DNA of 64,000 nucleotides from a virus (lineage: Duplodnaviria > Heunggongvirae > Uroviricota > Caudoviricetes), in the IMG/VR virus record IMGVR_UViG_3300033124_000732; one strand, 5' to 3'. Below are positions 1 to 64,000 of the stretch, in pieces. A program made the position numbers and the translations under genes. Under the pieces are notes generated by a model, which saw nothing but the letters and a program-made list of their open reading frames with translations, was not told the origin of the DNA and searched no databases. How positions within the stretch are numbered: position 1 is the first letter of the stretch; each line of letters opens with the position of its first letter.

Positions 1-178
1 ACAAGTAACATGGTGGATTACCGCAGTCCATGGCATGATGTTTGGCCAAACGATGTGGTTGTCTTAGGACTTTTGTACTGGCACCATGTGCTTTGGCAAT
101 CTTAACTTGCCGAGCAATGGCCACTTCTGTTTTGTGCCCACGACTTGAATTTTTAAATTTAGCAAATTCGTTAGCCAT
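1..178 (-). CDS. hypothetical small basic protein, N-terminal part only (gene runs off the window start)
   Basis: Minus-strand ATG at 176-178 shares a base with the stop of the upstream ORF (TGATG). Translation MANEFAKFKNSSRGHKTEVAIARQVKIAKAHG... stays open to position 1. No recognisable domain. Confidence 0.3.
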   Translation of the reverse strand, partial: MANEFAKFKNSSRGHKTEVAIARQVKIAKAHGASTKVLRQPHRLAKHHAMDCGNPPCYL

Positions 179-450
179 CAGCCACCTCTTCCACTGGCTT
201 TTCTAACAGGTACTCCTGTGATCATTGGCACGCCGTAGTTTTGTTTGACTTTGGTTTTTTTGTTTTTTGTTGTGGGACGAGTGGCTTCATGTTTTTTAGC
301 AAGAGCCTCTCGCACAGCGTCGGTTAGTTTGGAAGGTTTGGTTTCGTTCATATAACTATTTAACAATGTGTGATCAGTATAACACAGTTCTACATAGTTG
401 TCAACTAAACAGGCCGCGCAATAATGGTTCTTTGTAGAGCATTTGAGCAC
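178..450 (-). CDS. possible small Cys/His-rich protein (start uncertain)
   Basis: 90-aa ORF with a CxxC...C..H pattern. It overlaps the 3' end of the TerC-like gene by 50 nt if started at 450; an internal Met at 351 is the alternative start. No RBS seen. Confidence 0.2.
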   Translation of the reverse strand: MLKCSTKNHYCAACLVDNYVELCYTDHTLLNSYMNETKPSKLTDAVREALAKKHEATRPTTKNKKTKVKQNYGVPMITGVPVRKASGRGG

Positions 451-976
451 CCACTACTGCCAACACAGCTGAACCGATGTAGATAGCACGTGGCCACCGT
501 TCAAGGATTCGATTTACTATGGTAGAACCAAAAAGGATTATGGGAACAGAGACAAGCAGTCCAAATATGATCACCCACCAATTGCCATTGGCAGCGGCTG
601 CAATGCCTAATGCGTTATCTATGCCCATCACAGCATCGGCCATCATGATGGTACCCAACGCCCCCCAAAATGTGGTTGCGGTATGATCTGCATGTTCCGC
701 GTTGTCAGCGAACACCAGTTTCCAAGCAATGTAAAACAGTGCTAGGCCACCAACCAGTCTAAGCCCTGGGATGGTCAACAACCAAGTAAGCACAGCCACG
801 CTGGCAAATCGTATGCCTATAGCACCCACAGTGCCCCATAAGATAGCCTTGCGGCGTAAGTGGGGTGGCAACTTGTTAGCAACCATGCCAATGATCAAGG
901 CATTGTCGCCGGCTAACACTATGTCAATTAATATTACGGCCAGAACGGCCCATGCAGAAGCAAGAAAATACTCCAT
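401..976 (-). CDS. TerC-family integral membrane protein
   Basis: 191 aa with multiple TM segments and repeated GDNA / DNALG motifs typical of TerC/YjbE/Alx-family proteins. Confidence 0.6.
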   Translation of the reverse strand: MEYFLASAWAVLAVILIDIVLAGDNALIIGMVANKLPPHLRRKAILWGTVGAIGIRFASVAVLTWLLTIPGLRLVGGLALFYIAWKLVFADNAEHADHTATTFWGALGTIMMADAVMGIDNALGIAAAANGNWWVIIFGLLVSVPIILFGSTIVNRILERWPRAIYIGSAVLAVVGAQMLYKEPLLRGLFS

Positions 977-1107
977 TGGGAGTCTCCTAAAGAAACTGGT
1001 CTCGCCCGAGACCCATTCTCTCTACACACCGGATGCTGTGGCATCGTATTGACGACGTGTAAAACCTACTGATAGTAGGCAGGCTACTCCCCAATGGAGT
1101 ATTTATA

Positions 1108-1623
1108 TCAACTGTTTAGAACACGTGACACCGAAGTAACAACTGCGGCAATTCGTCCAATATCACGAAGTTGTTCTACTGTGTAGCCTTCCTTCTTGAG
1201 CGTTTCGTAGTGTGCTTTCACACAGAAGTGGCACTTGCCCACAATTGAAGCTGCCAAACTATACGCTTCAAACCGAGCCTTGGTTGTGCCACCGTGACTT
1301 GCAATAGCATTCATGCGCAACTGGGCTGGCAAGCCTTTGAGATTCTCATCATCGGCCATCTCAACATAAGGATACCAGATGTTGTTTTGTGCCATAATTG
1401 AACCGGCGGTGAGTGCCGCATCACGCTCTTTGATGTCCACAATACCGCTAGAAATAAACGTAACCAGTTTGCCATTGCCTGTTGCAAAGGCTGCTGCCAG
1501 AGCAACAGCTTCTGCTTCTTCAGGCGCCAAGGTACTGCGTTTGATCACAGCATCCAAGTTTAACTTGGTATCCTTGGCGTACTCGGGCAGACCTTCTTTG
1601 ATTTGATCTACCCATGCAGTCAT
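1108..1623 (-). CDS. ahpD: alkylhydroperoxidase AhpD (carboxymuconolactone decarboxylase family)
   Basis: CxxCxxxH motif (CHFCVKAH) characteristic of AhpD. The start ATG at 1621-1623 overlaps the ahpC stop (ATGA), mirroring the mycobacterial ahpC-ahpD arrangement. Confidence 0.75.
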   Translation of the reverse strand: MTAWVDQIKEGLPEYAKDTKLNLDAVIKRSTLAPEEAEAVALAAAFATGNGKLVTFISSGIVDIKERDAALTAGSIMAQNNIWYPYVEMADDENLKGLPAQLRMNAIASHGGTTKARFEAYSLAASIVGKCHFCVKAHYETLKKEGYTVEQLRDIGRIAAVVTSVSRVLNS

Positions 1624-2162
1624 TTCAGTGTGTCTCCGCCCACAGTGCGATTGCAAGCACACAGTTCACCAGTTTGCAAGGCATCAAGCACACGCAAAGT
1701 TTCTTCGGGTGAACGGCCAACGTTCAAGTTGTTCACAGTCACATGCTGTATCTCATTGCTGGGGTCAACAATGAATGTGGCACGAAGTGCAGCACCTGCT
1801 GGAGCATAGAACACACCCAGTTGTTCAATCAAGCTCAACTCACCGCGCTGAGTGTCAGCAAATTGATGATGAGTGATTTTTTGTAGATCGGCGTGTGCTT
1901 TTTGCCATGATACTTTGCAAAACTCATTGTCAGTTGAGCCTGTGAGCAACACAGCGTCACGGTCAGCAAAGTCTTGAGCCAGCTTGTCGTATGCAACAAT
2001 TTCAGTTGGGCACACAAAGGTAAAGTCTTTGGGGTAATACACAATCACTTTCCACTTGCCTTCAAAACTCTGTTCGTTGATGGTATAGAAAGCATCATCG
2101 GGTTGCCCGGGTTTTACGCCAGTGATTGCAAATGGTGTTAATTTATCGCCTACAGTTTTCAT
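1620..2162 (-). CDS. ahpC: peroxiredoxin AhpC (typical 2-Cys)
   Basis: FTFVCPTE peroxidatic-Cys motif and a resolving Cys near the C-terminus. AGGAGA RBS 7 nt upstream of the ATG at 2162. A TATAAT-like box (TGCTATATAAT) lies about 45 nt upstream. Confidence 0.85.
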   Translation of the reverse strand: MKTVGDKLTPFAITGVKPGQPDDAFYTINEQSFEGKWKVIVYYPKDFTFVCPTEIVAYDKLAQDFADRDAVLLTGSTDNEFCKVSWQKAHADLQKITHHQFADTQRGELSLIEQLGVFYAPAGAALRATFIVDPSNEIQHVTVNNLNVGRSPEETLRVLDALQTGELCACNRTVGGDTLK

Positions 2163-2285
2163 ATTTTCTCCTATGTTAATGAAACTCAGTGTTTGTACTG
2201 ATACGCTATTATATAGCATAGGAGATGTCTAAGTCAAGGCATTTTGCTATTGTATTTTTTTATGATGGCGTTTGGTATTTTTTAT

Positions 2286-2360
2286 TGGCCGGCCCTGAGA
2301 GGATCGAACTCCCACCACATGGTTCGAAGCCACGTATTCTATCCATTGAACTAAAGGCCG
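2286..2360 (-). tRNA. tRNA-Arg(UCG)
   Basis: Cloverleaf with T-loop GTTCGATCC, anticodon loop CTTCGAA and encoded CCA. Confidence 0.8.
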
Positions 2361-2442
2361 AAATTGGTGCTCCCAACTGGTAACGATCCAGTGTTTCTAC
2401 ATTACCAATGTAGTGTAATACCTTTATACTATGAGAGCTAAG

Positions 2443-2517
2443 TGGAGCAGGATATCGGGTTCGAACCGATGACATTCACGTTGGCAACGTGACATTCTAC
2501 CACTGAATTAATCCTGC
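2443..2517 (-). tRNA. tRNA-Gly(GCC)
   Basis: T-loop GGTTCGAACCC, anticodon loop TTGCCAA, encoded CCA. Confidence 0.85.
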
Positions 2518-2530
2518 GATCCTTTACTTA

Positions 2531-3001
2531 TTAAGCAGCTCGAAGACTTTTAAATCTATCTGCCGCGTATGATGCCGCAAATGCTTCAGGCTTCACAAAC
2601 GGAATCACATTGCATGTTCCTTTGATGTAGCCCACAGCTTGTGAGATCACACAGCTTGAACCGTACTGTTCGTCTGGGTTGATGTCCAGGTGAACTTCAA
2701 CTTGACGTCCTTCCAGCACATCGGCCAGCTTCAAATATAGTTCTGAAACCTTGTAAACTTCAGTCATCAAGCGCATGGCTGGCTTGCCTGGTTTCACGTC
2801 CCACACACGTTCGCGTTGAACTTCACCAAACAGTTTGCAACCATTGTTGCCGTTGATATGTACCACAATGGCCAACACATAGTCAGCATACCACACACCG
2901 TCAAGTTTGATTCGTTCAGAATCGCAGCCAAGGTAGATGCGAGTTTCCGGTGTTTGAGCCTGAATAAATTCTGCTACCGATGCTATGTTGAGCTTTTTCA
3001 T
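2531..3001 (-). CDS. hypothetical protein (156 aa)
   Basis: Clean minus-strand ORF between tRNAs. No motif recognised. Confidence 0.55.
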   Translation of the reverse strand: MKKLNIASVAEFIQAQTPETRIYLGCDSERIKLDGVWYADYVLAIVVHINGNNGCKLFGEVQRERVWDVKPGKPAMRLMTEVYKVSELYLKLADVLEGRQVEVHLDINPDEQYGSSCVISQAVGYIKGTCNVIPFVKPEAFAASYAADRFKSLRAA

Positions 3002-3044
3002 TTTTTACTTTCTATTTAACTCAAGAACTGTTACAGTTATATTA

Positions 3045-3124
3045 TGGTACCCTTGCTCAGATTCGAACTGAGAACATATACTCCCTTTTGAGGAGAGTGA
3101 CTTTACCAATTTGTCCACAAGGGC
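3045..3124 (-). tRNA. tRNA-Leu(CAA), type II
   Basis: 80 nt with a long variable arm. Anticodon stem CTCTC/GGGAG with loop CTCAAAA. Encoded CCA. Confidence 0.8.
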
Positions 3125-3129
3125 GTGGT

Positions 3130-3561
3130 TTAAAAATCTTCAGTTACAGCCGCAAAATCTGCAAGATCGCTTGTGTCTTCGTCGTAGCGCACACTTCCTC
3201 CGTAGTAGCCATTGTGGCTGTTACGAACTTCTATGTCTATGTACCCACGATCGGTACGTATGGTCCAAAACCCATCTTGCACAACTTCGTAGCCATCTTC
3301 GTCGTCACGATTTTCGCTCCAACCTTTGTCTTCTACGCTTACCACGGTTGCGCCGCGTAAGACATCAAACACGTCACTGTGACCAAACACAGTTTCCACA
3401 CCGTTAACGTGATTGAACCATACTGAGTTGCAACAATCGTTTTCGGTGTTAAAACGATAGTGCCGTCCGTGAATGTCGCGAAACACTAGGCTCCACCCAT
3501 CGTTACCTATCAAAAGACCATTGATGCGTTTGCCCACCAGTACATTAAATTCACTCATCAC
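3130..3561 (-). CDS. hypothetical protein (143 aa)
   Basis: ORF directly downstream of tRNA-Leu on the same strand. No motif recognised. Confidence 0.5.
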   Translation of the reverse strand: MMSEFNVLVGKRINGLLIGNDGWSLVFRDIHGRHYRFNTENDCCNSVWFNHVNGVETVFGHSDVFDVLRGATVVSVEDKGWSENRDDEDGYEVVQDGFWTIRTDRGYIDIEVRNSHNGYYGGSVRYDEDTSDLADFAAVTEDF

Positions 3562-3596
3562 AGTCTCCTTTCTTGGTTATAAGACAAATTAAAATT

Positions 3597-3673
3597 TGGT
3601 GCCCCAGAGGAGACTCGAACTCCTAAAATTTGGTTTCTAAGACCAACACGTATACCAATTCCGTCACCGGGGC
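3597..3673 (-). tRNA. tRNA with anticodon UAG (Leu-decoding), atypical type I (short variable loop)
   Basis: Perfect 5-bp anticodon stem TTGGT/ACCAA with loop CTTAGAA. Only 77 nt with a 5-nt variable loop. T-loop TTCGAGT, encoded CCA. Confidence 0.7.
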
Positions 3674-3684
3674 GTAAATACAAC

Positions 3685-3891
3685 ATGCAATCCAAACAAG
3701 ACTCCATTAAAAAAATAGAGCGTTTGCTTGCAATGGAAACATTGGGCAAAACGTTTGTGACCAAACAACAACAGTTGGCCTACGAGCGCGGATATCTAAC
3801 AGGGTTAGTGGCTACCCTAGCCTACAACGACAACTCAATCGAGCATGTTGTAAATCAACGCATCAAACAACTTACACCTAAAATTCTCTAA
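3685..3891 (+). CDS. possible small protein (68 aa) on plus strand between tRNAs
   Basis: Only plus-strand ORF in the tRNA array. No RBS or motif support. Confidence 0.2.
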   Translation: MQSKQDSIKKIERLLAMETLGKTFVTKQQQLAYERGYLTGLVATLAYNDNSIEHVVNQRIKQLTPKIL

Positions 3892-3893
3892 CT

Positions 3894-3968
3894 GGTACCA
3901 GGAGACGGGATCGAACCGCCCACACGCGGATTTTCAATCCGCTGCTCTACCGACTGAGCTATCCTGGC
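3894..3968 (-). tRNA. tRNA-Phe(GAA)
   Basis: Close match to bacterial tRNA-Phe (GCCAGGATAGCTCAGTCGGTAGAGCAG...GGATTGAAAATCC). Confidence 0.9.
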
Positions 3969-3973
3969 ATAAA

Positions 3974-4048
3974 TGGTGGGTGATGAGAGGATCGAACTCC
4001 CGACAAACTGCGTGTAAGGCAGCGACTCTACCGCTGAGCTAATCACCC
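3974..4048 (-). tRNA. tRNA-Val(UAC)
   Basis: GGGTGATTAGCTCAGCGGTAGAGT... with anticodon loop CTTACAC. Encoded CCA. Confidence 0.9.
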
Positions 4049-4053
4049 GTATA

Positions 4054-4145
4054 TGGTGGAAGTGGTGAGATTCGAACTCACGGACCCCTTTCGGAGCCGG
4101 CAGTTTTCAAGACTGCTGCCATAAACCGGACTCGGCCACACTTCC
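4054..4145 (-). tRNA. tRNA-Ser(UGA), type II
   Basis: 92 nt with a long variable arm. Anticodon loop CTTGAAA. Encoded CCA. Confidence 0.85.
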
Positions 4146-4338
4146 TAAAAAATTAAAAAAGATACTGCTTTGCGTTTAAAGGTACTGAACATCCTTTCGG
4201 GCAGCTCACATCCTTCCCGGCACATGGTTCGACTGTGACTAGCAGTCCTGAACTTAATCCCAGCGGTCCTGGATAACGTTAAGGTCCCTAGCAGTTGGGC
4301 CCATAGTCAATGAGTTTTTCACACATCTTTTCTAAACT

Positions 4339-4414
4339 TGGAGTAGGTGACAGGACTCGAACCTGCATTATACGGATTTGCAATCCGGCGCCTAGCCATT
4401 CGGCACACACCTAC
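4339..4414 (-). tRNA. tRNA-Cys(GCA)
   Basis: Anticodon stem CCGGA/TCCGG with loop TTGCAAA. T-loop GGTTCGAGTCC. Encoded CCA. Confidence 0.85.
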
Positions 4415-4415
4415 A

Positions 4416-5276
4416 TTAATACATTGAAGCTTCGTTGCTTCGATATTCATAATCATCGGGCAACACAACAGCCCGACTACGATCAATCAATTGATCAAAT
4501 CCTGCACCAGGAACGCCCATAACTCTTACCTGCCTACGCCGACTGGTAACTACTGGCACTCCGTGTAAAAAATAATCACTGCTGAGATACATCGAGTCAT
4601 CAGCAAACCGGGCAGTCTCGACGTCGTTGTCTAGTCCCCAGTACAGCGGTACTCCACCGTTGGTGATATTCAAAGTAACAACCACATAACCTTTGTGAGC
4701 CATACCGTTGTTTAAAATTGGATTAGAACCATGCGAGTACAACCGCATGCTGTCTCTGTGTATGATAGCACAACGACCTGGTTCAAGACTCACACAACTG
4801 ACCCAAACTATACGACTCAGGCACAGTTTGTTATAAATGAAGTCAATCAGTTTCAAATTTAATTTGGCAAATTCTGATTTTAACCGCCATTCTCTTTCGG
4901 GTGCAAAATTTCTAGCTGCCAGTAGACCTTTACTTCCGGCTTCTTTTAACACAGGCTCGTCACTATCGGTCACAATCATTTCAGTCATTATGGCCTGTAA
5001 CCAACTGGGGTTACCAAGATTCTGCAATGAAGTTCTATCAGTTGGGCGATCTGCCCAGCTAGGATGCAATGTACCATCTTGCTGAGTATACATGTCAGGA
5101 GGTATCATGCCCCATTGACGATTGAGTTCTGTTGTGGCATCTCTGCCTCTAGTGCTATTGTAGATAAGCCGGCTCCGGGGCATGATGTATCGATCGTATT
5201 CGTAAACAAAACGATCGCGATCATACTCCACAGTCATTGGCGCATAAGCAATATTGGCGTAAGGTGCTGTTGTCAT
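4416..5276 (-). CDS. hypothetical protein (286 aa)
   Basis: Long ORF. Start set at the second Met (5276) because the upstream extension overlaps tRNA-Pro. Confidence 0.55.
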   Translation of the reverse strand: MTTAPYANIAYAPMTVEYDRDRFVYEYDRYIMPRSRLIYNSTRGRDATTELNRQWGMIPPDMYTQQDGTLHPSWADRPTDRTSLQNLGNPSWLQAIMTEMIVTDSDEPVLKEAGSKGLLAARNFAPEREWRLKSEFAKLNLKLIDFIYNKLCLSRIVWVSCVSLEPGRCAIIHRDSMRLYSHGSNPILNNGMAHKGYVVVTLNITNGGVPLYWGLDNDVETARFADDSMYLSSDYFLHGVPVVTSRRRQVRVMGVPGAGFDQLIDRSRAVVLPDDYEYRSNEASMY

Positions 5277-5280
5277 AAAT

Positions 5281-5357
5281 TGGTCGGAGTACGAGGGTTC
5301 GAACCTCGGACCTCCTGGTCCCAAACCAGGCGCACTACCAGGCTGTGCTATACTCCG
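5281..5357 (-). tRNA. tRNA-Pro(UGG)
   Basis: CGGAGTATAGCACAGCCTGGTAGTGC... with anticodon loop TTTGGGA. Encoded CCA. Confidence 0.9.
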
Positions 5358-5363
5358 TGTGTT

Positions 5364-5582
5364 TTATTTTACTTTGGGTTCTTGACTTTTGTCAAGTTCA
5401 TGGGGTTCGGCAAATCTTGTGCCGTGACCCAAATTCCAACTGTCTGCTGTGAAAATTCTTACGGGCTTCCAGTAACGATGTATGATGTTGTTGATAGCAA
5501 CCACTGCTGCCACAATCACTACAAATCCTACTGCTGTCAAAATACTGCCAGCTAAGAATACAGCCGCTTGATCTATGTCCAT
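5364..5582 (-). CDS. small membrane protein (72 aa)
   Basis: One strongly hydrophobic segment (FLAGSILTAVGFVVIVAAVVAI). Exactly fills the gap between tRNA-Pro and tRNA-Gly. Confidence 0.4.
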   Translation of the reverse strand: MDIDQAAVFLAGSILTAVGFVVIVAAVVAINNIIHRYWKPVRIFTADSWNLGHGTRFAEPHELDKSQEPKVK

Positions 5583-5595
5583 TGTTTGTTCCTTG

Positions 5596-5669
5596 TGGAG
5601 CAGGGTAGGGGAATCGAACCCCTCGCTTTAGCTTGGAAGGCTAAGGTATTACCACTATACGAACCCTGC
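5596..5669 (-). tRNA. tRNA-Gly(UCC)
   Basis: Anticodon loop CTTCCAA. T-loop GGTTCGATTCC. Encoded CCA. Confidence 0.85.
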
Positions 5670-5717
5670 GTTAAAATACTTATTATACAACACTCAGGCA
5701 TTGTTGTAAAGATCATT

Positions 5718-5792
5718 TGGTTGCCATGGACAGTTTCGAAATGTCGACCTATCGCTTATCAAGCGATTGCTCTTCCTCTGAGCTACACGGCA
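5718..5792 (-). tRNA. tRNA-Ile(GAU)
   Basis: Anticodon stem CGC/GCG with loop TTGATAA. Slightly atypical T-arm (TTTCGAAA). Encoded CCA. Confidence 0.7.
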
Positions 5793-5798
5793 AAAACT

Positions 5799-5872
5799 TG
5801 GCACGGGTACTAGGGCTCGAACCTAGAATGACAGAGTCAAAGTCTGTAGTGTTACCATTACACTATACCCGA
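5799..5872 (-). tRNA. tRNA-Gln(UUG)
   Basis: Anticodon stem CAGA/TCTG with loop CTTTGAC. U1-U72 first pair. Encoded CCA. Confidence 0.7.
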
Positions 5873-6448
5873 ACAATTCTCATAAACATATTGAGCATAG
5901 GCCAAATGTGCGTCAAGATTAAAATGCCCCCATTCAGTGCAAGGATAACCCTGTTGTATTGACCAGTCGCAGAAATTTTTATTTACAGGCCACTTCACAG
6001 AAGCTGGCCATTCAAAACTCACAGGCCAAAAACTATCTATGTTTATGACCTTACACATGGCATTCATTGCCAGAATATTTTTTAACTTATTCAGTCGACC
6101 AGTGGTATCGTCTGTGCAATTTACCAACCATTGCTGTCTATATGCTTCAGCAGTGATAGATAAACCACCAGGCACAATAGGCTGCCAGGCACCGGAGCTC
6201 GGATCCCATACTTCACTGCGATTACAACCAGTCCAACATGCAATTACAATATCATACTCATGATGCTGTTGTTCACAAATTCTAAACATGGCATCATTTG
6301 AGCCACCTGTAATTGCACAATTGGTAGGATTGTATCCTAGCATTCTTGCCAGGTGCATGGCATAACTGTTGTTTTGATCGTCTTGACCCGGATGTGAAAT
6401 TTCATTGCCCGATGCATGACTACATCCTAAAATTAATGCTTTTTTCAT
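5858..6448 (-). CDS. GCSH-motif protein (SGNH-hydrolase-like?), paralog of 42035..42763
   Basis: 196 aa; its N-terminal LILGCSHASG matches the VNGCSHTAA motif of the 242-aa protein at 42035..42763. The 3' end overlaps the tRNA-Gln 5' end by about 15 nt. Confidence 0.55.
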   Translation of the reverse strand: MKKALILGCSHASGNEISHPGQDDQNNSYAMHLARMLGYNPTNCAITGGSNDAMFRICEQQHHEYDIVIACWTGCNRSEVWDPSSGAWQPIVPGGLSITAEAYRQQWLVNCTDDTTGRLNKLKNILAMNAMCKVINIDSFWPVSFEWPASVKWPVNKNFCDWSIQQGYPCTEWGHFNLDAHLAYAQYVYENCSGIV

Positions 6449-6461
6449 GCAATTACTTATA

Positions 6462-6536
6462 TGGTGGATGTAAGTAGAGTCGAACTACCACTTGACTCCG
6501 TATGAAGGAGGCGCACTACCATTATGCTATACATCC
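6462..6536 (-). tRNA. tRNA-Met/Ile2(CAU), elongator type
   Basis: Regular G1-C72 acceptor stem GGATGTA/TACATCC and anticodon loop TTCATAC. Encoded CCA. Confidence 0.8.
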
Positions 6537-6541
6537 ATGTT

Positions 6542-6633
6542 TGGTACCCCCACCGGGAGTCGAACCCAGATGAACCAATTATCTGTTGCTTACGGGATAT
6601 AAATCCGCCGTTTTACCATTAAACTATAGGGGC
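6542..6633 (-). tRNA. atypical 92-nt tRNA-like gene, type II length, anticodon arm unresolved
   Basis: Good acceptor stem, D-arm and T-arm (CTGGGTTCGACTCCCGG) with encoded CCA. About 40 nt between the D- and T-arms; the best anticodon stem is only 3-4 bp with loop TTTATAT or a 9-nt loop ATTTATATC. Confidence 0.45.
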
Positions 6634-6638
6634 ATGTC

Positions 6639-6713
6639 TGGGGTGTCGTATGAGAATCGAACTCATGACAGCGGAATCACAACCCGCGGTTTTGCCACTA
6701 AACTAACGTCACC
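6639..6713 (-). tRNA. tRNA-His(GUG)
   Basis: Extra G-1 pairing with C73. Anticodon stem CGGG/TCCG with loop TTGTGAT. Encoded CCA. Confidence 0.85.
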
Positions 6714-6796
6714 ATATAGGAACACACTCAGGCGTAGTAGTTCGTTAGCCCACTAAGATACACGGCTACCACCCGTGTCATTAGTTGAGTGTGTTT

Positions 6797-6873
6797 TTAT
6801 ATAATGAAATAGTGAACAGGATTTGCACCTGTGCCCACAGCCAACGACTGCACTCTACTACTAAGCTATCACC
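6797..6873 (-). other. tRNA-like remnant / structured spacer element
   Basis: Carries the same flanking motifs as neighbouring tRNAs (GTGTTTTTATAT on one side, TCACCATATAGGAACACACT on the other). T-loop is non-canonical (TGCAAAT) and the acceptor stem cannot be closed. Confidence 0.2.
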
Positions 6874-6940
6874 ATATAGGAACACACTAATTACGTATTG
6901 CCGCCTCCAGCAACAGTCGCTACTTCAATGTGTTTTTATA

Positions 6941-7015
6941 TGGTAGGGGCGCCGGGATTCGAACCCGAAATTGGCAGATTAAAAGTCTGCTGTGATACCG
7001 TTTCACCACACCCCC
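6941..7015 (-). tRNA. tRNA-Lys(UUU)
   Basis: Anticodon stem GCAGA/TCTGC with loop CTTTTAA. T-loop GGTTCGAATCC. Encoded CCA. Confidence 0.85.
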
Positions 7016-7115
7016 GGTATCTTATCACTCTTGTCACTACTCATGACAGTTCTCCTTTTGTAAAAATAAAAATAACCAGGGACCTAACTCGTCAAGGGAG
7101 AGTATGGCTATGAGT

Positions 7116-7193
7116 TGGTACCACCTGAGAGATTCGAACTCCCCGCCCCTGCGTTCGTAGCACAGTGCTCTAATCCAAATGAGCTAAGGTGGC
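7116..7193 (-). tRNA. tRNA-Arg(ACG)
   Basis: Anticodon loop CTACGAA. T-loop AGTTCGAATCT. Encoded CCA. Confidence 0.8.
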
Positions 7194-7404
7194 ATATTGA
7201 ATTTGAGAGTAGTAGCATCACTGTTATTGCTACCATTGACCCGTGTAATAAAGCCGGCCGGGAGGGTGATACGCCACTTGGGATACTTAACACACAGATT
7301 GATAACTTAGTTGTGTACGGAATCACGCCGCCCGTGCTTTACACTAGGTTGACCTTCGAAGAATCTTCCTAGCGTGTCTTTCTCTTGCTGACACTCTCAA
7401 AACT

Positions 7405-7478
7405 TGGTGCCCCACGACAGAATCGAACTGCCATCACAGGATTACAAAACCAGTGTACTACCATTGTACTAGTAGGGC
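7405..7478 (-). tRNA. tRNA-Thr(UGU) (probable)
   Basis: Clean acceptor, D- and T-arms. The anticodon arm has U-U mispairs; the best fold gives loop TTTGTAA. Confidence 0.6.
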
Positions 7479-7484
7479 GAATTG

Positions 7485-7574
7485 TGGTGGAAGACTAGGG
7501 AGTCGAACCCTATGACCCTATTACTAGAATCTACAGATTAGCAATCTGCTGCATTACCGTCCTGCCCGTCTTCC
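7485..7574 (-). tRNA. tRNA-Ser(GCU), type II
   Basis: 90 nt with a long variable arm. Anticodon stem CAGA/TCTG with loop TTGCTAA. Encoded CCA. Confidence 0.75.
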
Positions 7575-7579
7575 TGACT

Positions 7580-7655
7580 TGGCTCCCCAGCGTGGGATCG
7601 AACCACGGACACCTTGATTAACAGTCAAGTGCAACTACCGCTGTGCTACTGGGGA
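7580..7655 (-). tRNA. tRNA-Asn(GUU)
   Basis: Anticodon stem CTTGA/TCAAG with loop CTGTTAA. T-loop GGTTCGATCCC. Encoded CCA. Confidence 0.85.
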
Positions 7656-7695
7656 ATAATCTACTTAGTAGGCACTTGAGCCTACTACAAAAATA

Positions 7696-7788
7696 TGGTG
7701 GAGCAACTTGGAGTCGAACCAAGAATGTTTACCACGAGGGGACGGATTTACAGTCCGCCGATGCACACGCCATAGCATCAATTGCTCC
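7696..7788 (-). tRNA. tRNA-Tyr(GUA), type II
   Basis: 93 nt. Anticodon stem CGGA/TCCG with loop CTGTAAA. Long variable region. Encoded CCA. Confidence 0.7.
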
Positions 7789-7793
7789 ATATT

Positions 7794-7867
7794 TGGTGGA
7801 CCGAGGGAGAATCGAACTCCCAACTGAGGCTTGCAAAGCCACCGTTATCCCATTTAACTACCAGCCC
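7794..7867 (-). tRNA. tRNA-Ala(UGC)
   Basis: Anticodon loop TTTGCAA. T-loop AGTTCGATTCT. Encoded CCA. Confidence 0.75.
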
Positions 7868-7873
7868 AAATTT

Positions 7874-7947
7874 TGGCGTCCAGGGAGGGACTCGAACCCC
7901 CACAAACGGTTTTGGAGACCGTTGTGCTGCCATTACACCACCCAGAC
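7874..7947 (-). tRNA. tRNA-Trp(CCA)
   Basis: Anticodon stem ACGGT/ACCGT with loop CTCCAAA. T-loop GGTTCGAGTCC. Encoded CCA. Confidence 0.85.
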
Positions 7948-7959
7948 ATTAAATACAGC

Positions 7960-8571
7960 ATGAACATTACATTCACACCTGCGTCTAAAATTCTTTACTT
8001 TGCTGACATTCAAGATCCGCCATTTGACTGGCACACTTTGTGTCAAGCCTGCCAGGATCTCGCCTGGAATGTTGAACCCACAATTGGCAATCAAGATCAA
8101 TTTGCTGTGATGTGCTTGGCACCACACTGTGCTGCATTTGACCACCGACTCAATGCGTTTCAACAATATTTTGATGAAGATTTCAAACAACGTCTGTTGA
8201 ACCTGTTGTTTGACAACCCAGAGTTCATGATGACCTGGTGCATGCCTGACCGTAAACACTTTGACCGCATCACCAAACTCAATTGTAACTGGATAGGCAC
8301 TCCGGCCCGCTATGATCATCATCCCTGGCACCTTGACAGTCGCAATCAAGTGGCCTTTGGCATGATCTACTTTACTGAACAAGACAATCCATTGCACAGC
8401 ACTTGGTTTGACACTGGACTTTACGGCCACTTGTTGCGTGTACCTTCAGGTCCAGGACAAGGCTGGCTGGTGATCAATACCGATCAAGCTCGCCATTGCG
8501 GAATGAACAATACTGACAACATTCGCTACAGCTTCAAGTTCAGTCTTGACTTACTGACCAAACAAATCTAA
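7960..8571 (+). CDS. hypothetical protein (203 aa), plus strand
   Basis: ORF track 7873..8571, trimmed to the internal Met at 7960 because the 5' extension overlaps tRNA-Trp. No motif recognised. Confidence 0.45.
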   Translation: MNITFTPASKILYFADIQDPPFDWHTLCQACQDLAWNVEPTIGNQDQFAVMCLAPHCAAFDHRLNAFQQYFDEDFKQRLLNLLFDNPEFMMTWCMPDRKHFDRITKLNCNWIGTPARYDHHPWHLDSRNQVAFGMIYFTEQDNPLHSTWFDTGLYGHLLRVPSGPGQGWLVINTDQARHCGMNNTDNIRYSFKFSLDLLTKQI

Positions 8572-8760
8572 CACACTGTCTGCGGCATTTCAGCCCATGC
8601 CAGCTCAATGTGTGTATTAAAGCACTCTAAAATACTTAGGCTGCCTGTTCTTAAAGAACGCTTTAATACGCTCGGATTTTTTTATGTACAAGAACATAAG
8701 CCATCCCCGAGGCCGCCCATTTGTAGTTTAGAGTGATACAGGCTCGCGTTGCCGTTGCAC

Positions 8761-8792
8761 TAAATGAAAAACCCAGGGTTTTTACGCCTGGG
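8761..8792 (-). terminator. rho-independent terminator (minus strand)
   Basis: On the minus strand, stem CCCAGG/CCTGGG followed by TTTTTCATTTA, about 210 nt downstream of tRNA-fMet. Confidence 0.4.
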
Positions 8793-9001
8793 TCCTTGGG
8801 TAAGATACGGTTGTATACTACTTAGGACCCTCTGCCTCCTGGAATGCTATTCATGCGACCATAGGCGTGTGACCAAACTGGTGTCTGGGCAAACTTGGGT
8901 AGCAGTGAACAGAATTGTATTTTCATCATAAGTCCTATTGTACAGTATTTACCTTTCAAGGTCAACCACTGTGTTAAAGTTATTTAGCCTTTTGGCAAAA
9001 T

Positions 9002-9076
9002 TGGTTGCGGGAGACGGATTCGAACCGCCGATCTCTAGGTTATGAGCCTAGTGAGTTGCCGCTTCTCTATCCCGCG
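9002..9076 (-). tRNA. initiator tRNA-fMet(CAU)
   Basis: 5' CGCGGG... and 3' ...CCCGCAACCA as in E. coli tRNA-fMet. C1 opposite A72 is unpaired (the bacterial initiator hallmark). Anticodon loop CTCATAA. Confidence 0.85.
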
Positions 9077-10494
9077 ATATTTTATTTATATAGAAACACA
9101 TTCTATGCTTTGGGAATGACATTACTGTCAAGCGACCATCAACGGGTACGGAATGCGTTTGTATATAAAGTGGCGGACTGAGAATACATCCTAACCTAAT
9201 AGTGCCTCGAGCATTATTACAAACCTTGCGAGTCTGCTTTCTCTCGACTTCCACTAAGACCATATTGCTATGTATCCTAGTCCACTATCAGTATCGCCGT
9301 TTTTAAAGACAGGCAGTAGTCTTGTCATCACATGCTACTCTACACCATCTATCCCGTTGACCTTTAGAGCCATTCACTGTCGCTAAACAGTTACGAAACT
9401 TCCAGTATAAACAGATTTCACCTTGCGAGTTACGTCTGACTGTATTGCCTTGCGGCTACAGCATTAGATACTTTTCACACATGACCGAGTCAGTCTTTGC
9501 TTTTTTGTTAGATAGTGGTTATGAAGCCACAGCCTATTCCTTAACAGGGAATTGCTCTACGATGAGCTATATCAACCTACTGCGATGTGCTGACTCAGTT
9601 GCTTCATACTCTTTTGGAATACAAAATACAACACACCACGTTCCTTTTGTCTTGCGAACTACTCAGACGTCTTTTGCGATCAGTGTCGGGTCTCGGCTTT
9701 CGCGTACCTCCACCAACCACTAAAACTGCATACGAGCCCTTGGGTGCAACCCCTCGGACAAATACGCTACCCTTTCTCATACCAATTAACTGGGCTGGTT
9801 TTGTATAGAAGTCAGCACCACCTGTTACTTTCCACTGACTCCGGTTACCCTTGCGGGCCGGTAAGTCATTGTTCTTTCCTATACTCCCAGCGTCATTGTT
9901 ACAACCACCGGTCTTATCAGTGATCGGATCCTCACGGACCTGAGCAGGCTTGTTTACACGAACCATTGCTGGCGGAGTTGCGTAGGCTTACCTCCTTTGG
10001 CTGGGTCACCCCAGTTATTCTTCGTACAGCTGGGCGAACCATACTGCACAGGACAATAAACTGCCCTAAGTATCTATTGTATGACAAACGTCTTTTGTTG
10101 TCAAACTATTTTGGATAAACTGCCAAACAATCTATCCAAAATAGTTTCTATAGTCAAGCACCGAGAGCTACCCAATTTATGCGTCCTCCGCTAAGAGTGC
10201 AAAAGCCGATGGCGGTTATGTTAGGATCCGTTCCCGGCCGGTTGGACCCGAATAGTGATTGATCAGACCACGATACCCTTATCGATGCTTGACTATAAAA
10301 ACTAAAAGTTCGGATTTAAAAATCAAATCCTCCCACTGCTAACTACTGCTTCCCAATTTATCGTCCATCGGCACCCGTGGTAGGGCTTGCGATGCTCATC
10401 GGCCCTGAGTTCTAGCTCAGGTGATCCTTGGGATAGGACTGCTGGGCCTTAGCCTGCCCAGCATCAGGAAAATTAAATTCTCTGTATCGCTATG
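9077..10494. ncRNA. 1.4-kb non-coding region; candidate large structured RNA (GOLLD/ROOL-like?) next to tRNA-fMet
   Basis: No ORF above 120 aa in any frame. Higher GC than flanking genes. Numerous GC-rich hairpins (for example CCTGAG..CTCAGG, CTGGGC..GCCCAG, CCGGCCGG). Confidence 0.3.
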
Positions 10495-11310
10495 TTATTC
10501 ACATTTCTGCAATAACTTGGCAACTGCTATTCTAAACACACTTTCTTTCTCAGGCCAAGCATAAATGTATTGTCCTGCAAAGTCATTGACCAACAACCAC
10601 GTAATGCCTGAGGCTGTATACATGTGTGTCTCTGCCTCATAACCTGGGATGGACCTATCAAAGTCGATGCTGCCATTGCCATAGTCCTGACCATGCTCTC
10701 TAACCCAATCTGCCACACTTTGTACTTCTCTATCAGTGTTAGGGCCCATACCACCCAAATTAGCTACTACAAAGATTTTGTTAGTGGGTGTAACGGTCAT
10801 AGTCTTAAACACACTACGTCCCAGCTGTCTAATTTGGTCTTTAATGTTGCCAGGTAGTGCCGCTACTTGGTGAAAGTCTGGTACCAAGTATCCTGCCTTA
10901 CGTAGTGCATATTTTGCTGTGGTTGCCAATGTGGTAGTCTTAACTAACACTGTGGGCAAGGTCTCAGGTGGCCGGGGCTCAACACTACTAGTATGTTTTT
11001 GTGTAAACTTTACAGGCTGTTGCTCAATACTAGCGTCATATGACGGCAGGTCGGCATCAAGTTTGATGTCCAATATCTTACCCAGCATATCCTGCATGGC
11101 CCGAGTAGGTTTAATCTTACCTGCGGCCGCCAATGTTTTACTAACACTGACCTTGTTAACCTTTACAACTTTAGATTGGTCTTGTTTAACCTCAGGTTTA
11201 CCCTTGGGTTTTTCTGTGTGCTTGACAATGGGACGGGCTGTGCCGGTCTTAAAGATGTTGTCAAGATCTATGTTAATCTGCGTTTGAGTTTGTGTTTTTC
11301 TTGTTGCCAT
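10495..11310 (-). CDS. hypothetical protein (271 aa), Lys/Thr-rich N-terminus
   Basis: Clean ORF ending 4 nt before the next gene's start. Confidence 0.55.
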   Translation of the reverse strand: MATRKTQTQTQINIDLDNIFKTGTARPIVKHTEKPKGKPEVKQDQSKVVKVNKVSVSKTLAAAGKIKPTRAMQDMLGKILDIKLDADLPSYDASIEQQPVKFTQKHTSSVEPRPPETLPTVLVKTTTLATTAKYALRKAGYLVPDFHQVAALPGNIKDQIRQLGRSVFKTMTVTPTNKIFVVANLGGMGPNTDREVQSVADWVREHGQDYGNGSIDFDRSIPGYEAETHMYTASGITWLLVNDFAGQYIYAWPEKESVFRIAVAKLLQKCE

Positions 11311-11314
11311 TATA

Positions 11315-12433
11315 TCACCATGATGGAAGTTTCTTCATTTTGGCTGTAAGTTTAATACCAATAGTCTTTAACACTTCCTTACGCATCTTGTCTCTTGCTG
11401 TACGACCTTCTTTTGTCATATTGTTAGTGCCCAAGATCTCTCTACTGTACATTGTCCAACTTACTGCGTGTTTAGCAATAAGAGGTTCTTGTTCTGGCCA
11501 TCTAGCTTTTTTAATGTACATAGCATATTCCTGGCTACTACGTGGGCCCAAGGCCATCTGTGGTTCTATTAGGTCATATTTCTTGTCTAACAAGTCTTTA
11601 CAAAAGCCTTCCATACCACCAGGATAGGACTTGATCTTTTTAACGTGCTTAACGTTAATGCCTGTTTCATCCAAGACATATTTGGTCATGTCGTAGAGCC
11701 TGTCTTGCTCATGCTGGGCCTGCTTCTGCTTAAACAGATAATCTGTGTATGCTTTTATTTGATTTTTTATAATCTGGCCAAGTACAGGATGTTGTTCAAA
11801 TTTTTGTTGCTCTGCCCAATCTAAAACTCTATCTCGGGCATCATATAATGTAATTCTGTTGGCATAGTCATGTTGGATCTGATATTGATACTTGCTACCA
11901 TTGCGGTCTCTCCAAACATATAAATCACTGTGTTCAGTATAGTCTTTAAAGAAACCTGCCTGTGTAGTACACCACTTTGTGCCTGCACCCAAATGTCTTG
12001 CTGCCGCAGGTGTTTGCGGACTGGCCAACTGTCCAAAAGGACCATTGTACAATATCTTTGTGCCTTTAATAATTGGGAAGGCACCCGCTTCTTTTTTAGT
12101 TTTGGTTACTAGTACTTCTTTAATAACAGGATTAAGAACTTGATCGATGGTCTCGTCTAGTTCATAAAAACTAAATTGGTTAATGTCTCGTTTTTCCAAA
12201 CGAGGTTTTAGCTTGTCAAAGTTTTCTAATACAGTCCTAACTCTGGTTGTATCTTCAAACTTGAATTGTTTGTTTATTAGTTGTTTGGCCAACCAAGGAA
12301 CGTACTGCAAGTTCTTGGTAGGATCCATTTTCTCTAAGGCAATGACGATGTCCACCACTTCCATTTTGGTATGGCGGACAACGTCTGTAAATTTGGTTTT
12401 AAATTTTTCTACAGTTATTTCACGTTTGGACAT
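11315..12433 (-). CDS. hypothetical protein (372 aa)
   Basis: Long minus-strand ORF. No confident domain assignment. Confidence 0.55.
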   Translation of the reverse strand: MSKREITVEKFKTKFTDVVRHTKMEVVDIVIALEKMDPTKNLQYVPWLAKQLINKQFKFEDTTRVRTVLENFDKLKPRLEKRDINQFSFYELDETIDQVLNPVIKEVLVTKTKKEAGAFPIIKGTKILYNGPFGQLASPQTPAAARHLGAGTKWCTTQAGFFKDYTEHSDLYVWRDRNGSKYQYQIQHDYANRITLYDARDRVLDWAEQQKFEQHPVLGQIIKNQIKAYTDYLFKQKQAQHEQDRLYDMTKYVLDETGINVKHVKKIKSYPGGMEGFCKDLLDKKYDLIEPQMALGPRSSQEYAMYIKKARWPEQEPLIAKHAVSWTMYSREILGTNNMTKEGRTARDKMRKEVLKTIGIKLTAKMKKLPSW

Positions 12434-12908
12434 TGTATCTCCTTGTGTAAAGATTACAGTATACTATAGAACTTGTTTTGTGTCAACTAAATTAGTTGCT
12501 CTGCATCCCCCGGCGGTAATTATACCATAGTTACTTGCGTACCCAAGGCTTCCACCCGCTTCCCGACAGGGACCGCTATCGTGTTGCTAACGGCCTTTCG
12601 GTAAGAAGACTACCACCCTTGAGAGTCACCTCACTTCTTATCCTGCGGGTCACAGTATCCGCTAACCAAGCGGAACGTTAGGGGAGAGCCACGGTTGCAG
12701 GACCTAGTGCTCCGAAGAGGAAGTATCCAGGCGATGTGGCTCTCAAACTTGGTGCACCTAACAGGAATCAAACCTGTCTGCGTTTAGCTTCAAATCCAAC
12801 TCGCAATGGCAATCCAGCGCATAAACTTGGCGGTCCCAGGGGGTAACGATCCCCCTCCTCAGCAGTGACAGTGCTGTGTGCGTCCATGAACACCTTGAGA
12901 CCAAAACA
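12434..12908. ncRNA. non-coding structured region with a tRNA-like 3' module (T-arm plus ACCA at 12750-12790)
   Basis: No ORFs. On the minus strand, ACAGG-TTTGATT-CCTGT followed by TAGGTGC-A-CCA, but no complementary 5' acceptor strand within 400 nt. Many GC-rich helices upstream. Confidence 0.3.
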
Positions 12909-12983
12909 TGGAAGAGCGTAGGGGAGTCGAACCCCTCTTCTCAGGATGAAAACCTGATGTCCTAACCGATAGACGAACGCTCC
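12909..12983 (-). tRNA. tRNA-Glu(UUC)
   Basis: Acceptor stem GGAGCGT/ACGCTCT. Anticodon stem TCAGG/CCTGA with loop TTTTCAT. T-loop GGTTCGACTCC. Encoded CCA. Confidence 0.8.
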
Positions 12984-13653
12984 ATAGTTTCACTATATGA
13001 AAACACATTAGGATGTTTGATAGAGATCGCAGTTTCGAACCTGCCCTACTGTGTCGTCCACAGACTTGTCTATCAACCACATTACGGGCCAACTGGATCC
13101 GGCGTGCTTCGTCCTCTCAGAGGCTCTGAGTGATCTGCTTTCGTGTAGTCCAAGTAGAGCCTAGCCGTCACTAGGATTTAGTTCTCTACTTGGGTACCTA
13201 CCGGAGTTGGTAACCCAATGCGTTTACATATAGTGCCCAGAACTGAATCTGGGACACTATACAAAATTAAATTTTTAATGAAACCTCGCTAACTAGTCTC
13301 GATCGACTGCGTTATTAGATGGGCTGGAGCGGTCGTCTCCATTTAATGTTCTCCGCCTCGCCCTTAAGCATATTTCAGCGCGGTCTGGCCTTTAGAACAA
13401 CCCTAAAATTTTGCTTAGGCCGAGTCTCCAAACTCGCTTCGAATCCCTTGGTTACAACCCTTTTTGCATTTCTGCTGGGTTCTTACATTCGAGGATCGCC
13501 TTGCTTTCTAACTAGTCTCTAGTATAGCATCTTCTGCTTTACCGGTCAACTTGTTTTGTAAATGCCCCGCCTTGTTGCAGGGTCTTTACAAACTCGGCTG
13601 TTTCTCTAACTTGTATCTAGTATAACACCGATACATTTATTGGTCTACCGCCA

Positions 13654-13686
13654 TAAAAAAACCCGCCTACTTGGCGGGTTTTTTGG
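13654..13686. terminator. bidirectional rho-independent terminator
   Basis: AAAAAAA-CCCGCC-TACTT-GGCGGG-TTTTTT, 18 nt downstream of the porin stop codon. Confidence 0.8.
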
Positions 13687-13703
13687 TTTGTACTACTTCT
13701 GTT

Positions 13704-14585
13704 TTAGAACTGTACGACCAACCCGCCTGCTACTTGTCTAATATCACTGGCTGCTGAGGTTCCCTCAACATTGCGATACAGAACTTGTGCATAGGTCTTT
13801 TTGCTGAAAGCATACTCGGCACCTACGTTGTAGCTCTTGATGCCATTCTCAATGCGACCATAGCTGGCCTTCACTGTGATTGGACCACCAAGGTTGTGTG
13901 CCGCACCAACCAATTGACCACGGTTGGTATTGGCAGTTGCGCCTTTGTTGTCGCTGGCAATGCCATAAACTGTGGTTGCACCAAACTTGGCACGAGCAGC
14001 CACTACGTCACTGGTTTCTGCACCAGCTTCGTAACGAGCATAAGTTACCACTGCTGGACCCACTGCGGCAACCAATGAAGCAGCATAAGGATCGGTCGTA
14101 GCACCAGTGCTACGATCAAAACTAGCAGTCACATTGCCAAGGTTCACAGAAGTGAAAGCGGCATTACTGAAACGCAAACCACGCAGGTTATGCACGTCAG
14201 CGGCTGAGCTACCAATCAATGTGCCAAACGGATCATTGTTGCTGATGGCCAAGAAGTGAGTGTGAACGCTACGGCCTAGATCAACACTTCCCATTTTGTG
14301 AGCAATACCCACAGTGCTTTGACGATCGCCAAATGCAGTGGTGCTGGTTTCTGGGCTGTTGGCCTGGATATAGGTTTCGTATGTGGCACGAGCCTTCAAT
14401 CCGCCACCCAAGTCTTCGGTGGCACGAATGCCAAAGTGACTCAAATCATTTGCCATGCCTTGAACAGCAGCGGCTGTGCCAGTCTTGGTGTTGTCAAGGT
14501 AAGTGCCAACACGACCATAGATACCAACTTGTGCGCTTGCGACACCAGCAACTGCCAGGGTCAACGCAACTAGAACTTTCTTCAT
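13704..14585 (-). CDS. outer-membrane porin (Gram-negative general porin, Betaproteobacterial Omp32-like)
   Basis: Signal peptide MKKVLVALTLAVAGVASAQ. Alternating amphipathic beta-strand pattern, Gly/Ala/Thr-rich, C-terminal Phe (...LVVQF). Own terminator downstream. Confidence 0.75.
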   Translation of the reverse strand: MKKVLVALTLAVAGVASAQVGIYGRVGTYLDNTKTGTAAAVQGMANDLSHFGIRATEDLGGGLKARATYETYIQANSPETSTTAFGDRQSTVGIAHKMGSVDLGRSVHTHFLAISNNDPFGTLIGSSAADVHNLRGLRFSNAAFTSVNLGNVTASFDRSTGATTDPYAASLVAAVGPAVVTYARYEAGAETSDVVAARAKFGATTVYGIASDNKGATANTNRGQLVGAAHNLGGPITVKASYGRIENGIKSYNVGAEYAFSKKTYAQVLYRNVEGTSAASDIRQVAGGLVVQF

Positions 14586-14659
14586 GAATAATTTTCCTTG
14601 TTAAAATAAATGATCAAATGTCGATCATAGAGTAGTATATAGCACAAACACTAAGAATG

Positions 14660-15781
14660 TCAACTATTTTCGGTAAATTCTACAGGATTTTTAAAAGATT
14701 TAAACTGTTGTCCTGTAACTCTAGTGATATCAGCTAGTTCTTCTTCTAGTCGATGTTGGAATTCAGGTTGACAATATGGCTGATACTGATAATCTAATAA
14801 ATTTCTATAGCTGGTGCCCATGCGGTACAACAGGCGATTCTTTACATCGCCCAGTCTGCGATGCTGAGTGATTGAATTATCAAACAGCAACAAATCACCA
14901 TGTTGTGTTTTGTACCAATGATCGTACACATTATTTTCGGCAAACAGTTCAGTTTTGAGCTTGATCAACAATGCATCACTTTCCGGTTGGCTCATGCCCA
15001 CAAATCCTACCACTGTGTTTGGACTAAAATGCAAACCAGCAATTCCGCCGGGACTATTGATCCGCAACGGTAACTGATTGGGAGTTGGACAAAAGTTATG
15101 TTTGAACATGTGGTCTTGAACTAGATTCAATCCAGGATTGATTTTGCCTGGTTGGAATTCATGTTGGCAAACAAGCTCATCTAACTCACTGCGAAATGCT
15201 TCAGACTGATCTTGGTACCATCGAGCAGTGGTACTAAATCCGGTGCTACTGCCAATCACATGATCGATGGCCAACAAGCCCACGCCAGGAGTAAATGCTA
15301 GATGTCCAGATTCATTGCTGTGCCATAACAATTCTCCTTCAGCAAAAATTCCTAATCTACGACCTTGTTCATCTCGTTGTCCGCTAACTCGTTGAGCTTG
15401 TCCTGTACTAACTGGAGCACGAGTATAATCGCTTTCGGTAACAAATGACTGATCCTCAGGAGTTAGTGGATATACACCAGCCTTGAGATCTCTCCACATT
15501 TTATCAAATGCTTGATGTACTGGAAGATTGCTGTCCAGTTGTAGATTGTATTTTTTTAAAAATGTATAAGGACTAAGACTGTTACTTCTACCTAAAGCCA
15601 ACATCAATTCAGACCACCTATCTGGTGTAAGGTTGGTGCCTCTAAAAATTGTAACCAATGTGTCTAAGTGCAGTTTGCCATATACTGTTTGCCATTCTTC
15701 AATGCTGATATTTTCTAAATCAGCGCCGTCGACGAACACGCCGTAGTCACCTAAGCCGGGAATTTTTGTGATAGTTACCAT
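14660..15781 (-). CDS. TauD/TfdA-like Fe(II)/2-oxoglutarate dioxygenase (putative)
   Basis: 373 aa. The WHSNESGH...H pattern resembles the TauD-family HxD/E...H iron-binding site. Assignment from motif memory only. Confidence 0.45.
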   Translation of the reverse strand: MVTITKIPGLGDYGVFVDGADLENISIEEWQTVYGKLHLDTLVTIFRGTNLTPDRWSELMLALGRSNSLSPYTFLKKYNLQLDSNLPVHQAFDKMWRDLKAGVYPLTPEDQSFVTESDYTRAPVSTGQAQRVSGQRDEQGRRLGIFAEGELLWHSNESGHLAFTPGVGLLAIDHVIGSSTGFSTTARWYQDQSEAFRSELDELVCQHEFQPGKINPGLNLVQDHMFKHNFCPTPNQLPLRINSPGGIAGLHFSPNTVVGFVGMSQPESDALLIKLKTELFAENNVYDHWYKTQHGDLLLFDNSITQHRRLGDVKNRLLYRMGTSYRNLLDYQYQPYCQPEFQHRLEEELADITRVTGQQFKSFKNPVEFTENS

Positions 15782-16153
15782 ATGAGATACTTTTTAAGAT
15801 GTGGTAGCTTATTCTGTTACGAGGAAAGCTACCGAAACCCTAAGCAGTGTTTAGGCTGCTAATGCGAACTGTTCGTCGTTTGCGTTTACGTTTTTTGCTT
15901 CTACGGCCAGGAGACCCCAACCCTAACGGCTTCTGCTTTGCCGAGCTGTCCACTCTGTTACTCTTTGCCCTGTCGAAACTATGCAGGCCCATCAAAAACA
16001 TTTTGTAGTTAGAGCCGTTTTCATTCTAACCTTATGGTATTTGACGCATCTTTCGATGGTTACAAAATGTTTATGGTGGACCTGGGGGGATTCGCACCCC
16101 CGTCCAGAACACTTTTCTCTCGGCTTCATACAGCAATAACTTACAGTATATAT

Positions 16154-16342
16154 TTATTCTCGAGGTTTGTCAATAGCTTTGGAGATGATGTCATATACTT
16201 GGGAGTATGCATCTGTTATTTTGTCTAGCTGTTGTTCTGAAACCAAATCTGTATCTTCCAGACTAACCAAGTCCTGGGCCAGATTTTCCTGTAGTTTCTT
16301 TAGTTGATTAATCACATACCTATTTATAGAACAAACGGGCAA
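16154..16342 (-). CDS. possible small acidic protein (62 aa)
   Basis: ORF only. Its start lies inside the terminator hairpin at 16333-16353, so this is doubtful. Confidence 0.25.
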   Translation of the reverse strand: MPVCSINRYVINQLKKLQENLAQDLVSLEDTDLVSEQQLDKITDAYSQVYDIISKAIDKPRE

Positions 16343-16353
16343 AAGCCCGTTTG
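16333..16353. terminator. rho-independent terminator hairpin
   Basis: AAACGGGC-AAAA-GCCCGTTT followed by T-rich sequence, 25 nt downstream of the DctP-like gene's stop codon. Confidence 0.6.
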
Positions 16354-16377
16354 ATGTTTAGGTTGCTTGACGAGTAA

Positions 16378-17322
16378 TTAGGCGTTTTGAATCTTGCCAA
16401 CTAACCCAGCTGTAAAGGTATCTGCAAATTGCTCGTACACTTTGGCTGTTGCCTTGCGGAAAGTTTGCTCATCAGCGTCGCTAAATTTGATAACACGAAT
16501 GCCATCTTGTTCACAACGAGCTTTGGTTGGCTCAACTTCAGCCACAGCAACGGCACGTTCAAAACGACCAGCTTCTAATGCAGCTTCTTTCATGACTTCT
16601 TGCAGATTTTCAGGCAAGCTGGCCAAGAAGTTCTTGTTTACAATAATGTTGGTCAACAGCAAACGATGGTTGGGTTCTAAAATAGTTTCAGCAACTTCGT
16701 TTTGTTGGCAAGCATAGATACGTGGCCATGAGCTTTCGCCACCATCAATAGCACCATCTCGGATGCCTTCAGCCACACGCTCCACATCCATCACAACAGG
16801 ATCTGCGCCCAATGCACTCCATGTAGCAGCCGCCACTGGTGAATTTGACACACGAACTTTGACGCCAGCCATTTCGCTTAGGCTAGCAACTTCACGGTTC
16901 ATGGGCATGTTCATAAAGCCACCTGAGTATGTAAACGCCATACCTTTGATATTGCTGTTTTTGGTGTAGCCATCCAACAAGCTCTCGCCAATTTCACTTT
17001 CAAACACACGTGCCGCATGATTGTGATCACGGAACAAGAAAGGCAAATCAAGTGCGTCAAGGTCATTGTTGTACTTGCTGAGCACATAGGTATACATCTG
17101 ACTCATTTCAATGGCGCCTGAATCCATGATGTCCAACAGGTTGTGTTTGGTGATTGGTTCACCATGATTGTACTTGCTGGTGTACTCGCTCAGAGTCAGC
17201 ACTTCAATGTTGAATTGACCGGGTGCTCGGGCTTCTACTACCTCAGTAAATTTTTCAGCGGCACGAATAAAAATGTCGATAGGTTCATGGGCTAATACCC
17301 ATTTGATGTGGATAGGTTTCAT
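16378..17322 (-). CDS. TRAP-transporter DctP-family solute-binding protein homolog (no signal peptide)
   Basis: GVKVRVSNSPV...ALGADPVVMDVERVAEGIRDGAIDGGE matches the DctP consensus (LKIRV..SP...ALGA.PVPM...EVY.ALQ.GVVDG.EN). 314 aa. N-terminus is not hydrophobic. Confidence 0.6.
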   Translation of the reverse strand: MKPIHIKWVLAHEPIDIFIRAAEKFTEVVEARAPGQFNIEVLTLSEYTSKYNHGEPITKHNLLDIMDSGAIEMSQMYTYVLSKYNNDLDALDLPFLFRDHNHAARVFESEIGESLLDGYTKNSNIKGMAFTYSGGFMNMPMNREVASLSEMAGVKVRVSNSPVAAATWSALGADPVVMDVERVAEGIRDGAIDGGESSWPRIYACQQNEVAETILEPNHRLLLTNIIVNKNFLASLPENLQEVMKEAALEAGRFERAVAVAEVEPTKARCEQDGIRVIKFSDADEQTFRKATAKVYEQFADTFTAGLVGKIQNA

Positions 17323-17452
17323 AATATTTTTCCTTGAGTAATAGCTTGCATGTGTATGCTACGGTGGGCGTTCTAGGCATGTGCTAGTAAAGGGCATTGC
17401 CCAAGCGTCCAGTGTTTCCGACGTCAGCCCCTGCTGGCGTTGCTATTTTTAT

Positions 17453-18376
17453 TTAGCTTCCGCGGGCATCTTGTATTTGTTTGCTGTAGTGCTTTCTTAG
17501 TGTTTTTAAGGATTCTATGCGAGATCGGTAAAATTGCTGTGCGCTTACTCCGTCAAATACAGGACTCCGCATGTCGCTAAGGTGTTGTATTTCTTTTAAT
17601 CCCACGTCTTTTGTTGCTTGGTCAAGAATACGACCAATAGCCGCTTGTTTTTCTGCAGGCATTGACTGATGAGCCATTACAATGTTTATAACCCCGGGTA
17701 AATTTACCCCTTGTTCTTTTAAGGTAGCAACATTCATGTTATCATATCTTGTAGGGCAACTCATGCCCACCACTCTAATGTTGGGATTTTTTTCACGAAA
17801 TTGATCAATTATTGAATATCGTTCAATAGCAAAGTTTACCCCGTGATTACCTACCAAGTTTACCAGCGCATCGTAGTTGCTTTTAAATAATACTACTCGA
17901 ACTGGAACTCCAACCCGCTCGCCAATTGCCAACCCTGTTAAATGTGTGACGTTCCCTACGCCAACAGTTCCTACAGTAATTTCTTGGATGTTTTTTAAAC
18001 TGGAAATTCCCTGAGATTCGTTACCGCCTAATGTAATTACAGCCCAGCATGCTTCACCAATAGCATGAACTGGTTTCCAGTCATTTTCCTGTACTAGATT
18101 GTTTTCTACAAGCTCTACAAAAGCAGCGTTAATTATAGCCAATCGTTGTTCACTGTTCTCGCTTGCTGTCTTTAACGCAATTAGTCCTTGCGCTCCGGGT
18201 TTAAGATCAAATTGAAACCGATACTGAGATTGTGATTGGTTAGCTTTGTCGACTACTCGTTGGAAGGCTGCATTACCGCCATGACTAGCACTGTATGGTG
18301 TATACACCGTGACAGTTTCTTGCGAGTGCGCAAGGCTAGCACAGCACACTAGAATAGTAGTTAAGAGTTTTTTCAT
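17453..18376 (-). CDS. Bug/TctC-family periplasmic binding protein (1 of 3)
   Basis: Signal peptide MKKLLTTILVCCASLAHSQ. YTPYSASHGGN resembles the TctC PFxxGGxxD motif. About 307 aa. Start ATG at 18376, 2 nt after the upstream gene's stop. Confidence 0.65.
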   Translation of the reverse strand: MKKLLTTILVCCASLAHSQETVTVYTPYSASHGGNAAFQRVVDKANQSQSQYRFQFDLKPGAQGLIALKTASENSEQRLAIINAAFVELVENNLVQENDWKPVHAIGEACWAVITLGGNESQGISSLKNIQEITVGTVGVGNVTHLTGLAIGERVGVPVRVVLFKSNYDALVNLVGNHGVNFAIERYSIIDQFREKNPNIRVVGMSCPTRYDNMNVATLKEQGVNLPGVINIVMAHQSMPAEKQAAIGRILDQATKDVGLKEIQHLSDMRSPVFDGVSAQQFYRSRIESLKTLRKHYSKQIQDARGS

Positions 18377-18377
18377 G

Positions 18378-19562
18378 TTAAAATTTATAATGGTTGTTAA
18401 TACCTGAGCTTTCAAAGTCGGCTTCTCCCAGGTAATAAAAGGGCGATAAAAACCCCACAAAGCCGACTGGTTGTCCTATTTCTTTGTTAAAATATTTGTT
18501 GTCAATAGTTTTTACTAGATGTGCAAGGCCTGCTTGCCACTTGGCATACTGTGCAGTTTCTTTGAAGTTGGTGTAAAACCAATGATCCATCTCGTTGTAA
18601 AAGCTATTGGTTGGCTTGCTGGTTTGAAATGTTTCTTGATTGTACTGTGGATAGATCAAGGGTTTGATCAAGTGCTCGTATGTTGTGCGATGGGTGTAGC
18701 TGTAGTTTGGCCAACGGCACACATACTGCATGTGTTTGTTGTGCTCCAGCATAAACCAGTTCTTGACCATGTGGCATTGTTTAATAAACATTTCTGGCAA
18801 GTCAGGGGTCCAGTAAAAATATTCATTAGTCATGTTGGTGTAATCACCAAAATCGCCCATGCTATGGTTGGCCATAACATCGATAAAATAAGCGTACCAC
18901 TTTTTATCCTTGATGCATAGCTTGGGTTTGTCTACCCCGTATAAAATACAAATACGTTGACCAGTGTCTGCTAGTTTTTTGTGGCCTTCGTAACCAGTTG
19001 CTGAATGTTTGAATGCATGTCCAGGTTGGAAATAATCTTTAGTTTTCATGACCCAAGACTCGTCATACACTTGAGTTAGCATGTTTTCACTATAGTCGTG
19101 CGTGGTAATTTTTGTGCGCGGCGACGCAGTAGTTAACCAGTCCAGCACAGGATACGCTGCATACTTTGCTTCGCTTAGAGTGTTCTCAGGTTTACAGTTA
19201 AACGGATCATCGCTAACATTTTTTTCACCAGTCTTAGGATAACGAAACACAACTTCATCAAGGTGTATGCCGTTGTTGATAAAACTATACAATGCAGTAG
19301 TTGAATCTCCCCCGCCAGAAAATTCTAAACGAATATAATCGTACTTGTCTCGTAATTGTTGCGCACGAATTCGATACAGATCTAGGATATTGATATTGGG
19401 TTCAACCAACCAATTTTCAGCGCCAAATACTTCATTGTTGAAATTCCATTCGGGGAATTGATTAGTTTCAGTAGCCTTAGTCAGTGCCATTGGTTTACTG
19501 TAAAATTTTTCTTGTCCCACAGTGTAGTATCCTAATTTGGGATTTTGTTCAATTTTTATCAT
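18378..19562 (-). CDS. PP-loop ATP pyrophosphatase-family protein, paralog A (394 aa)
   Basis: SGGGDS PP-loop motif (LEFSGGGDSTTAL) preceded by YRIRAQQLRDKYDY. Paralogous to 19564..20712 and 24959..26119. Confidence 0.7.
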   Translation of the reverse strand: MIKIEQNPKLGYYTVGQEKFYSKPMALTKATETNQFPEWNFNNEVFGAENWLVEPNINILDLYRIRAQQLRDKYDYIRLEFSGGGDSTTALYSFINNGIHLDEVVFRYPKTGEKNVSDDPFNCKPENTLSEAKYAAYPVLDWLTTASPRTKITTHDYSENMLTQVYDESWVMKTKDYFQPGHAFKHSATGYEGHKKLADTGQRICILYGVDKPKLCIKDKKWYAYFIDVMANHSMGDFGDYTNMTNEYFYWTPDLPEMFIKQCHMVKNWFMLEHNKHMQYVCRWPNYSYTHRTTYEHLIKPLIYPQYNQETFQTSKPTNSFYNEMDHWFYTNFKETAQYAKWQAGLAHLVKTIDNKYFNKEIGQPVGFVGFLSPFYYLGEADFESSGINNHYKF

Positions 19563-19563
19563 G

Positions 19564-20712
19564 CTAGGTTCCTATATCATATGCACGACTGCTCAATACT
19601 TTAAATCCTTTTTTGATGTCTGCTGGATTTCTTTTTAAAAATACTGGAGTCTGATTCCACCGGTATTCTAATCCGGTCTGCCACGTGTGTTTGGCTATGT
19701 CATTGTCTGGTAACGAAAAGAACCAACTGTCTCTGTTACTAAAAATCAAGCTAGACGGCTTGAATTGATATGGTAGAGGCTTCCAGTTTGGATAGAGTGC
19801 AGTATGTATACCATTGGAGGTTACCCAGTAAATTTTGCCGTCGATAGACACTACAGGATTTCTATCATTGTAGATTGTCGACACAAACGGTGAATTAGGC
19901 CTAAGTTGTTTCATAAATTTTTTTAACACATGGGCTTGTTTAATGACCAATGTTGGCATGTCAGGAGTCCAATAAAACATTTCATCAAACAATCCAGGGA
20001 AGCCGTCAATTTGATTATGTGTTACTGTGGCGGCATCCAAAATGTCTCTGAACACCAAACTCCATTTTCCGTTGATACCTACTATCTTGGGTTTGTCAAT
20101 TCCGTGTATAAATCCCACTTTCTTGCCAGCGTTGATCATATCCATCCAGTGAGGTTGTGTTTTTACAACCAATGTTCTTGCATGGTAATTGGGATTCACG
20201 TATTGATTTACTTTATGTACCCAATCAAATTTATTTTGTTGGTTGGCAAAGTAGTCTATAGTGAGTTGACAAATATCAATCAGTGTGTGCCGAATCCATG
20301 GTTGAGATGTTTCTTGCAAATGTTGAATCTTGGGCACTGTGAGATTGAAAATTTCACCGTTGAGATAGTCGTTGGTGTCGCCAGTAGCAGCCACGTTAAT
20401 TAACCCAGCGGCTTCATCAAGTTTGATATTATTTTCTACAAATGTATTGAGAATATTGTCGCAATCCGAGCCTCCTGAATACCATAACACCAGATAATCA
20501 TAGGTATCTCTTAGCTGTTGAGCACGTTCACGGTACAGTTCAGACAGACTTTGTGTGGATGGTCGAGCCCAATCATAAGCACTGAATATTTCATCGTTGT
20601 AGTGCCAAGTTAGTGGTTGATTGATTTTTTCTGCAACCAATGCCGCGTCAAACTTGCTATAAAATTTTAAGTTACCAACGCGATAAAATCCAAACTTATC
20701 TTTATCTTGCAT
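19564..20712 (-). CDS. PP-loop ATP pyrophosphatase-family protein, paralog B (382 aa)
   Basis: LWYSGGSDCDNIL PP-loop and YRERAQQLRDTYDY. Shares motifs with paralog A (FYWTPD, GxDKPK). Confidence 0.7.
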   Translation of the reverse strand: MQDKDKFGFYRVGNLKFYSKFDAALVAEKINQPLTWHYNDEIFSAYDWARPSTQSLSELYRERAQQLRDTYDYLVLWYSGGSDCDNILNTFVENNIKLDEAAGLINVAATGDTNDYLNGEIFNLTVPKIQHLQETSQPWIRHTLIDICQLTIDYFANQQNKFDWVHKVNQYVNPNYHARTLVVKTQPHWMDMINAGKKVGFIHGIDKPKIVGINGKWSLVFRDILDAATVTHNQIDGFPGLFDEMFYWTPDMPTLVIKQAHVLKKFMKQLRPNSPFVSTIYNDRNPVVSIDGKIYWVTSNGIHTALYPNWKPLPYQFKPSSLIFSNRDSWFFSLPDNDIAKHTWQTGLEYRWNQTPVFLKRNPADIKKGFKVLSSRAYDIGT

Positions 20713-21643
20713 CTATGTTTGCTCGATTAAGTATCTTCTTGAACTTTCGAAACTCAATAGACAAAAAAGATCGTGGAATTTGTTTTCCAATACTCTGCAA
20801 GCCTGCGTCTTTCAATTGCTCTCGAACATCAGCTCGTTGCATTAATCGACGTAACGCTTCTCGAACTTGTGTGATTTCTACAGCAGGTGCTGAAGTATTA
20901 ACTACCAACACAAACCAATTGTAAAAATCATAATCGTTATTGCCAATGTCTGTCATACTGGGTAAGTTGGGAAAATCTGAATTACGCATGCGATCCACAC
21001 TTAGCAATGGTCGAAATAATTGAGTATCAATATAAGGTCGAACACTGGTTACAAAATCTGTAACTATATCAATGTGTCGACCTTGCAGATCAACAAGTGC
21101 TGGGCCTACGCCCTTGTATGGTACATGTGTGCTTGAACACTGCAAAGTTTCCATCACAATTGACGATGAAATGTGTGTGGCAGACCCAATGCCTGCGCTG
21201 CCGTATGCGATTGGTCTTCGGCGACATTCACGTTGAAGATCTTGAATGGTGTGTATACTGCTGGCAGCATTTACAACCAACAACATGGGAATGTGTCCAA
21301 GATATTCCAATGGAACAAAATCTGTTTCTAAATTGTAATTCACAGCTGATGCATTTACAATTGATGCAGTGACTACTGCATTTGGAGCCATGAGTATTTG
21401 TAATTTGTCAGACCGTGCTACCATAGATGCCGCAAGAGTACTGCCACCGCCGGGACGATAGCTCAACACAGGATTAAAATTATAATTGGCCAATTCTTCG
21501 CGCATGGGACCGATAAGGCTTACTGCAAGTCGGTCCGCAGTACCACCGGGTGCAAAAGGAACAACAAACTCAATGTTACGTTGAGCTTGTGCTACTGTAG
21601 CTAAAAAAACTAAAGCCAGAGCAAGTAATTTACTTTTGATCAT
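20702..21643 (-). CDS. Bug/TctC-family periplasmic binding protein (2 of 3)
   Basis: VVPFAPGGTADRLAR, YGSAGIGSATHIS and VPYKGVGPALVDLQGRHID match TctC/Bug signatures. Signal peptide MIKSKLLALALVFLATVAQAQ from the ATG at 21643; the ORF-track first codon at 21670 is TTG. Confidence 0.8.
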   Translation of the reverse strand: MIKSKLLALALVFLATVAQAQRNIEFVVPFAPGGTADRLAVSLIGPMREELANYNFNPVLSYRPGGGSTLAASMVARSDKLQILMAPNAVVTASIVNASAVNYNLETDFVPLEYLGHIPMLLVVNAASSIHTIQDLQRECRRRPIAYGSAGIGSATHISSSIVMETLQCSSTHVPYKGVGPALVDLQGRHIDIVTDFVTSVRPYIDTQLFRPLLSVDRMRNSDFPNLPSMTDIGNNDYDFYNWFVLVVNTSAPAVEITQVREALRRLMQRADVREQLKDAGLQSIGKQIPRSFLSIEFRKFKKILNRANIDAR

Positions 21644-21676
21644 AGTACTCTGGTTTGTTGTTGTTTTCAAATTGAA

Positions 21677-23308
21677 TCATGCTATTCCTGCACTGTGATA
21701 TCCGCGATGTATTGTACGTGAATCATCTAAGAATTCTTGCCAACGATCAGCGTATTTGACGCTTAACGCATGATTGGAAAACACTTCTCTAAGAATTTGG
21801 TTGACCACGCGAGGCGATACAGAACCACTATTATACAAGTTCAACAGTAGTTGTGTAAAGTATTTTTTTTCCCAAAGTGGTGGAATACTTTTGTTAAACT
21901 CATCAAACTCTTCCAAAGTTACTCCAAACCATGATAGCATTTTGTAAGTAATTTGAGTGAAGTTAAAATACGCTATGTCCAGCTCGTTAAAACTAAAACT
22001 ACCACTGATCATGCTGTGCTTGTTATTTTTGATTTCTCGTGTGCGTATTTGAAATTTTTTCATATACTCGGGATCATACACCGCTGGCGAATTGGGTATG
22101 ATGATCCAGGTGTAAAACTCCAGGCACAAATTCAATTGGTATGCCTCACGCAACAAATGCTGCCAAGTTTTGCGTGTTTGTCCAGGTAGACCTTTGATTC
22201 CTTCTAACGAAAATGTTCGATCAGGAAACCGTGACTTCAAATGGCGGATGTATGTTTTGTGTTCTTCCCAAGAAATATCTGGACGGTCTATGTTGGCCAG
22301 GATTGTGGGATCTATGTCTTGTACTGCAAATTTGCCACCTTCGCACACTCCTGCGTCTATCCAAATTTCTAAAATTTCGTATGCTCGGTCTTTTTTGTTT
22401 TTGCTGAGGTTGGGGCTTTGTGTTTTGATTCCACGTGGCGGCAAAATTTCAGCCATGAGCCGAGCAATTTCTACATCCACTGGCCATTGTCCAAAGTTGG
22501 CATCACTAATGTGTAGTTGTGTAATGCCTAACTCAGCAATCATTTCCAGTTCCGCTCTGTAATCTACCTTGCGTTTGACTGTGGTTGGCCCAAGCCCCGA
22601 AGTCCAGTCACAGAAACTGCAACTGTAGGGACACCCTCTTGAAGTTTCGTAACTGAGCTCAAACTCATATCCATGATATTCTGGATCACCTACCATTTGT
22701 TTTAGTAGATGTTGACTTTCTAAATATGGACTATACTCGGTATTTTTGATGTAGGCTGCTGGAGCCTTTTGCAGTTGATCGTTTTTGACCCACAGCAAGT
22801 TATGAGTGTTTAGAATATTTAAACTTCTGTCATAAAAATGATGACACAATATGTCGTGGAATGCTTGCTCGCCATCAGAGAACACAGCGTAGTCTGCATC
22901 TTCGTAGTCTTGTCTCCAGTCATACGTGCCATGTGCTTCAATACTAGGGCCGCCCACAATCACAATCACATCATGATTGATTTGACTTTTGAGATTGCGT
23001 GTGAGATTGATAATTGTTGGCCGGTTCCAGTTGTAAACACTAAAACATATCACATTGCACTTGTGTTGATTCACATAGTCCACAACTTGTTGTTGTGTCC
23101 AGGTGTTTACACTGATCTTGTTCCAGGTCAGATCTTCGTACAGTGTGGGATTTTTTATTTTAATGTAACTATCAAGATAGCACGGAACAGTACTGAGATA
23201 CACGCTATAGTCATATTCAAATTCTTGGTCCAATAAATTTGTTTCAGCACGATATCTTGCACCGTGAACTACACTTGGACAACTGAAGAATATTTGAATC
23301 TTTGACAT
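21677..23308 (-). CDS. radical SAM enzyme with N-terminal cobalamin-binding-like domain (543 aa)
   Basis: CxxxCxxC in ETSRGCPYSCSFCDW. N-terminal Rossmann-like B12-binding region (VIVIVGGPSIEAHG). Confidence 0.75.
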   Translation of the reverse strand: MSKIQIFFSCPSVVHGARYRAETNLLDQEFEYDYSVYLSTVPCYLDSYIKIKNPTLYEDLTWNKISVNTWTQQQVVDYVNQHKCNVICFSVYNWNRPTIINLTRNLKSQINHDVIVIVGGPSIEAHGTYDWRQDYEDADYAVFSDGEQAFHDILCHHFYDRSLNILNTHNLLWVKNDQLQKAPAAYIKNTEYSPYLESQHLLKQMVGDPEYHGYEFELSYETSRGCPYSCSFCDWTSGLGPTTVKRKVDYRAELEMIAELGITQLHISDANFGQWPVDVEIARLMAEILPPRGIKTQSPNLSKNKKDRAYEILEIWIDAGVCEGGKFAVQDIDPTILANIDRPDISWEEHKTYIRHLKSRFPDRTFSLEGIKGLPGQTRKTWQHLLREAYQLNLCLEFYTWIIIPNSPAVYDPEYMKKFQIRTREIKNNKHSMISGSFSFNELDIAYFNFTQITYKMLSWFGVTLEEFDEFNKSIPPLWEKKYFTQLLLNLYNSGSVSPRVVNQILREVFSNHALSVKYADRWQEFLDDSRTIHRGYHSAGIA

Positions 23309-24268
23309 TTATTTTGGTAACAGATGCTGATATTTTTTATACAGTCGTTCTCGACTGTCATAGTATGTGTTGTAAAACTGTCTAGCTCGAACTAAGTCAC
23401 CGCCTAATGGCACATTGCCGCGACGCACTAAAGAGGCAGCAGTGTCTGAATCAACAACTGCTTGGTGCCATGCCCAGTTGAGATATTCAAGTACATGAAC
23501 AGGTGTGCCACGAGGCGCAAACAAGCCATTGTAATTTACAGTAACAACTCCATTGTAGATTTCTGCTAATGCAGGAATGTTAGGATGTTGTGCAGAGCGT
23601 GTGCGACTGCCTACTGCTAGTACTTTGACCTTTTTAGCGTCTATCAATCCTTGTGCATCTCCAATGGCTGATAACACAAATGCTGTTTCGTTAGCAGCCA
23701 CTGATCGTAAAGTCTCTGCTTGACTTTTGTACGCCACTGGTTGAATATCTTGCACCCGCGCAGTTTCTAAGAACGCCTCAGTCATCAGTGTTTGAATGCC
23801 GCCCACTGTGGCGTAACTCAATCGTTTTTGTTGTTGAAGATACGCAACAAACTCTTGCACAGTACTAGCTGGTGTGTCTGCACCAACAATCAACGCAAGG
23901 CTGCTTTCTATGCTGGCCGACACTGGTACTAATTGATCTCTTGATGGTGCATTTGGTAACCCTTGAATGGCGTTCACCATGGCTGGACCAGTTTCAAATT
24001 GCCCTAGGGTCAGCCCATTGGGTTCTGATTGCGTCAACGCCTGAGTACCAATGGTGCCACTGGCACCTGGACGATTGGATACTATGATGTTTACCCCAGT
24101 GATTTGTTCCACAGTCTTGGCCAATTGCCTTGCGGTAATATCGCTGTTGCCTCCAGGGCCGTACGGCACAATAACAGTGATGGTCTTGCCTGTCAGTTCA
24201 GCAGGAATGTCTCGTGCGTGTGTGGTCACGCACAGTGATAATAGCAGTAGTGTTAGTAGTTTCTTCAT
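23309..24268 (-). CDS. Bug/TctC-family periplasmic binding protein (3 of 3)
   Basis: Signal peptide MKKLLTLLLLSLCVTTHA. IVPYGPGGNSDITAR motif. 319 aa. Confidence 0.75.
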   Translation of the reverse strand: MKKLLTLLLLSLCVTTHARDIPAELTGKTITVIVPYGPGGNSDITARQLAKTVEQITGVNIIVSNRPGASGTIGTQALTQSEPNGLTLGQFETGPAMVNAIQGLPNAPSRDQLVPVSASIESSLALIVGADTPASTVQEFVAYLQQQKRLSYATVGGIQTLMTEAFLETARVQDIQPVAYKSQAETLRSVAANETAFVLSAIGDAQGLIDAKKVKVLAVGSRTRSAQHPNIPALAEIYNGVVTVNYNGLFAPRGTPVHVLEYLNWAWHQAVVDSDTAASLVRRGNVPLGGDLVRARQFYNTYYDSRERLYKKYQHLLPK

Positions 24269-24269
24269 A

Positions 24270-24965
24270 TTAATATTTCAATTCAAATTGTCCACCAGCT
24301 GAGAACCAGCGGTGCCAGCGATCAGTGGTCATTCCACTCAAACGCAATAATGGTCTGGACCAGTAGCCGTTGTTAAACGTACCATGCACTTCCGTGGGCC
24401 AATTCCAAGCATATACATCACCACGCCGCCAATTGTCCAGCAAGCCGTGTTCAGTTGTAAAGCCTTGGCCAATGCGCCAATCTTCCAGCATGATCAACAC
24501 TCTTGTGGCTGTTTGAGGATCTTGCGCAAATCGCTGTCGATCTTCATCAGTAATTGCAGCCTGATAATAGTGTTCAATCTCGCTGACTTCTCCCAGGTAA
24601 CTGGTAGACAGATCATCTCTGTGTGGCATGACCATTTGTCCTGAGCGTTGCACTTGTACTCTGCCCAGTGTCAGTTTTAATCCAAGGCGTTCTCCAATGC
24701 GTTCAACCACACTGTGATCAGTTATGGCCCACTTCTCAAAGTCCAGTACATCTGCTCCAAATACATCTGTGTCTGTGTTGGTATAGCCATACTTGGCAGC
24801 CATGTCGGCAGCGCATTTGCTACGTACACGAACCCGTAATGCATGAGATGCAGGTGCTTGTTTCACTGTGTGTACATTTTCTGGCTTGGTTCGTAATTCT
24901 GACCATTTGAGATAATCGGGAATGCCAGAAATGTTACCGACGCAACGAAAGGTATTATTTACCAT
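24270..24965 (-). CDS. hypothetical protein, possible cupin/2OG-oxygenase-like (231 aa)
   Basis: MPHRDD...H pattern suggests an HxD...H metal site. Low-confidence call. Confidence 0.4.
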   Translation of the reverse strand: MVNNTFRCVGNISGIPDYLKWSELRTKPENVHTVKQAPASHALRVRVRSKCAADMAAKYGYTNTDTDVFGADVLDFEKWAITDHSVVERIGERLGLKLTLGRVQVQRSGQMVMPHRDDLSTSYLGEVSEIEHYYQAAITDEDRQRFAQDPQTATRVLIMLEDWRIGQGFTTEHGLLDNWRRGDVYAWNWPTEVHGTFNNGYWSRPLLRLSGMTTDRWHRWFSAGGQFELKY

Positions 24966-26119
24966 GGTATGGTTCCTATTGGGTGGAAATTGTCAAAGAC
25001 AGTCATATCACTTTTTACTGATTTCTTGTCATTGAATGCGATTGCAGGATCTAATTGGCGTATTGTATTTATTGCACATGACGCCCAACTTTGATAAAAT
25101 CGTTCTTTCTGGAACTGTTGGGTAAGTTTGTCAAAGTGATTGTTGGCAAAAATACCGCTTTTGTCTACTTGTATTTTGTTAAAGTCCCAGTGTGGGTAGC
25201 AAATTTTCTTTATGGTATGGTCAAACCATTTTTTGCGTTGTTGCCATTCTGCGCCTTTAAGATCCAGCATGGCTTGTGTGCCTGTGGGATCTAACAGTAG
25301 ACTATCCCAAACCAAGTGTGCTTGTTCAGTTACGATAGCAGGAAAGTCTGGTGTCCAGTAGAAGTATTCAATGTTGCGATATTCGTTGCCTTGTGCGTGT
25401 GTTTTAAAAATAGCCGCATTGTCAACAAATCGAAATCCGTACTGATTACCACGTCGAGCTGGATTGACTTTGTCCATGCCGGTGATCACAGCAACTCTTT
25501 GTCCGCGATCCACAAACTGTTGTAGATATCGTGTGATGTATCTGTAGCGTTTGATTGACGTGTATACTGTGGGCACAGAAATAACAGTCATGCTATCTTC
25601 AGCATCTTCTTCTGTTTGCCCAGCAAAGGTATCGCTTACGTGTACATGTATTTCGGGATTGGTAACTGCTAGTTCGTCTAATGCAGGTTTGATCACACGG
25701 AACCATTCTACAGGCATGTTCTCTGGATTGGTTGCATCACTGATTACATAGTTGCTTTTTTCAACAAGGCTAAGTGGCCAGTCACACCACACTTCATCCA
25801 AGTGTATTTTGTTTTGTTGAAAAACTTTTAAGATGTTGTCACTGTCAGCACCGCCACTATATCCTAAAATTAAGTAATCGTATCGGTCGCGAAGTTGCAA
25901 AGCACGTTGTTTGTACAATTCCATCAGTGGAATGCCTAGTCTAGGCATCTGTGCTTGTTGAGCAAACACTGCATGATTGAAATCCCAAGACACATGTTGA
26001 TGTGTACAACTGGCTTCTAGCAAGGCGTTGAGTTTTTTGTCAAATAGTTTTGTTCCTACTTGATAATAGCCTTGTTTGCTGTGTGCCGGATCAAGACTGC
26101 TGTCTTCAAACCTCGTCAT
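24959..26119 (-). CDS. PP-loop ATP pyrophosphatase-family protein, paralog C (386 aa)
   Basis: LGYSGGADSDNIL PP-loop and YKQRALQLRDRYDY. Shares FYWTPDFP and other blocks with paralogs A and B. Confidence 0.7.
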   Translation of the reverse strand: MTRFEDSSLDPAHSKQGYYQVGTKLFDKKLNALLEASCTHQHVSWDFNHAVFAQQAQMPRLGIPLMELYKQRALQLRDRYDYLILGYSGGADSDNILKVFQQNKIHLDEVWCDWPLSLVEKSNYVISDATNPENMPVEWFRVIKPALDELAVTNPEIHVHVSDTFAGQTEEDAEDSMTVISVPTVYTSIKRYRYITRYLQQFVDRGQRVAVITGMDKVNPARRGNQYGFRFVDNAAIFKTHAQGNEYRNIEYFYWTPDFPAIVTEQAHLVWDSLLLDPTGTQAMLDLKGAEWQQRKKWFDHTIKKICYPHWDFNKIQVDKSGIFANNHFDKLTQQFQKERFYQSWASCAINTIRQLDPAIAFNDKKSVKSDMTVFDNFHPIGTIPW

Positions 26120-26633
26120 TATCTACAGGGATCCACCCCAATTTAAAAAAGTCTTCGCGTATTTCTTCTGTGACTGTACCTTCGGGCACATAGCCTTTAG
26201 CACCATCGGCATCACCATTGCCCAATCCATCACCTATGCCCGAACAGTACCAATTGATGTAGTCACCCTCCTCACGCATGTCAGCCACAATGCCGCCGGC
26301 ATATCGCCAACTGCAACTGTAGGTCTCACCCTTCAACAATGGCCATACTTCGTTCTTTTGCCAGTCTTGATTGCACAAGGCAGCGTAGATGTTTTGAGCG
26401 TAGGTGTCACTGGCCTTGGCTTTGTTGCAAATCCACTCAGTACTGCGCAAATCGTATTCAAGATTGTTTTCTCGCCACTTTTCGTCGGCCTCACGTTGAG
26501 CATTGTGTTCGTTGATCATGCGTTCAAGATCTAAAGCTCGTTGAACATCTTCATCAGGGTTGCCTCCTTCCGCAATGACATCTTCAATTCTGCATTGGCT
26601 GTGAAAGGTTCCGCGGGCAGGACTTTTGTTCAT
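26106..26633 (-). CDS. hypothetical acidic protein (175 aa)
   Basis: ORF with ATG at 26631-26633. No motif recognised. Confidence 0.45.
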   Translation of the reverse strand: MNKSPARGTFHSQCRIEDVIAEGGNPDEDVQRALDLERMINEHNAQREADEKWRENNLEYDLRSTEWICNKAKASDTYAQNIYAALCNQDWQKNEVWPLLKGETYSCSWRYAGGIVADMREEGDYINWYCSGIGDGLGNGDADGAKGYVPEGTVTEEIREDFFKLGWIPVDNDEV

Positions 26634-26639
26634 AATATT

Positions 26640-26725
26640 TGGTACCAGAGACGGGTATCGAACCCGTATGCCCTTTCAAGCGGCAGATTTTAAGTCTGCT
26701 GTGTATACCATTCCACCACTCTGGC
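26640..26725 (-). tRNA. tRNA-Leu(UAA), type II
   Basis: 86 nt. Anticodon stem GCAGA/TCTGC with loop CTTAAAA. Long variable arm. Encoded CCA. Confidence 0.85.
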
Positions 26726-26743
26726 TTTGTGTTATTTACTGCA

Positions 26744-26818
26744 TGGTCCGGCCGCCAGGAATCGAACCTGGATTGATTGCTTAGAAGGCAACTGTATTAT
26801 CCATTATACTACGGCCAG
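26744..26818 (-). tRNA. tRNA-Arg(UCU)
   Basis: Anticodon stem TTGC/GCAA with loop CTTCTAA. T-loop GGTTCGATTCC. Encoded CCA. Confidence 0.8.
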
Positions 26819-26822
26819 TGTT

Positions 26823-26897
26823 TGGTGGGCCAACTTGGAATTGAACCAAGACTCGACCGATTATGAGTCGGTTGCTTTACCATTAAGCTATTGGCCC
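26823..26897 (-). tRNA. tRNA-Met/Ile2(CAU), third CAU tRNA
   Basis: Anticodon stem ACCGA/TCGGT with loop CTCATAA. T-loop GGTTCAATTCC. Encoded CCA. Confidence 0.8.
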
Positions 26898-26920
26898 TGT
26901 GCTACATTGTAGCAGGAAAA

Positions 26921-27301
26921 CTATTTAGTGTCAACTGTGCCGTCGGCCAAGTGGTCGTGTTTAATTTCCTTTACTGGATGCCCCAAAATAGTGGCAATGG
27001 AATTTTTGTAAGCAATGCGTTTGTTGTTGTGATCTCTAATGGCAATGGCACGCCGGCCAATTTCTTGTAGACTCAACATCTGTTCCACGCCTGATTTAAG
27101 TTGCCATTCCAAATCCCAGATAGCATGATGGATATCGGTCATGGCTTGAATGTCTGAATCCAGTTCGGGACTTTGTGGTAGTTGTTGAAACTTGTCCTCG
27201 TACCAATCAAGTTCAACTTGGTTGGCACCTTTGGTTCGTGCATGTTTTACTCTGGCAATGCAGAGTCTGTCAATTAGTTCTAATACTGGAAGAAATTCCA
27301 T
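26921..27301 (-). CDS. hypothetical protein (126 aa)
   Basis: ORF with AAGGG RBS. A TATAAT box (TTGTATAAT on the minus strand) sits 25-35 nt upstream of the ATG. Confidence 0.5.
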   Translation of the reverse strand: MEFLPVLELIDRLCIARVKHARTKGANQVELDWYEDKFQQLPQSPELDSDIQAMTDIHHAIWDLEWQLKSGVEQMLSLQEIGRRAIAIRDHNNKRIAYKNSIATILGHPVKEIKHDHLADGTVDTK

Positions 27302-27355
27302 AGCATACCCTTTCTATTTTGTATAGAATTATTATACAAAAATGCGAAGTGTTTG

Positions 27356-27481
27356 TCAACCTTCCATTTCGGCAATCAGCAGATCAGCAAATTGTTGACA
27401 GAAGATAGCAAACCAAAGTTCCGTCATGACTTCTTCGGGTGCGCCAGCGGCCCGCACCAGGCGTTCAAGTTCAGCGTTCAT
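27356..27481 (-). CDS. small protein (41 aa)
   Basis: ATG at 27479-27481 overlaps the upstream gene's stop (ATGA). Last gene of the SPFH operon chain. Confidence 0.3.
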   Translation of the reverse strand: MNAELERLVRAAGAPEEVMTELWFAIFCQQFADLLIAEMEG

Positions 27482-27774
27482 AGCCTGGAATCATAAGTGA
27501 AGGCAGCAAGATATCGCATGCTGGCACGGCTGGGAATGTGCTGGTCACAGAATCGCTGGTACGCCGCCCGCCACTGCGTTTGGACGGGTGCTGGTGCATG
27601 GCAAGCAAGATAATGCAAGTGGCCAAATCTGCGCCCAATGCTGATGTGATTGGGCTTCCAGCCTGCAGGATACCATTTGTTGCGAGTTTGCCAGTTGTAG
27701 TTTACCCAGATACCCATTCGGCGTTCTTGCATGATATACTTTTTAGATATATCTTGTGGTCTAAATCGATTCAT
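27478..27774 (-). CDS. hypothetical protein (98 aa)
   Basis: ORF in the overlapping-gene chain. Confidence 0.4.
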   Translation of the reverse strand: MNRFRPQDISKKYIMQERRMGIWVNYNWQTRNKWYPAGWKPNHISIGRRFGHLHYLACHAPAPVQTQWRAAYQRFCDQHIPSRASMRYLAAFTYDSRL

Positions 27775-28139
27775 TTTTCAACTTCCTCTACGGGTTGATT
27801 GGGAATGTTTTCTGTATCACCATCTTGTGCAGGTACAAAGCCCATGCCTAACATTGTTTCAGTTTCAAAAGGCGTGCAGTGCGGACGGAACACAAACAGT
27901 CGGCAAGTGAGATTATCTTGACTGTAGTAGATCCTATAACTCACACGTTCTACATTTAATACTTGAGCAAGATCGGGTCCATTAAAACTTTCAGGCCATG
28001 CCTCGGTCACACTGGCACGAGTCTTTTCAAAATAGAAATCCTGCATGTGCCGGATGGCCGCTGCCTTGGCTTCCGCTTGCTTTTGCTCACACCATGCAAT
28101 CTTGCGGTCAAGCATTGCCGCAGTGATTTTATTGCTCAT
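27771..28139 (-). CDS. hypothetical protein (122 aa)
   Basis: ORF in the overlapping-gene chain (ATGA overlaps at both ends). Confidence 0.45.
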   Translation of the reverse strand: MSNKITAAMLDRKIAWCEQKQAEAKAAAIRHMQDFYFEKTRASVTEAWPESFNGPDLAQVLNVERVSYRIYYSQDNLTCRLFVFRPHCTPFETETMLGMGFVPAQDGDTENIPNQPVEEVEK

Positions 28140-28312
28140 CTACGACTCCAAGCAATGTACCCACCGTTAGTGTCACTCCATGGGCAGTATCGTTCCCAAA
28201 GTGCTTGACTTGAGTCGGGATTTTCTTTCATCAAACGATCTAGGTCGGGACGAGTTTTATACCCATCCAGACTCCAGTCGTGATTTTTTAGTGCAGTTTC
28301 AAGATCGATCAT
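28136..28312 (-). CDS. small protein (58 aa)
   Basis: ATG 28310-28312 overlaps the SPFH gene's stop. Its stop 28136-28138 overlaps the next gene's ATG. Confidence 0.3.
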   Translation of the reverse strand: MIDLETALKNHDWSLDGYKTRPDLDRLMKENPDSSQALWERYCPWSDTNGGYIAWSRR

Positions 28313-29103
28313 TTTTGCATCATCAGCGCATTGAAGTTTGCAGGAACAACAATCGTTTGCACACGGCCGTTCTTGATACCTTCTGAGATATTCATCATAG
28401 CCTGCGCTTGCATGTAAGCAATTGACTGAGCACCTTGATTACTCAATGCTTGCATACGCTCTGCTTCCATCTTTGCAGTCTTAACTTCAACTTCTTTTTG
28501 TTTCAATTCATTCTTAGCACGAACCAACTCATTTGCACTTGCAACAACTGAATCGGCAGGTACAATATTCCGAATCAACACTTGACCAACAACCAAACTA
28601 CCGTCAAGTTTTTCATCAGCCAAACTCTTTTGAATTTGTTCTTTGATTGCCTGTTCCATCACTTGACGATTGTCAGCCATATCCAATGCCTCATACTTGC
28701 GAGCTTCTTTGTAGATAGCATTACGAGCAGTTTGGACAATATAATTAAACATCAAATAAATGTCGCCGTTTTGTCGAGCATGGAATGCTTGGCTCTTGGT
28801 TGAGTACAGCTCTGCAACCTGTGCTTGATTGATGTTATAGATAACCACAGCATCAAAGTCTTTCATTGTTGAGTTATCTTTGGCCACTGGGGTCATGTCG
28901 TCCAATCTAACATTCACATCCTTGATTGGAAATGTAAGAACATCACCCCAGAAAGTTTGATTAAACGAGCCAGGCAAAAGTTCACCTTGCTGTACTTGTT
29001 TATCAAAGCCAACACGGACACCAACTTCACCTGTTTCAATACGAGTACAACCTGTTGCCAGCACAGCCGCGGCAAGAACGGAGAGAGTCAAAATACGTTT
29101 CAT
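28309..29103 (-). CDS. SPFH/Band-7 (HflK/C, prohibitin-like) domain lipoprotein
   Basis: Lipobox LATGC after the signal peptide. SPFH-like core followed by a long coiled coil (ELVRAKNELKQKEVEVKTAKMEAERMQAL). Confidence 0.7.
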   Translation of the reverse strand: MKRILTLSVLAAAVLATGCTRIETGEVGVRVGFDKQVQQGELLPGSFNQTFWGDVLTFPIKDVNVRLDDMTPVAKDNSTMKDFDAVVIYNINQAQVAELYSTKSQAFHARQNGDIYLMFNYIVQTARNAIYKEARKYEALDMADNRQVMEQAIKEQIQKSLADEKLDGSLVVGQVLIRNIVPADSVVASANELVRAKNELKQKEVEVKTAKMEAERMQALSNQGAQSIAYMQAQAMMNISEGIKNGRVQTIVVPANFNALMMQK

Positions 29104-29112
29104 TTTATATCC

Positions 29113-29289
29113 TTAAAAAAGCACCACAAGGGCGATTAGACTACCAAAAGTAAGTATAGCACAAAATGCACTGTAAGTCAAGAGTTTTACCAAACTCCAT
29201 GTTTCTTTTCCGGACATGTTCCGCATGTACCGAATACCAAAAAAGAACATGCCAAACACCACAACAAAAGCTAGAATTATTCTAATCAT
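29113..29289 (-). CDS. small two-TM membrane protein (58 aa)
   Basis: MIRIILAFVVVFGMFFFGIRY...TFGSLIALVVLF. The ATG overlaps the upstream stop (ATGA). Confidence 0.35.
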   Translation of the reverse strand: MIRIILAFVVVFGMFFFGIRYMRNMSGKETWSLVKLLTYSAFCAILTFGSLIALVVLF

Positions 29290-29513
29290 TCTTCAACTCC
29301 GAAATGTTCTTTAATCTCGCTAATACATTGCGAACCACCATTCAACCAAGTGTCTACCGATTCGGGAACAGGATCACTAATCGCTTGCTCACAACAACCG
29401 ATACATTCTCTTACAATCAACAGGGCAAACTTTTCCAGCTTGGTTGGGATACCATCTGGATTGTATGTTGGTAATCCAGCCTCATGAGCAAGTTCTCTAA
29501 TTCGATCGTTCAT
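29286..29513 (-). CDS. small-protein family member (N-term MNDRIRELAHEAG, core FALLIVRECIG, C-term HFGVEE)
   Basis: Shares N-terminal, core and C-terminal blocks with 29697, 30815, 31822 and 32046. Start taken at the internal Met at 29513. Confidence 0.55.
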   Translation of the reverse strand: MNDRIRELAHEAGLPTYNPDGIPTKLEKFALLIVRECIGCCEQAISDPVPESVDTWLNGGSQCISEIKEHFGVEE

Positions 29514-29700
29514 TTTGTTCTTTCTCATAACAAGGAACACAATATGTATGTTGGGTACCGGGACCACCCATACCACTAATCCAACCACCGCAACAACCGC
29601 AAGTCATAACAGCCGCTGTATACATATAACCTTTAGGCTGAACAATTGATTGCCAATTATCTTTACCAGCTTTACGATAACCTAAAATTTCATCAGTCAC
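29497..29700 (-). CDS. small Cys-rich protein (67 aa)
   Basis: TCGCCGGW...CVPC cysteine cluster. ATGA overlap with the upstream gene. Confidence 0.4.
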   Translation of the reverse strand: MTDEILGYRKAGKDNWQSIVQPKGYMYTAAVMTCGCCGGWISGMGGPGTQHTYCVPCYEKEQNERSN

Positions 29701-29987
29701 TCTTCAACTCCGAAATGTTTCTTAATAAGTTTGGCGTTTTTCTTCAGCAAGAAACTGCCATAATGTTTAACGGCTTCTTCGTAGCCTTCCATCCAATCAG
29801 TGGTTTTGTTGTGTGATTCTGGTTCTACCGTTCTAATAGTAAATTGTTTGTTGCCATTTTCTATTAATATATCAGCACACTCCATAACAATCAATTCGGC
29901 AAACCTTTCTATTGCTTTGTGTCTGGCACCAGGATTATCAAATTCTTTGTCTACTTGTTCAGCAAATAGTTTAATCTTTTCATTCAT
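29697..29987 (-). CDS. small-protein family member (MNEKIKLFAEQ, FAELIVMECA, HFGVEE)
   Basis: Family motifs present. 96 aa. Confidence 0.55.
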   Translation of the reverse strand: MNEKIKLFAEQVDKEFDNPGARHKAIERFAELIVMECADILIENGNKQFTIRTVEPESHNKTTDWMEGYEEAVKHYGSFLLKKNAKLIKKHFGVEE

Positions 29988-30325
29988 ACATTCCTCAATC
30001 CTACTCTACTATAACCCAACTTTGATTTTATCTCTTTACGGCCTTGTTTGTCCAACGGACGAATCTCTGGATACTTTTTGGGTTTGTTTGGCCATCCTCT
30101 TGGTTCAACGGTTTCACCTGTCAATTCATAACGAAAGTCTGGATCGTAAACCATGTTGCCAGAACTCTTGGGCACAACCTTGCCGTCCTTGTGGACAAAG
30201 ATGACGCCTCGTTGCATACAGAAACACCAACCTTTGTCGGTCATTACATTACCATTTATGGTGCCTACATATTTGACAACATTGCCACGGTGCATTTCTT
30301 TAATTGCTTCGTGGTAGTCAATCAT
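29984..30325 (-). CDS. hypothetical protein (113 aa)
   Basis: ORF with ATGA overlaps. Confidence 0.45.
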   Translation of the reverse strand: MIDYHEAIKEMHRGNVVKYVGTINGNVMTDKGWCFCMQRGVIFVHKDGKVVPKSSGNMVYDPDFRYELTGETVEPRGWPNKPKKYPEIRPLDKQGRKEIKSKLGYSRVGLRNV

Positions 30326-30561
30326 TCTTTAACTCCAAACAATCTATTAAATTCGTCAATGATACCCGACCCCATACCACCCACCGCAAAGAAATAATCA
30401 AAATTGTCATAGTCATTGCCCTTTTGATAGTGTTCAGTTCTACCACCAATCACGGCATAGTCATTGGTAATGTATTCATTCCATTGCTTTGCCCATGACA
30501 ATGCTTTATCAGCATTCACTCTGGGAACGGTAACCCAATTCTTTACAATTTCTTCGTTCAT
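30322..30561 (-). CDS. small protein ending LFGVKE (79 aa), distant family member
   Basis: C-terminal FGVKE block and shared 3' nucleotide element. Confidence 0.45.
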   Translation of the reverse strand: MNEEIVKNWVTVPRVNADKALSWAKQWNEYITNDYAVIGGRTEHYQKGNDYDNFDYFFAVGGMGSGIIDEFNRLFGVKE

Positions 30562-30650
30562 TCTTCAACTCTGAAATGTTATATAAATCATTGGTCCAAA
30601 CATTATAACACATACCAAAAGAAAAAGCAAGGCCGATCTCCAATGCCAGA

Positions 30651-30818
30651 TCATTCTTTGCCACTGAAGTTTTGTTCGATCAGAAATTGAGTATGGTAAT
30701 AATCACCTTCAATTTCAACCGCCAGTTCATCGAGTTTTCTTTTAATCAGAGACTGAACCTGTTCGTAAGTTTGTCCAAACCTTGGGGTTGTGATAAAATC
30801 AATTTTGACTTCAATCAT
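30651..30818 (-). CDS. small protein (about 55 aa) ending in KE
   Basis: ATG overlaps the stop of 30815..31033. Ends GGCAAAGAATGA, a variant of the conserved 3' element. Confidence 0.3.
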   Translation of the reverse strand: MIEVKIDFITTPRFGQTYEQVQSLIKRKLDELAVEIEGDYYHTQFLIEQNFSGKE

Positions 30819-31033
30819 TCTTTAACTCCGAAATGTTTCAACATAAACTTTTTCTTGTATCCTGCCATATCCAGTTCATGTTCAGCATACTCGGCACATT
30901 CCCGAACAATCAACTCGGCGAACTTTTCCTGATCCAATGCTTTGATCTCAGTATATCCACCATCAAGGTATCCTACAATCTTTTGCGCCTGTTCAGCAAG
31001 TTTTTGAATTCGTTCGTTCATCACACTCTCCAA
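30815..31033 (-). CDS. small-protein family member (MNERIQKLAEQAQ, FAELIVRECAEYA, HFGVKE)
   Basis: Canonical family member. 72 aa. Confidence 0.55.
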   Translation of the reverse strand: MESVMNERIQKLAEQAQKIVGYLDGGYTEIKALDQEKFAELIVRECAEYAEHELDMAGYKKKFMLKHFGVKE

Positions 31034-31467
31034 ATTTCATCAAAGCCTTCCGACAAGTCTGGCTCTTCCCAGTCTTCAATCATGCGCTCGATCACATCGG
31101 GTGGAATGGTTTTGCCAGGACGGCTGGCCAATCGTCGTTCAAGTTCTGCCGGCTCGGGCGTGGGAAAGACCACAGCAATGGCCGAGTAGTCGGGCAACAA
31201 GCGAAACTTCTTGGCCCGGCTTGCCCGTGTGGTGCTGGTCTGATCCCAGATGATGTCGTTGTTGTTGGCCTGTGCAGTCAACGCATGGTTGGTCATGAGC
31301 CGCACTGCCACAGGCATGTATTCTTCAAACACTTCTGAATAGGTCTTGCCCTGCTGACGAGCATAATCTTCCACCCAGGGATCTGTGCTGACCACACTCA
31401 AGCCCAAGGCCCAGACCTGGTCTTTGATCCAGGTGCTTTTGCCTGATCCTGGCACTCCTACCAACAT
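31021..31467 (-). CDS. P-loop NTPase / kinase-like protein (about 148 aa)
   Basis: Walker A LVGVPGSGKSTW at the N-terminus from the internal Met at 31467. Nucleoside/polynucleotide-kinase-like size. Confidence 0.55.
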   Translation of the reverse strand: MLVGVPGSGKSTWIKDQVWALGLSVVSTDPWVEDYARQQGKTYSEVFEEYMPVAVRLMTNHALTAQANNNDIIWDQTSTTRASRAKKFRLLPDYSAIAVVFPTPEPAELERRLASRPGKTIPPDVIERMIEDWEEPDLSEGFDEIWRV

Positions 31468-31474
31468 GTACAAT

Positions 31475-31699
31475 TTAGGCACTGTGAACTCCAAAATGTT
31501 CTTTGAACAAATCTTTACCACTAATTGCTCTGCCCGTGGTATAAACAATGTCAAAACTATCATTCTCAATGTGATACCGATTGCGGTCGCAGTTTACATA
31601 CTCGCCCCGGTCATCAGTATACACTTGTCGCATCTGGGTAAAGGTACTATCCACAACACCATCAAAGATAACTCGGGTAGTGATTTTACGCTTGTTCAT
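31475..31699 (-). CDS. small protein (74 aa) ending FKEHFGVHSA
   Basis: Degenerate version of the family C-terminus. Confidence 0.4.
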   Translation of the reverse strand: MNKRKITTRVIFDGVVDSTFTQMRQVYTDDRGEYVNCDRNRYHIENDSFDIVYTTGRAISGKDLFKEHFGVHSA

Positions 31700-31821
31700 T
31701 CTTCAACCCCAAATCAATTTTTTAACAAAACTAAAAACGACCATAAAGATCACGAAGTAAGCAGCCGCACCTACCAAGAGTAGGTATACAATGGCCCACC
31801 AGCCTGCCCGCTCACCTGCCG

Positions 31822-32049
31822 TCATTCTTCAACTCCGAAATGTTGTCTAATCTCATTGTGGGCACTATCACCGAATTGATTATGAAACCCTAATACTGTA
31901 TCAGCACATTCCCGAACAATCAACTCGGCAAACTTTTCAACATATTCAGTCAAATCAACATAATCTTCCCACGAGTTGTATACTTTACCATCAGTGGTTT
32001 CATACACTAACTGCGATTGTAGAGCAAGTTGTTTAATTCGTTCATTCAT
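31822..32049 (-). CDS. small-protein family member (MNERIKQLALQ, FAELIVRECADTV, HFGVEE)
   Basis: Canonical family member. 75 aa. Confidence 0.55.
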   Translation of the reverse strand: MNERIKQLALQSQLVYETTDGKVYNSWEDYVDLTEYVEKFAELIVRECADTVLGFHNQFGDSAHNEIRQHFGVEE

Positions 32050-32285
32050 TCTTTAACTCCAAATTGTCGTGCAATCCGATATGCAACAATGCCCACTGCA
32101 TTTGATTCGCTGAGACTGTTGGCATTTTCAAGTTGATCCTGCCAATTTTTAGCAATATTCATACATTCCCGAACAATCAACTCGGCGAACTTTTCCTCGT
32201 CAAACCCAAATGTTAACAGTTCACCATTGACACCATAAGTTTCAATTCGACACTGTTCAGCAAGTTCTTGAATTCGTTCGTTCAC
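32046..32285 (-). CDS. small-protein family member (VNERIQELAEQ, FAELIVRECMN, QFGVKE), probable GTG start
   Basis: Family motifs begin at a GTG (32283-32285) that overlaps the upstream gene's stop (GTGA). The ORF track extends it to 32363 with a non-family leader. Confidence 0.45.
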   Translation of the reverse strand: MNERIQELAEQCRIETYGVNGELLTFGFDEEKFAELIVRECMNIAKNWQDQLENANSLSESNAVGIVAYRIARQFGVKE

Positions 32286-32560
32286 TTCAAGTCGCCTTTG
32301 AGGGTGTGCCACATGCGGGGATCGGTGCCCAAGTAGATGCGATACTTTTGATAATTGCGCCACTGGCTCAGACGGTTCACACCACGCTCAACCCAGTCAA
32401 ACATGGCACTGCGGAACCACAAGGGATTCACAATGGCCACAATCAAGGCTGTGGCCACAGGCACAATCAGCACAGCCACAACCAGCCAATGAAATGTCAT
32501 TGCACGGTAGTAACGGCCACCACCGGGCACCAGTTCAATTTCTTTGTTCATATTTGCCAT
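32282..32560 (-). CDS. small membrane protein (92 aa)
   Basis: Hydrophobic segment WLVVAVLIVPVATALIVAIV. Confidence 0.4.
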   Translation of the reverse strand: MANMNKEIELVPGGGRYYRAMTFHWLVVAVLIVPVATALIVAIVNPLWFRSAMFDWVERGVNRLSQWRNYQKYRIYLGTDPRMWHTLKGDLK

Positions 32561-32961
32561 TCCTTTCTTGTAAAGCGTTTTTTGAGAATCTTGTCAGCCA
32601 CTGCCAACAGGTCTTGCGTGACATCTTCCTCGAGGTCTGGGTCAGTGCTCTTTTTGAGACCCAGTGCAACCTTTTCTTCTGCTGTGAGTTTACGCAGGGC
32701 CGCCCGCCGCAGGCGCACACGCTCTTGTTTGCGTTCTTCCTTTTCGCGGGCCTTGCGGTCTGCTTCTTTGTGTTTGGCCCACCATTCACGCACTTCGTCA
32801 TCACGGAGCAACAGCATATCTTCAATCTTGTTGTTTTCCAGTTCAGTCATGGCCTTGCAGGCAATGCGAGCCAGCAGGTCAGCACGATCTTTGAGATCGC
32901 GATACTGCCTACTGTCAGTGGGGCTGGAATAACTGTCTGACGCATAGTCTCTACAGGGCAT
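32548..32961 (-). CDS. hypothetical basic coiled-coil protein (137 aa)
   Basis: Lys/Arg/Glu-rich ORF. Confidence 0.45.
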   Translation of the reverse strand: MPCRDYASDSYSSPTDSRQYRDLKDRADLLARIACKAMTELENNKIEDMLLLRDDEVREWWAKHKEADRKAREKEERKQERVRLRRAALRKLTAEEKVALGLKKSTDPDLEEDVTQDLLAVADKILKKRFTRKEWQI

Positions 32962-32962
32962 G

Positions 32963-33391
32963 TTACTCTCCTTGTGCCTGGCAGGCTTTCAAAAACTCCA
33001 CACATGCGGCTTCGGTGCGCTTGGTCACCACCACTCGACCACCCCAGAAGCCCACAAACAGATTGCGGTGCGGCACAAACTTCACCTCACCGTCCGCACC
33101 TGTATGCTTTTGACGAGCCACTGGCTTTGCAGGTGCGGCCTTTTTTGCAGGTGCTTTAGGCACTGCAACCACCACAGGCTTTACTGCCACTGCCTTTGCA
33201 GGTGCAGGCACTTTCAACGGTGTCGGCGCAAAGCCATGCTTGGCATCATAGCGGGCTATGGCTTTTTCATCCATGCCCCATGTGGCCAGCAGTCGTTTGA
33301 CTTCCGTGCCGGGCAGTTGATTCCAATGTATGATAGGGTCAGTCCAGTTGGTCATGTTGGGCTCCTTAATAAGATTGATGTGAATGTCCAA
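32963..33391 (-). CDS. hypothetical protein with Ala/Pro/Lys-rich linker (142 aa)
   Basis: ORF with a PAPAKAVAVKPVVVAVPKAPAKKAAPAKP low-complexity segment. Confidence 0.45.
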   Translation of the reverse strand: MDIHINLIKEPNMTNWTDPIIHWNQLPGTEVKRLLATWGMDEKAIARYDAKHGFAPTPLKVPAPAKAVAVKPVVVAVPKAPAKKAAPAKPVARQKHTGADGEVKFVPHRNLFVGFWGGRVVVTKRTEAACVEFLKACQAQGE

Positions 33392-33566
33392 TACGATACA
33401 CGGGTGCGCCTGGCGTCAAATCATTTTCCGGAGTATACACTTCCGGCAACATGATATCCGCAAACTCACTGTAGGAGTAATAACCAGACTCGGTCACTAC
33501 CAAGCGAGCATCAGCGGGCAGGGCACTGAGTGCCTCAATCATTTGTGCTACAGTTATAGTGGTCAT
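33366..33566 (-). CDS. hypothetical protein (66 aa)
   Basis: GGAG RBS and an upstream TGCTATAAT extended -10 (33586-33602). Confidence 0.5.
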   Translation of the reverse strand: MTTITVAQMIEALSALPADARLVVTESGYYSYSEFADIMLPEVYTPENDLTPGAPVYRIGHSHQSY

Positions 33567-33585
33567 ATCGGGCTCCTTTGTTGTC

Positions 33586-33602
33586 TATGTGTGTATTATA
33601 GC
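33586..33602 (-). promoter_or_regulatory. extended -10 promoter TGCTATAATACACACAT (copy 1)
   Basis: On the minus strand reads TGnTATAAT, about 25 nt upstream of the RBS/ATG of 33366..33566. An identical 17-mer is repeated at 33949-33965. Confidence 0.5.
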
Positions 33603-33619
33603 AAAACGGTGATTTGGTG

Positions 33620-33988
33620 TCAACCGTTTTGCTTCACGCGAACATCCGTGTTCAGCGCAGGTGCATACTTTTGTATTAACTCGCGCTCCAACTTGTGTGC
33701 GGCATCTTTGCCACGCACAATGTCGATGATGGTGTAGTTGATAGCCGATTCGCCAGCGGCACGAATTGCTTCGTACAGGTTCCAGGCTTTGTCTTCTGTA
33801 CGGCTACGGTAGATGTGCTTGTTCACACGGCTACGGAGCGACATGTTAATTGTGCGCTGGGTTTTTGCGGTAATACCAATGTAGTACTCAAATCCAATTT
33901 GGATACAGTACACTATGTGGCTTCGATCAGTACGTTTCTTTCGCATCATGTGTGTATTATAGCATTTCGGGCATTTTCCGTCAACCAA
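33620..33988 (-). CDS. GIY-YIG family endonuclease with N-terminal CxxC zinc-finger-like segment
   Basis: [14 protein letters not shown] (GIY...YIG) and downstream [11 protein letters not shown]. The Met-Met pair at 33944-33949 sits directly after the TGCTATAAT copy 2, so the transcript may be leaderless. Confidence 0.6.
33949..33965 (-). promoter_or_regulatory. extended -10 promoter TGCTATAATACACACAT (copy 2)
   Basis: Identical 17-mer. On the minus strand, TGCTATAAT-ACACAC-ATGATG. Confidence 0.45.
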
Positions 33989-34093
33989 AATGTCTGTTGC
34001 AAAAATACAACAAAAGTACTACCTTTTTTGGGTGTAAAAAGTACTACTTTTTGCTATTTTAGCCCAGGGTCATTGGTGTTACTAAGTATTGAC

Positions 34094-35176
34094 ATGACAG
34101 ATTTATACCATCAAATTTATCAGGGAGAAATATTTCAAAAGAGTCAATGTATTTGGCATGAAAATATGCTCATGAATTTCTTTCGAAGCAATTTGTTATC
34201 ACTTGGATATGAACCACTAAGCGACAATAATAAAGTTTATCAACGTGGCACACGCCAAGTTGTGATATGCCTGGTTGATGATTTTTCAACCTGTAGCACA
34301 AATCACAACACATCGTTGCCTTATCTTTTTGATAAAGACACAGTAGTCATCACAGACAATTACATTACTGTCCCAACTCAATATCAAGTGTGCCAACTAC
34401 CTCCTAGTTTTTTTGGCATATACAATCATACACCGTCTGACGCAAAATGGAACCCTGACAGACGTTTTAATTTTAGTGTAAACAGGTTGGATACTAAACG
34501 TATGTTGGTATTATTAGAAATATGGAACCGTGTTATGTTAATGGCACTTAACGGATTCAAGGTTGACAATTTGGATTATATTAATTTTAATTGTTGGTCC
34601 TGGTCTGGCGACAACGGTTCAGTCAATGGATTGAAAGAAAATTTTACACAGCAATGGCAACAATTGGAATTGCAGTATCAAGAAGTTTATCAACATGTAT
34701 ATGACGACTTGTTACCACACATGCCGTTTTGTAATCATGATCTCGAACACAAACAATCACATTTACAAGCCTGGGCTAATATTGTAATAGAAACTTACAG
34801 TTCGGATACCACTGTAGCCCTCAGTGAAAAAATGTTTAGAGCTTTGTGTTTGCCTGTGCCGTGGATTGTGTATTCGGGCAAACATACTGTGGCATACTTG
34901 CACAGTTTGGGATTTGATGTTTTACATGACTTAATCAATCATGACTATGATAGTATAATTGAAAATAAAACTGCTGACCCTGGAGATAAAATGGTAGTTT
35001 TTATCTTTGAAGGACATGATGCTGTCGAAAAGATTAAAGCTACGTCGTGGCCTGAACTATCTCAACGCTGTGAACAAGCCGCACAGCATAACCAAAATTT
35101 ATTAGCGCAAATGCAATCCAACTGGCCTACAGATTTTGCCAACTGGTGGCCCAGTGTAATTGAAAAAATAAAATAA
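34094..35176 (+). CDS. hypothetical protein (360 aa), paralog of 37377..38324
   Basis: ORF 33695..35176 trimmed to the Met at 34094 because the upstream part overlaps minus-strand genes. C-terminal block SEKMFRALCLPVPWIVYSGKHTVAYLHSLGFDVLHDLINHDYD aligns with the corresponding block of 37377..38324. Confidence 0.55.
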   Translation: MTDLYHQIYQGEIFQKSQCIWHENMLMNFFRSNLLSLGYEPLSDNNKVYQRGTRQVVICLVDDFSTCSTNHNTSLPYLFDKDTVVITDNYITVPTQYQVCQLPPSFFGIYNHTPSDAKWNPDRRFNFSVNRLDTKRMLVLLEIWNRVMLMALNGFKVDNLDYINFNCWSWSGDNGSVNGLKENFTQQWQQLELQYQEVYQHVYDDLLPHMPFCNHDLEHKQSHLQAWANIVIETYSSDTTVALSEKMFRALCLPVPWIVYSGKHTVAYLHSLGFDVLHDLINHDYDSIIENKTADPGDKMVVFIFEGHDAVEKIKATSWPELSQRCEQAAQHNQNLLAQMQSNWPTDFANWWPSVIEKIK

Positions 35177-36711
35177 TGTGCGGCATATTGTTTGTGAAAA
35201 GTCAGCGGCCTCTTGACCTTGACCTACACCTACAAGCAGTTGATAAAATACATGCTCGTGGCCCAGACTTCACACATTACCAGCATCATGACAATATTTT
35301 TATAGCGCAAACTGTGTTACATATCACAGGTGAAGATGAGTTTTATCATCGACCACGATCAGACTTCTTGGCCTACAATGGTGAAGTTTATAACTATCGT
35401 TGGTTTGGCCGATACACTACAGACACAGAATTAGTGTATCGCACTGTGCGAGAACAAAACTACAAAAAGATTCCGTACTTTGAAGGTCCTTGGGCTTGGG
35501 TGTACACTGATTTTGAGTCAGTGAGATTTGCAACAGATCCACAAGGCGAGCGTTGTTTGTATCGATATCAAGACGATGATATTTTGATTGTTAGTAGTGA
35601 AGTGTCGGCAATCTTGTGTTATACACAGCCCAAAATTCAAGTTGACGCATGGAGTCAAAAGCACTGGCCTACCATACGCCGCACACCTTATCAGGGCATT
35701 GAACGCTGTGAACCAGGTCGATTGTATACCGAAACTGGCTTGAGTTTTCAGCTTGACAGCATGTTTGACTGGGTCCAAGCACCACAGTCTATGAGTGACT
35801 CAGAAGCTCAAGAAGAATTTGATTGGATATTTAACAAGGTCATAGCAGACATGCGCCCTACGGAACCTGCAGGATTGACCTTTAGTGGTGGCGTGGACTC
35901 TGGAATCATACTGGCTGCCATGCCGGAGTTTGCGGGATTGTATACCACAGTGTGTGAAGGCAAAGACACTGTGAGCATGAGAATTAGAGATTTCTTAACT
36001 GATCAACAATGTCAAAATCTCACTGAGTTGCCCATGACCGAACGTGACTGGGCACAGGACTATGTTGACATCATTGAGTGTTCACAAATGCCTGTGCAGA
36101 GTTGGAGTTTTGTTGGCCAATGGCACATTGCTCATCACTGTCAACAACGTATCTTGTTTACTGGCATAGCCGCTGATGAATTATTTGGCGGATATCCTGT
36201 GTATCGCAACATGGCATTTGACATCAAAACATCTGCAAGTCCTTACAGTTGTTTTGATCCATCAGACACAGACAGTCAACGTCTTTGGGATCAGTGTGTG
36301 TCTGCGTCACAAGGGCATGCAGGTGCTGCCACACTACTAATGGATTACCTTGTGCAGATCACAGCAGTTGATGCACGTGGCGTAGATACCATGACCATGG
36401 CACACAGTATAGAACCGCGTTCGCCATTCATGCATCCTAAGATTATAAAGTTTGCTCTTAACTTACCTTGGCACTTGAGGCAAGGCAAACCATTATTACA
36501 AAACAAGTTTTTAGAAAAATGGCCTAGAGATTTACTGTTGCCCAAACAAGGATTTGCAGGACACTGCAACGACAGTTTGCCTTGGATGGGGGTACATGTG
36601 CCTGCATCTCTTGATCGATCTGAACAGTGGAAACAGATTCAGTTGGCTACTTTTTTACAATATTGTGGTATTGATTCCAGTCAATCACGTGATCAAACCA
36701 CTCAGGAGTAA
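35176..36711 (+). CDS. asparagine-synthetase-like glutamine amidotransferase (class II GATase plus PP-loop synthetase domain)
   Basis: N-terminal MCGI (catalytic Cys2). SGGVDSGI PP-loop in LTFSGGVDSGIILAAM. 511 aa. The ATG overlaps the upstream stop. Confidence 0.8.
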   Translation: MCGILFVKSQRPLDLDLHLQAVDKIHARGPDFTHYQHHDNIFIAQTVLHITGEDEFYHRPRSDFLAYNGEVYNYRWFGRYTTDTELVYRTVREQNYKKIPYFEGPWAWVYTDFESVRFATDPQGERCLYRYQDDDILIVSSEVSAILCYTQPKIQVDAWSQKHWPTIRRTPYQGIERCEPGRLYTETGLSFQLDSMFDWVQAPQSMSDSEAQEEFDWIFNKVIADMRPTEPAGLTFSGGVDSGIILAAMPEFAGLYTTVCEGKDTVSMRIRDFLTDQQCQNLTELPMTERDWAQDYVDIIECSQMPVQSWSFVGQWHIAHHCQQRILFTGIAADELFGGYPVYRNMAFDIKTSASPYSCFDPSDTDSQRLWDQCVSASQGHAGAATLLMDYLVQITAVDARGVDTMTMAHSIEPRSPFMHPKIIKFALNLPWHLRQGKPLLQNKFLEKWPRDLLLPKQGFAGHCNDSLPWMGVHVPASLDRSEQWKQIQLATFLQYCGIDSSQSRDQTTQE

Positions 36712-37357
36712 TAACAATTTCTGGATGAGCATGGGCATAGGCCACAAAGGCCTGCACACAATCTGATTCATTAGGTGTGACCCATCTGGTCTGGTCACTG
36801 TTGTATTCGTACCAGTACATGCCAAATGGTGCAGCGGAATCTGTCAGCCTAAAAGTAAACAACTGTCCAGGCCGTGCTCCGCATAATCGAGCAAACTGAT
36901 CCAACGTGGTCACAGGCTCAAGATGCTGATACTGATCGGCTCTGTTGACATGTGTGCTTATGAATGCTGGTACAGTTTGAATTTCTGGTATGCGTTCCAG
37001 ACATCTCAATCTACTGTCCCCGGTACCAGGGACTAGTGTACCATCTTGATCCAGCAACAACCAAGGTTTCACAATACCTTGTGTTCGAATATCATGTATC
37101 CACAGATTCAATTTGACCAAGTTAGCAATATCATAATGATTGCGAGCATCGGCAGCAAACCCATCTATGCCGTCGTGATCAAGCCATTCCATGGCCCATC
37201 TGCACAGTTCACCAAGTCGTTGGTTGGTTGGTAAGTTTTGAAATTCTGCGGTTGGATTCCAAAATAAACAATGTGTGCCATTGTGTAAACTGTCATGAAC
37301 AGGATCTTGGTCGCCGGGAAAATGTGCTTCAATTAACGGATTATTCCAGTACATCAA
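36647..37357 (-). CDS. hypothetical protein (236 aa)
   Basis: Convergent with the asnB-like gene (65-nt overlap). No motif recognised. Confidence 0.45.
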   Translation of the reverse strand: MMYWNNPLIEAHFPGDQDPVHDSLHNGTHCLFWNPTAEFQNLPTNQRLGELCRWAMEWLDHDGIDGFAADARNHYDIANLVKLNLWIHDIRTQGIVKPWLLLDQDGTLVPGTGDSRLRCLERIPEIQTVPAFISTHVNRADQYQHLEPVTTLDQFARLCGARPGQLFTFRLTDSAAPFGMYWYEYNSDQTRWVTPNESDCVQAFVAYAHAHPEIVITPEWFDHVIDWNQYHNIVKK

Positions 37358-37376
37358 ATACTTAGTAAATACTCCT

Positions 37377-38324
37377 GTGAACTATGCTGAATTAATTGCC
37401 CATACATTTGATCAATTGGGTGTAGAACTTGTGGCTGAATACAACTGTTTTCAACCCCCTTACAACTCACAATCTGGCTGGCCTCTTCGATTGCCCAATG
37501 TTGAGTTTGGTCCACGCACGTTGATACTGCTACACTTTCAAGACTTTGTTACTCCAGGATTAACAGAATTAGCACAAGTACAATCACACTATGGTCAGCA
37601 TTCTAATCAAGTGGTGGTAACATATTGGAGTCATGGGCTAGATCAGCTGTACTCTGGGCCTATCAATCTTATTGAGTTTAGCAATCATAATCTAGCAACC
37701 TGCGAGACTATTAGAAAACGACAAACAGAATGGCAATATCACTTTGAACAACCTAGATCCATGGCCTGGCAATGTCTGAATGGTAGAAAATGCAATCACA
37801 GATTGCAAGTAGTAAACATTCTTAAAACCTGGCCAGATGGTATTTTAAGTTATGGGGACGAAATATTACTTGACCAATGGAACTATTCTAGCTATCGCGG
37901 TACTGAAAATGACAAAAACTTTGTGCGTCTAGCACCATTGTATTCTCAGTGCTCTGTAAACATTGTTACAGAAACACAGTATGAAGACCGACCCGGCATA
38001 ATAACTGAAAAAACATTGCAGGCAATGATTGCCGGACAGATACCTATTTTGATTGGACATCCGGGTATTGTGCAAGACTGTCGAGAACTTGGATTTGATA
38101 TGTTTGAAGATTTAGTAAACACGTCGTATGATTGGTTGCCCAATGACCGTAGAGTCGAAGAAGCATTAAAACTTAATAAAGAGTTAATACTAGGCAATAT
38201 TGATCTCAAGCCATACCAAGAACGATTGCAACATCAAAAACAATTTGTGCTTGATGTGTACCCTAATTGGATACGAGCAAATTTTGTACGCCAGGCACAA
38301 TCATGTGCGATTAAGATACTTTAA
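37377..38324 (+). CDS. hypothetical protein (315 aa), paralog of 34094..35176
   Basis: C-terminal block TETQYEDRPGIITEKTLQAMIAGQIPILIGHPGIVQDCRELGFDMFEDLVNTSYD loosely resembles the EX7E nucleotide-sugar-binding region of GT-B glycosyltransferases. Confidence 0.5.
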   Translation: MNYAELIAHTFDQLGVELVAEYNCFQPPYNSQSGWPLRLPNVEFGPRTLILLHFQDFVTPGLTELAQVQSHYGQHSNQVVVTYWSHGLDQLYSGPINLIEFSNHNLATCETIRKRQTEWQYHFEQPRSMAWQCLNGRKCNHRLQVVNILKTWPDGILSYGDEILLDQWNYSSYRGTENDKNFVRLAPLYSQCSVNIVTETQYEDRPGIITEKTLQAMIAGQIPILIGHPGIVQDCRELGFDMFEDLVNTSYDWLPNDRRVEEALKLNKELILGNIDLKPYQERLQHQKQFVLDVYPNWIRANFVRQAQSCAIKIL

Positions 38325-38666
38325 CCATTTTTCCAAGTCGTTGTACATGGCTAACATCACTGCCTGCTGGCTGCCAAACAGAACAATTTGCGGATTCTTG
38401 CCAATTTTGATGTAGTAAGGACAATCCAACTTTTTGTCCAAGGTCAGCAAATGTCTAGCAATAGCAACTATGTTAGTCGGAACAGCAAATGAGTATGTTT
38501 CAAACTTCCATGTGCTCAAGGCCATGTATCCAGCATTGGTCAGTCTAAACCCGCCGCCTTCTCTAAAGTTCATCCACCATGATTTACACGCTTCTTCATA
38601 AGTGGGACGATCTTCTTCAGGAAGACCTTGGAGAATTTTCTGTGTAATTTCTTCTTTGGTGATCAC
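38301..38666 (-). CDS. hypothetical protein (121 aa)
   Basis: ORF only. Confidence 0.4.
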   Translation of the reverse strand: MITKEEITQKILQGLPEEDRPTYEEACKSWWMNFREGGGFRLTNAGYMALSTWKFETYSFAVPTNIVAIARHLLTLDKKLDCPYYIKIGKNPQIVLFGSQQAVMLAMYNDLEKWLKYLNRT

Positions 38667-38670
38667 CGAC

Positions 38671-39696
38671 TTACAAAGTAGGTTGATTGTGTTGTGCTTG
38701 GAACCGTTCGGGCCATGCTTCAGTCACTTGTTTTTGTTGCATTCGGTCCGGCCAATGGCCATTGCCACACATATTTTTGCAAATTTCCATGGGATTGGTT
38801 TCCCACCGATCACTCACACGATGAAATAATTCAAGAGCATGATCAAGTCCGTGACTGCTGTGATATTGAGAAAAATCTCCTAGCACTTCTTCAATTTCTT
38901 TTTGTGTTGAAGGCATAGCAGGACCGTATGCATTTTCGTTGATAAAACAACACGGCATATAAAGTCCGTTGGCACTTAAAAACAACTCATCAAATTGCTT
39001 GCCTATGCAATTAATTTTGACCGTGCCAGTGCCTTGATTTTCTTTCCAAGTTTTGGGTTGCTTGAGCCATTCAATTGGCCTAATAAGAGTTCGCTGACTG
39101 ACTTTGACCCCGAATGAATAAAATCCCATGCTCTTGGCCAACTTCCGCGCCTTCAACACTTGATGCTCGTTGTGTTCAAATACAATCATATCCCACACAG
39201 CCACCCCACCAGCATCAATGAATGCCTGAGCATTTTCCATGATCTTTTTCCACACAGTGCGTCGACGATATATGTGATTGGTATCTTCTATGCCATCCAA
39301 ACTAAAAGTCACTGTACTGCGTCGTTCCGGATTGTATTGAAAAAATTGTGCAAGCTCGCGCCACCATTCTTTATTTCTTGTACTACCATTGGTATGCAAT
39401 GCAAAGGTAACAGTGGGATTTACTTCTCTAAACCATCTGAGTATGTCAGTGCAATCTTTGGCCATGGTTGGTTCGCCATGAGTGCCTTCGAATTTAACAT
39501 GCTTGGCTTGTTTTAACCATTCATGATCTATCAAAGTTTTTAACACATCCAAGGTCAATGTGTTTTGTGGTAAGTTAGGATTTTCTACAATACCAAGTTC
39601 TGGATCATCATCTAGATATCTAGAACACTGCGGACAGGCTGCGTTACAGGCTGTTGACAACTCGATATTAAGTTTGGTCGGCCATTTGTCAAACAT
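38671..39696 (-). CDS. radical SAM enzyme (341 aa), possibly SPASM/twitch-type
   Basis: CxxxCxxC in LSTACNAACPQCSRY. Additional Cys cluster (PCCF...CKNMCGNGH) near the C-terminus. Confidence 0.65.
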   Translation of the reverse strand: MFDKWPTKLNIELSTACNAACPQCSRYLDDDPELGIVENPNLPQNTLTLDVLKTLIDHEWLKQAKHVKFEGTHGEPTMAKDCTDILRWFREVNPTVTFALHTNGSTRNKEWWRELAQFFQYNPERRSTVTFSLDGIEDTNHIYRRRTVWKKIMENAQAFIDAGGVAVWDMIVFEHNEHQVLKARKLAKSMGFYSFGVKVSQRTLIRPIEWLKQPKTWKENQGTGTVKINCIGKQFDELFLSANGLYMPCCFINENAYGPAMPSTQKEIEEVLGDFSQYHSSHGLDHALELFHRVSDRWETNPMEICKNMCGNGHWPDRMQQKQVTEAWPERFQAQHNQPTL

Positions 39697-39699
39697 ACG

Positions 39700-39987
39700 T
39701 TATGGATAAATTTTATCACCAGTAGTCAACAACACTACTGAAAACTTTGTGGTTTGAAACTGTGTGTTAAGTTTGCGAGCCAGATTTTTGGCATGTCCAG
39801 GATTTGAGAATGAGACTTTTTTGTACTTAGGACCAGGATACTGAGTAAGCATATTTGAAGTTTTTAAGTTGATTGGTTTGTTTTCGTAAAAAACTGCCCA
39901 TACGCCTTCCGAGGCCAACACTTGCTCGGTCTTGTAAGTTTGTTTGTTGGTGATTTCAATTAACACCTGTGGCTTGGGTCGTGACAT
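39700..39987 (-). CDS. hypothetical protein (95 aa)
   Basis: ORF only. Confidence 0.4.
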   Translation of the reverse strand: MSRPKPQVLIEITNKQTYKTEQVLASEGVWAVFYENKPINLKTSNMLTQYPGPKYKKVSFSNPGHAKNLARKLNTQFQTTKFSVVLLTTGDKIYP

Positions 39988-40018
39988 AGATAAACTCCGT
40001 GTTTATTTATCCCAATAA

Positions 40019-40231
40019 CTATGCAGATTTAAAACTGCCACCTGACAAAACTACCTCAATTGGCTCATTTTGCCTGGCCTGTTCTCTGCGTGATTGTTCT
40101 AGCGCCAACAACAACTTGGTTATATCACCATGCAAGTCTTTGGCATCACGCACGGACATGATAAGATCTTTCTGTCCACGGCTTTCTGCTGCCTTGATTG
40201 AGTCAATAAACCGATTGATGTGCAAACTCAT
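40019..40231 (-). CDS. hypothetical protein (70 aa)
   Basis: ORF with an ATGA overlap to the next gene. Confidence 0.3.
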   Translation of the reverse strand: MSLHINRFIDSIKAAESRGQKDLIMSVRDAKDLHGDITKLLLALEQSRREQARQNEPIEVVLSGGSFKSA

Positions 40232-40563
40232 TTTTTAAGATATGGTTCTAAATTAGGAGGAGTCCAGCCTACTGGCTTGAGTACCTTACCATCTTCGCGC
40301 TTGCGAACCTTGCCTGTTTCTTTGTCGATCTTGGCAAAGTTTGTGGTCATGACTTCCTTCCAGCCACCTTCGGCATCAGCACCATAGCTGTGTAATGCAC
40401 CAATTGTAACAACAAGGATATCCAGCAACGCATCGACTATTTCAACTTCGTCGTCCTCGGCAAGAGCAACCTTGAGCTCTTTGTGTTCTTCTTCGATGAG
40501 AGCACAGTACATATCAAACTGTGTGCCATTAAATTTGTCAACGCTTTGGTCACAAGCCTTCAT
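40228..40563 (-). CDS. MazG-like nucleoside triphosphate pyrophosphohydrolase (putative)
   Basis: All-alpha EExxE...D pattern (ALIEEEHKELKVALAEDDEVEIVDALLDIL). Start set at the internal Met; the ORF track extends to 40647. Confidence 0.5.
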   Translation of the reverse strand: MKACDQSVDKFNGTQFDMYCALIEEEHKELKVALAEDDEVEIVDALLDILVVTIGALHSYGADAEGGWKEVMTTNFAKIDKETGKVRKREDGKVLKPVGWTPPNLEPYLKK

Positions 40564-40576
40564 AAATTTTTCTTGA

Positions 40577-41023
40577 TCACGAAAGGGATTCACTAGCCAG
40601 CTCCTTGGTGTAAAATGGTCCTTGATACTTGTAACGATCAAGTGCAATCAGTTTAGGGTTGCGCACAATCTTCCATGAGCGATGTTGTTTTACTGTGTAC
40701 CATCCGGCTGCGAACCATGACTTGGATTTCTCTTGTTTGGTAAACAGCGGCAACTTCAGTCTCACATTCCACAATCCATTGTAGGTCTTACACCCGGTTT
40801 CATAACCGTGAACTGAATCATTAGGTGGTGGGGTGACTGTTTCGGAAGGTTCAAAAGTGATGTCAATCACTTCTCTAACCATGGGCATGGTCTTGTAATT
40901 GGATACTTGATTTTGTATTTTTACAACATAACCATCTGCACTGGCCTCAATGTTACCAATCTTTTGATTGTTTTGTTTGAGAATCCAGTATTGATTGTCA
41001 ATTACTGGTTTTGCTACTATCAT
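40577..41023 (-). CDS. hypothetical protein (148 aa)
   Basis: ORF only. Confidence 0.45.
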   Translation of the reverse strand: MIVAKPVIDNQYWILKQNNQKIGNIEASADGYVVKIQNQVSNYKTMPMVREVIDITFEPSETVTPPPNDSVHGYETGCKTYNGLWNVRLKLPLFTKQEKSKSWFAAGWYTVKQHRSWKIVRNPKLIALDRYKYQGPFYTKELASESLS

Positions 41024-42057
41024 TTTAACACTCCTTGATATGTTTGATTCAGCCAGCGACCAATTGGCTCTGCTTGGTCACTCAGCTTGGTGAGTTCATA
41101 CTTGCCACAGAATTTAAGAAAGTGTGCGCCCACCATGCCCGTGTCTTTAGCACTGACTTGTTCACTGATCACAGCATCCACAGTATCTTTCACTTCTTGT
41201 GGTTGTGCAGTGAGGTCAATCAGTGTGACATTACGTTCGTAGTCGTCAAGCACCTTGTGTTCTTTTTCTTCGTGGTCAGTCCAACGTTGCAACATGAGAT
41301 TGTTCCAATTGTAGCCTTTTTTGTTGCGATCTTCAAATGCTTCTGTAATGCCCACACGATTCTTTGTGCCTTTAACTGGTGCACCAGGGTATGCCGAGAA
41401 CACATTGTCGCCGGGATCACCGCGTACACATTTCAAGAACAACACCCACTTCTGATAGTCAGTTGGAGCCACAAAGTCTTTATCAGCTTTGCCTACTTTG
41501 ATCTTGGAATTGCTTTCAATTGTAAAGCTCAATTTGTTGCCTTTGGCATCTGTTACGCCATTAACACTGAACAGGTGATCGTTTATGCCATTGTACAATT
41601 GCACATTTGGTGCAACCAACTGAACGAAGTCTGAATCACTGCTAACGATAATATGTTCATCTTGGGGGTGTAGTGCAATCCAGCGGCCTATGATATCGTC
41701 CGCTTCTGCTGTTGCGCAACGGATCACGCTACAATTTGTTTTCTCAGACAAGTATTTAGTCAGTTCATCATAGGTTTCCCAAAACAACTTGTCCTCTTCT
41801 GCTTCAGTTTCGCTCATGGCACCACGTGCCACAGCACGATTGGCTTTGTAGGGTTTGTAGTGGTCTTTGCGCCAGCTGCGTCCTTCCAATGCAAAAACCA
41901 CATGGTCTACACCAAAACGTCTAGCTACTTTATTAGCACTCATCATGGTCAAGTGCAGTGCAAAGCCTAATTTAGTCCATGTGTCGCTAGCCCTGTGCGC
42001 CGAATGGCGGGCACGGAAGAACATGTTGGCAGTATCAATCAGTAGATATTTCATCAA
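41020..42057 (-). CDS. 5'-3' exonuclease / flap endonuclease (T4 RNase H-like, FEN family)
   Basis: YLLIDTANMFFRA N-terminal block, EADDIIG and SSDSDFVQL acidic clusters typical of PIN-like 5' nucleases. Confidence 0.75.
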   Translation of the reverse strand: MMKYLLIDTANMFFRARHSAHRASDTWTKLGFALHLTMMSANKVARRFGVDHVVFALEGRSWRKDHYKPYKANRAVARGAMSETEAEEDKLFWETYDELTKYLSEKTNCSVIRCATAEADDIIGRWIALHPQDEHIIVSSDSDFVQLVAPNVQLYNGINDHLFSVNGVTDAKGNKLSFTIESNSKIKVGKADKDFVAPTDYQKWVLFLKCVRGDPGDNVFSAYPGAPVKGTKNRVGITEAFEDRNKKGYNWNNLMLQRWTDHEEKEHKVLDDYERNVTLIDLTAQPQEVKDTVDAVISEQVSAKDTGMVGAHFLKFCGKYELTKLSDQAEPIGRWLNQTYQGVLK

Positions 42058-42763
42058 ATCGGTCCAGAAGTTTGTGTTGCTTTAAGTATTGTAACACATA
42101 TTCCGACCAAAATCTATGACCATTGGCTCCAAAGTGATAACTTTTGGGATTCACATGTTCGAATCCGTTGTTTTTTAGTATGGCATTCCAACTGTGTTCT
42201 CTTGAGTAAGGTTGGATGTAGTGATTTTGCCAATCTCTTTGATTTGGCATATCACTGAATGTGCTGTTACCGCTGTAGAAAAGATGCCGCACATTAAGGT
42301 CTTTTAGTCGACAATGCAGATGCCAGATTTTATTGTGCCACTCATCTGTTTTTTGATTCCAATTCACATCCAAAATGTACTGACGATATCTAGCTTCAAG
42401 TTCTGGTGGCACCATGTCTACACCACTGGCATTTACTTGATAGTGCTTGCCTTCGAACACCCATTCTTCTCGTTCCCATGTGGTCCATTGAATCACCATC
42501 ACAGTATCATACAAGCGGCTATAATTGTTGTGAATCCAATCTGTAGTAGTGCGCAGTATACGATCATTGCTGGCTGCTGTTTCGGCATCACAGTAAAATT
42601 CAGTGTTGAGCAATCGACTCAAATTCTTGCCCCAGCTGGCTTCCAAGTTGATGGGATGAGGGCGGCGGTCAATGCCGTATCGGCCATCATCCACAGCAAA
42701 CGCATCAGGAACCACTGCTTCTGCAGCCGCTGTGTGACTGCATCCATTTACATATAATATCAT
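42035..42763 (-). CDS. GCSH-motif protein, paralog of 5858..6448
   Basis: N-terminal YVNGCSHTAA, 242 aa. Confidence 0.55.
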   Translation of the reverse strand: MILYVNGCSHTAAAEAVVPDAFAVDDGRYGIDRRPHPINLEASWGKNLSRLLNTEFYCDAETAASNDRILRTTTDWIHNNYSRLYDTVMVIQWTTWEREEWVFEGKHYQVNASGVDMVPPELEARYRQYILDVNWNQKTDEWHNKIWHLHCRLKDLNVRHLFYSGNSTFSDMPNQRDWQNHYIQPYSREHSWNAILKNNGFEHVNPKSYHFGANGHRFWSEYVLQYLKQHKLLDRFDEISTD

Positions 42764-43236
42764 CGTTGTAGTAATACTTTTTCTGTTTCGGCAGCCACCA
42801 CACGCTTGCGCAGGCTTGAACTTGAGAATGAATGATCTCTGCTGTTAAACACATGCTCAATGTGTTGCCCAGCACCTTCATTGCGACCAGTAAAGTTAGT
42901 ATCTTCATATTCTCGACCAAGTATGCGTACATCGATTGGCAAGGTTAGTATCAAGTCAATTAGGTCTTGTTCGGTAGTGTACACAACAATTTCGTCTACA
43001 AATCTACATGCACTCAATTGTATCTGGCGTTCCACAATGCTTTGCACAGGGGGATTTTTAATTCCCGGTCGGTCAATGCTGGCATCTGTTTGCAGGCCTA
43101 CAATTAGATAATCGCAATGATTTTTTGCTTCAGCCAACATGGCAATGTGTCCTGCATGTAGCATGTCAAATTGACTGAATGTGATGCCGATTTTTTTACC
43201 TTCGGCTTTGAGGTCTTTAATGTGATTGAATATCAT
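42760..43236 (-). CDS. cytidylyltransferase-like nucleotidyltransferase (HIGH-motif; TagD/RfaE-domain-II-like)
   Basis: FSQFDMLHAGHIAMLAEA (HxGH motif), 158 aa. Confidence 0.6.
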   Translation of the reverse strand: MIFNHIKDLKAEGKKIGITFSQFDMLHAGHIAMLAEAKNHCDYLIVGLQTDASIDRPGIKNPPVQSIVERQIQLSACRFVDEIVVYTTEQDLIDLILTLPIDVRILGREYEDTNFTGRNEGAGQHIEHVFNSRDHSFSSSSLRKRVVAAETEKVLLQR

Positions 43237-43619
43237 CCTATTTCGCTCCGTCCGTCTCCGAGATCACGTTTTTGCACATACATGCCGGAGTTTTTAATTG
43301 CTTGTTCTTGTTCCCATGTTTCCATCACAACATGTCGGCACACATTTTGAAACCATCGATCCACAATCTCGCCGTCACTGTCAGCAGGTTTCAACATATA
43401 GCCAGCCTTGACCAGTCGTGCCACAAAGATTTCGTTCCAGTCTAGTTCAAATGCACCTTGATGCAGGTTGTTGGGATCCACATCCATACTAAGCACAGCC
43501 ACATAAGGCTCGCCCTTTTCTGTAGCAAGTTGCTTTTCTGTTTTTACCGGTACCTTGGGCTTGGTCTCGGCCTTGACCTTGGGCTCAGATTTCTTTTTAA
43601 ATCTATCAAAAAATCCCAT
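43233..43619 (-). CDS. hypothetical protein (128 aa)
   Basis: ORF with ATGA overlap. Confidence 0.45.
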   Translation of the reverse strand: MGFFDRFKKKSEPKVKAETKPKVPVKTEKQLATEKGEPYVAVLSMDVDPNNLHQGAFELDWNEIFVARLVKAGYMLKPADSDGEIVDRWFQNVCRHVVMETWEQEQAIKNSGMYVQKRDLGDGRSEIG

Positions 43620-43628
43620 ATAGTTTCC

Positions 43629-44729
43629 TTAGAATAAATCCACAGTTTCCCAAGGCAAATAGTCTTTGCCAAAATGCCCGTAGTTAGTTGTTGTACTATA
43701 GATAGGGCGGAACAAGTCAAAACGTTCAATAATACCCTTGGGTGTCAAGTCAACGTTATCCTGAATCCATTTAGTTAGATCACGTCCTTGTTGTGCGTCA
43801 GCTGTTTCCACGTAGAAACTCATGGGTTGTGCAAGTCCAATTGCGTAACTGATCTGCACTGTAGCCCACGGTGCTTGACCACTTGCCACAATGTTCTTGG
43901 CAATCCAGCGTGTTAAGTAGGCAGCACTGCGATCCACTTTAGTAGGATCTTTGCCGCTGAAGGCTCCGCCACCATGAGGACTATACCCGCCGTAAGTGTC
44001 AACAATAATCTTGCGGCCAGTAAGCCCAGTATCGCCATCAGGCCCACCAATAACAAATCTACCAGTAGGGTTAATATAAAATTCAGTTTTGTCATCAACA
44101 TATTTTTCAGGAAGAGTACCACGGATTACACTTTCAACAGACATTCGAACTTGGTCGATGTCCACGGACTCATGATGCTGAGTTGAGCAAACTACTTTGG
44201 CAATGCGTTTGGGAGTACCATTGTCGTTGTATTCAAACGTTACTTGACTTTTGGCGTCTGGTCCTAACCACGGCAGTGCTAAACTTTTTCGTACACGAGT
44301 CAAAGTTTCTACAATACGATGGCTCCAATAGATTGCACTGGGCATATGATTATCAGTTTCGTTGCAGGCATAACCAAACATCAAGCCCTGATCGCCTGCG
44401 CCAAACGTATCTGTACCCAGTGCAATATCTGCACTTTGCCCGTGTAACAAGTTGGTAATTTCTGCCGTACGCCAATCAAAACCTGACTGTTCGTAACCCA
44501 CATCCTTGATAACTTTTCTCACTGCTGATTCAACTTCCTCAGCATGTAAAACGCCTTTGTATTCTCCTGCCACCACCACACGATTGGTAGTAACCAACGT
44601 TTCGCATGCGCAACGTAGAGCGGGATCCTGTTTAGCCATCACAATGTCTAGCACTGCATCGCTAATAGCATCCGCGATTTTGTCCGGATGTCCTTCTGAC
44701 ACACTTTCACTTGTAAATAGATAACTCAT
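43629..44729 (-). CDS. metK: S-adenosylmethionine synthetase
   Basis: SEGHPDKIAD signature. GAGDQG and DxGxTGRKII blocks. 366 aa, full length. Confidence 0.9.
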   Translation of the reverse strand: MSYLFTSESVSEGHPDKIADAISDAVLDIVMAKQDPALRCACETLVTTNRVVVAGEYKGVLHAEEVESAVRKVIKDVGYEQSGFDWRTAEITNLLHGQSADIALGTDTFGAGDQGLMFGYACNETDNHMPSAIYWSHRIVETLTRVRKSLALPWLGPDAKSQVTFEYNDNGTPKRIAKVVCSTQHHESVDIDQVRMSVESVIRGTLPEKYVDDKTEFYINPTGRFVIGGPDGDTGLTGRKIIVDTYGGYSPHGGGAFSGKDPTKVDRSAAYLTRWIAKNIVASGQAPWATVQISYAIGLAQPMSFYVETADAQQGRDLTKWIQDNVDLTPKGIIERFDLFRPIYSTTTNYGHFGKDYLPWETVDLF

Positions 44730-44782
44730 TAATTCCTTTTAATTTTAAAAATAACATGTTTGTTTGCTTTGGAGACTGGTCA

Positions 44783-44986
44783 TTACTTGAGTCCCCATTT
44801 GATTTTCAACCATATACGTTCGTGTATGTAGTAATCAACACTCAACAGAATGTGTAATGCAGTAGCAAACCCTGCTGAGTTGCCTAGATTACCTGTAAAT
44901 AGGTATGTCCAAAAGATTGTGAACAGCCAGGCTGTCAATCTATATGTAAGCATCCTTGCTACTGTACGTTTTTTTGTTTCGGACAT
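44783..44986 (-). CDS. small membrane protein (67 aa)
   Basis: Two hydrophobic segments. Confidence 0.35.
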   Translation of the reverse strand: MSETKKRTVARMLTYRLTAWLFTIFWTYLFTGNLGNSAGFATALHILLSVDYYIHERIWLKIKWGLK

Positions 44987-45859
44987 TTATTTGCCCCAGC
45001 CATTGCCCCAGAGATCCACATGCAATCTTGGGCTATAGTTATAACCACGAGCCAGTGCCCAGTCAGCTACATTCACTCGGTTGCGTTCGTATGGAGTGAC
45101 CACACCGCCTTGTGGCATCACATAGGTAACACCACGGAAACCTGCTTCACGATATGCAGCCACAGCACGATCAACTTCTTCAAAGTGTGCCAGTGTTTCT
45201 ACCACAAATTTTAAATATACTGTGCCATGCATTTGATAGTCTGCCACAATCTCGGGCTTGATAGCATCCGACCACGATTCGCCTGACGCTGATAGCTTGG
45301 GACTTACTGAGAAAGTAATTTCTCGCGTGGGCACGGCCCCTAGTGCAGGGCGACGCCATTCGTGCAAAAATGTTCGAAATGCTGGCTGTAACTTTTGAGT
45401 GCCATTGGTTTCGAATGTGATGTTCTTTAAGTCACCCATACTGCCTTGCGACAGCAGTTCTTCGTATCCACGCTGCCAACCCAACAGCGGTTCACCACCT
45501 GTGATCACAAGATGCACATCATTGCCGTTGTCTTGTTGCCAGTGATGATTGGGTGTAAGAACCAACATCTTTTCAATCAGTTCATCATGTGTGAGTGTGT
45601 GACTTAGTTCCTTAAATGCAGGATGCCACGAAGCGTAGCTATCACATCCGGTGTTCACAAGCGGCAGTTCAAGAAAATCCTTGTACAGGTGTATGTTCTT
45701 TGCCACTTGGTCTGCTTCGGTAGACTGTACGCCCGGAGCGCAGCCAAAGCCTGAGCAAGTGAAGTTGCATCCGTATGTGCGTAGGAACACTGAAGGAACA
45801 CCAACAAAGCGTCCTTCGCCCTGTGCAGAATAAAATAACTCACTAACTTTTAATTTCAT
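44987..45859 (-). CDS. queE: 7-carboxy-7-deazaguanine synthase QueE (radical SAM)
   Basis: ELFYSAQGEGRFVGVPSVFLRTYGCNFTC matches the QueE N-terminal consensus (E.F.S.QGEG...G.P..F.R..GCN..C). Cys cluster C31/C35/C40. Confidence 0.75.
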   Translation of the reverse strand: MKLKVSELFYSAQGEGRFVGVPSVFLRTYGCNFTCSGFGCAPGVQSTEADQVAKNIHLYKDFLELPLVNTGCDSYASWHPAFKELSHTLTHDELIEKMLVLTPNHHWQQDNGNDVHLVITGGEPLLGWQRGYEELLSQGSMGDLKNITFETNGTQKLQPAFRTFLHEWRRPALGAVPTREITFSVSPKLSASGESWSDAIKPEIVADYQMHGTVYLKFVVETLAHFEEVDRAVAAYREAGFRGVTYVMPQGGVVTPYERNRVNVADWALARGYNYSPRLHVDLWGNGWGK

Positions 45860-46629
45860 ATTTTTGTTGCTTTAACCAGTAGATGCCAACCCAAGTATTC
45901 GCGAACTGCTTGACGCATTTCTTCGCTCATTGCCGCAAACCAAGGTTCCAGTTCATAGATACCTTGCTTGTACTTAGGTACATTATACATGAAACAATGC
46001 GCTTGTCTAATGCGTCCGATATGGAATTTGCCCTCTAGCAACTGATAGACTTCTTCTTTTGTGTAGGCTTTGGCATACGGACATCCGGCTTGTGCTTCGT
46101 ATTGGTCCAGACCTTTTTGGATCATGGCATACTTCCAACTGTCACGAGCATACACTAGCATTTTGAACTCGCCACCGTCCACGGTCAAACTGTGTATGTT
46201 TTCAATCACACGATCAATGTCTGGATAGTGATGTAACACACCACAACTGTAAACCAAATCAAATTTGCCCAAGTGTGACAAGTCATCATCGCCGCTACCT
46301 TGAATGAATTGACCTTCCAGTCCCAAAACTTCAAATCGTTTCCGGGCCAATGCAATGCTTTCACTGCTGAGATCGATACCAACATACTCGGCACCATGCT
46401 TGGCAAACTCAGCTGCATCGGCACCAATGCCACATCCAATTTCTAACACACGTTTGCCAGCATACAAATGAAACTGTGCTAGATCTTTGAGATGTGGTTC
46501 AACAAAGTAGCGTTTTTCGCTATTCTCGTTAAAGAATTGTTCAGTACCAACTTCACTGGCGCTGTGGTTGATGTTACAGGGCTGGCGATCCCAGTACTGC
46601 ACAATCTTGTCTATTAGTTCATTGCTCAA
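45856..46629 (-). CDS. class I SAM-dependent methyltransferase
   Basis: VLEIGCGIGADAAEF (motif I) and downstream DLVYSCGVLHH (motif II region). Confidence 0.7.
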   Translation of the reverse strand: MSNELIDKIVQYWDRQPCNINHSASEVGTEQFFNENSEKRYFVEPHLKDLAQFHLYAGKRVLEIGCGIGADAAEFAKHGAEYVGIDLSSESIALARKRFEVLGLEGQFIQGSGDDDLSHLGKFDLVYSCGVLHHYPDIDRVIENIHSLTVDGGEFKMLVYARDSWKYAMIQKGLDQYEAQAGCPYAKAYTKEEVYQLLEGKFHIGRIRQAHCFMYNVPKYKQGIYELEPWFAAMSEEMRQAVREYLGWHLLVKATKI

Positions 46630-47476
46630 AGGGACTGTCCTTCCATTGTCTTAATCGTTTGTGTGGATCTTGCAGGACCATTCTGGCCCAGATGTTTGGA
46701 TTTTTACCGGTCATTGAATCTCTAAACCACGTGGTATCGCGGCCTATGCTGTCAAGATAGTCTGCAATTTTTTCAGTTTCTTCAACCCTGCGTTTGCGCC
46801 AGGTAATGTGATTGAAATCTCTAGGATCATTGCCGGGCATGTTTTCCAACATGATACGTTCTTTGAATGTTTCATCCAAGTTCTCGCCAGTAAGATCATA
46901 GCGTTCATGGTGTACCATTACAGGAATTGTTTTCACAATATCCAACATCCAAGCCACTTGGCTGGTCCAGGCATCGTTGATTTGATGCGGACTCAAATGG
47001 CCAGTAATTTCCACCCACTTCTTTGGCAGGATAGGAAAGATAGCATAAGGGTGTTCGTGATTGGTTTCGGCACGGAGCAAATTGAATTCTTGCCCGTTGT
47101 CTCGAATCACCTGATCCCAATCCTGTGTTTTCATCACAGCATCGTCATTCCAAAAGAACAACCAAGAGCCTTGACTGTGCTTGGCCAACTCGTTAAGGTA
47201 CTCGTTTAGTCGCATGTACCCTAATCTTTCAAACTGTATGGCGCTGTATTCTACACCAAGGTCATCAAGATAAGGTTGTACGACATCCACAAAGTGTTTG
47301 ATGTTTTCACTATCATCATTATCAAATGCCAACATCACTTCTATTCGACTGGGGTCTTTGGCCCGGTCAAGTAGAGTGCGTAGGCATTGTTCTAGTGGTT
47401 TTGGTCTGCCACGAGTGGGCAATAAAATACTGATGTCGATGGGATTGTCAAGGGGTAATAAGTTCTCTGTTGTCAT
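46619..47476 (-). CDS. glycosyltransferase family 2-like protein
   Basis: ISILLPTRGRP...MLAFDNDDSE, a GT-A DxD-containing N-terminal fold. 285 aa. Confidence 0.6.
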   Translation of the reverse strand: MTTENLLPLDNPIDISILLPTRGRPKPLEQCLRTLLDRAKDPSRIEVMLAFDNDDSENIKHFVDVVQPYLDDLGVEYSAIQFERLGYMRLNEYLNELAKHSQGSWLFFWNDDAVMKTQDWDQVIRDNGQEFNLLRAETNHEHPYAIFPILPKKWVEITGHLSPHQINDAWTSQVAWMLDIVKTIPVMVHHERYDLTGENLDETFKERIMLENMPGNDPRDFNHITWRKRRVEETEKIADYLDSIGRDTTWFRDSMTGKNPNIWARMVLQDPHKRLRQWKDSPFEQ

Positions 47477-49421
47477 ATTCTATTTCAGGTAAGTTGGCTG
47501 AATTAGTTTTTGTTATTGTTGTTTTTCCAAAATTCCGCTTGCGAGCAAAATACATGTTCTCTAAGAACCGATCCATGCTCATGGTTTTATCTTCCACGCT
47601 GTCAAATTTGTACAAGCATGGTGTGTTGATGTCAGCATCGTCCAGTAGATATCCAAGAAAGTCATAGTCAAACTTTTGTTGAATTGGCAATGCTGGTAAA
47701 TCTTTGTAATCAATCACATAGTTTCTCTGAAACTGCAACAACTGATTTAGTATGTTGCTGTCAATAGTATACGTGGTTCTTACAAAGTTGTCAATGATAT
47801 CGAACACATGATTGATCTTTTGTTGCTGTTGCATATACAAAGTGGTTCGATGCACAAGATTCCATCCAAACACTTCGATGTTGCCAATTCGAGGATGATT
47901 GATACGACCGTCTGTGGTCCAGTTTCTAAAGTAACTGCGTGTCTCATCAAACTGTTGTTGAAACCATGCATCGCTTTCAATATACTTGTACAAACTGTCG
48001 TAGAACTCACTGTAGTCAATGTCATGAGCTTTGGCCAAGTATCTAGCAATGTACGTGGTCAACCCGTTGATGTGAAAAGTTTGAATAAAACTGTTCCATA
48101 CCAGTGTGTCCAACATCATTTCTCGTGGAATGTCTTTGGTTCCTACCACAACATCCACACACTCGTCCATGTCTACATCACCATAGCTGCCACTCATGTA
48201 GTCATACACTGGCACTGAATCCAGCTTCCACATTCGTTTTTGCAAGAGATTCATCTCGGCATTTTCCAACAACTGCGCTTGGAGAATGTTCACACCAGTA
48301 TGGTTACCTGCACGGAAGATTTGCCAAAAAGCATTTTTCCAAGTTTCCACAGTTTCACCTGGCAAGCCCAAGATAACTTCTGTGTACACAGGAATATTGT
48401 TGCGATCACACAAAGCAAAGATTTCGTCAATCTTGTGTTGATCAAGATTTCTACGCTTGATGTTTTCCAACACATCGTGGTCCATGCTTTGCACACTCAC
48501 AGTAAGGCCTTGACCAAAGTTGGGGCTTTCGTCGATCAATTTCTTTACAATGCCCACTACTTCGTTCTTTTGATTCTTGGCCCATGTCATAGAAAATGAC
48601 GCCAGCTTGGCCCATTGCTTTTGTACTTCAATCAACTTGTCCACAATCATGTTGTCACGTTCAATGAACATGCCAAAGTTGGCATCTGTGATTGTGACAA
48701 ATCCGCAATGGCGACCAATCCATTCTAATTCATGGAACACTCTAGTGAGTTCAAATTTCTTGACCTTGTTGTAAGTGAGACTGCCCCAGTCACAAAAGGT
48801 ACACTGATAAGGGCAACCGCGATTGGTTTCCAATGTAGCATTCCAAATTACATCAGGATTTTCAGCTATGATTCGATCAAAGATGCCGGCAAGGTAAGGA
48901 CTGGGGATTTGATCTAGATTGTCGATTCTGGCACAATCTCCAGTGTCTACTAGCCCTGCTGGTGTGTTAATCAACAAGCCAGGAATGTGCGTAAAGTCTG
49001 TGTCAAAATCTTCTAGGATGCGTTTGAATGTGATCTCGCCTTCCATCTTGCTCACAAGATCCATGAAAGGTTCTTTCACAAACAATTCAGGATCCGTAAT
49101 AGCAGGCTCGGGTCCACCAAATATAATTTTTACTTTGGGATTGAGTTCTTTGATTCGACGTGCTAGTTTGTAGTTGTATCTGTGATTCCATACATAGGCA
49201 CTAAACGCCACAATGTCATTGTGTTGCAATCTTGCGGCTGCTTCTTCAATGGGCTCTCTACGCCAAATTAATTCATCAATTTCCCAGGCATTTTTAATAT
49301 GCTCAAACCCAAAGGCGTAACTCAAAATCACACCTGCAGAATACGGCAAGTAGTAGGCATTGAATTCTTTAGGCCCTTGTTGAAAGTTGGGCTGTACAAA
49401 ACTTATTGTTTTTTTGTTCAT
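47448..49421 (-). CDS. cobalamin-binding-domain radical SAM enzyme (657 aa)
   Basis: N-terminal B12-binding-like Rossmann segment (KVKIIFGGPEP). CxxxCxxC in TNRGCPYQCTFCDWGS. Confidence 0.75.
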   Translation of the reverse strand: MNKKTISFVQPNFQQGPKEFNAYYLPYSAGVILSYAFGFEHIKNAWEIDELIWRREPIEEAAARLQHNDIVAFSAYVWNHRYNYKLARRIKELNPKVKIIFGGPEPAITDPELFVKEPFMDLVSKMEGEITFKRILEDFDTDFTHIPGLLINTPAGLVDTGDCARIDNLDQIPSPYLAGIFDRIIAENPDVIWNATLETNRGCPYQCTFCDWGSLTYNKVKKFELTRVFHELEWIGRHCGFVTITDANFGMFIERDNMIVDKLIEVQKQWAKLASFSMTWAKNQKNEVVGIVKKLIDESPNFGQGLTVSVQSMDHDVLENIKRRNLDQHKIDEIFALCDRNNIPVYTEVILGLPGETVETWKNAFWQIFRAGNHTGVNILQAQLLENAEMNLLQKRMWKLDSVPVYDYMSGSYGDVDMDECVDVVVGTKDIPREMMLDTLVWNSFIQTFHINGLTTYIARYLAKAHDIDYSEFYDSLYKYIESDAWFQQQFDETRSYFRNWTTDGRINHPRIGNIEVFGWNLVHRTTLYMQQQQKINHVFDIIDNFVRTTYTIDSNILNQLLQFQRNYVIDYKDLPALPIQQKFDYDFLGYLLDDADINTPCLYKFDSVEDKTMSMDRFLENMYFARKRNFGKTTITKTNSANLPEIEYDNRELITP

Positions 49422-49504
49422 GTCTTATTTAATCTGTTCTGTGCCCTGGATATAACTTGTTAAAAACCCAGAGTTACCTGGGTTTTTGTTATGGTCAATG
49501 TCCA

Positions 49505-50131
49505 TTAGTTAGGTTGTTTAATATCTTCTACTATTTTTTTCTGCAAGTGACTCAACAACAATCCATAAGCAGGTAGGATAACCAATAAGCTCACAATGAC
49601 TTTGCTGATTGAATTGTTGGTTGCAACAATGTGCCAGTTAGCAGCCATAAACTCATTGGCACCACCGGCAAATGCAGTAAAGAAGAACACATAGGTATCA
49701 AAGAATGTGCTCACAATTGAACTCAACGCAGGTGCAATCCACCAAGTAGCATACTTCTCACGAATGTATTGGAACACGTACACATCAAGCAAATTGCTCA
49801 CAAAGTATGCAACACCTGAACCAAGACCAATCCGGAAAGCCACTGAGTCAGGAGCACCGCCTAATTTGACTACCGCCATTGATACAATGATGGCAGGGAT
49901 GAATGCCAAGGCAATCACGGCACGACCAGTTTGTTTGCCTAACATTCGCACAGTCAAGTCGGTCAACACAACCACTAGTGGAAATGTGAACGCGGCTGCT
50001 GCCAATGGTGCACCAAACACTGAGAATTTAAATTGCACGATGTAATTGCTAACAGCAATAATAATGATATGTGCCAGCATGAGCTTGTAGGCCAATGCAC
50101 GGTCAACACCATTTAAGATTCGATCTAACAT
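49505..50131 (-). CDS. YhhQ/VUT-family queuosine-precursor (preQ0) transporter homolog
   Basis: 208 aa with about 6 TM segments. FPLVVVLTDLT resembles the DUF165/YhhQ FPLTYLLSD block. Sits among queuosine-precursor genes. Confidence 0.55.
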   Translation of the reverse strand: MLDRILNGVDRALAYKLMLAHIIIIAVSNYIVQFKFSVFGAPLAAAAFTFPLVVVLTDLTVRMLGKQTGRAVIALAFIPAIIVSMAVVKLGGAPDSVAFRIGLGSGVAYFVSNLLDVYVFQYIREKYATWWIAPALSSIVSTFFDTYVFFFTAFAGGANEFMAANWHIVATNNSISKVIVSLLVILPAYGLLLSHLQKKIVEDIKQPN

Positions 50132-50148
50132 GATTTTTCCTTGTTATA

Positions 50149-50646
50149 TTAAACGAACAGATCTTCCATCCACTCGCGATGGCCTTCTCGGAAAGCCATG
50201 TTGCTCTGTGTTTCACGCACTTCTACACGATAGCACCAGAGACGCTCTGCTTCACCCGGTCCCCACAGGTCCGGAATGTAAACACCGTTCACATACTTGT
50301 ACAGCATGTCTGCTAGGCCTTCACAGCCCAGCCGTGGTAGGATGGTGAGTTTGGCCATTTTCTTCTCTTGCAAGAGCTTGTATGTTTCCAGCTCTGGATC
50401 ATCTGCAGATACTAGTAAGGTATGATCAAATTGATCTTCCAATTGCTTCTTGAGTTCTTTGAGACCACCATAATCGGCTGCCCAATTGCGTACATCCAGG
50501 TTGTCTGTGCCAAAGTAAAACTTCATCGAAAAACTGTAACCATGAATTAGATTGCAGTGGCTGTCAGCCCTCCACTGTCTATACGCACATGGAAATGCGT
50601 CATGGTACTCTTTGGTTGAAGTAAATTTGTATGTTATCGGTTGCAT
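50149..50646 (-). CDS. queD: 6-carboxy-5,6,7,8-tetrahydropterin synthase QueD
   Basis: CxxxHGH zinc motif (SHCNLIHGYSF). AGGAGG RBS 7 nt upstream of the ATG at 50646. The ORF track's extension to 50814 is rejected. Confidence 0.75.
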   Translation of the reverse strand: MQPITYKFTSTKEYHDAFPCAYRQWRADSHCNLIHGYSFSMKFYFGTDNLDVRNWAADYGGLKELKKQLEDQFDHTLLVSADDPELETYKLLQEKKMAKLTILPRLGCEGLADMLYKYVNGVYIPDLWGPGEAERLWCYRVEVRETQSNMAFREGHREWMEDLFV

Positions 50647-50729
50647 TATTTGTCCTCCTATGACATTATAGCATAGGCAGCAGAGTTTGTATAGCGGGAT
50701 GATGCCGGACAGGCCGCTTAGAGAAATAC

Positions 50730-51125
50730 TTATGCAGGTTGTTGATAGCCTGTTGTTTTGTAGTTGGCTTGTCCGTGAATAACTCCACGTACCCCACCCA
50801 CAGGATCTGCACAATCGCCCACACGTCGTGGAATCAAATGCACATGCGGATACATTACAGTTTGCCCTGCTTCTCGCCCCATGTTGATGCCAATGTTGAA
50901 CGCATCACACTTGCCATCAGCTACCATACGCCGACCATGCAACATGGCTGATTCAAAACATTCCATGATTACATCATCAGTATTGTATTGTGGCACAAAC
51001 AACAAATGTCCTGAAGTTACTGGAAAGCGATCACGGAACGCAGCTACATGAAAGTCCGAAAGTTCTTCCACACGGTCGTCCCAGGGTGCAATGCCTTGTT
51101 GACGTGCAATTTCTAAATCAGTCAT
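50730..51125 (-). CDS. HIT-family (histidine triad) protein
   Basis: HVHLIP histidine-triad motif. 131 aa. Confidence 0.7.
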   Translation of the reverse strand: MTDLEIARQQGIAPWDDRVEELSDFHVAAFRDRFPVTSGHLLFVPQYNTDDVIMECFESAMLHGRRMVADGKCDAFNIGINMGREAGQTVMYPHVHLIPRRVGDCADPVGGVRGVIHGQANYKTTGYQQPA

Positions 51126-51955
51126 TTAACTCCTTTTAATACGTTGATTACATCTTGTTTGTTACCAAACTGGTGTGGTTGAGAATTTGGTACATGTGTA
51201 TACCAAAAGTCTAACATGCGAAACAGTCGTGTACTACTAGAAATCACTTGTTCTACCCAGGCAATTTTAGGCCTTGGCGACACATTATAAAATCTTAGTT
51301 TATTATACTGCTCATTTATTGCTGAATCAAACATTTTGATATATGCCAATGCTAATTCGGCAGTATACATAAAAAATCCTGTAGGGTGTTGACCGGATCT
51401 AAACACATCTAACGCAAAGTCCACAATGTTACAATAAAAGTGATCTTGATCTTGATCTTGATTGATATCACCCACACCATTTACATAGTATCCGCCAAGA
51501 GCTTGAATTTCGTCAGCTAGATATAAATTAGCTACAATACCAGTTTGGTGAGTGTTTCTTAACACTAACAAATACTTTTTAACAATGTCCTCATACTCAG
51601 AAATAGTTACTGTTTTAATTAACGGAGTTACGTTGTGTTGTTGGCACCAATATTCAGCATACCAAGACTCTGCGGCATTGAGATTGCTAACTTGAAGGAT
51701 CACTGGTGTAAATGAAATATGGTTTCTAACAAAAGTGTTGGCAATCAATTCACTGTCGAGTCCGCCACTAAGGCTGAGATATAGTGGCCGGTTGCTCCAC
51801 TCCTGGCATAGCATTTGTGCAGCAATGTCACATGCTGATTGAAAATCCAATTCTTCAGTAGCAGGATTGTTAACTCGAAATGAAAACTGTTCAGGTGTAA
51901 GATTTACACTGCACCAGCCATTATGGCCAGCTGGATGCCATGTGTTAACGCTCAT
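51122..51955 (-). CDS. PP-loop ATP pyrophosphatase-family protein (277 aa)
   Basis: LSLSGGLDSELIA (SGGxDS). No C-terminal Cys cluster, so not a canonical QueC. Confidence 0.6.
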   Translation of the reverse strand: MSVNTWHPAGHNGWCSVNLTPEQFSFRVNNPATEELDFQSACDIAAQMLCQEWSNRPLYLSLSGGLDSELIANTFVRNHISFTPVILQVSNLNAAESWYAEYWCQQHNVTPLIKTVTISEYEDIVKKYLLVLRNTHQTGIVANLYLADEIQALGGYYVNGVGDINQDQDQDHFYCNIVDFALDVFRSGQHPTGFFMYTAELALAYIKMFDSAINEQYNKLRFYNVSPRPKIAWVEQVISSSTRLFRMLDFWYTHVPNSQPHQFGNKQDVINVLKGVK

Positions 51956-52868
51956 CTACTACTAACTTTCCAGACTCATAGTAGCGACTAAAACACAATC
52001 TATTGGTTTGCAAACTGCCACGATTGTAGTGATCATATTTGTGCTCGGTGTCTATGCCAAACAGTACTGTATCACTTGGTTCAAGATCTAACTGATTGCA
52101 AAACTCCAATTGTTTAGAACGCCATTTGGTAAACGTGGTATCTGGATTTCTACTGGCCATTAATTTGAGACCAATTGCAGCCGATAACTTGTTTACGTAC
52201 TGAGTGCTGTGATAGATTTGCATGCCGTCTTCAAAATCTTCTCTAGCAAATCTAATACCAATACGCAAGGCATTTACCGGAAAACTTTTGCTAAGACTAA
52301 ACACCACCTCTTGAATAGCTGGATGAGAAAAGTCATAATGTTGATTTGCGCACACACCAAAGAAGGCAGCGTCAATCAGTACAGGCACGCCCAATTCATA
52401 ACACTTGTCCAAGAACTTCTGATTAAAATGTTCGTGTGTGTTTCCGGTATCAGCAAATGGCCAACTCACAATCACTGCATCATTTGTTTTGATATCATCA
52501 ACATCTATAAACGTCCATTGGTCTGCATAGTGACGCTGCCATATACGTTTGTGATAGATGTATTCTCCACGAAATACTCTAAACCGTCGATCATGATGTC
52601 GGATATAAAAATTATCAAAGGCTTCTGTAGTGCCTTGACTAAATGCCACAACTGGCAATGTATCCAACCCAGTCACAGTGTTTAGTTGGCTGCTCAAAAT
52701 CCAATTTTGAAATTGAGCACAGTAGTCGGGTACTACTGAATCGCCCAAGTTGTTAAGTGCAGTAGATTGCAACACTTGATGGGTTAGATCAAGTTGCTGT
52801 TGCTCCACAACACATTCAGCCGGCGCATAAGGCCGTCCAATCAATTCAGGCTGTAATGGTAGGGTCAT
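51945..52868 (-). CDS. PLP-dependent aminotransferase-like protein (class I/II-like)
   Basis: FSLSKSFPVNALRIGI resembles the SxSK...G.RxG PLP-lysine block. Low-to-moderate support. Confidence 0.45.
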   Translation of the reverse strand: MTLPLQPELIGRPYAPAECVVEQQQLDLTHQVLQSTALNNLGDSVVPDYCAQFQNWILSSQLNTVTGLDTLPVVAFSQGTTEAFDNFYIRHHDRRFRVFRGEYIYHKRIWQRHYADQWTFIDVDDIKTNDAVIVSWPFADTGNTHEHFNQKFLDKCYELGVPVLIDAAFFGVCANQHYDFSHPAIQEVVFSLSKSFPVNALRIGIRFAREDFEDGMQIYHSTQYVNKLSAAIGLKLMASRNPDTTFTKWRSKQLEFCNQLDLEPSDTVLFGIDTEHKYDHYNRGSLQTNRLCFSRYYESGKLVVDER

Positions 52869-53248
52869 GCTTGTTCCAGTTCCAGTTCACCGTAGAACCA
52901 GTATTCAGTATCATCATTGCTCCAGCCTAGACCTTCCATACCATCGTAAAAGTCTTCGTCCCAGGCTGCTTCGATTGCTTGTTGTTCTTCTTCAGTCATG
53001 TCATCTGGAAATGTCCAGTCTGCCCAACAGCCATCATCAAGATGGTCAAGTTCCCAGTCATACTCACTGTCGCCAAGTTCATAGCCATCTGGGTTGGCAA
53101 GATCCACATCAGGGCGCTCGTCGTTTTCGCAGTAGAACTTGCCCCAACGATAGCCTTCTTCACGGATGATAGTTCGCCCATCCTTGGTCCAAAACTGCTT
53201 TTCAACAGCGTTCTTTTTGGTCTTGGTAGTTAGCACCCAGGTGGACAT
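52865..53248 (-). CDS. hypothetical acidic protein (127 aa)
   Basis: Asp/Glu/Trp-rich ORF. Confidence 0.45.
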   Translation of the reverse strand: MSTWVLTTKTKKNAVEKQFWTKDGRTIIREEGYRWGKFYCENDERPDVDLANPDGYELGDSEYDWELDHLDDGCWADWTFPDDMTEEEQQAIEAAWDEDFYDGMEGLGWSNDDTEYWFYGELELEQA

Positions 53249-53574
53249 TAGTCTGCTCGCTCAATTTCAGTTGCTTCGCGAACCAACAACAACAGTTCTT
53301 CCACAGTGTCAACAATGATCTTGGCAGTCTTCCAGTTGTCTTCGTCGTCTCTGCCGCCCACCTCGATCATGTAGCCATTGTCATACATGTTGATGGTAAA
53401 GTTTTCATTGACCTTGGTCAACTTGTCGCTGAGTTTTTTAACAGACCCTGCGGCCTTTGTTTTTGATTTTGCCATTTGATTTTCCTCTGTAGTTAATGCT
53501 TCAAATTCCTGTTTCAACTCTTCAAGAGCTGCTGCCAGTTCTGCTTCGGATACCTTTGGTTTTTTTCGAGTCAT
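53248..53574 (-). CDS. hypothetical protein (108 aa)
   Basis: ORF with an ATG/stop overlap. Confidence 0.45.
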   Translation of the reverse strand: MTRKKPKVSEAELAAALEELKQEFEALTTEENQMAKSKTKAAGSVKKLSDKLTKVNENFTINMYDNGYMIEVGGRDDEDNWKTAKIIVDTVEELLLLVREATEIERAD

Positions 53575-53684
53575 TTAAATCTCCGCCAAGTGGTACTGAG
53601 AGTAGGGATAGGTTGCTTGCAACCATTCCAACAATCCTTCTTCAACTGGAAATTGAATGTTACCAGTTTTGTTAGATATAATAA

Positions 53685-54377
53685 TCATCGTGGTGCAAAG
53701 TCCTGTTGTAGTTTGATGTTGTCAAAGAATTCTTTCTTCACGCTTTGGTCTGACTTAAACGCACCGTGTAAAACTGTGGTTTGTGTAAGACTAGAGTGTG
53801 CCATGATACCGCGATTCTCACAACAACCATGGGTAGCTTGAATATAAACTGCGACATCTTTTGACCCGGTCGCAAATTCAATTTCGCGAGCAATATCCAT
53901 ACATAGTTCTTCTTGGAGAGTCCCACGTCTTGCACACCACTGCGCGATCCGCGTGTACTTGGATAGACCAATGAGCACGGGTCCAGCAATGATTCCAATA
54001 TAAGCCACACCCGTAACAGGTTGGTGATGATGGCTACACATGCTCTTAAGCTCTGAACGCACCACCAACATACCTTCGTACGCTCCTTCTGTGTCATTTG
54101 GAAACGCTGTAGCATTAGGGCTCTCCTCATAACGGCCAGCCATAATTTCATTGAAGTACATTTTGGCAAGACGCTGTGCGGTACCTTTTGAGTTTGGATC
54201 ATTTTCCCTGTCGATTAGTAATACATCAAGCACTTGTTCAAATGCGTTGGTAGCTTCGTTGATTAAACTGTGTTTGGTCTCTTCATCAACATACTCACTG
54301 ATGTTGTCTCCTGCCCAAAATCTTTTGCCTTCTGCCTTCATCTGTTCGCGAAGGACTTGTGATAAGTGTTTTTCCAA
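53685..54377 (-). CDS. folE: GTP cyclohydrolase I FolE
   Basis: CSHHHQP (CEHH-type zinc site) and HGCCENRG (HMCM-type) blocks. 230 aa. Confidence 0.85.
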   Translation of the reverse strand: MEKHLSQVLREQMKAEGKRFWAGDNISEYVDEETKHSLINEATNAFEQVLDVLLIDRENDPNSKGTAQRLAKMYFNEIMAGRYEESPNATAFPNDTEGAYEGMLVVRSELKSMCSHHHQPVTGVAYIGIIAGPVLIGLSKYTRIAQWCARRGTLQEELCMDIAREIEFATGSKDVAVYIQATHGCCENRGIMAHSSLTQTTVLHGAFKSDQSVKKEFFDNIKLQQDFAPR

Positions 54378-54429
54378 TTTTATTCTCCGAGTTTAGGTCG
54401 TGGATGACCTTTGTGTAATTGTAAAGTAT

Positions 54430-55026
54430 TTAGACGGAATCGTCAACGATTTTGATATTTCTCAAGTCAGGGTATGGCACATGTACGGGTTTGGGATTGT
54501 GTTCTTTGACACCTTGCAACAATGCCATACCTTGAACAGCATCTTCGATACTGGGTTTGTAATGATAGCCCACATGAAAAGTCTTTTGGTCTTGCCACGG
54601 AACCACAGTTAAGTCTCTGCCATCATAGCGTTGACGCAATATAGTTTCATATGCTATCTTGTCATCTAACAATATGGCACCACCATGCCCAATTGCCAAT
54701 GGCTTGTTATGGCCAAAGCTCAAACACTGCATGGTACCCAGGCGATACATGCCTGATTCGAGTCTACGAGCCGAGTCCCATATGCGGGTGCCATGGAACC
54801 GATATTCGCCGGTCCACTCCTCTTCTCGGTAGTAGTATTTGATACCCAATTTGTGCATGGTCATAGGTATGCTGAGATAGGTATATGGAGTCATTACAAC
54901 TTCTCTCACTCGATTATATCGCAAGCAAAGTTCAATGGCATGTGTACAGCAATCAGTCATGACAGCATACGGTGCTCCTGTGAACTCTGCTAGTTCGTCT
55001 TCAAACTTTTTTATCTTGTCGAACAT
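54430..55026 (-). CDS. DegT/DnrJ/EryC1-type aminotransferase-like protein, short form (198 aa)
   Basis: SFGHNKPLAIGHGGAIL resembles the DegT PLP-lysine block (SFHxxKxxxxGEGG). Only about half the normal length. Confidence 0.5.
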   Translation of the reverse strand: MFDKIKKFEDELAEFTGAPYAVMTDCCTHAIELCLRYNRVREVVMTPYTYLSIPMTMHKLGIKYYYREEEWTGEYRFHGTRIWDSARRLESGMYRLGTMQCLSFGHNKPLAIGHGGAILLDDKIAYETILRQRYDGRDLTVVPWQDQKTFHVGYHYKPSIEDAVQGMALLQGVKEHNPKPVHVPYPDLRNIKIVDDSV

Positions 55027-55963
55027 ACCAGTTCCATGCGTGTTGAATCATGTCATCTAAATCATGATGCCGCCAAGCCCCTGCAACCAGGTTAAACTTG
55101 TCTGGACTTGCAATCAGTTCAGGTGGATCGCCTGCTCGACGAGCCTCTGTGCCAATGTGAGGCATCTTGCCAGTGATAGTTTTTGCCTGCTCTATTACCT
55201 GTTTGACACTGAACCCTTGATTTGATCCAAGGTTGTAGACCCCTGCAGGGATTTTGTGATACAACGCCAAAGCGTGGGCTCGGGCGATATCATCCACATG
55301 CACATAATCGCGAATGCAAGTACCATCAGCAGTAGGGTAATCATCACCATATATTCTGAACTGTCCATCATCTCTTGTGGCCTCTAAAAATTTAGCAATC
55401 AAGTGTGTGGCACCTGGCTCTTGTCCGTGCCTACCTTCAGGATCGGCACCACAAGCATTGAAGTAACGAAAGCCCACATAGTCAAGACCGTATGCCCGGT
55501 GATAGCTTTCCAGCATCATGTCACTCATCAGATTAGATTCACCATACGGACTGACAGGCTCTTTAGGATCCACTTCGTGTATGGGATTCATGATAGGTTC
55601 GCCGTATGTGGCAGCACTAGAACTAAACACCAACTTACAACGAGGCATGCTTTGTTTAACAATGTCCAACAACTTCAATGTTTTGGCCACATTGTTGTTG
55701 TAGTATTCTGAAGGATTCTTTACTGAAGGACCCACAAGACTGGTGCCAGCACAATGGATAATAGCATTGGGTTGTTTTTGTATGATCCAACTTAGGGCAG
55801 TATCAGTAGAAAAATCTTCACACAAGAATCCGTCGGGCACACCTTGAAGATGCTTGGGAGGATCTCTACGGTCAATGCCGTACACTGTATGCCCAGCATC
55901 TTTCAATGTGAGCATGGTCTGACCACCAATATATCCAGCTGAGCCGGTTACAATTACAATCAT
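55001..55963 (-). CDS. NAD-dependent sugar epimerase (UDP-glucose 4-epimerase GalE-like)
   Basis: GSAGYIGG Rossmann motif and overall GalE-like blocks. The YxxxK catalytic motif aligns to PYGESNLMS with both lysines replaced; worth checking. Confidence 0.7.
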   Translation of the reverse strand: MIVIVTGSAGYIGGQTMLTLKDAGHTVYGIDRRDPPKHLQGVPDGFLCEDFSTDTALSWIIQKQPNAIIHCAGTSLVGPSVKNPSEYYNNNVAKTLKLLDIVKQSMPRCKLVFSSSAATYGEPIMNPIHEVDPKEPVSPYGESNLMSDMMLESYHRAYGLDYVGFRYFNACGADPEGRHGQEPGATHLIAKFLEATRDDGQFRIYGDDYPTADGTCIRDYVHVDDIARAHALALYHKIPAGVYNLGSNQGFSVKQVIEQAKTITGKMPHIGTEARRAGDPPELIASPDKFNLVAGAWRHHDLDDMIQHAWNWYVRQDKKV

Positions 55964-57174
55964 GCTTCGATCTTTACAACTTGATATTTTTCGTGAGAAG
56001 CGTGGTCACGATAGCGATTGCCCGCTCTATTCCATTGCTCACCCACACCGCTAATAATATCCACAACACGATCCACAGTGGAATTGTTCCAGTCGGAAAT
56101 AAGTCCCATGTTGTGGTGCGGCTCGCGAAGTAGGTTTTGCATTTTGTGATAAGCATCATCTATGCTCCAGGGAATATACAGTCTATTGGGATCGTTTGCG
56201 AAGGTTTCAGGAAAACTGCGATACGCTGGATATAACACATTGCATCCAAGAGTATCGGCCTCTGATACGGTGTTTGAAACCCAATCTTGTAAAGCACAAT
56301 TAAACAACACACGAGTATTGTTAAGATGAGCATAGTATTCATTTTTGCTTATGTTGTCGTAGATTTTGAGCTTGCCTTGTGCCTCCATACGGCGGGCACG
56401 TTCAATATACTCTGGATTGTTGGATCGGAGAGGTCCGCCACTGTATATTGCAAACTCACATGGCTCGCTGGTGAGCTCACCATACATCTCAATGAGGTCC
56501 ATAAAGAAGCCAGGTTGCTTCTCTTGATCGAACCTTGCTGCGAAACCCACCCTCCGCGGACGCGAAGCAAACGGCGTGATATTTCCCGTTCCGCCAATTC
56601 TCTCCAGAACTTCTGATTTGCCAAATGCCAGGCCGGAAATGTTGTAGATTGGAGCAGTCCATCCAGCGATGCGCATGTGCGCGACCATTTCTTCATTGGT
56701 AGCCAATACTGCACCCCCCGAGAAAGCCACCATCTCATTGACCATTTGTTCATACAAGTTCATCCACTTTGCCATTCCCCACACATGCACGAAGTCATCA
56801 GGATCAATGGCCTGTGCCAAACAACGAACATAGATCTTTGGACATTGTTCTTGTGGAATCTGGTTCATGATGTAGCCAAGACTTTCAAAGCCTGGTTGGA
56901 ACATGTCTTCAAAGTAGATCACATCATCACCAGTTACATCACCGTTCTTCATGAGCTGAACCAAGTTCATCATCTGGCTCATGGCAAAGTAACTGCGTCC
57001 GTGTGCGTCCAACACCTGGCCTACCGAGATGGCTTGTGTGTTGTCGATTGTGGTGCCAGGCACATACACAACATCTAGTCCTCTGCGGTCAAACACACGT
57101 CGATTCCATTCTGTCAGTTGCAGTGTGTAGCGGGCTTCATAACTTTCCAAGCCCATGTAGAATAGTTTTCTCAT
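55960..57174 (-). CDS. T4 alpha-glucosyltransferase (AGT)-like GT-B glycosyltransferase (about 404 aa)
   Basis: N-terminus MRKLFYMGLESYEARYTLQLTEWNRRVFDRRGLDVVYV parallels T4 AGT MRICIFMARGLEGCGVTKFSLEQRDWFIKNGHEVTLVY. Start at the ATG at 57174. Confidence 0.5.
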   Translation of the reverse strand: MRKLFYMGLESYEARYTLQLTEWNRRVFDRRGLDVVYVPGTTIDNTQAISVGQVLDAHGRSYFAMSQMMNLVQLMKNGDVTGDDVIYFEDMFQPGFESLGYIMNQIPQEQCPKIYVRCLAQAIDPDDFVHVWGMAKWMNLYEQMVNEMVAFSGGAVLATNEEMVAHMRIAGWTAPIYNISGLAFGKSEVLERIGGTGNITPFASRPRRVGFAARFDQEKQPGFFMDLIEMYGELTSEPCEFAIYSGGPLRSNNPEYIERARRMEAQGKLKIYDNISKNEYYAHLNNTRVLFNCALQDWVSNTVSEADTLGCNVLYPAYRSFPETFANDPNRLYIPWSIDDAYHKMQNLLREPHHNMGLISDWNNSTVDRVVDIISGVGEQWNRAGNRYRDHASHEKYQVVKIEA

Positions 57175-57395
57175 TAGTATCTTCCGGCAAAGCGACGAGT
57201 GTCTTCGTCCCACATGTTCTTGGCGTTTTTGCCTTGTGAGTATTTGTTAAACTGTTGCCACGCATAACTCTTAAAGTTGTACAAATCGGCCTCATTGTAA
57301 CGGTAACCATAGTCCTGACAGAACTCCAAAAGTTTTTCCAAGTCTTCTTGGATTTCAATCACGCGGGGATTAGATTTGTATGTAATTTTTGCCAT
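57174..57395 (-). CDS. hypothetical protein (73 aa)
   Basis: ORF only. Confidence 0.4.
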   Translation of the reverse strand: MAKITYKSNPRVIEIQEDLEKLLEFCQDYGYRYNEADLYNFKSYAWQQFNKYSQGKNAKNMWDEDTRRFAGRY

Positions 57396-57406
57396 TTTGT
57401 TTCCTA

Positions 57407-57883
57407 TTAGATAGCAATGTTGATATTGGGGCGGTGAGTTTCATATTTAATAAGGGCTCCATTTTCACCATCTTCAGAGACCTCAATCCAGACTGAGCGT
57501 CCGGGATACCTGCCAGCGATTTGCAAATACAAATCGTCCGACATCATTTCACATGACTTGTAGTCAAGTTGGATGGTTCCTTCTTTGTAGAGCTTTTCGA
57601 GCCATCGCTTGAACTGGATGAATTCAATGTCTCTATCATTGTGTACAACAGAAATCCACACCCGGAAGTGGAAGATATGACGGTGAGGAGTACCAAGGAA
57701 ACTAACGTCATACTCATCGCCCGTCTTAAGGGCTGGATCTGTTGCGGCTGCTGGGTAACAGTGGATGCCTTCTCTTTGGAAGGTAACCCAGATTTGTCTT
57801 TGAGCGGCATGCTTGATTCTTTCTACAGTGTCTCGTTCAGCTTGTATCATTTGATTACTTCGTCCTTTGTGTATTGATCCCAT
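57407..57883 (-). CDS. hypothetical protein (158 aa)
   Basis: ORF only. His-rich patch TPHRHIFHF. Confidence 0.45.
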   Translation of the reverse strand: MGSIHKGRSNQMIQAERDTVERIKHAAQRQIWVTFQREGIHCYPAAATDPALKTGDEYDVSFLGTPHRHIFHFRVWISVVHNDRDIEFIQFKRWLEKLYKEGTIQLDYKSCEMMSDDLYLQIAGRYPGRSVWIEVSEDGENGALIKYETHRPNINIAI

Positions 57884-58380
57884 GAGGTAAATGTTTTTCT
57901 ATCCAGCAAATTATGCAGGCTGTGACACCATACTCCGGGGTTGGTTGCTTTGAAATCTTTGTCGTCCAGTTTGATTGTGGTATTGTAACCTAGCAGTTTG
58001 ACGTAAGGTAGTTTTACAGATATCATTGGGATAAATTGTGACTGTTCGCACAAACTGCCTTCAGCTAGGCCTTCCACAGCACTGACATCAAGATCTAGTG
58101 TACACCAGTATCCTTTGTCCAACCACGGTTGAATCATGCGTTCCCACGCAGTCCAGGCTTCAGCATCATTGATAGTGGGATTTGGAAAACTTTGATTGGC
58201 ACCAAAATAGATGTGTGTGATTGGTAGTTTTGATCGTGCATCAATTTCGCCACGCTTCCAGTCAATATCTGATGCAGTTTGCAATCCTACCACAAACAAT
58301 GTGCGGTGTCCAGCAACAGGGCTGGCCTCAACTTCTGTACCTACAAAGAAGTTGGTGTCTGCGTGTCCTTGGCGATTCAT
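57847..58380 (-). CDS. hypothetical protein (177 aa)
   Basis: ORF only. Confidence 0.45.
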   Translation of the reverse strand: MNRQGHADTNFFVGTEVEASPVAGHRTLFVVGLQTASDIDWKRGEIDARSKLPITHIYFGANQSFPNPTINDAEAWTAWERMIQPWLDKGYWCTLDLDVSAVEGLAEGSLCEQSQFIPMISVKLPYVKLLGYNTTIKLDDKDFKATNPGVWCHSLHNLLDRKTFTSWDQYTKDEVIK

Positions 58381-59927
58381 TTGATTTGCTCACTTTCAAG
58401 CAGTTGTAATGCTTCTAATTGTAACTGGTCTTCGGGTTCTGTGTCAACTTCTGGTTGTTCGAAAGAGAACAGTGCGTTGAATTGTGTGCGAGCGTTTTTG
58501 GTCTTCTTACCTTTGAATCCTCGTGTGCCCACAATCTCCATCCAATAACTATCATATGTTTCAATAATAGCGTCAGCAGTTTCTCGATCTGGTGCGGCAA
58601 AGATTGCTTCCACAATGTCTTCAAATCGAGCATAATCGCCTGTGCTACGGCGCATCATGGCAGGATGTTCACCTGCATCAAATCGTCGATTGGCTTCTTG
58701 CACAGCAGTTAGATGCATCCAAACATTGTGCCCCATCAGCAGTGCATATGAGAATGAATCCCATGATGTCTTGCCTTCTTTGCCAATCTTATTTAGGTCG
58801 CCGGGCTTGTAAATGCAAATATCTTTCATCTGAAACAAGTCACTTAGTGGGCTGTCTTCCCAGCGTGGATAGATTCCATCTGCTACCACGCCAGTTGACC
58901 ACTTGCGTGTGTCTAGGCTGTATTTTTTATCGTCGGCACTAGGACCCATGCGATACGACCACTTTGAATCATGTTCAAATACATTTTCGTAATACACTTG
59001 TCCGTTGGCTGTGGCAAGGAATGGACTGGCACAATCAAAACTAATAGTAAAAGCCGGATTAACGTATTTTCTAACTGCTCGTTGAATTACGGTCAGTAGC
59101 ACAGCCCATTCTAACTTTGATGTGCCCAAGAAGTGCATCCAATCATGCACACCTTCTTGCAACAAATTGTCATAGCGCAGGGCTACCAGGCGACGTAGAA
59201 CCAAATGAACGTCACACATGTTTTGTCCACCCATTGACCAACCGTCAAAATGTGTGTCTGGATACTTGACAGGATCACAGTATTCTTTCATGGTTTCGTA
59301 CCATTGGTCTGCACTGCTGTGGTTGTCGCCTTGCAATACATTTAGAATCCTAGTACCACCATTACGAATACCCTTACGATGTTTCATAAAGTATTCGTTG
59401 TTGAACTTGGTAGCGTCTACTGCTTCTTGCAGTGTGGAGATTTGACAGGCCTTGCTGGCTTTTTTATCGTGAATGACCCAGGTTGGAATATCAAGTGTCA
59501 TGCAGTAATCAGACACATTGTCCAGCCAATTAAGCACAAGCTCGCGTTTCTTTTGAGCTTTAGCACAACCTGAGTTGGCCTTCCAATCACCTTCCCACAG
59601 ACCTTTGGCAATCTGGAAACCACCAGAGTCGCCCAGGAGAAATGTACCAGGCTCTCGGTTTCGTACCATGTCCTCAGACCAGTCTTGTTTTGAGAGATCG
59701 AGGTTAGCATGTCCTCCAGACGCAAGTGACCAACGATACGGAAATAAAGCCTTGGTGGAGTTGAGCCAATTAAGCTGTTCCATGTCTGTAAGGCCCTGTG
59801 GAAACCGTGCGGGATCTACATATTGTTCATTCCTTTGCTTGCCCACAAATGTGGAATAGAATCCGCTGATGGCTGGAAGAAACACAGCGTAATCCAATTG
59901 CTTGGTAGTTAAGTTATCTTGTGTCAT
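58377..59927 (-). CDS. tRNA-guanine-transglycosylase-like protein (DpdA-like candidate DNA 7-deazaguanine transglycosylase)
   Basis: FLLGDSGGFQIAKG matches the TGT catalytic-Asp block (xDSGGFQ). 516 aa. Lies within the FolE/QueD/QueE cluster. No obvious CxCxxC zinc site. Confidence 0.65.
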   Translation of the reverse strand: MTQDNLTTKQLDYAVFLPAISGFYSTFVGKQRNEQYVDPARFPQGLTDMEQLNWLNSTKALFPYRWSLASGGHANLDLSKQDWSEDMVRNREPGTFLLGDSGGFQIAKGLWEGDWKANSGCAKAQKKRELVLNWLDNVSDYCMTLDIPTWVIHDKKASKACQISTLQEAVDATKFNNEYFMKHRKGIRNGGTRILNVLQGDNHSSADQWYETMKEYCDPVKYPDTHFDGWSMGGQNMCDVHLVLRRLVALRYDNLLQEGVHDWMHFLGTSKLEWAVLLTVIQRAVRKYVNPAFTISFDCASPFLATANGQVYYENVFEHDSKWSYRMGPSADDKKYSLDTRKWSTGVVADGIYPRWEDSPLSDLFQMKDICIYKPGDLNKIGKEGKTSWDSFSYALLMGHNVWMHLTAVQEANRRFDAGEHPAMMRRSTGDYARFEDIVEAIFAAPDRETADAIIETYDSYWMEIVGTRGFKGKKTKNARTQFNALFSFEQPEVDTEPEDQLQLEALQLLESEQIK

Positions 59928-60916
59928 AGTAATTGTTTAAGACTCGATCCAATGGTTATGTGTTTATATGTTGAAATCTCGAGCAATTTTTGTACAGCCA
60001 ATTCATGATTTGGATGTTGCTTATTACCAATAACATCGTGACTATCAAAATCCTTGATATTCCATTTATCAATTTTAGTAACTTCTCCTAGAAATCCATA
60101 CTCAAGACACATATTAGAAAAGTTTTCAAGATCATTAAAGTTTTTTGATTGTAACACAAATTTTAATAGTACATTTGTGTTCGGTCTACGGTTTTTAGAT
60201 AACCAACTAAGATTATCCTGTAGTACATCAAACCGCCCAGGACGCCTGACTACTTCGTAAACTTCTTTACTACCAGCATCTACACTAATTAGAAATTCTT
60301 GAATGTTTGGTAATATACCACTGTCTGGTAATAATTTTTTCATCAACAATCCATTGGTAAAAAGTATAACACTTTGATTTGATTTTGGTTTCCAATTTAA
60401 CACCAATGGGCGCATGATCAAACTGGCCAATGGATCACCATTACCTGTCATAACGATTGACATCGGTTCTGTAAATTCATTAATCAGTTTAACAAAATGT
60501 TTAACCTGTGCAAGTTTACGTTCAAACACAGGGCCTTCGATATAGTTAATAGCACCGACGCGACAACTTGGACAGGCCAAATTGCAACTATCATCAATGG
60601 CAAAATTAATTCTGTAGTCCGGTGTTGTTATATTTCTGTCCATAACACCGCACGTATCTACAGCACAATAGGTAAATTTACGATCCTTGACAGTTTGTTG
60701 TAGTTTCTGTGCTATAGGATTGTTCCAAATATCACTCAGTGATTCAAAATCGAGTACGTTGCCTACACTAACCGGTAACCATGCATCACATATACATAAA
60801 AAACAATTTCCCTCAAGATTGACGGTCAAAGTTTTAAACGGTCGATCACAGTCGTGTGCAATCTCAGTACTTCCTCTTGAATAACTTGAAAAAATAAAAG
60901 GATTTACTTGTATCAT
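59924..60916 (-). CDS. radical SAM enzyme (330 aa)
   Basis: CxxxCxxC in DDSCNLACPSCRVG. A second Cys pair (GNCFLCICD) near the N-terminus. Confidence 0.6.
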   Translation of the reverse strand: MIQVNPFIFSSYSRGSTEIAHDCDRPFKTLTVNLEGNCFLCICDAWLPVSVGNVLDFESLSDIWNNPIAQKLQQTVKDRKFTYCAVDTCGVMDRNITTPDYRINFAIDDSCNLACPSCRVGAINYIEGPVFERKLAQVKHFVKLINEFTEPMSIVMTGNGDPLASLIMRPLVLNWKPKSNQSVILFTNGLLMKKLLPDSGILPNIQEFLISVDAGSKEVYEVVRRPGRFDVLQDNLSWLSKNRRPNTNVLLKFVLQSKNFNDLENFSNMCLEYGFLGEVTKIDKWNIKDFDSHDVIGNKQHPNHELAVQKLLEISTYKHITIGSSLKQLL

Positions 60917-60919
60917 CTA

Positions 60920-61642
60920 TTACTTGCTTTGTGCCGGTAAGATGTAGTTATAAACAACAATGCCTGAATCCACAGTGATCTTGGCAGCACCATCATCACT
61001 GATGCGAATGGTCTTGTCACCGGTGAGGGCCAAGATACTCATGACTTGTTGAGCAGGCCAAGACCATGCACGTTTCAACTGACCATTCACACCAGGGTGG
61101 AACACAAAGTTGCCAGAGTGTGTGCTATGGTCACCAAAGAAAAACTTCAAGTCGCCGTTTTCGGTCTTGGCTTGAAAATGTGGTTCCTCGGCATTGGCCT
61201 GTGCCTGCATACGCAATCGATTGATTGCAGCCACAGTGGGTTCAAATTCAATATGCCAGTTAACACCTTTGAACTTGGGCGTCTTGAGCTTTTCAGTCAC
61301 AATTGCTTCGGCCATAAACCGATAGTTGTTTTTAAAGTCGCCCACAGCATTTTCAAAGTTGATGCCATCGGGTTCTCCACCTGCACGACGACTCAAGCTG
61401 AGTTTGGCATTTTCTTTGTACTCTTGCAAGCTCAACAGAATTTTCAACTTGCTCAAGTTTGGCATGCCAAATGTGCCCACAAAATCAGGGTGTGGGTTTT
61501 TAAATTCACCTTCCACAACCACACTCATATCTTCGGCCAAGCCTACGATCTGTGTGGATTTGTCATCACCCACAATCTTGATCAAGTCAATGCAACCAAG
61601 GTCATGTGTGTGTTGTACTAAGTCTAATAGATAATCTCTCAT
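60920..61642 (-). CDS. possible sliding clamp (gp45-like), 240 aa
   Basis: Size and beta-rich, acidic composition like T4 gp45. Located between RNase H-like/pol genes. No sequence motif verified. Confidence 0.35.
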   Translation of the reverse strand: MRDYLLDLVQHTHDLGCIDLIKIVGDDKSTQIVGLAEDMSVVVEGEFKNPHPDFVGTFGMPNLSKLKILLSLQEYKENAKLSLSRRAGGEPDGINFENAVGDFKNNYRFMAEAIVTEKLKTPKFKGVNWHIEFEPTVAAINRLRMQAQANAEEPHFQAKTENGDLKFFFGDHSTHSGNFVFHPGVNGQLKRAWSWPAQQVMSILALTGDKTIRISDDGAAKITVDSGIVVYNYILPAQSK

Positions 61643-61691
61643 TGTATACTCCTAAGTGTTTAATTATAACAGATGTATTTAGAATTTGCAA

Positions 61692-62633
61692 TCATTCTTG
61701 GCGAATTACTTTTGCCAGAACTTGCCCGCCACGCAAGCTACGGACTTCTCCGGGCTTGTGCATTTCAAACCAAGCAATGTCACCAGTACCGGTACATTGT
61801 TCGATAATTTTATAGCCAAGATTTCTGGCTATTGTTTGTATCCGACTGCCTGGTGTATAACACATCCAAGCGTTTTCTACTGCTCCAACACCGTTCCAGT
61901 TGTCGCATTCATTGTAGGTAAACACTAATGCACCACCAGGACGTAGTTTTTGGTATATCTCTGTGAGAAACTTTTCAATCATCTCAATGGGTTTCCAATT
62001 AAAATAGTTGTAGGCAAAAACTAGTCCAAATTGGTTAGACGGAAGTGCTGTAAAAATTTCTGTGTTTTTCCAGTCGTTGATCACATAAGGTCTCAGTCGC
62101 CGTTGGTATTCTTGAGTAAACGGACTCATTGCAACGTTAATTAATTCTCGATCATGGTCCACAAGATACAGCGGATCCATAGGCACCATATCTTCTATAA
62201 ATGTTTCGCGTCTGGCACCAAGAACCATACCGGGTAATCTCCAATCGGTATAGTTTTTTATTGTGTTGCGCAGGCGTTCGTGATCGTCAAAATCAATATT
62301 CAACTTGCGATTGATCAGATGTTCTACTGTTTCAAAACACATCTCCTGCTCGTATCTCTTCCAACTTTCTGCATAATATTCAGGGGCCAAGCGATCAACG
62401 TCGTTTTGTAATTGTTGTTTTAATGCCTGAAGTGATTGATCAAATTTACCAATAGAATGTTTGACACCTGCAAGTTTTTCATCAAGATCTGAGTTTGCGG
62501 AATGATATTGCAAGTCTCGATTTTTTACCGCATGCAAAATGTTATCTAACTTGTCAGTTATATTACCATAAGAAGGATCCATGTCAGTACTGTCTAACAT
62601 GTTTAAGTATGCAACAACTTGGCTTAGCTTCAT
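61692..62633 (-). CDS. SAM-dependent methyltransferase with N-terminal coiled-coil region
   Basis: C-terminal LRPGGALVFTY (MTase post-I/II block). Start at the Met whose ATG overlaps the polymerase stop. Confidence 0.55.
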   Translation of the reverse strand: MKLSQVVAYLNMLDSTDMDPSYGNITDKLDNILHAVKNRDLQYHSANSDLDEKLAGVKHSIGKFDQSLQALKQQLQNDVDRLAPEYYAESWKRYEQEMCFETVEHLINRKLNIDFDDHERLRNTIKNYTDWRLPGMVLGARRETFIEDMVPMDPLYLVDHDRELINVAMSPFTQEYQRRLRPYVINDWKNTEIFTALPSNQFGLVFAYNYFNWKPIEMIEKFLTEIYQKLRPGGALVFTYNECDNWNGVGAVENAWMCYTPGSRIQTIARNLGYKIIEQCTGTGDIAWFEMHKPGEVRSLRGGQVLAKVIRQE

Positions 62634-64000
62634 TCGAATGAAAATAGTGATGTAAAAGTGTTTTCTGTGTTGGTAGCAGCCGCAAGGTCCCACTCCAACA
62701 CACCCAGCAAGTTATCGACCTTTTGATCCACAACAGTTGCTTCCATTAACCCATCGTCAAACGGCAGTTCAGTAAACCATGCAGGCAATCTTTGTTCATC
62801 GGTAGGATAGCCAATTGACGTCCATCCAAGTGCATTTGATTTGAGTTTGCACACAATGGTTTTCATACCATCCACGACCTGCATTGAGTAGTTGTCTGAA
62901 TTCATTCTACGCATTTGATTCCAGTTCATTGCGGCTCTAACGTGCCCGGGCATGTTTGCTTTGCCAAGACGTGCTTCTTCTGCCGCATACTTGGTCAAGT
63001 TGTTCACACGCTTGGGTGACCCTTTCTCCCAGCCTGGCCGCTCTTTGAATTCATACTTGAATTCTCTAATGCGTTCAATAATTTCATCTCGTTGTGTACC
63101 TGCCAGTACTTTATTTAGAATTTCTAGCAAGAAGTCTTGAATTACTTTGGGAGTATCACTGCGTTTCAAATCCAAGCCCATAGCCTTGGTCTTGCCAATC
63201 TTGCCATCCACATCCAATCGCTTGCCTTCCAAGTCAATGATGTTCACAGCATAACGCTTCTTGGTAATGAACAAACTGCGGTCAGCAACCAGTTCACGGC
63301 CAGCTTTGATCAAGGATCCCATGTCTCTGGGACAATGGAATGCCTGTTCCATAAACGCTGGAAAGCTCTCGTTTACCTGATCAGCAATTGAGTCATACAG
63401 TTGGATGCAAGTTTCTTTTGACCATTCCATACGTCCTTCTGCAACTTCTTTTTCCAGTATGGGCCACGCAGAGAAATAGCATGAGTCTGTATCACCATAG
63501 ATGATGGCCTTGCCTGTGTGATCATATTCGCCTGTGATACACTCGTTGATGTGAGCATCCATGTGCTTGGCAATTGATCTGCCTGCCAGTGTGGTTGACT
63601 GCCCAATGCGCTTGTCAAAGAATCTACAGCCTGGATTCAAAATAGCACCATACAAGGAGTTAAGGTTAATCTTCTTGACCAGCTGACGCTTGTCCCAGAA
63701 CGCAATCTCTTTGGGATCCTTGGTTTCTTTCTTCTTGGCCTGTAGCTCTTGTCGCTCACGATACCAGCGTTCTAGCAAGCCGGGGATGATACCTTTCTTC
63801 TCGTAAGTGAGAATGGTACCATTGGCAGTGAGGATCCAGGGCTGGTTGCTATCAAAGATCATGTGCCAGATTTCCATGGCCGAGTGGACTGACTCTTCGC
63901 CGCCTTCCCAGTCAATGGTAATTTCTGTGCCACGTTGCTGTTCCATTACGGCTGTGTATTCTAAGCTGGCAAACAGGCCTTCCCATGCAGCCGCAAAACT
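62630..64000 (-). CDS. family B DNA polymerase, C-terminal portion (gene continues beyond window end)
   Basis: Motif B KINLNSLYG and motif C IYGDTDS. The reading frame stays open upstream of 63946 through position 64000. Confidence 0.85.
   Translation of the reverse strand, partial: SFAAAWEGLFASLEYTAVMEQQRGTEITIDWEGGEESVHSAMEIWHMIFDSNQPWILTANGTILTYEKKGIIPGLLERWYRERQELQAKKKETKDPKEIAFWDKRQLVKKINLNSLYGAILNPGCRFFDKRIGQSTTLAGRSIAKHMDAHINECITGEYDHTGKAIIYGDTDSCYFSAWPILEKEVAEGRMEWSKETCIQLYDSIADQVNESFPAFMEQAFHCPRDMGSLIKAGRELVADRSLFITKKRYAVNIIDLEGKRLDVDGKIGKTKAMGLDLKRSDTPKVIQDFLLEILNKVLAGTQRDEIIERIREFKYEFKERPGWEKGSPKRVNNLTKYAAEEARLGKANMPGHVRAAMNWNQMRRMNSDNYSMQVVDGMKTIVCKLKSNALGWTSIGYPTDEQRLPAWFTELPFDDGLMEATVVDQKVDNLLGVLEWDLAAATNTENTFTSLFSFE

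Follow-up and report, generated by a model that had tools for sequence, protein, structure and literature searches.

The 77-nt gene on the minus strand at positions 3597–3673 of the window (the whole 64,000-nt stretch of viral DNA analysed here) is a genuine gene for a leucine tRNA, one without the long extra arm. Natural class I tRNA-Leu of this kind has been described biochemically in Streptomyces, and the gene is an ordinary member of a common phage family of 77-nt tRNA-Leu(UAG) genes. Its cloverleaf is under purifying selection, the body of the tRNA is of the Leu type with the identity elements retained, and CUN codons mean leucine in this genome. The tRNA is most likely the phage's only decoder of the CUN box, charged with leucine by the host LeuRS. 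Because it belongs to a common phage family and is still Leu-like, the gene is unusual only when set against the textbook rule for this isotype.

A class I tRNA-Leu(UAG) gene in a phage tRNA array

ARAGORN called the minus-strand gene at 3597–3673 as tRNA-Leu(tag), 77 nt long, with the anticodon at position 35. The Rfam model RF00005 matched 3600–3673 with 61.2 bits, where the gathering score is 29 (E ~1e-12). This match was full-length (model positions 1–71), all of its posteriors were maximal and its register was that of ARAGORN. The minimum free energy (MFE) structure of the 77-mer, computed with ViennaRNA, was the exact cloverleaf. Read from the minus strand, the tRNA is GCCCCGG UG ACG-GAAUUGGUAUA-CGU G UUGGU CUUAGAA ACCAA AUUUU AGGAG UUCGAGU CUCCU CUGGGGC A CCA, and its D-loop runs G13 A14 A15 U16 U17 G18 G19 U A U A22. 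The features are collected in Table 1.

The gene has the properties expected of a tRNA, namely the cloverleaf, a 7-nt anticodon loop, a T-loop that fits UUCRANY and an Rfam score that exceeds the gathering threshold. Class II tRNAs are defined by a variable arm that contains a stem and exceeds 10 nt; the variable loop of this gene is 5 nt. The sequence-only reading had described an anticodon stem UUGGU/ACCAA with the loop CUUAGAA and the anticodon UAG, and the sequence, ARAGORN and Rfam all agree with this description. The 5-nt variable loop and the 77-nt type I shape that it had reported were likewise confirmed by the Rfam alignment and by the ViennaRNA fold. Misassignment of the anticodon loop was ruled out, as ARAGORN, the Rfam covariance model and the MFE fold all gave one register.

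Table 1. Coordinates of the tRNA-Leu(UAG) gene, its parts and its neighbours in the window
Feature	Position	Strand	Description
tRNA-Leu(UAG) gene, class I	3597..3673	(-)	77 nt, 5-nt variable loop, encoded CCA
Acceptor stem, 5′ strand GCCCCGG	3667..3673	(-)	pairs with 3601-3607 (CUGGGGC); a single wobble, G6-U67
U8 G9 and Leu-type D-arm	3648..3666	(-)	3-bp stem ACG/CGU
Anticodon arm UUGGU-CUUAGAA-ACCAA	3630..3646	(-)	anticodon UAG at 3637-3639; position 37 is A, not G
Variable loop AUUUU, positions 44-48	3625..3629	(-)	U48 partners A15
T-arm AGGAG-UUCGAGU-CUCCU	3608..3624	(-)	4/5 pairs with compensatory changes
Discriminator A73 (3600) and encoded CCA (3597-3599)	3597..3600	(-)	from the sequence
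Co-oriented tRNA array holding tRNA-Leu(UAG)	2286..9076	(-)	25/30 of the window's tRNA genes
tRNA-Leu(CAA)	3045..3124	(-)	80 nt, intermediate 8-nt variable region; best isotype model short Leu
tRNA-Leu(UAA)	26640..26725	(-)	86 nt, canonical class II, long variable arm; best isotype model long Leu, 60.1 bits
DUF7448 protein ORF	3130-3561		flanks tRNA-Leu(UAG)
RNaseH-like protein ORF	2531-3001		flanks tRNA-Leu(UAG)

In all, ARAGORN found 30 tRNA genes in the window, along with a tmRNA. The phage-encoded tRNA set covers all 20 amino acids, with one U34-type decoder per family box, and UAG is the sole CUN decoder that ARAGORN found in the window. The other two leucine tRNAs, Leu(CAA) and Leu(UAA), had both been read as type II. 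This held for the 86-nt Leu(UAA) and failed for Leu(CAA), which is 80 nt long and has an 8-nt variable region. This part of the array has a good sigma-70-like promoter match on its upstream side, at 5395–5366. Promoter-like sites in the window were no more frequent than in shuffled sequence, and for this reason co-transcription of the array is something that we only infer.

Selection on the cloverleaf

Covariation was counted on 56 distinct 77-mers of the family. In these relatives, 99.4% of the stem cells were paired, and 19 of the 20 pairs had changes on both sides; in the acceptor stem all seven pairs showed compensatory changes across the family. None of 500 shuffles attained any of five covariation measures, and pairing fell to 34–50% when the 3′ partners were slid by 1–3 columns. 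Since the gene also stands within a 31-gene tRNA set, the tRNA at 3597–3673 is not a chance resemblance.

The unpaired positions were also strongly conserved. A73 and the CCA end were invariant in 56 of 56 family members, and neither was part of any search pattern. U8, A14, G18 and G19 were invariant in the family, and the nucleotides of the T-loop and of the tertiary pairs were invariant across dozens of divergent phages. The invariance of A37 across the family was dropped from consideration, as this base had been fixed in all three search patterns. For the same reason, conservation of the variable loop was taken solely from the scan in which the variable loop was left unspecified, where U48 was present in 50 of 50 sequences. 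Conservation of the D-arm was taken solely from the scan in which the D-arm was left unspecified; here U8, R9, a covarying 3-bp stem and the loop G13 A14 A15 Y U G18 G19 N A N A were kept. The 26:44 pair covaried, being either G·A (50) or A·G (20). The tRNA was ∼95% identical in distant relatives of the window phage, compared with ∼72% for the neighbouring ORFs.

Leucine identity of the tRNA body

The isotype HMMs used here were home-made from ∼1,900 phage tRNAs, labelled by anticodon and with the anticodon masked, and are not the curated tRNAscan-SE models. With its anticodon masked, the window tRNA scored 71.8 bits against the short Leu model (its own family) and 33.9 bits against the long Leu model, with Trp next at 23.8 bits. 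For 29 of the 30 window tRNAs, the same test gave the isotype that the anticodon indicates. The sole exception was one Met(CAT), for which Lys (43.7) was narrowly above Met (42.2).

The A15:U48 pair was found in 161 of 163 short Leu tRNAs and in 78 of 79 long Leu tRNAs (99%), compared with 8–73% in other isotypes. Residue N73 was A in 163 of 163 short Leu tRNAs, and A in all Leu tRNAs. The register of the D-arm was identical to that of class II Leu tRNAs, both T5 Leu(UAG) and the window's own Leu(UAA). The window tRNA therefore has the features of a bacterial-type tRNA-Leu: A73; U8-A14, A15-U48 and G18G19 in a Leu-specific D-loop with a 3-bp D-stem; and a Leu-like masked body. The discriminator and the D-loop were the places to which the sequence-only reading had pointed, and all of these elements proved to be present and conserved in the family. 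That reading had offered two possibilities for the tRNA. One, a minimal Leu isoacceptor predicted to be charged by virtue of A73 and its tertiary identity elements, is supported by the retained core and the masked-body HMM. The other, a tRNA of altered identity, found no support, as the masked body scores as Leu and the CUN and CUA sites described below are enriched in leucine as the UUR sites are.

CUN-reading Leu tRNAs of bacteria normally carry G37, the m1G37 site of TrmD. The window tRNA departs from this pattern, having A at position 37, and the window's Pro(UGG) has G37. A37 was also present in Leu tRNAs of T5, TrudiRoth, GAP31, Vibrio X1 and Xanthomonas X1. Because the class II Leu(UAG) of T5 has A37 as well, A37 is a trait of phage Leu tRNAs rather than a class I trait. 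A switch of identity, as in the tRNA-Ser(CAG) of CUG-clade yeasts or the tRNA-ProX types of Streptomyces, would combine the body and identity elements of one amino acid with the anticodon of another at a codon that is not conserved as its standard amino acid, and this combination was not what we found. The window tRNA has no G3:U70 and no long arm; therefore it would not recruit AlaRS or SerRS, which charge irrespective of the anticodon.

CUN codons mean leucine

Codons were counted in 59 non-overlapping ORFs of the window. CUN accounted for 675 of 1338 Leu codons (50%), and CUA for 12%. The MetK of the window was then compared with 121 diverse 50%-cluster representatives, which were used in place of the phage copies at 86–97% identity; the latter were left out of the codon test because they are not independent. 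The Leu fraction was 0.40 for CUN, 0.47 for CUA and 0.39 for UUR sites, and the background Leu frequency in this comparison was 0.07. In the best PDB homologues of MetK, FolE and GalE, leucine was aligned at 6 of 8 CUA, 16 of 28 CUN and 14 of 26 UUR sites. There was no sign of codon reassignment in the CUN and CUA site comparison for MetK, FolE and GalE, a test that concerns the meaning of CUN in genes and not which tRNA reads CUN, because host tRNAs are present too.

A common family of phage tRNAs

A BLAST search of 50,697 phage records with the 77-mer gave matches in at least 92 of them, mostly annotated as tRNA-Leu. The matched phages included Seunavirus (GAP31, PVP-SE1 and 4MG), Aeromonas phages and Xanthomonas phages, together with T5-like Demerecviridae (TrudiRoth, Providencia PR1, Proteus phages and Vibrio X1). 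ARAGORN verified a 77-nt Leu(UAG) in GAP31, TrudiRoth and Vibrio X1, and also found 77-nt genes for Leu(UAA) in Vibrio X1 and for Leu(CAG) in Xanthomonas X1. The window gene was 74–86% identical to the GenBank phage genes, which share its length, register, D-arm GGAAUUGGUAUAC, A/GUUUU variable loop, A73 and CCA. The phages themselves are unrelated to the window phage at the level of the genome, and their acceptor and anticodon stems differ from those of the window gene by compensatory changes.

The 77-nt tRNA-Leu(UAG) was present on well over 100 IMG/VR contigs. A scan with the D-arm fixed found at least 111 77-nt Leu(UAG) genes (111 of 119 among the matches listed), and a scan with the anticodon loop, variable loop and T-loop fixed found at least 121 77-nt genes (121 of 143 among the matches listed). 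At 46 IMG/VR loci the tRNA was only 1–3 mismatches from that of the window. The window gene shows each of the features that mark the family: the UAG anticodon, the GGAAUUGGUAUAC D-arm, an RUUYU variable loop, A73-CCA and a place within a phage tRNA array.

Genes of the family are already annotated as tRNA-Leu in many GenBank genomes; a full-text literature search found no paper that describes a family of class I tRNA-Leu in phages. No match to the gene, prophage copies included, turned up in any of 5,426 complete E. coli genomes; as regards coliphages, it is therefore a gene of the phages alone.

Class I and class II genes at equivalent positions

In T5, an 85-nt class II Leu(UAG) gene adjoins tRNA-Ala(UGC), and the Leu(UAG) genes of TrudiRoth and GAP31 have the same position beside this tRNA. 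In TrudiRoth, a 97%-identical Ala gene stands at the equivalent place, beside a divergent 77-nt class I Leu(UAG) gene that resembles the Seunavirus gene. The T5 tRNA has the same anticodon as the window tRNA and shares its A37, Leu-type D-arm, A73 and CCA. Unlike the class I family, it keeps a 13-nt variable arm, and its sequence is divergent outside the conserved core. A simple deletion in place from a T5-like class II gene was ruled out, as the Leu genes are divergent beside Ala genes that are 97% identical; the class I gene has therefore replaced the class II gene rather than being derived from it. On this evidence, class I genes spread and take the place of class II genes, as opposed to arising by recent deletion in each lineage. 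The database record of T5 Leu(UAG) states that a change of its anticodon makes an amber suppressor.

Loss of the long arm is a property of leucine tRNAs

At the loci that hold a short Leu(UAG), the Ser tRNAs were long in 165 cases and short in 4, and the Tyr tRNAs long in 73 and short in 5. The corresponding values were 5 long and 44 short for Leu(CAA), and 65 long and 31 short for Leu(UAA); because every locus had been chosen for its short Leu(UAG), these proportions do not serve as estimates for a population. SerRS and TyrRS of bacteria use the long arm. That only Leu tRNAs lose the arm, with Ser and Tyr keeping it, fits a bacterial LeuRS that does not use the arm as an identity element. The restriction of this rule-breaking to Leu, and its absence for Ser and Tyr, is a natural experiment confirming that bacterial LeuRS needs no arm. 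Minimalist E. coli RNAs are reportedly arm-less LeuRS substrates as well, in work by Larkin et al. from 2002.

The published biochemistry is in line with this. In E. coli, the Leu identity set comprises A73, A14, A15-U48 and the tertiary contacts of G18G19 with the T-loop (PMC6614811), and the class II arm is a structural hallmark rather than an identity element (PMC2377443, PMC6614811). For Aquifex LeuRS the variable stem-loop holds no identity element: removal of the arm from tRNA-Leu mainly lowers affinity, and deletion of U48 abolishes charging (PMC2377443). The Aquifex and E. coli substrates show that bacterial LeuRS can charge an arm-less tRNA-Leu if A73, the core formed by the D- and T-loops and U48 are intact, all of which are kept in the phage tRNA. 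They are laboratory constructs with reduced affinity, whereas the phage family is natural and under selection.

The closest natural parallel is the type I tRNA-Leu(CAA) of S. coelicolor, which is leucylated by its own LeuRS and whose minimal loop is five nucleotides with position 48 included (PMC6614811). Like the window gene, it has a 5-nt variable loop and coexists with class II Leu isoacceptors (PMC6614811); in the window, the class II isoacceptor is Leu(UAA), and nucleotide 48 is likewise part of the 5-nt loop. A single LeuRS serves both type I and class II tRNA-Leu in S. coelicolor (Fan et al. 2019, PMC6614811). The two tRNAs differ in that the S. coelicolor tRNA is the product of a cellular gene with the anticodon CAA, the loop ACAGC and C48, whereas the window tRNA is encoded by a phage and has UAG, AUUUU and U48. 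A73 is also not an identity element for the S. coelicolor enzyme, ScoLeuRS (PMC6614811). The type I tRNA-Leu(CAA) was not leucylated in vitro by E. coli LeuRS (PMC6614811), and arm-less Leu tRNAs are therefore not automatic substrates of a proteobacterial LeuRS. There is thus a tension between the class I Leu(UAG) genes carried by coliphages and the reported rejection, by E. coli LeuRS, of the sole natural bacterial class I tRNA-Leu examined. The presence of C48 in the S. coelicolor tRNA, compared with U48 in the phage tRNA, may bear on the failure of the E. coli enzyme.

In a scan of one genome per GTDB species, class I Leu tRNAs were found at 61 loci. Some of these loci were evidently on phage-like contigs inside MAGs, and others were cellular. 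In the complete chromosome of Tumebacillus avium, a 77-nt Leu(CAA) lies in a tRNA cluster directly downstream of the 23S and 5S rRNA genes. The statement that bacterial tRNA-Leu is always type II, on which the sequence-only reading had relied, is contradicted by this gene, by the GTDB scan and by S. coelicolor (PMC6614811). Phage tRNA arrays therefore break the textbook class II rule for tRNA-Leu in bacterial systems as a matter of routine, and cellular rRNA operons do so on occasion; annotation pipelines and isotype classifiers should expect class I tRNA-Leu in phages. The tRNA-Leu of animal mitochondria resembles the window tRNA in being class I with A73 (PMC6614811). It is served by a dedicated mitochondrial LeuRS, with the size of the anticodon arm playing a part in recognition, and it has no sequence relationship to the window gene.

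Proposed function and alternative explanations

We propose that tRNA-Leu(UAG) would be transcribed with the surrounding tRNA array on the minus strand and then processed. No addition of CCA would be needed, because CCA is encoded. A host LeuRS of the bacterial type would leucylate the tRNA by reading A73 and the shape of the core (U8-A14, the A15-U48 Levitt pair, G18G19 in the Leu-specific D-loop and the 3-bp D-stem), and would read neither the anticodon nor a long arm as an identity element. The charged tRNA would decode the CUN box with U34-A35-G36, with the modification of U34 and the breadth of wobble being presumed. Among the 58 window ORFs scanned against Pfam, there was no LeuRS or other aminoacyl-tRNA synthetase, tRNA nuclease, RNA ligase or CCA-adding enzyme. 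We consider it highly probable that the gene encodes a functional leucine tRNA which has lost its long variable arm and which serves as a CUN-box decoder charged by the host LeuRS, with leucylation predicted from the retained identity elements. On its own the window gene matters little, and most likely it simply supplies CUN decoding.

The loss of the arm could instead be adaptive, allowing the Leu tRNA to escape a tRNA nuclease or binding factor, from the host, a competitor or a phage, that recognises the arm; the CUN (and UUR) boxes would then stay readable while class II host tRNA-Leu is destroyed. Evasion of tRNA-cleaving defences by phage tRNAs is documented for other isotypes (PMC10264068, PMC11464382), and human SLFN11 cleaves type II tRNAs, according to a title cited in PMC13056530. 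A corollary of such escape is that proteobacterial LeuRS charges the phage class I tRNAs, presumably through A15-U48 and the E. coli-type D-loop. However, no bacterial nuclease is known to recognise the Leu variable arm, and none was among the window ORFs scanned against Pfam. Among the tRNA-rich virulent phages of many Gram-negative hosts, Leu(UAG) is predominantly arm-less, and this form is absent from the E. coli genomes searched, as escape would lead one to expect. Yet arm-less Leu(CAA) also occurs in Streptomyces (PMC6614811) and in an ordinary operon of rRNA and tRNA genes in Tumebacillus avium, and neither case requires a conflict with phages. Similarly, the contrast between the class II gene of T5 and the class I gene of TrudiRoth, beside nearly identical Ala genes, points to replacement and not drift, but the intermediate lengths (the 8-nt loop of the window's Leu(CAA) and forms of 78–81 nt elsewhere) look like relaxed constraint. 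The retention of the arms in Ser and Tyr tRNAs is what a simpler account based on synthetase constraint predicts, and we regard adaptive escape as unlikely.

Two further explanations would deny that the tRNA delivers leucine, and both are very improbable. In one, the tRNA would be charged with another amino acid, so that in the infected cell CUN or CUA is either recoded or mistranslated on purpose. A class I shape is not typical of a bacterial Leu tRNA and A37, in place of G37, is atypical among CUN-reading Leu tRNAs, but the model that scored second-best on the masked Leu body was that of canonical long-arm Leu, and A73 and A15-U48 are kept at 99–100%. AlaRS uses G3:U70 and SerRS uses the long arm; C3-G70 excludes Ala identity, there is no long arm for SerRS, and the remaining synthetases require anticodon bases that are absent from UAG. 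The failure of E. coli LeuRS to charge a foreign type I tRNA-Leu (PMC6614811) could be taken to favour altered charging, but at conserved sites CUA and CUN are as enriched in leucine as UUR. Equally improbable is that the gene is a pseudogene, a decoy, or a signal for integration or processing, in other words a tRNA-like element that has decayed or has no part in translation and is not aminoacylated. The folding z-score of the single sequence is indeed unremarkable (−1.14). This has to be set against the compensatory changes in nearly all stem pairs, the invariance of A73, CCA, the T-loop and the tertiary nucleotides, and the far better conservation of the tRNA than of its flanks, and the gene fills the sole CUN slot of an otherwise complete set of decoders.

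The window phage and its host

The window comes from a large phage of a freshwater lineage. Its MetK has relatives at 86–97% identity on metagenomic contigs, the longest of which reaches 353 kb. No close relative of the window phage was found in GenBank, where the only matches were tRNA-sized and a radical-SAM protein gave only weak matches. Besides the tRNA array, the window encodes a GOLLD RNA and a permuted tmRNA. Its auxiliary genes include those for a Gram-negative porin, DctP, two TctC proteins, TauD, MetK and FolE, as well as a QueD-like protein, a YhhQ-like protein and several B12/radical-SAM enzymes. The porin, TctC, DctP and the beta_tmRNA matches hint at a Gram-negative host, perhaps a betaproteobacterium.

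Anticodon loops and variable regions of phage tRNAs

Bacterial Leu tRNAs that read CUN codons usually carry a guanine at position 37 (m1G37). Within the anticodon loop of the window tRNA-Leu(UAG) (3637–3641, minus strand), position 37 is an adenine rather than a guanine. A37 is also present in the Leu tRNAs of phages T5, TrudiRoth, GAP31, Vibrio X1 and Xanthomonas X1. In the window tRNA-Pro(UGG), G37 is retained.

The length of its variable region gives the window tRNA-Ile(UAU) the look of a class II tRNA; when the anticodon was masked, the tRNA body scored as Ile. Therefore, the same phage has a long arm on an Ile tRNA and none on a Leu tRNA. Genes for Ile(UAU) of 90–95 nt were also found in four phage-like loci (L179, L183, L194 and L200). 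The variable region of the window tRNA-Leu(CAA) fits neither class I nor class II; the related phage loci often carry Leu(CAA) genes of 77–78 nt.

Location of tRNAs, structured RNAs and auxiliary genes
Feature	Location	Strand	Description
tRNA-Leu(CAA)	window 3045–3124	−	80 nt, 8-nt variable region (UAUAUGUU)
tRNA-Ile(UAU)	window 6542–6633	−	92 nt, variable region ∼21 nt
GOLLD RNA	window 9175–9639	−	full-length, 203.8 bits
Permuted tmRNA	window 15760–16166	−	two-piece type, phage-encoded, tag peptide ANDEQFALAA
Auxiliary genes	window 13704–24268 and 43629–55963	−	host-like, densely packed
Class I tRNA-Leu(CAA)	L182:3188–3261		77 nt, Tumebacillus avium chromosome NZ_CP021434.1

Relative to its T5 counterpart, the tRNA-Ala(UGC) of Escherichia phage TrudiRoth (L003:203–278) has a one-base insertion that produces an 8-nt anticodon loop, for which ARAGORN reported the four-base anticodon ‘tgca’. 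The annotated tRNA-His(GUG) of Xanthomonas phage X1 (L002:389–465) is 77 nt long, has a Leu-type D-arm (GUGUCGGAAUUGGUAGACGAG) and directly adjoins the class I Leu(CAG), which suggests a Leu-derived scaffold bearing a His anticodon.

Class I tRNA-Leu genes in bacterial genomes

The class I Leu(CAA) of T. avium lies in a tRNA cluster immediately downstream of 23S and 5S rRNA, with more copies at two other chromosomal loci (L176 and L230). This is a cellular arm-less tRNA-Leu beyond Streptomyces. Flavobacteriaceae genomes (L181, L189, L192, L201, L232 and others) have chromosomal arrays of 12–17 tRNAs with no encoded CCA, in which a 75-nt Leu(UAG) gene is paired with a Leu(UAA) gene of the same length, both of class I.

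Other structured RNAs and auxiliary genes

Just past the tRNA array of the window is a GOLLD RNA, which contains a tRNA-like element (9506–9576). The tmRNA also fits the betaproteobacterial tmRNA model, possibly a hint of the host.

The auxiliary genes encode a Gram-negative porin, two receptors of the TctC/Bug type, the solute-binding protein DctP and a YhhQ-like transporter, together with TauD, MetK, GTP cyclohydrolase I and a QueD-like PTPS. They also encode sugar enzymes that resemble GalE and DegT, as well as five or more radical-SAM/B12 proteins. This combination suggests a 7-deazaguanine pathway together with sugar-modification pathways.

Follow-up and report, generated by a model that had tools for sequence, protein, structure and literature searches.

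The window analysed here is a 64,000 nt stretch of DNA from a virus of the Caudoviricetes (IMG/VR record IMGVR_UViG_3300033124_000732). Positions 6542-6633 of its minus strand are a 92 nt tRNA gene with an encoded CCA. ARAGORN calls it as a tRNA-Ile with the anticodon tat (i.e. UAU, reading AUA), and the Rfam model RF00005 scores it at 53.7 bits (E = 9e-9 over the window; gathering score 29), placing all four arms and leaving a 19 nt insertion in the variable region. The gene lies 5 nt from its neighbour on either side, a tRNA-Met (6462-6536) and a tRNA-His (6639-6712), in a minus-strand array of 30 tRNA genes that serves all 20 amino acids and is accompanied by a permuted tmRNA and a GOLLD RNA. 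Two ORFs of 302 and 196 aa (4416-5324 and 5858-6448, both minus strand) lie between tRNA genes and have no Pfam match; they are missing from L080 and L093, two relatives that are elsewhere 96-99% identical, and look like insertions into the tRNA array.

We note several further features of the window. The GOLLD RNA (9175-9639, minus strand; Rfam RF02032, 203.8 bits, full length) lies in the phage tRNA region, adjoins a tRNA-Met (9002-9076), and contains a tRNA-like element at 9506-9576 that scores 46.9 bits. The tmRNA (15760-16166, minus strand) is a permuted, two-piece molecule with the tag peptide ANDEQFALAA, scoring as a beta-proteobacterial or permuted tmRNA. In a tRNA-Thr(GGU) (2365-2438) and a tRNA-Asp (12828-12902, minus strand) the T arm reads GGATCGTTACC, where GGTTCGAATCC would be usual. 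The list of Rfam hits above the gathering threshold includes 12912-12983 and lacks 12828-12902, an absence that may be explained by the altered T arm. Between 13704 and 49421 there are auxiliary genes typical of a jumbo phage, encoding a Gram-negative porin, a TauD dioxygenase, DctP, two TctC solute-binding proteins, two B12-binding radical SAM enzymes, an asparagine synthase, a SAM synthetase and a Band 7 protein. The TctC genes and the beta-type tmRNA suggest that the host is betaproteobacterial. Two IMG/VR contigs of 364 and 150 kb match the window in pieces at 83-99% identity, the larger being a close relative. A megablast search of GenBank phages with the first 20 kb gave only short tRNA matches; no cultured close relative is known.

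The tRNA gene can be parsed from end to end, all coordinates being on the minus strand. The 5′ strand of the acceptor stem, GCCCCUA (6627-6633), pairs with UGGGGGU (6546-6552), including G1·U72 and C4-G69, as seen from sequence and covariation. Two nucleotides (UA) lead to the D arm GUUU-AAUGGUA-AAAC (6610-6624; sequence, Rfam and covariation), and a single G separates this from the first hairpin, GCGGA-UUUAUAU-CCCGU (6592-6608; sequence, Rfam and compensatory changes), which thus begins one nucleotide after the D arm. This is the decoding anticodon arm, with the UAU anticodon at 6599-6601. The five positions of its stem are G·U, C-G, G-C, G-C and A·C (i.e. A31·C39), and the 7 nt loop UUUAUAU has U33 and A37, so that the A35, U36 and A37 expected of a tRNA-Ile anticodon are present. 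Between this arm and the T arm lies AAGCAACAGAUAAUUGGUUCAU, these extra 22 nt making a second short hairpin, AAGCAA-CAGAUAA-UUGGUU (6573-6591; RNAalifold and pair statistics on 214 sequences). Its stem has a CAA/UUG core, followed by G·G (or a bulged G) and two A-U pairs, and its 7 nt loop CAGAUAA (6579-6585) has GAU at 6581-6583, a placement that rests on the alignment and on loop counts. UUCAU (6570-6574) runs from the core of the second stem to the T stem, its last U being position 48, the Levitt partner of A15. The T arm CUGGG-UUCGACU-CCCGG (6553-6569; sequence, Rfam and covariation) is followed by the acceptor 3′ strand, the discriminator A73 (6545) and CCA (6542-6544). The molecule therefore has a 7 bp acceptor stem, a D arm, a T arm with GTTCRA, a discriminator and CCA, as expected for a tRNA. 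It also has U12-A23. The 29-41 pair is G-C in the decoding stem and its equivalent in the second arm is C-G. Folding of the single sequence is uninformative, its minimum free energy structure not being a cloverleaf (z-score 0.94).

Homologues were gathered by five pattern scans of IMG/VR and one of the GTDB genomes, together with GenBank phage regions. This gave at least 254 loci with a long tRNA(UAU), having at least 218 distinct sequences; at least 204 of the loci are IMG/VR viral, at least 45 are in bacterial or archaeal genomes, and five come from the seven GenBank phage regions examined. Several scans had GAT or TTATA fixed in the pattern, so the raw family counts are partly biased, and unbiased counts come only from the two scans that left the extra arm unconstrained. 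Carriers among GenBank phages include the Lactobacillus phages LpeD and ENFP1 and cultured Vibrio phages (henriette among them) with V. harveyi or V. campbellii as hosts, and blastn against GenBank phages matched 93 nt genes annotated as tRNA-Ile in 40-43 Vibrio phage records. Three of the Vibrio phage genes that were compared differ in their acceptor, D and T stems, while the anticodon arm and the variable-region string AGCAACAGAUAAUUGG are identical. The copies in cellular genomes adjoin tRNA-Leu(UAA) in Actinomyces species, are single genes in Microbulbifer, lie within arrays of 20-30 tRNA genes in Acidobacteria, and occur also in Rhodobacteraceae and Saccharibacteria. Among the matches listed, 79 of the 254 loci additionally have an ordinary tRNA-Ile(GAU). 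A short tRNA-Ile(UAU) that lacks the second arm is also present in viral contigs. The long tRNA-Ile(UAU) is a large and horizontally mobile class that is present in phages, in tRNA-gene arrays and on some chromosomes.

The secondary structure is well supported by covariation. Forty-three representatives at ≤80% identity were aligned with MAFFT, the alignment not being fitted to structure. The five-helix structure is paired in 94.6% of the cells of this alignment, and 23 of its 25 pairs exhibit double changes. None of 500 shuffles matched the observed values, and slid controls were 39-47% paired. RNAalifold independently gives the same five helices, including the hairpin of the variable region, where it finds 4, 25 and 10 double changes in the three core pairs. 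The columns that are invariant in the 43 sequences include U33-U34-A35-U36 in the first loop, and G-A-U plus one A in the second. The decoding loop is kept as YUUAUAN, including U33 and A37, in essentially all of 215 homologues, while the second hairpin has a stem of 3-5 bp and a 7 nt loop Y-W-G-A-U-N-N. The Levitt pair 15-48, A-U in the window tRNA, is A-U in 154 of 179 sequences and G-C in 20, a covariation that favours a core of the normal L shape. Of 175 sequences, 172 have A73 as their discriminator. We regard the gene as very probably a functional member of the long tRNA-Ile(UAU) class. Some other pairings were considered and dropped. Early variable-region stems (CAGAU/AUCUG, AAC/GUU and UUGG/CCAA) are not conserved between the subtypes first compared. 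In those sequences there is likewise no covariation for a T-box-like contact of the UGGU of the arm with the 3′ ACCA, or for one between the arm and the anticodon loop of the same molecule.

Much of the initial annotation of this gene is borne out. It had described a 92 nt tRNA-like gene with canonical acceptor, D and T arms, on which ARAGORN and Rfam agree, and about 40 nt between the D and T arms, where the parse counts exactly 40. It had also listed candidate anticodon stems of 3-4 bp with either the loop TTTATAT (anticodon UAU) or a 9 nt loop, of which the first is right, the stem having four standard pairs in addition to the A31·C39 mismatch, and it had noted that the variable region does not form a clean type II arm, in keeping with a stem that has just three Watson-Crick pairs beside the loop. 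One of its suggestions, a tRNA with a mini-insertion, came near the truth, the insertion being an entire extra hairpin between the anticodon arm and the T arm. Its opinion that the anticodon region is unresolvable does not hold, because the comparative data settle both hairpins, with a five-position stem closing the 7 nt loop UUUAUAU. It had proposed that orthologs be examined for conserved parts; the relatives keep both hairpins, the UAU and the GAU of the extra arm.

The loop of the second arm closely resembles an anticodon loop with GAU at its centre. The sequence is CAGAUAA in 112 of 215 distinct sequences, CAGAUUA in 78, CUGAUAA in six, CGGAUUA in five and UAGAUAA in four. The commonest anticodon loop of the ordinary tRNA-Ile(GAU) in the loci examined is CUGAUAA, so that the second loop of the window tRNA differs from it only by having A in place of U33. 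About 90% of sequences have A here, and about 40% have U at the place in the second loop that corresponds to 37; in the unconstrained sample loop positions 6 and 7 vary, GG, UU, AG and CA also being seen. A scan for TTATA-N{28,36}-T arm, leaving the extra arm free, found 24 long tRNA(UAU) among the first 80 loci, of which 23 have GAU. A scan that fixed only the anticodon arm and T arm listed 123 matches; all but one have an insert of 24-28 nt, and all but two have GAU in the second loop (the variable-region strings being judged by eye). In the same loci a GAU-type loop is present in 248 of 252 long UAU tRNAs, compared with one of approximately 470 long Leu, Ser and Tyr tRNAs. The converse scan, for CAGATWA followed by a T arm, recovered mostly YUUAUAN decoding loops among the tRNA-context matches listed, on unrelated acceptor, D and anticodon stems. 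Second loops without GAU are rare. GAC, a valine anticodon, is present at loci L143 (UGGACUG) and L392 (UGGACGA), GAA is found in Lactobacillus phage Semele (L516, 1499-1589; loop UAGAAAA), and in the long tRNA(UAU) of L343 the arm is a plain one capped by UUCG. The near-universal U33 is replaced by C or A in some of the ordinary tRNA-Ile(GAU) of phages, with the loops UCGAUAA (7), CCGAUAA (4) and CAGAUAA (2), an example being L002 1404-1479.

The stem of the second arm and its position in the molecule also resemble those of a tRNA-Ile anticodon arm. The third pair from the loop, equivalent to 29-41, is C-G in 200 of 214 sequences (93%), while the first two pairs covary freely. For comparison, 29-41 is C-G in 56% of tRNA-Ile(GAU), 50% of short tRNA-Ile(UAU), 9% of all other tRNAs, and 12% of the decoding stems of the long class. 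In E. coli C29-G41 is among the IleRS determinants, where it is a minor one alongside C4-G69 and U12-A23 (PMC9976931). The 3′ end of the second loop is separated from the T stem by 9 nt in 147 cases and by 10 nt in 63 (i.e. 9-10 nt in 210 of 211). The patterns permitted 6-14 nt, and the unbiased set likewise gave only 9-10 nt. The corresponding distance for a type I anticodon loop is 9 nt in 753 tRNAs and 10 nt in 1144, whereas the variable loop of class II (Leu, Ser and Tyr) tRNAs is 4-8 nt from the T stem in 359 of 369. In a BLAST comparison the 3′ half of one family member was colinear with the ordinary 75 nt tRNA-Ile(GAU) genes of Felixounaviruses. Given the spacing and this colinear alignment, the most fitting description of the molecule is a tandem pair of anticodon-type arms, of which the first (UAU) keeps register with the D arm and the second (GAU) with the T arm. 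The second arm thus resembles the anticodon arm of tRNA-Ile(GAU) in its loop (CAGAUAA against CUGAUAA), its 29-41 C-G pair, its distance from the T arm and the colinear alignment. It differs in having a shorter stem, usually A for U33 and often U for A37, and in being preceded by a complete UAU arm.

This arrangement can be compared with those of other tRNAs that have an extra arm. Like the window tRNA, the class II tRNAs for Leu, Ser and Tyr have five helices, one arm being interposed where the anticodon arm gives way to the T arm. Yet the anticodon here is UAU, and the position of the extra arm and its conservation are unlike those of Leu, Ser and Tyr variable arms, so the molecule is not the standard type II tRNA (e.g. 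for Leu) that the initial annotation had named as the outcome that would overturn it. We also note that the tRNA-Leu(CAA) of 80 nt and tRNA-Leu(UAG) of 77 nt with a 5 nt variable loop in the window (3045-3124 and 3597-3673, minus strand) lack the long variable arm that is normal in bacterial tRNA-Leu; the only long tRNA-Leu in the window is tRNA-Leu(UAA) at 26640-26725. Short tRNA-Leu are also found in the acidobacterial tRNA arrays that bear a long tRNA-Ile(UAU). Other viral contigs (L211, L142, L146, L153, L388 and others) have tRNAs of 84-91 nt with long variable arms and anticodons for Thr, Gly, Gln, Asn, Lys or Met, four of them in the 360 kb contig L211, and no conserved loop motif was seen in these tRNAs.

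A close published counterpart is the allo-tRNA-UAU group described by Mukai et al. (2017, PMC5389517), which are also long, five-armed molecules with a UAU anticodon. Some acidobacterial members of our homologue set look like allo-tRNA-UAU, and have the same arm, as GCGC-CAGAUUA-GCGC, together with A73. On the definition of those authors, an allo-tRNA has an acceptor/T branch of 8/4 or 9/3, a long D stem closed by a tetraloop, and G73 or U73. The window tRNA has a 7/5 branch, a 4 bp D stem with a 7 nt loop, and A73, and so is not an allo-tRNA by that definition. The GAU loop is not mentioned in the main text of PMC5389517, although a supplementary figure might show it. The nematode nev-tRNA-Ile(UAU) also combines UAU with an extra arm, but the nev-tRNAs are eukaryotic and charged with Leu (PMC3333845 and PMC4300185). 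In full-text searches of the main texts of the open literature, no account came to light of a tRNA-Ile(UAU) having an arm with a GAU loop, of its C-G pair or of its spacing. The class is widespread and apparently undescribed.

A possible role for the second arm is suggested by the difficulty of decoding AUA. No two codons of the bacterial code are harder to tell apart than AUA and AUG. Known solutions are lysidine (formed by TilS), related modifications of C34, and the co-evolved IleRS and ribosome of M. mobile, whose tRNA-Ile(UAU) is an ordinary short tRNA. IleRS identity derives chiefly from the anticodon and A73, and t6A37 is a strong determinant for the bacterial-type enzyme (PMC9976931), in which N34 is read by the C-terminal Zn-binding domain (PMC11685878). 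For the E. coli enzyme kcat/Km falls 360-fold on going from LAU to UAU (PMC3575796, Table 1). Since bacterial-type IleRS rejects U34, an AUA decoder that is encoded by a phage or mobile tRNA array and is independent of the host TilS has an identity problem. In M. mobile the use of UAU needed a substitution in IleRS and a special ribosome (PMC3575796). The tRNA-Ile2(UAU) of that organism reads AUA through UAU in the absence of lysidine or TilS, has A37 following U36, and has A73 (PMC3575796), in all of which it would be like the window tRNA. The solution in M. mobile lies in the enzyme (IleRS Arg865) and the ribosome (PMC3575796), whereas the window tRNA has a 19 nt GAU hairpin of its own.

Weighing the comparative evidence, we lean, by a small margin over doubt, towards an AUA-decoding tRNA-Ile(UAU) whose GAU arm would supply isoleucine identity to IleRS. 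That the second arm acts as a pseudo-anticodon for the synthetase seems to us an evenly balanced proposition. A bacterial-type IleRS would take isoleucine identity mainly from the anticodon, accepting G34 or lysidine-34 and refusing U34. The determinants missing from the decoding arm, G34-A35-U36 and C29-G41, would be offered by the second arm instead, so that any host could attach Ile to the tRNA, with neither TilS nor an adapted IleRS. The two functions of an anticodon might in this way be physically split, the UAU hairpin reading the codon while the GAU hairpin and its C29-G41 equivalent are read by IleRS, perhaps by way of alternative stacking on the D stem; this fuller picture we put forward tentatively, a little short of an even chance. 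In such a scheme the two hairpins would exchange stacking on the D stem, and the extra arm would be a portable identity cassette, enabling a mobile element to bring an AUA decoder into any host that has a bacterial-type IleRS.

The conserved GAU, the C29-G41 equivalent, A73 and the canonical spacing fit a second arm that makes good the deficits of the first. With its U33, A37 and five stem positions, the UAU arm has the look of the decoder, while the GAU arm usually has A at position 33, often U at 37, and 3-4 bp. The comparison establishes the structure, its conservation, its association with UAU and the spacing; we infer from these features that the second arm would be read by IleRS and the first used on the ribosome. 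The presence of an ordinary tRNA-Ile(GAU) in 79 of the 254 loci indicates that the long tRNA is an extra, AUA-specific species. Some observations go against a role in IleRS recognition. It is hard to see how an arm emerging from the core of the tRNA would get to the anticodon-binding site of IleRS with the CCA end in the active site, unless the stacking is swapped. The U at position 37 of about 40% of second loops removes the t6A determinant. The variation at positions 6 and 7 of the second loop, the GAC, GAA and UUCG exceptions, and the short tRNA-Ile(UAU) in viral contigs also count against it. Some carriers, e.g. Actinomyces, may have an IleRS that tolerates U34. Within the 64 kb window, no IleRS, TilS or other tRNA enzyme was found among the 23 ORFs near the gene that were scanned with Pfam.

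Phage tRNAs evolve against defences that target tRNA, and the GAU hairpin could instead have a non-translational role, being bound as decoy or ligand by something other than IleRS, for example an anticodon nuclease of the host, a toxin-antitoxin system, or an enzyme that has to modify U34 if misreading of AUG is to be blocked. We consider this unlikely. It would accord with the suggestion of Mukai et al. (PMC5389517) that most allo-tRNA-UAU are unused in translation and tied to toxin-antitoxin systems or transposons, and also with the inability of M. mobile tRNA-Ile(UAU) to distinguish AUA from AUG on E. coli ribosomes (PMC3575796), from which some help with fidelity may be needed. Yet cloverleaf constraint acts on the whole body of the RNA, as is seen in the stems of the acceptor and T arms, in A73, CCA and the Levitt pair, and in the U33 and A37 of the UAU loop. 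In addition, the arrays in which the gene is found serve all 20 amino acids, and the C29-G41 equivalent points specifically to IleRS. Moreover, we know of no nuclease or modifying enzyme that is specific for GAU loops.

A73 and A15-U48 are compatible with bacterial Leu identity, and a long extra arm might make the molecule a substrate for SerRS or LeuRS, two synthetases that disregard the anticodon, so that AUA would be recoded as Ser or Leu. In PMC5389517 UAU is the predominant anticodon among the 8/4 allo-tRNAs, the UAU group being the most abundant and treated as possible Ser isoacceptors or as non-translational RNAs; some acidobacterial relatives with the GCGC-CAGAUUA-GCGC arm resemble this group, and nematode nev-tRNA-Ile(UAU) is leucylated in vitro (PMC3333845 and PMC4300185). 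Recoding nevertheless appears quite improbable. It leaves unexplained an invariant GAU loop on a covarying stem; with only 3-5 bp and a distance of 9-10 nt to the T stem, the arm does not match the variable arms of Leu, Ser and Tyr tRNAs; and the discriminator is A73, where G73 or U73 was taken as serine identity. Six allo-tRNA-UAU converted from UAU to CUA gave no insertion of Ser at a Ser-only reporter position in E. coli (PMC5389517), a result that is equally expected if those tRNAs carry Ile. A proteome-wide change in the meaning of AUA is also implausible across so many unrelated phages and hosts.

There is a faint chance that the molecule decodes with both arms, a five-way junction stacking either hairpin under the D stem, such that UAU reads AUA and GAU reads AUY. 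The two hairpins are each placed as an anticodon arm would be relative to one half of the cloverleaf, the first lying 1 nt past the D stem and the second 9-10 nt before the T stem, and between them UAU and GAU would cover all three Ile codons; phage tRNA-Ile(GAU) having anticodon loops without U33 do exist. However, A at position 33 (about 90% of second loops) and U at 37 (about 40%) are both essentially unknown in decoding loops, the second stem has 3-4 bp rather than 5, and with an ordinary tRNA-Ile(GAU) in 79 of 254 loci a second reader of AUY is unneeded. Finally, there is next to no prospect that the gene is a frameshift or nonsense suppressor with an expanded 9 nt loop, or a decaying pseudogene kept in the array, as the initial annotation had offered: while the A31·C39 mismatch could in principle widen the loop to 9 nt, and the single-sequence fold is not a cloverleaf, the mismatch recurs in 88 of 215 distinct homologues and is thus a conserved feature and not decay, other subfamilies have G-C, G·U, U-A or further combinations at 31-39, and in all of them the loop so closed is of 7 nt, the invariant anticodon is the sense triplet UAU rather than a stop anticodon, with U33 and A37 in essentially all 215 relatives, and there are hundreds of homologues, with compensatory changes in every one of the five helices across the 43 representatives.

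If the GAU arm does supply isoleucine identity to IleRS, the window tRNA would constitute a fourth solution to the problem of AUA, one that is encoded in the tRNA itself. It would be a solution on the side of the tRNA that is able to move between hosts, unlike that of M. mobile, and would explain how AT-rich phages and mobile tRNA arrays could provide for the decoding of AUA in unrelated hosts. It would also be a natural precedent for uncoupling the identity that is read by an aminoacyl-tRNA synthetase from the anticodon used in decoding, and as such would be useful in the engineering of orthogonal tRNAs.

Follow-up and report, generated by a model that had tools for sequence, protein, structure and literature searches.

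The interval between positions 9,077 and 10,494 of the window, the whole 64,000-nt stretch of viral DNA analysed here, is very probably a tandem of minus-strand RNA genes (a GOLLD RNA and two small structured RNAs that we call A and B) lying in a tRNA island; the phage is large and uncultivated. The presence of a GOLLD RNA gene is established, and both of its domains have conserved structure. An initial annotation made from the letters alone had proposed the interval as a giant structured RNA of the GOLLD or ROOL type, and GOLLD has been borne out, since the Rfam model RF02032 matches with 203.8 bits against a gathering score of 150. The same proposal took the whole 1.4 kb as one giant RNA, and this part did not hold. 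GOLLD accounts for about 990 of the 1418 nt (9085..10070), and the other ~320 nt, the upstream third at 10468..10148, are two separate and unrelated small structured RNAs, A and B. In every element the covariation stands well above both of the controls used, namely pairing partners slid along the alignment and 500 shuffles. The features of the block and of its downstream flank are as follows.

10468..10297, minus strand: small structured RNA A, with a core at 10468..10329 (~140 nt); covariation in 36 homologs
10298..10148, minus strand: small structured RNA B, ~150 nt; covariation in eight homologs
10106..10144, strand not assigned: AT-rich hairpin, CTATTTTGGATA...TATCCAAAATAG, read from the sequence, directly 5′ of the promoter
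10104..10076, minus strand: predicted sigma-70-like promoter, TTGACA-17 nt-TACAAT, 11 of 12 consensus positions
~10070..9085, minus strand: full GOLLD RNA, placed by promoter, homology limits, Rfam and 3′ helix; both ends predicted
10070..9640, minus strand: GOLLD 5′ domain, ~430 nt, outside the Rfam model; from homologs and covariation
9639..9175, minus strand: GOLLD 3′ domain, Rfam RF02032, the universally conserved half of the family
9576..9506, minus strand: decayed tRNA-Asn(GUU)-like insert, Rfam tRNA 46.9 bits (gathering score 29)
9169..9085, minus strand: clade-specific 3′ helix beyond the Rfam model; covariation on the aligned arms
9002..9076, minus strand: initiator-like tRNA-Met(CAU), called by ARAGORN, Rfam tRNA 61.7 bits

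The GOLLD gene and its two domains

The window has 31 tRNA genes and a tmRNA in two pieces, almost all of them encoded on the minus strand, and when the whole of it was scanned with Rfam 15 at gathering thresholds, GOLLD was the sole match besides tRNA and tmRNA. The match has an E-value of 4.4e-56 and covers positions 1–416 of the 416-position model without truncation. The Infernal search that the initial annotation had suggested thus comes out for one of its two named families and not for the other: ROOL (RF03087) gave no match in the whole window at the gathering threshold or in 7900–10700 at E ≤ 5. This second scan, run over 7900–10700 at E ≤ 5 with permissive filters, returned nothing beyond GOLLD, tRNA and tmRNA, and 10100–10500 had no overlapping match in it. 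Sixteen homologs of the same clade, taken from the alignment or from related loci, all score 160–216 bits when rescanned with RF02032. A phage tRNA island with a tRNA in the linker is the textbook setting of GOLLD, and the copy is therefore a further member of a known family.

RF02032 covers only the conserved 3′ half of GOLLD, and so the remainder of the region was worked out by comparison. The motif CCAAAG-N5-AAGCCTACGCA from the putative 5′ domain retrieved 30 stretches from viral contigs, about 25 of which align across both halves in BLAST, with homology that runs from 10070–10067 to near 9175. An alignment of 16 sequences (A3), folded with RNAalifold, gave 208 pairs for the whole RNA, of which 145 are compensated. 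When the 5′ domain is taken by itself on this alignment, 96.6% of the cells are paired against 34–41% with slid partners, changes on both sides are seen in 60 of the 91 pairs against 13–20, and none of the 500 shuffles reaches the observed value. Comparative covariation, which had been named as a check on the giant RNA, is positive in homologs both for the 5′ domain and for the whole RNA. The minimum free energy of 9085–10070 on the minus strand lies at z = -4.0 relative to shuffles. From the predicted start (~10070) to the end of the model (9175) the RNA measures ~896 nt, and 986 nt if the 3′ helix is included; lengths above 800 nt are common in the family. A full-text search with signature strings of the 5′ domain found no paper.

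In the 3′ domain a covarying pairing AAGAC:GUCUU (A3 columns 794–798 with 807–811) interlocks with GCC:GGC as an H-type pseudoknot, which would correspond to the L22-J17/22 pseudoknot of the solved GOLLD structure. A pairing of the linker GCAAAGAC with the GUCUUU loop was considered as a candidate for the published J13/15-L20 kissing bridge and was dropped, because the loop shows perfect covariation with the AAGAC strand next to it, with which it pairs in cis.

The base composition follows the elements. GC content is 0.51 in the GOLLD 5′ domain and in A, 0.50 in B and 0.42 in the GOLLD 3′ domain. The region had been described as richer in GC than its neighbours; at 0.453 it does exceed the right, coding flank (0.405) and the window (0.436), but not the left, tRNA-rich flank (0.472).

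Ends of the GOLLD gene and the adjoining tRNA

The predicted promoter places the transcription start of GOLLD near 10070. Promoter-like sites in the scanned region are no more numerous than in shuffles, and thus the scan alone proves nothing and the support for this promoter is comparative. The pattern TTGACA-N17-TAyAAT is found in 10 of 17 homologs, where it ends 6–8 nt 5′ of the conserved start CUUAGGGCAG, and in two other homologs the 3′ end of a tRNA takes its place. The AT-rich hairpin is kept beside the promoter in four related loci (L013, L035, L059 and L069). In the closest relative, L013, a 1.1-kb insert with a 323-aa gene on the opposite strand lies upstream, and hairpin and promoter stay with GOLLD. 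The hairpin is probably an insulator or a terminator between B and GOLLD.

Past the end of the Rfam model, the clade adds a helix of its own. It consists in the window of two 19-nt arms (9169..9151 and 9103..9085) that enclose an apical region of 47 nt, and it has an internal mismatch that is conserved. Twelve of 15 homologs have it as an AU-rich helix of 17–22 bp with the core AAACACAUU / AGUGUGUUU and a variable apex of 27–72 nt. On the aligned arms 93.9% of the cells are paired against 32–62% with slid partners, and both sides have changed in 8 of 18 pairs against 0–3. The helix may act in processing or in stabilising the RNA, possibly as an RNase III site.

The initiator tRNA that the initial annotation had placed next to the region is indeed there, as a tRNA-Met(CAT) at 9002–9076 on the minus strand. 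It shows the initiator-type C1xA72 mismatch, but of the three G:C pairs that mark the anticodon stem of initiators only two are present, and it lies on the same strand as GOLLD, 8 nt past the 3′ helix and 98 nt past the end of the Rfam model. The order GOLLD, then tRNA-Met (with tRNA-Cys between them in some cases), is conserved in L048, L059, L066 and L069. No terminator lies between GOLLD and tRNA-Met. From the layout we infer that the two are co-transcribed and would be released by processing, with one cut at the long 3′ helix and another, made by RNase P, at the tRNA.

A decayed tRNA in the linker

The tRNA-like insert sits in the variable linker of the GOLLD 3′ domain, at model positions ~63–140, and ARAGORN does not call it at 9576..9506. 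The clade homologs have a canonical tRNA of 55–64 bits at the same linker site in every one, with the anticodons GUU (Asn), UUU or CUU (Lys) and UCU (Arg), which correspond to the codons AAN or AGA. Defects common to the window and L013 (alignment A6) are the loss of one G of the D-loop GG, the change of G53 to C and a 1-nt deletion in the T stem. The insert in the window also has the T loop UUCAUAA and a bulged acceptor stem, and it is best read as a pseudo-tRNA and not as a canonical functional tRNA. Despite these defects the GOLLD around it scores like its relatives, and its domains and promoter are intact; GOLLD is thus kept even where the tRNA no longer works. That a dead tRNA sits in an intact GOLLD speaks against delivery of that tRNA as the selected function here.

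According to a different view, the nested tRNA is the functional product, GOLLD is a precursor or scaffold that controls its release (“inhibited storage”; PMC12990946), and the copy in the window is a dying GOLLD. The canonical linker tRNAs that the clade relatives keep would fit this idea, which has been published for the tRNA-Phe of Mycolicibacterium (PMC12990946). We consider it unlikely in the present case, as the tRNA of the window and L013 has lost G18/G19, G53 and a T-stem base and the GOLLD still reaches 203.8 bits, and many GOLLDs, env-38 among them, are without any tRNA. A GOLLD with a dead linker tRNA is also a piece of natural evidence that bears on the published “tRNA storage” hypothesis.

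Two small structured RNAs upstream of GOLLD

All three of the perfect GC-rich hairpins quoted in the initial annotation exist, but they are located in A and B and none is inside the giant RNA. Two of them belong to A, namely CCTGAG..CTCAGG (CCTGAGTTCTAGCTCAGG, at 10404–10421) as its helix 5 and CTGGGC...GCCCAG (at 10442–10461) as its helix 2, both conserved with compensatory changes, and the third, CCGGCCGG (at 10234–10241), is in B.

A folds into six nested helices with two candidate pseudoknots, CCU:AGG and CCCAA:UUGGG. Its 3′ part holds a weak terminator-like hairpin (10330..10312) followed by a T-rich tail. Two exact motifs retrieved 36 distinct homologs from viral contigs (alignment A5), in which near-invariant motifs of 19 nt and 16 nt are found. 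On a hand-drawn structure 99.6% of the cells are paired against 21–41% with slid partners, both sides have changed in 20 of 38 pairs against 1–6, and none of the 500 shuffles reaches the observed value. One of the pseudoknots is supported by covariation; CCCAA:UUGGG is invariant, being partly fixed by the search patterns. Conserved G.U pairs assign A to the minus strand.

The homologs of A usually start 5–10 nt after the 3′ end of a tRNA, or after a small ORF ending in VYRLGHSHQ(S/N)Y, and a hairpin with a T-run usually follows on their 3′ side. A cultured phage, Bordetella phage PHB04 (vB_BbrM_PHB04, MF663786, which infects Bordetella bronchiseptica), has at 47140–47261 an unannotated stretch that is 77% identical to A and in which the helices are compensated. 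Outside viruses, the exact 19-mer was searched in 185,579 bacterial and archaeal species genomes and gave five matches, about the number expected by chance, in unrelated coding sequence and with no further similarity around them. A has no Rfam match at E ≤ 5, and a full-text search with its signature strings found no paper. Hammerhead, twister and HDV-like ribozymes, suggested by the strings CUGAUG and GUCC..CCCAAG..GAUAAA, were considered for A and rejected, their core motifs being incomplete and without a match in Rfam.

B is built differently, with a 15-bp closing stem (UAUAGUCAAGCAUCG / CGGUGCUUGACUAUA) around four or five inner helices. In eight homologs folded with RNAalifold (alignment A4), 96.8% of the cells are paired against 31–44% with slid partners, and in 22 of the 38 pairs both partners have changed, against 3–7. 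An invariant G.U pair (A4 columns 63–85) places B on the minus strand, and B has no Rfam match at E ≤ 5. The two RNAs share a motif, GACG(C)AUAAAUUGGG, and B was examined as a possible paralog of A. With a covariance model of A (R1) the window gave only one match, which is not B, and 35 other loci gave none; thus B is no detectable paralog of A.

A further possibility is that A and B act at the level of DNA, as protein-binding palindromes, ends of mobile elements or clusters of promoters and terminators. B is bounded by its 15-bp inverted repeat with the promoter-like hexamers TTGACT and TATAGT, and the whole block is variably present among relatives, both of which speak for this reading. Against this, in A as well as in B the conserved G.U pairs would turn into C.A mismatches if the other strand, or DNA, were what pairs; short helices, several of them nested and with compensatory changes, are what folded RNA typically shows; and A usually lies 5–10 nt past a tRNA 3′ end and is then followed by a hairpin and T-run; we therefore regard the DNA-level reading as quite improbable. 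More probably, A and B add to the stable RNAs that phage tRNA islands encode and are processed from transcripts in which tRNAs are included. The degree of conservation of A suggests a specific molecular partner or a catalytic core over a simple processing by-product. We see about even chances that A and B stand for two families of small structured RNA, both so far undescribed, that belong to phage tRNA islands. They are concrete candidates for new phage RNA families, with A available in a cultured phage.

Independent modules in one block

The window, L013 and L035 have A, B and GOLLD as neighbours with one orientation, and B is found 5′ of GOLLD also in L059. Elsewhere they part company. More than 30 contigs carry A but no GOLLD, and A is missing from most GOLLD loci. 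Since the covariance model of A finds its single copy in the window and none in other GOLLD loci, the three are independent modules, though frequent neighbours in the lineage of the window.

The contiguity of the three on one strand is also what one would expect if the whole 1.4 kb were a single giant RNA, in effect a longer GOLLD whose additional 5′ domains are A and B, and the hairpin at the end of A is weak enough for read-through to be possible. This reading is nevertheless very improbable: a strong predicted promoter, conserved in 10 of 17 homologs, separates B from GOLLD, and the homology shared by ~25 GOLLDs starts just after it; in L013 an extra ORF, the 323-aa gene on the opposite strand, parts B from GOLLD; A and GOLLD mostly occur one without the other; and A and B are each closed by their own helices. 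Separate genes remain the preferred reading.

The statement that 9077–10494 is free of ORFs is right in substance and not to the letter. Mechanical ORFs of up to 120 aa occur, the two of note being one of 120 aa (9604..9966, minus strand) and one of 92 aa (9445..9723, plus strand). None of the six ORFs in and around the region matches Pfam or PHROGs, and the frame of the 120-aa ORF is not kept in 11 of 15 homologs, where at least two stops or length changes that shift the frame interrupt it. A decayed protein-coding gene with incidental hairpins could appeal to these ORFs, and to the 120-aa frame being open in L053 and L069, whose 5′ domains are the most similar, but it deserves next to no credence given the lack of Pfam and PHROGs matches, the broken frames, substitutions that track base-pairing and not codon structure in the comparison on A3, and the match to the GOLLD model (E 4e-56). 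An intact coding gene in place of the RNA in a related phage, which the initial annotation had named as the sign of a pseudogene, was looked for among the relatives and none was found.

Known systems and a possible mode of action

The GOLLD RNA family reportedly goes back to Weinberg et al. in 2009, and stable expression with induction in lytic growth counts among its traits. The RNA of the window resembles the family in its full-length match to the model, its two-domain layout, its size of ~900 nt, its internal variable linker and its place in a phage tRNA island. Known GOLLDs lie near phage tRNA islands and have a conserved 3′ domain and a variable 5′ domain, and their linker is inside the cage, where it sometimes holds tRNAs (PMC12286853; PMC12990946). 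The solved GOLLDs form 10-, 12- or 14-mers (Kretsch et al., 2025, PMC12286853; review PMC12990946), with the 14-mer of env-38 (PDB 9MEE) and the 12-mer of the Streptococcus agalactiae GOLLD (PDB 9L0R) as examples. Compared with these, the clade of the window adds its 17–22 bp helix past the end of the model, and its linker insert is degenerate here. The env-38 GOLLD likewise adjoins a tRNA-Met, but the 5′ domain of the window has no detectable primary-sequence similarity to it. In nhmmer searches with profiles of the 5′ and 3′ domains of the clade, env-38 gave no match, and this includes the 3′ domain, which is homologous by the covariance model; such searches thus lack the power to tell whether the 5′ domain shares the canonical P1-P12 architecture of the solved GOLLDs.

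An embedded tRNA is also found in the GOLLDs of Mycolicibacterium and Mycobacterium tRNA arrays, where it is a tRNA-Phe (Morgado et al., 2020, as related in PMC12990946). As far as that account goes, the arrangement is the same: the single-stranded linker (J13/15) of the 3′ domain houses the tRNA, and the gene is part of a tRNA array. The host of the present GOLLD differs, being a large freshwater-type phage, and the tRNAs of its clade are of the Asn, Lys or Arg type, with a pseudo-tRNA in the window. ROOL (RF03087) is likewise a large ornate RNA of phages and prophages that lies near tRNAs and forms RNA-only cages, but its sequence and fold are unrelated to those of the RNA in the window, which its model does not match.

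By analogy with the solved structures, the GOLLD transcript would fold into its two domains, and 10 to 14 copies of it would assemble by themselves, with no protein needed, into a closed homo-oligomeric shell. The 5′ domains would cap this shell, and the linker would bring its tRNA-like insert into the interior. The idea of such a cage is carried over from two other GOLLDs, and between their 5′ domains and the one described here no sequence similarity is detectable. Our best guess at its role, which is speculation of low confidence, is that the cage might sequester or store tRNA or translation components during lytic growth. In the lineage of the window the insert no longer has what a working tRNA needs, and it could therefore serve only as a structural spacer or as a mimic of cargo. 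Bolder still, and less likely, would be a joint action of the three RNAs, in which the GOLLD cage might, for instance, take up A and B as cargo or use them as cofactors.

The oligomer number of GOLLD depends on its 5′ domain. The clade assembled here, with ~25 full-length GOLLDs from large freshwater-type phages, gives covariation-supported models of the 5′ domain and of the 3′ helix, both of which are outside the Rfam model, and these could guide structural constructs on how the 5′ domain sets that number. For A and B the closest analogy is provided by rnaC and rnaD (species 1 and 2) of phage T4, which are stable RNAs of ~120–150 nt encoded in the tRNA cluster of that phage and apparently processed from transcripts that also contain tRNAs. 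A and B have conserved folds of their own, and the comparison is meant as an analogy only, with no relationship claimed.

Distribution among relatives

Cultured phages offer few relatives of the block. Megablast of 21 kb against them matched only a tRNA fragment, and a distant blastn search with the region gave only tRNA-Met matches and A in Bordetella phage PHB04. The relatives are viral contigs of IMG/VR, up to 374 kb long, and L013, L020 and L029 among them come from freshwater samples. For the gene next to the block (10495..11310, minus strand), six relatives were found in IMG/VR. In the closer ones (L002–L006) tRNAs follow directly after this gene and the RNA block is absent there; only the most distant, L007, has a GOLLD downstream of it (187.5 bits). 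Being absent at this position from the closest relatives by the neighbouring gene, the block is variably present, and it is thus dispensable or mobile.

A tRNA nested in the GOLLD linker

A tRNA is inserted in the linker of GOLLD, the giant phage RNA, and its position is defined on A3, the alignment of 16 GOLLD sequences:

A3 columns 536-610, nested tRNA, in viral loci L048, L050, L053-L056, L059, L060, L065, L066, L069, L074, L075 and L007

The nested tRNA is homologous throughout the GOLLD-bearing clade and its anticodon is variable (GUU, AUU, UUU, CUU or UCU), the codons read by all of these being AAN or AGA. The anticodon stem is identical in the nested tRNAs of L053 and L059 despite their different identities, Lys (UUU) and Asn (GUU), which suggests that the identity of this tRNA has been switched through single anticodon changes.

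Element A in other phages

Element A, the structured RNA upstream of GOLLD, is also found in a cultured phage of 94 kb, and in many viral contigs it directly follows a small conserved ORF:

L001 3001-3122 (MF663786.1 47140-47261), copy of element A in an unannotated gap of Bordetella phage vB_BbrM_PHB04
L017 7817-8029 and L025 10882-11220, examples of the ORF of approximately 70 aa just upstream of element A

The copy in a cultured phage opens element A to experiment. Genes for tRNA-Met, tRNA-Asn and tRNA-Pro together with a two-piece tmRNA are all located upstream of element A in PHB04. The ORF of the viral contigs ends in ...VVYRLGHSHQ(S/N)Y, and only 3-8 nt separate its stop codon from the start of element A.

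In L013, the closest relative of the window, with A and GOLLD 96-98% identical, an ORF on the opposite strand has been inserted between the small RNA element B and the GOLLD promoter:

L013 9400-10371, minus strand in the locus, ORF of 323 aa

Judged by eye from the motifs GHCISASGAIE and FGFGGKNSF, its product looks like a beta-ketoacyl synthase.

Other conserved gaps of the tRNA island

In the window's tRNA island, several further gaps show conservation of their DNA sequence:

8662-8985, minus strand, conserved block of approximately 325 nt just downstream of tRNA-Met
2518-3044 and 12984-14660, minus strand, gaps conserved in several viral contigs

The first block shows 70-80% identity to L022, L010, L059 and L066, where it likewise follows tRNA-Met, and it contains a promoter-like site (8965..8937), an AGGA followed by a possible 28-aa ORF and, near 8786..8760, a hairpin with a T-run. 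The block is either a small protein gene or a further small RNA. Region 2518-3044, for instance, matches L054 at 75% identity across 483 nt, and the part 12984-14144 matches L013, L020 and L029 at 89%.

tmRNA and unusual tRNAs

15760-16187, window, minus strand, two-piece (circularly permuted) tmRNA, tag ANDEQFALAA
L065 12292-12769, L076 4636-4710 and L063 638-709, tRNAs with CUA anticodon or odd anticodon loops
L076 5770-5941, manA RNA motif (RF01745), 59.3 bits, located within the tRNA island of this relative, which carries GOLLD

The window tmRNA scores 119 bits with tmRNA_permuted and 109 bits with beta_tmRNA, and permuted tmRNAs near tRNA islands are also present in L007, L013 and PHB04. 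Some GOLLD-bearing relatives possess a CUA-anticodon tRNA, called tRNA-Pyl by ARAGORN, which is possibly an amber suppressor, and some have tRNAs with odd anticodon loops; in relatives with such tRNAs there are hints of stop-codon reassignment.

Protein genes of the window

21677-23308, 47448-49421, 14660-15781, 35176-36711 and 62630-63946, protein genes

These genes code for two B12-binding radical SAM proteins, a TauD-family dioxygenase, an asparagine synthase-like protein and a family B DNA polymerase. Such a set is consistent with a large phage that carries auxiliary metabolic genes.
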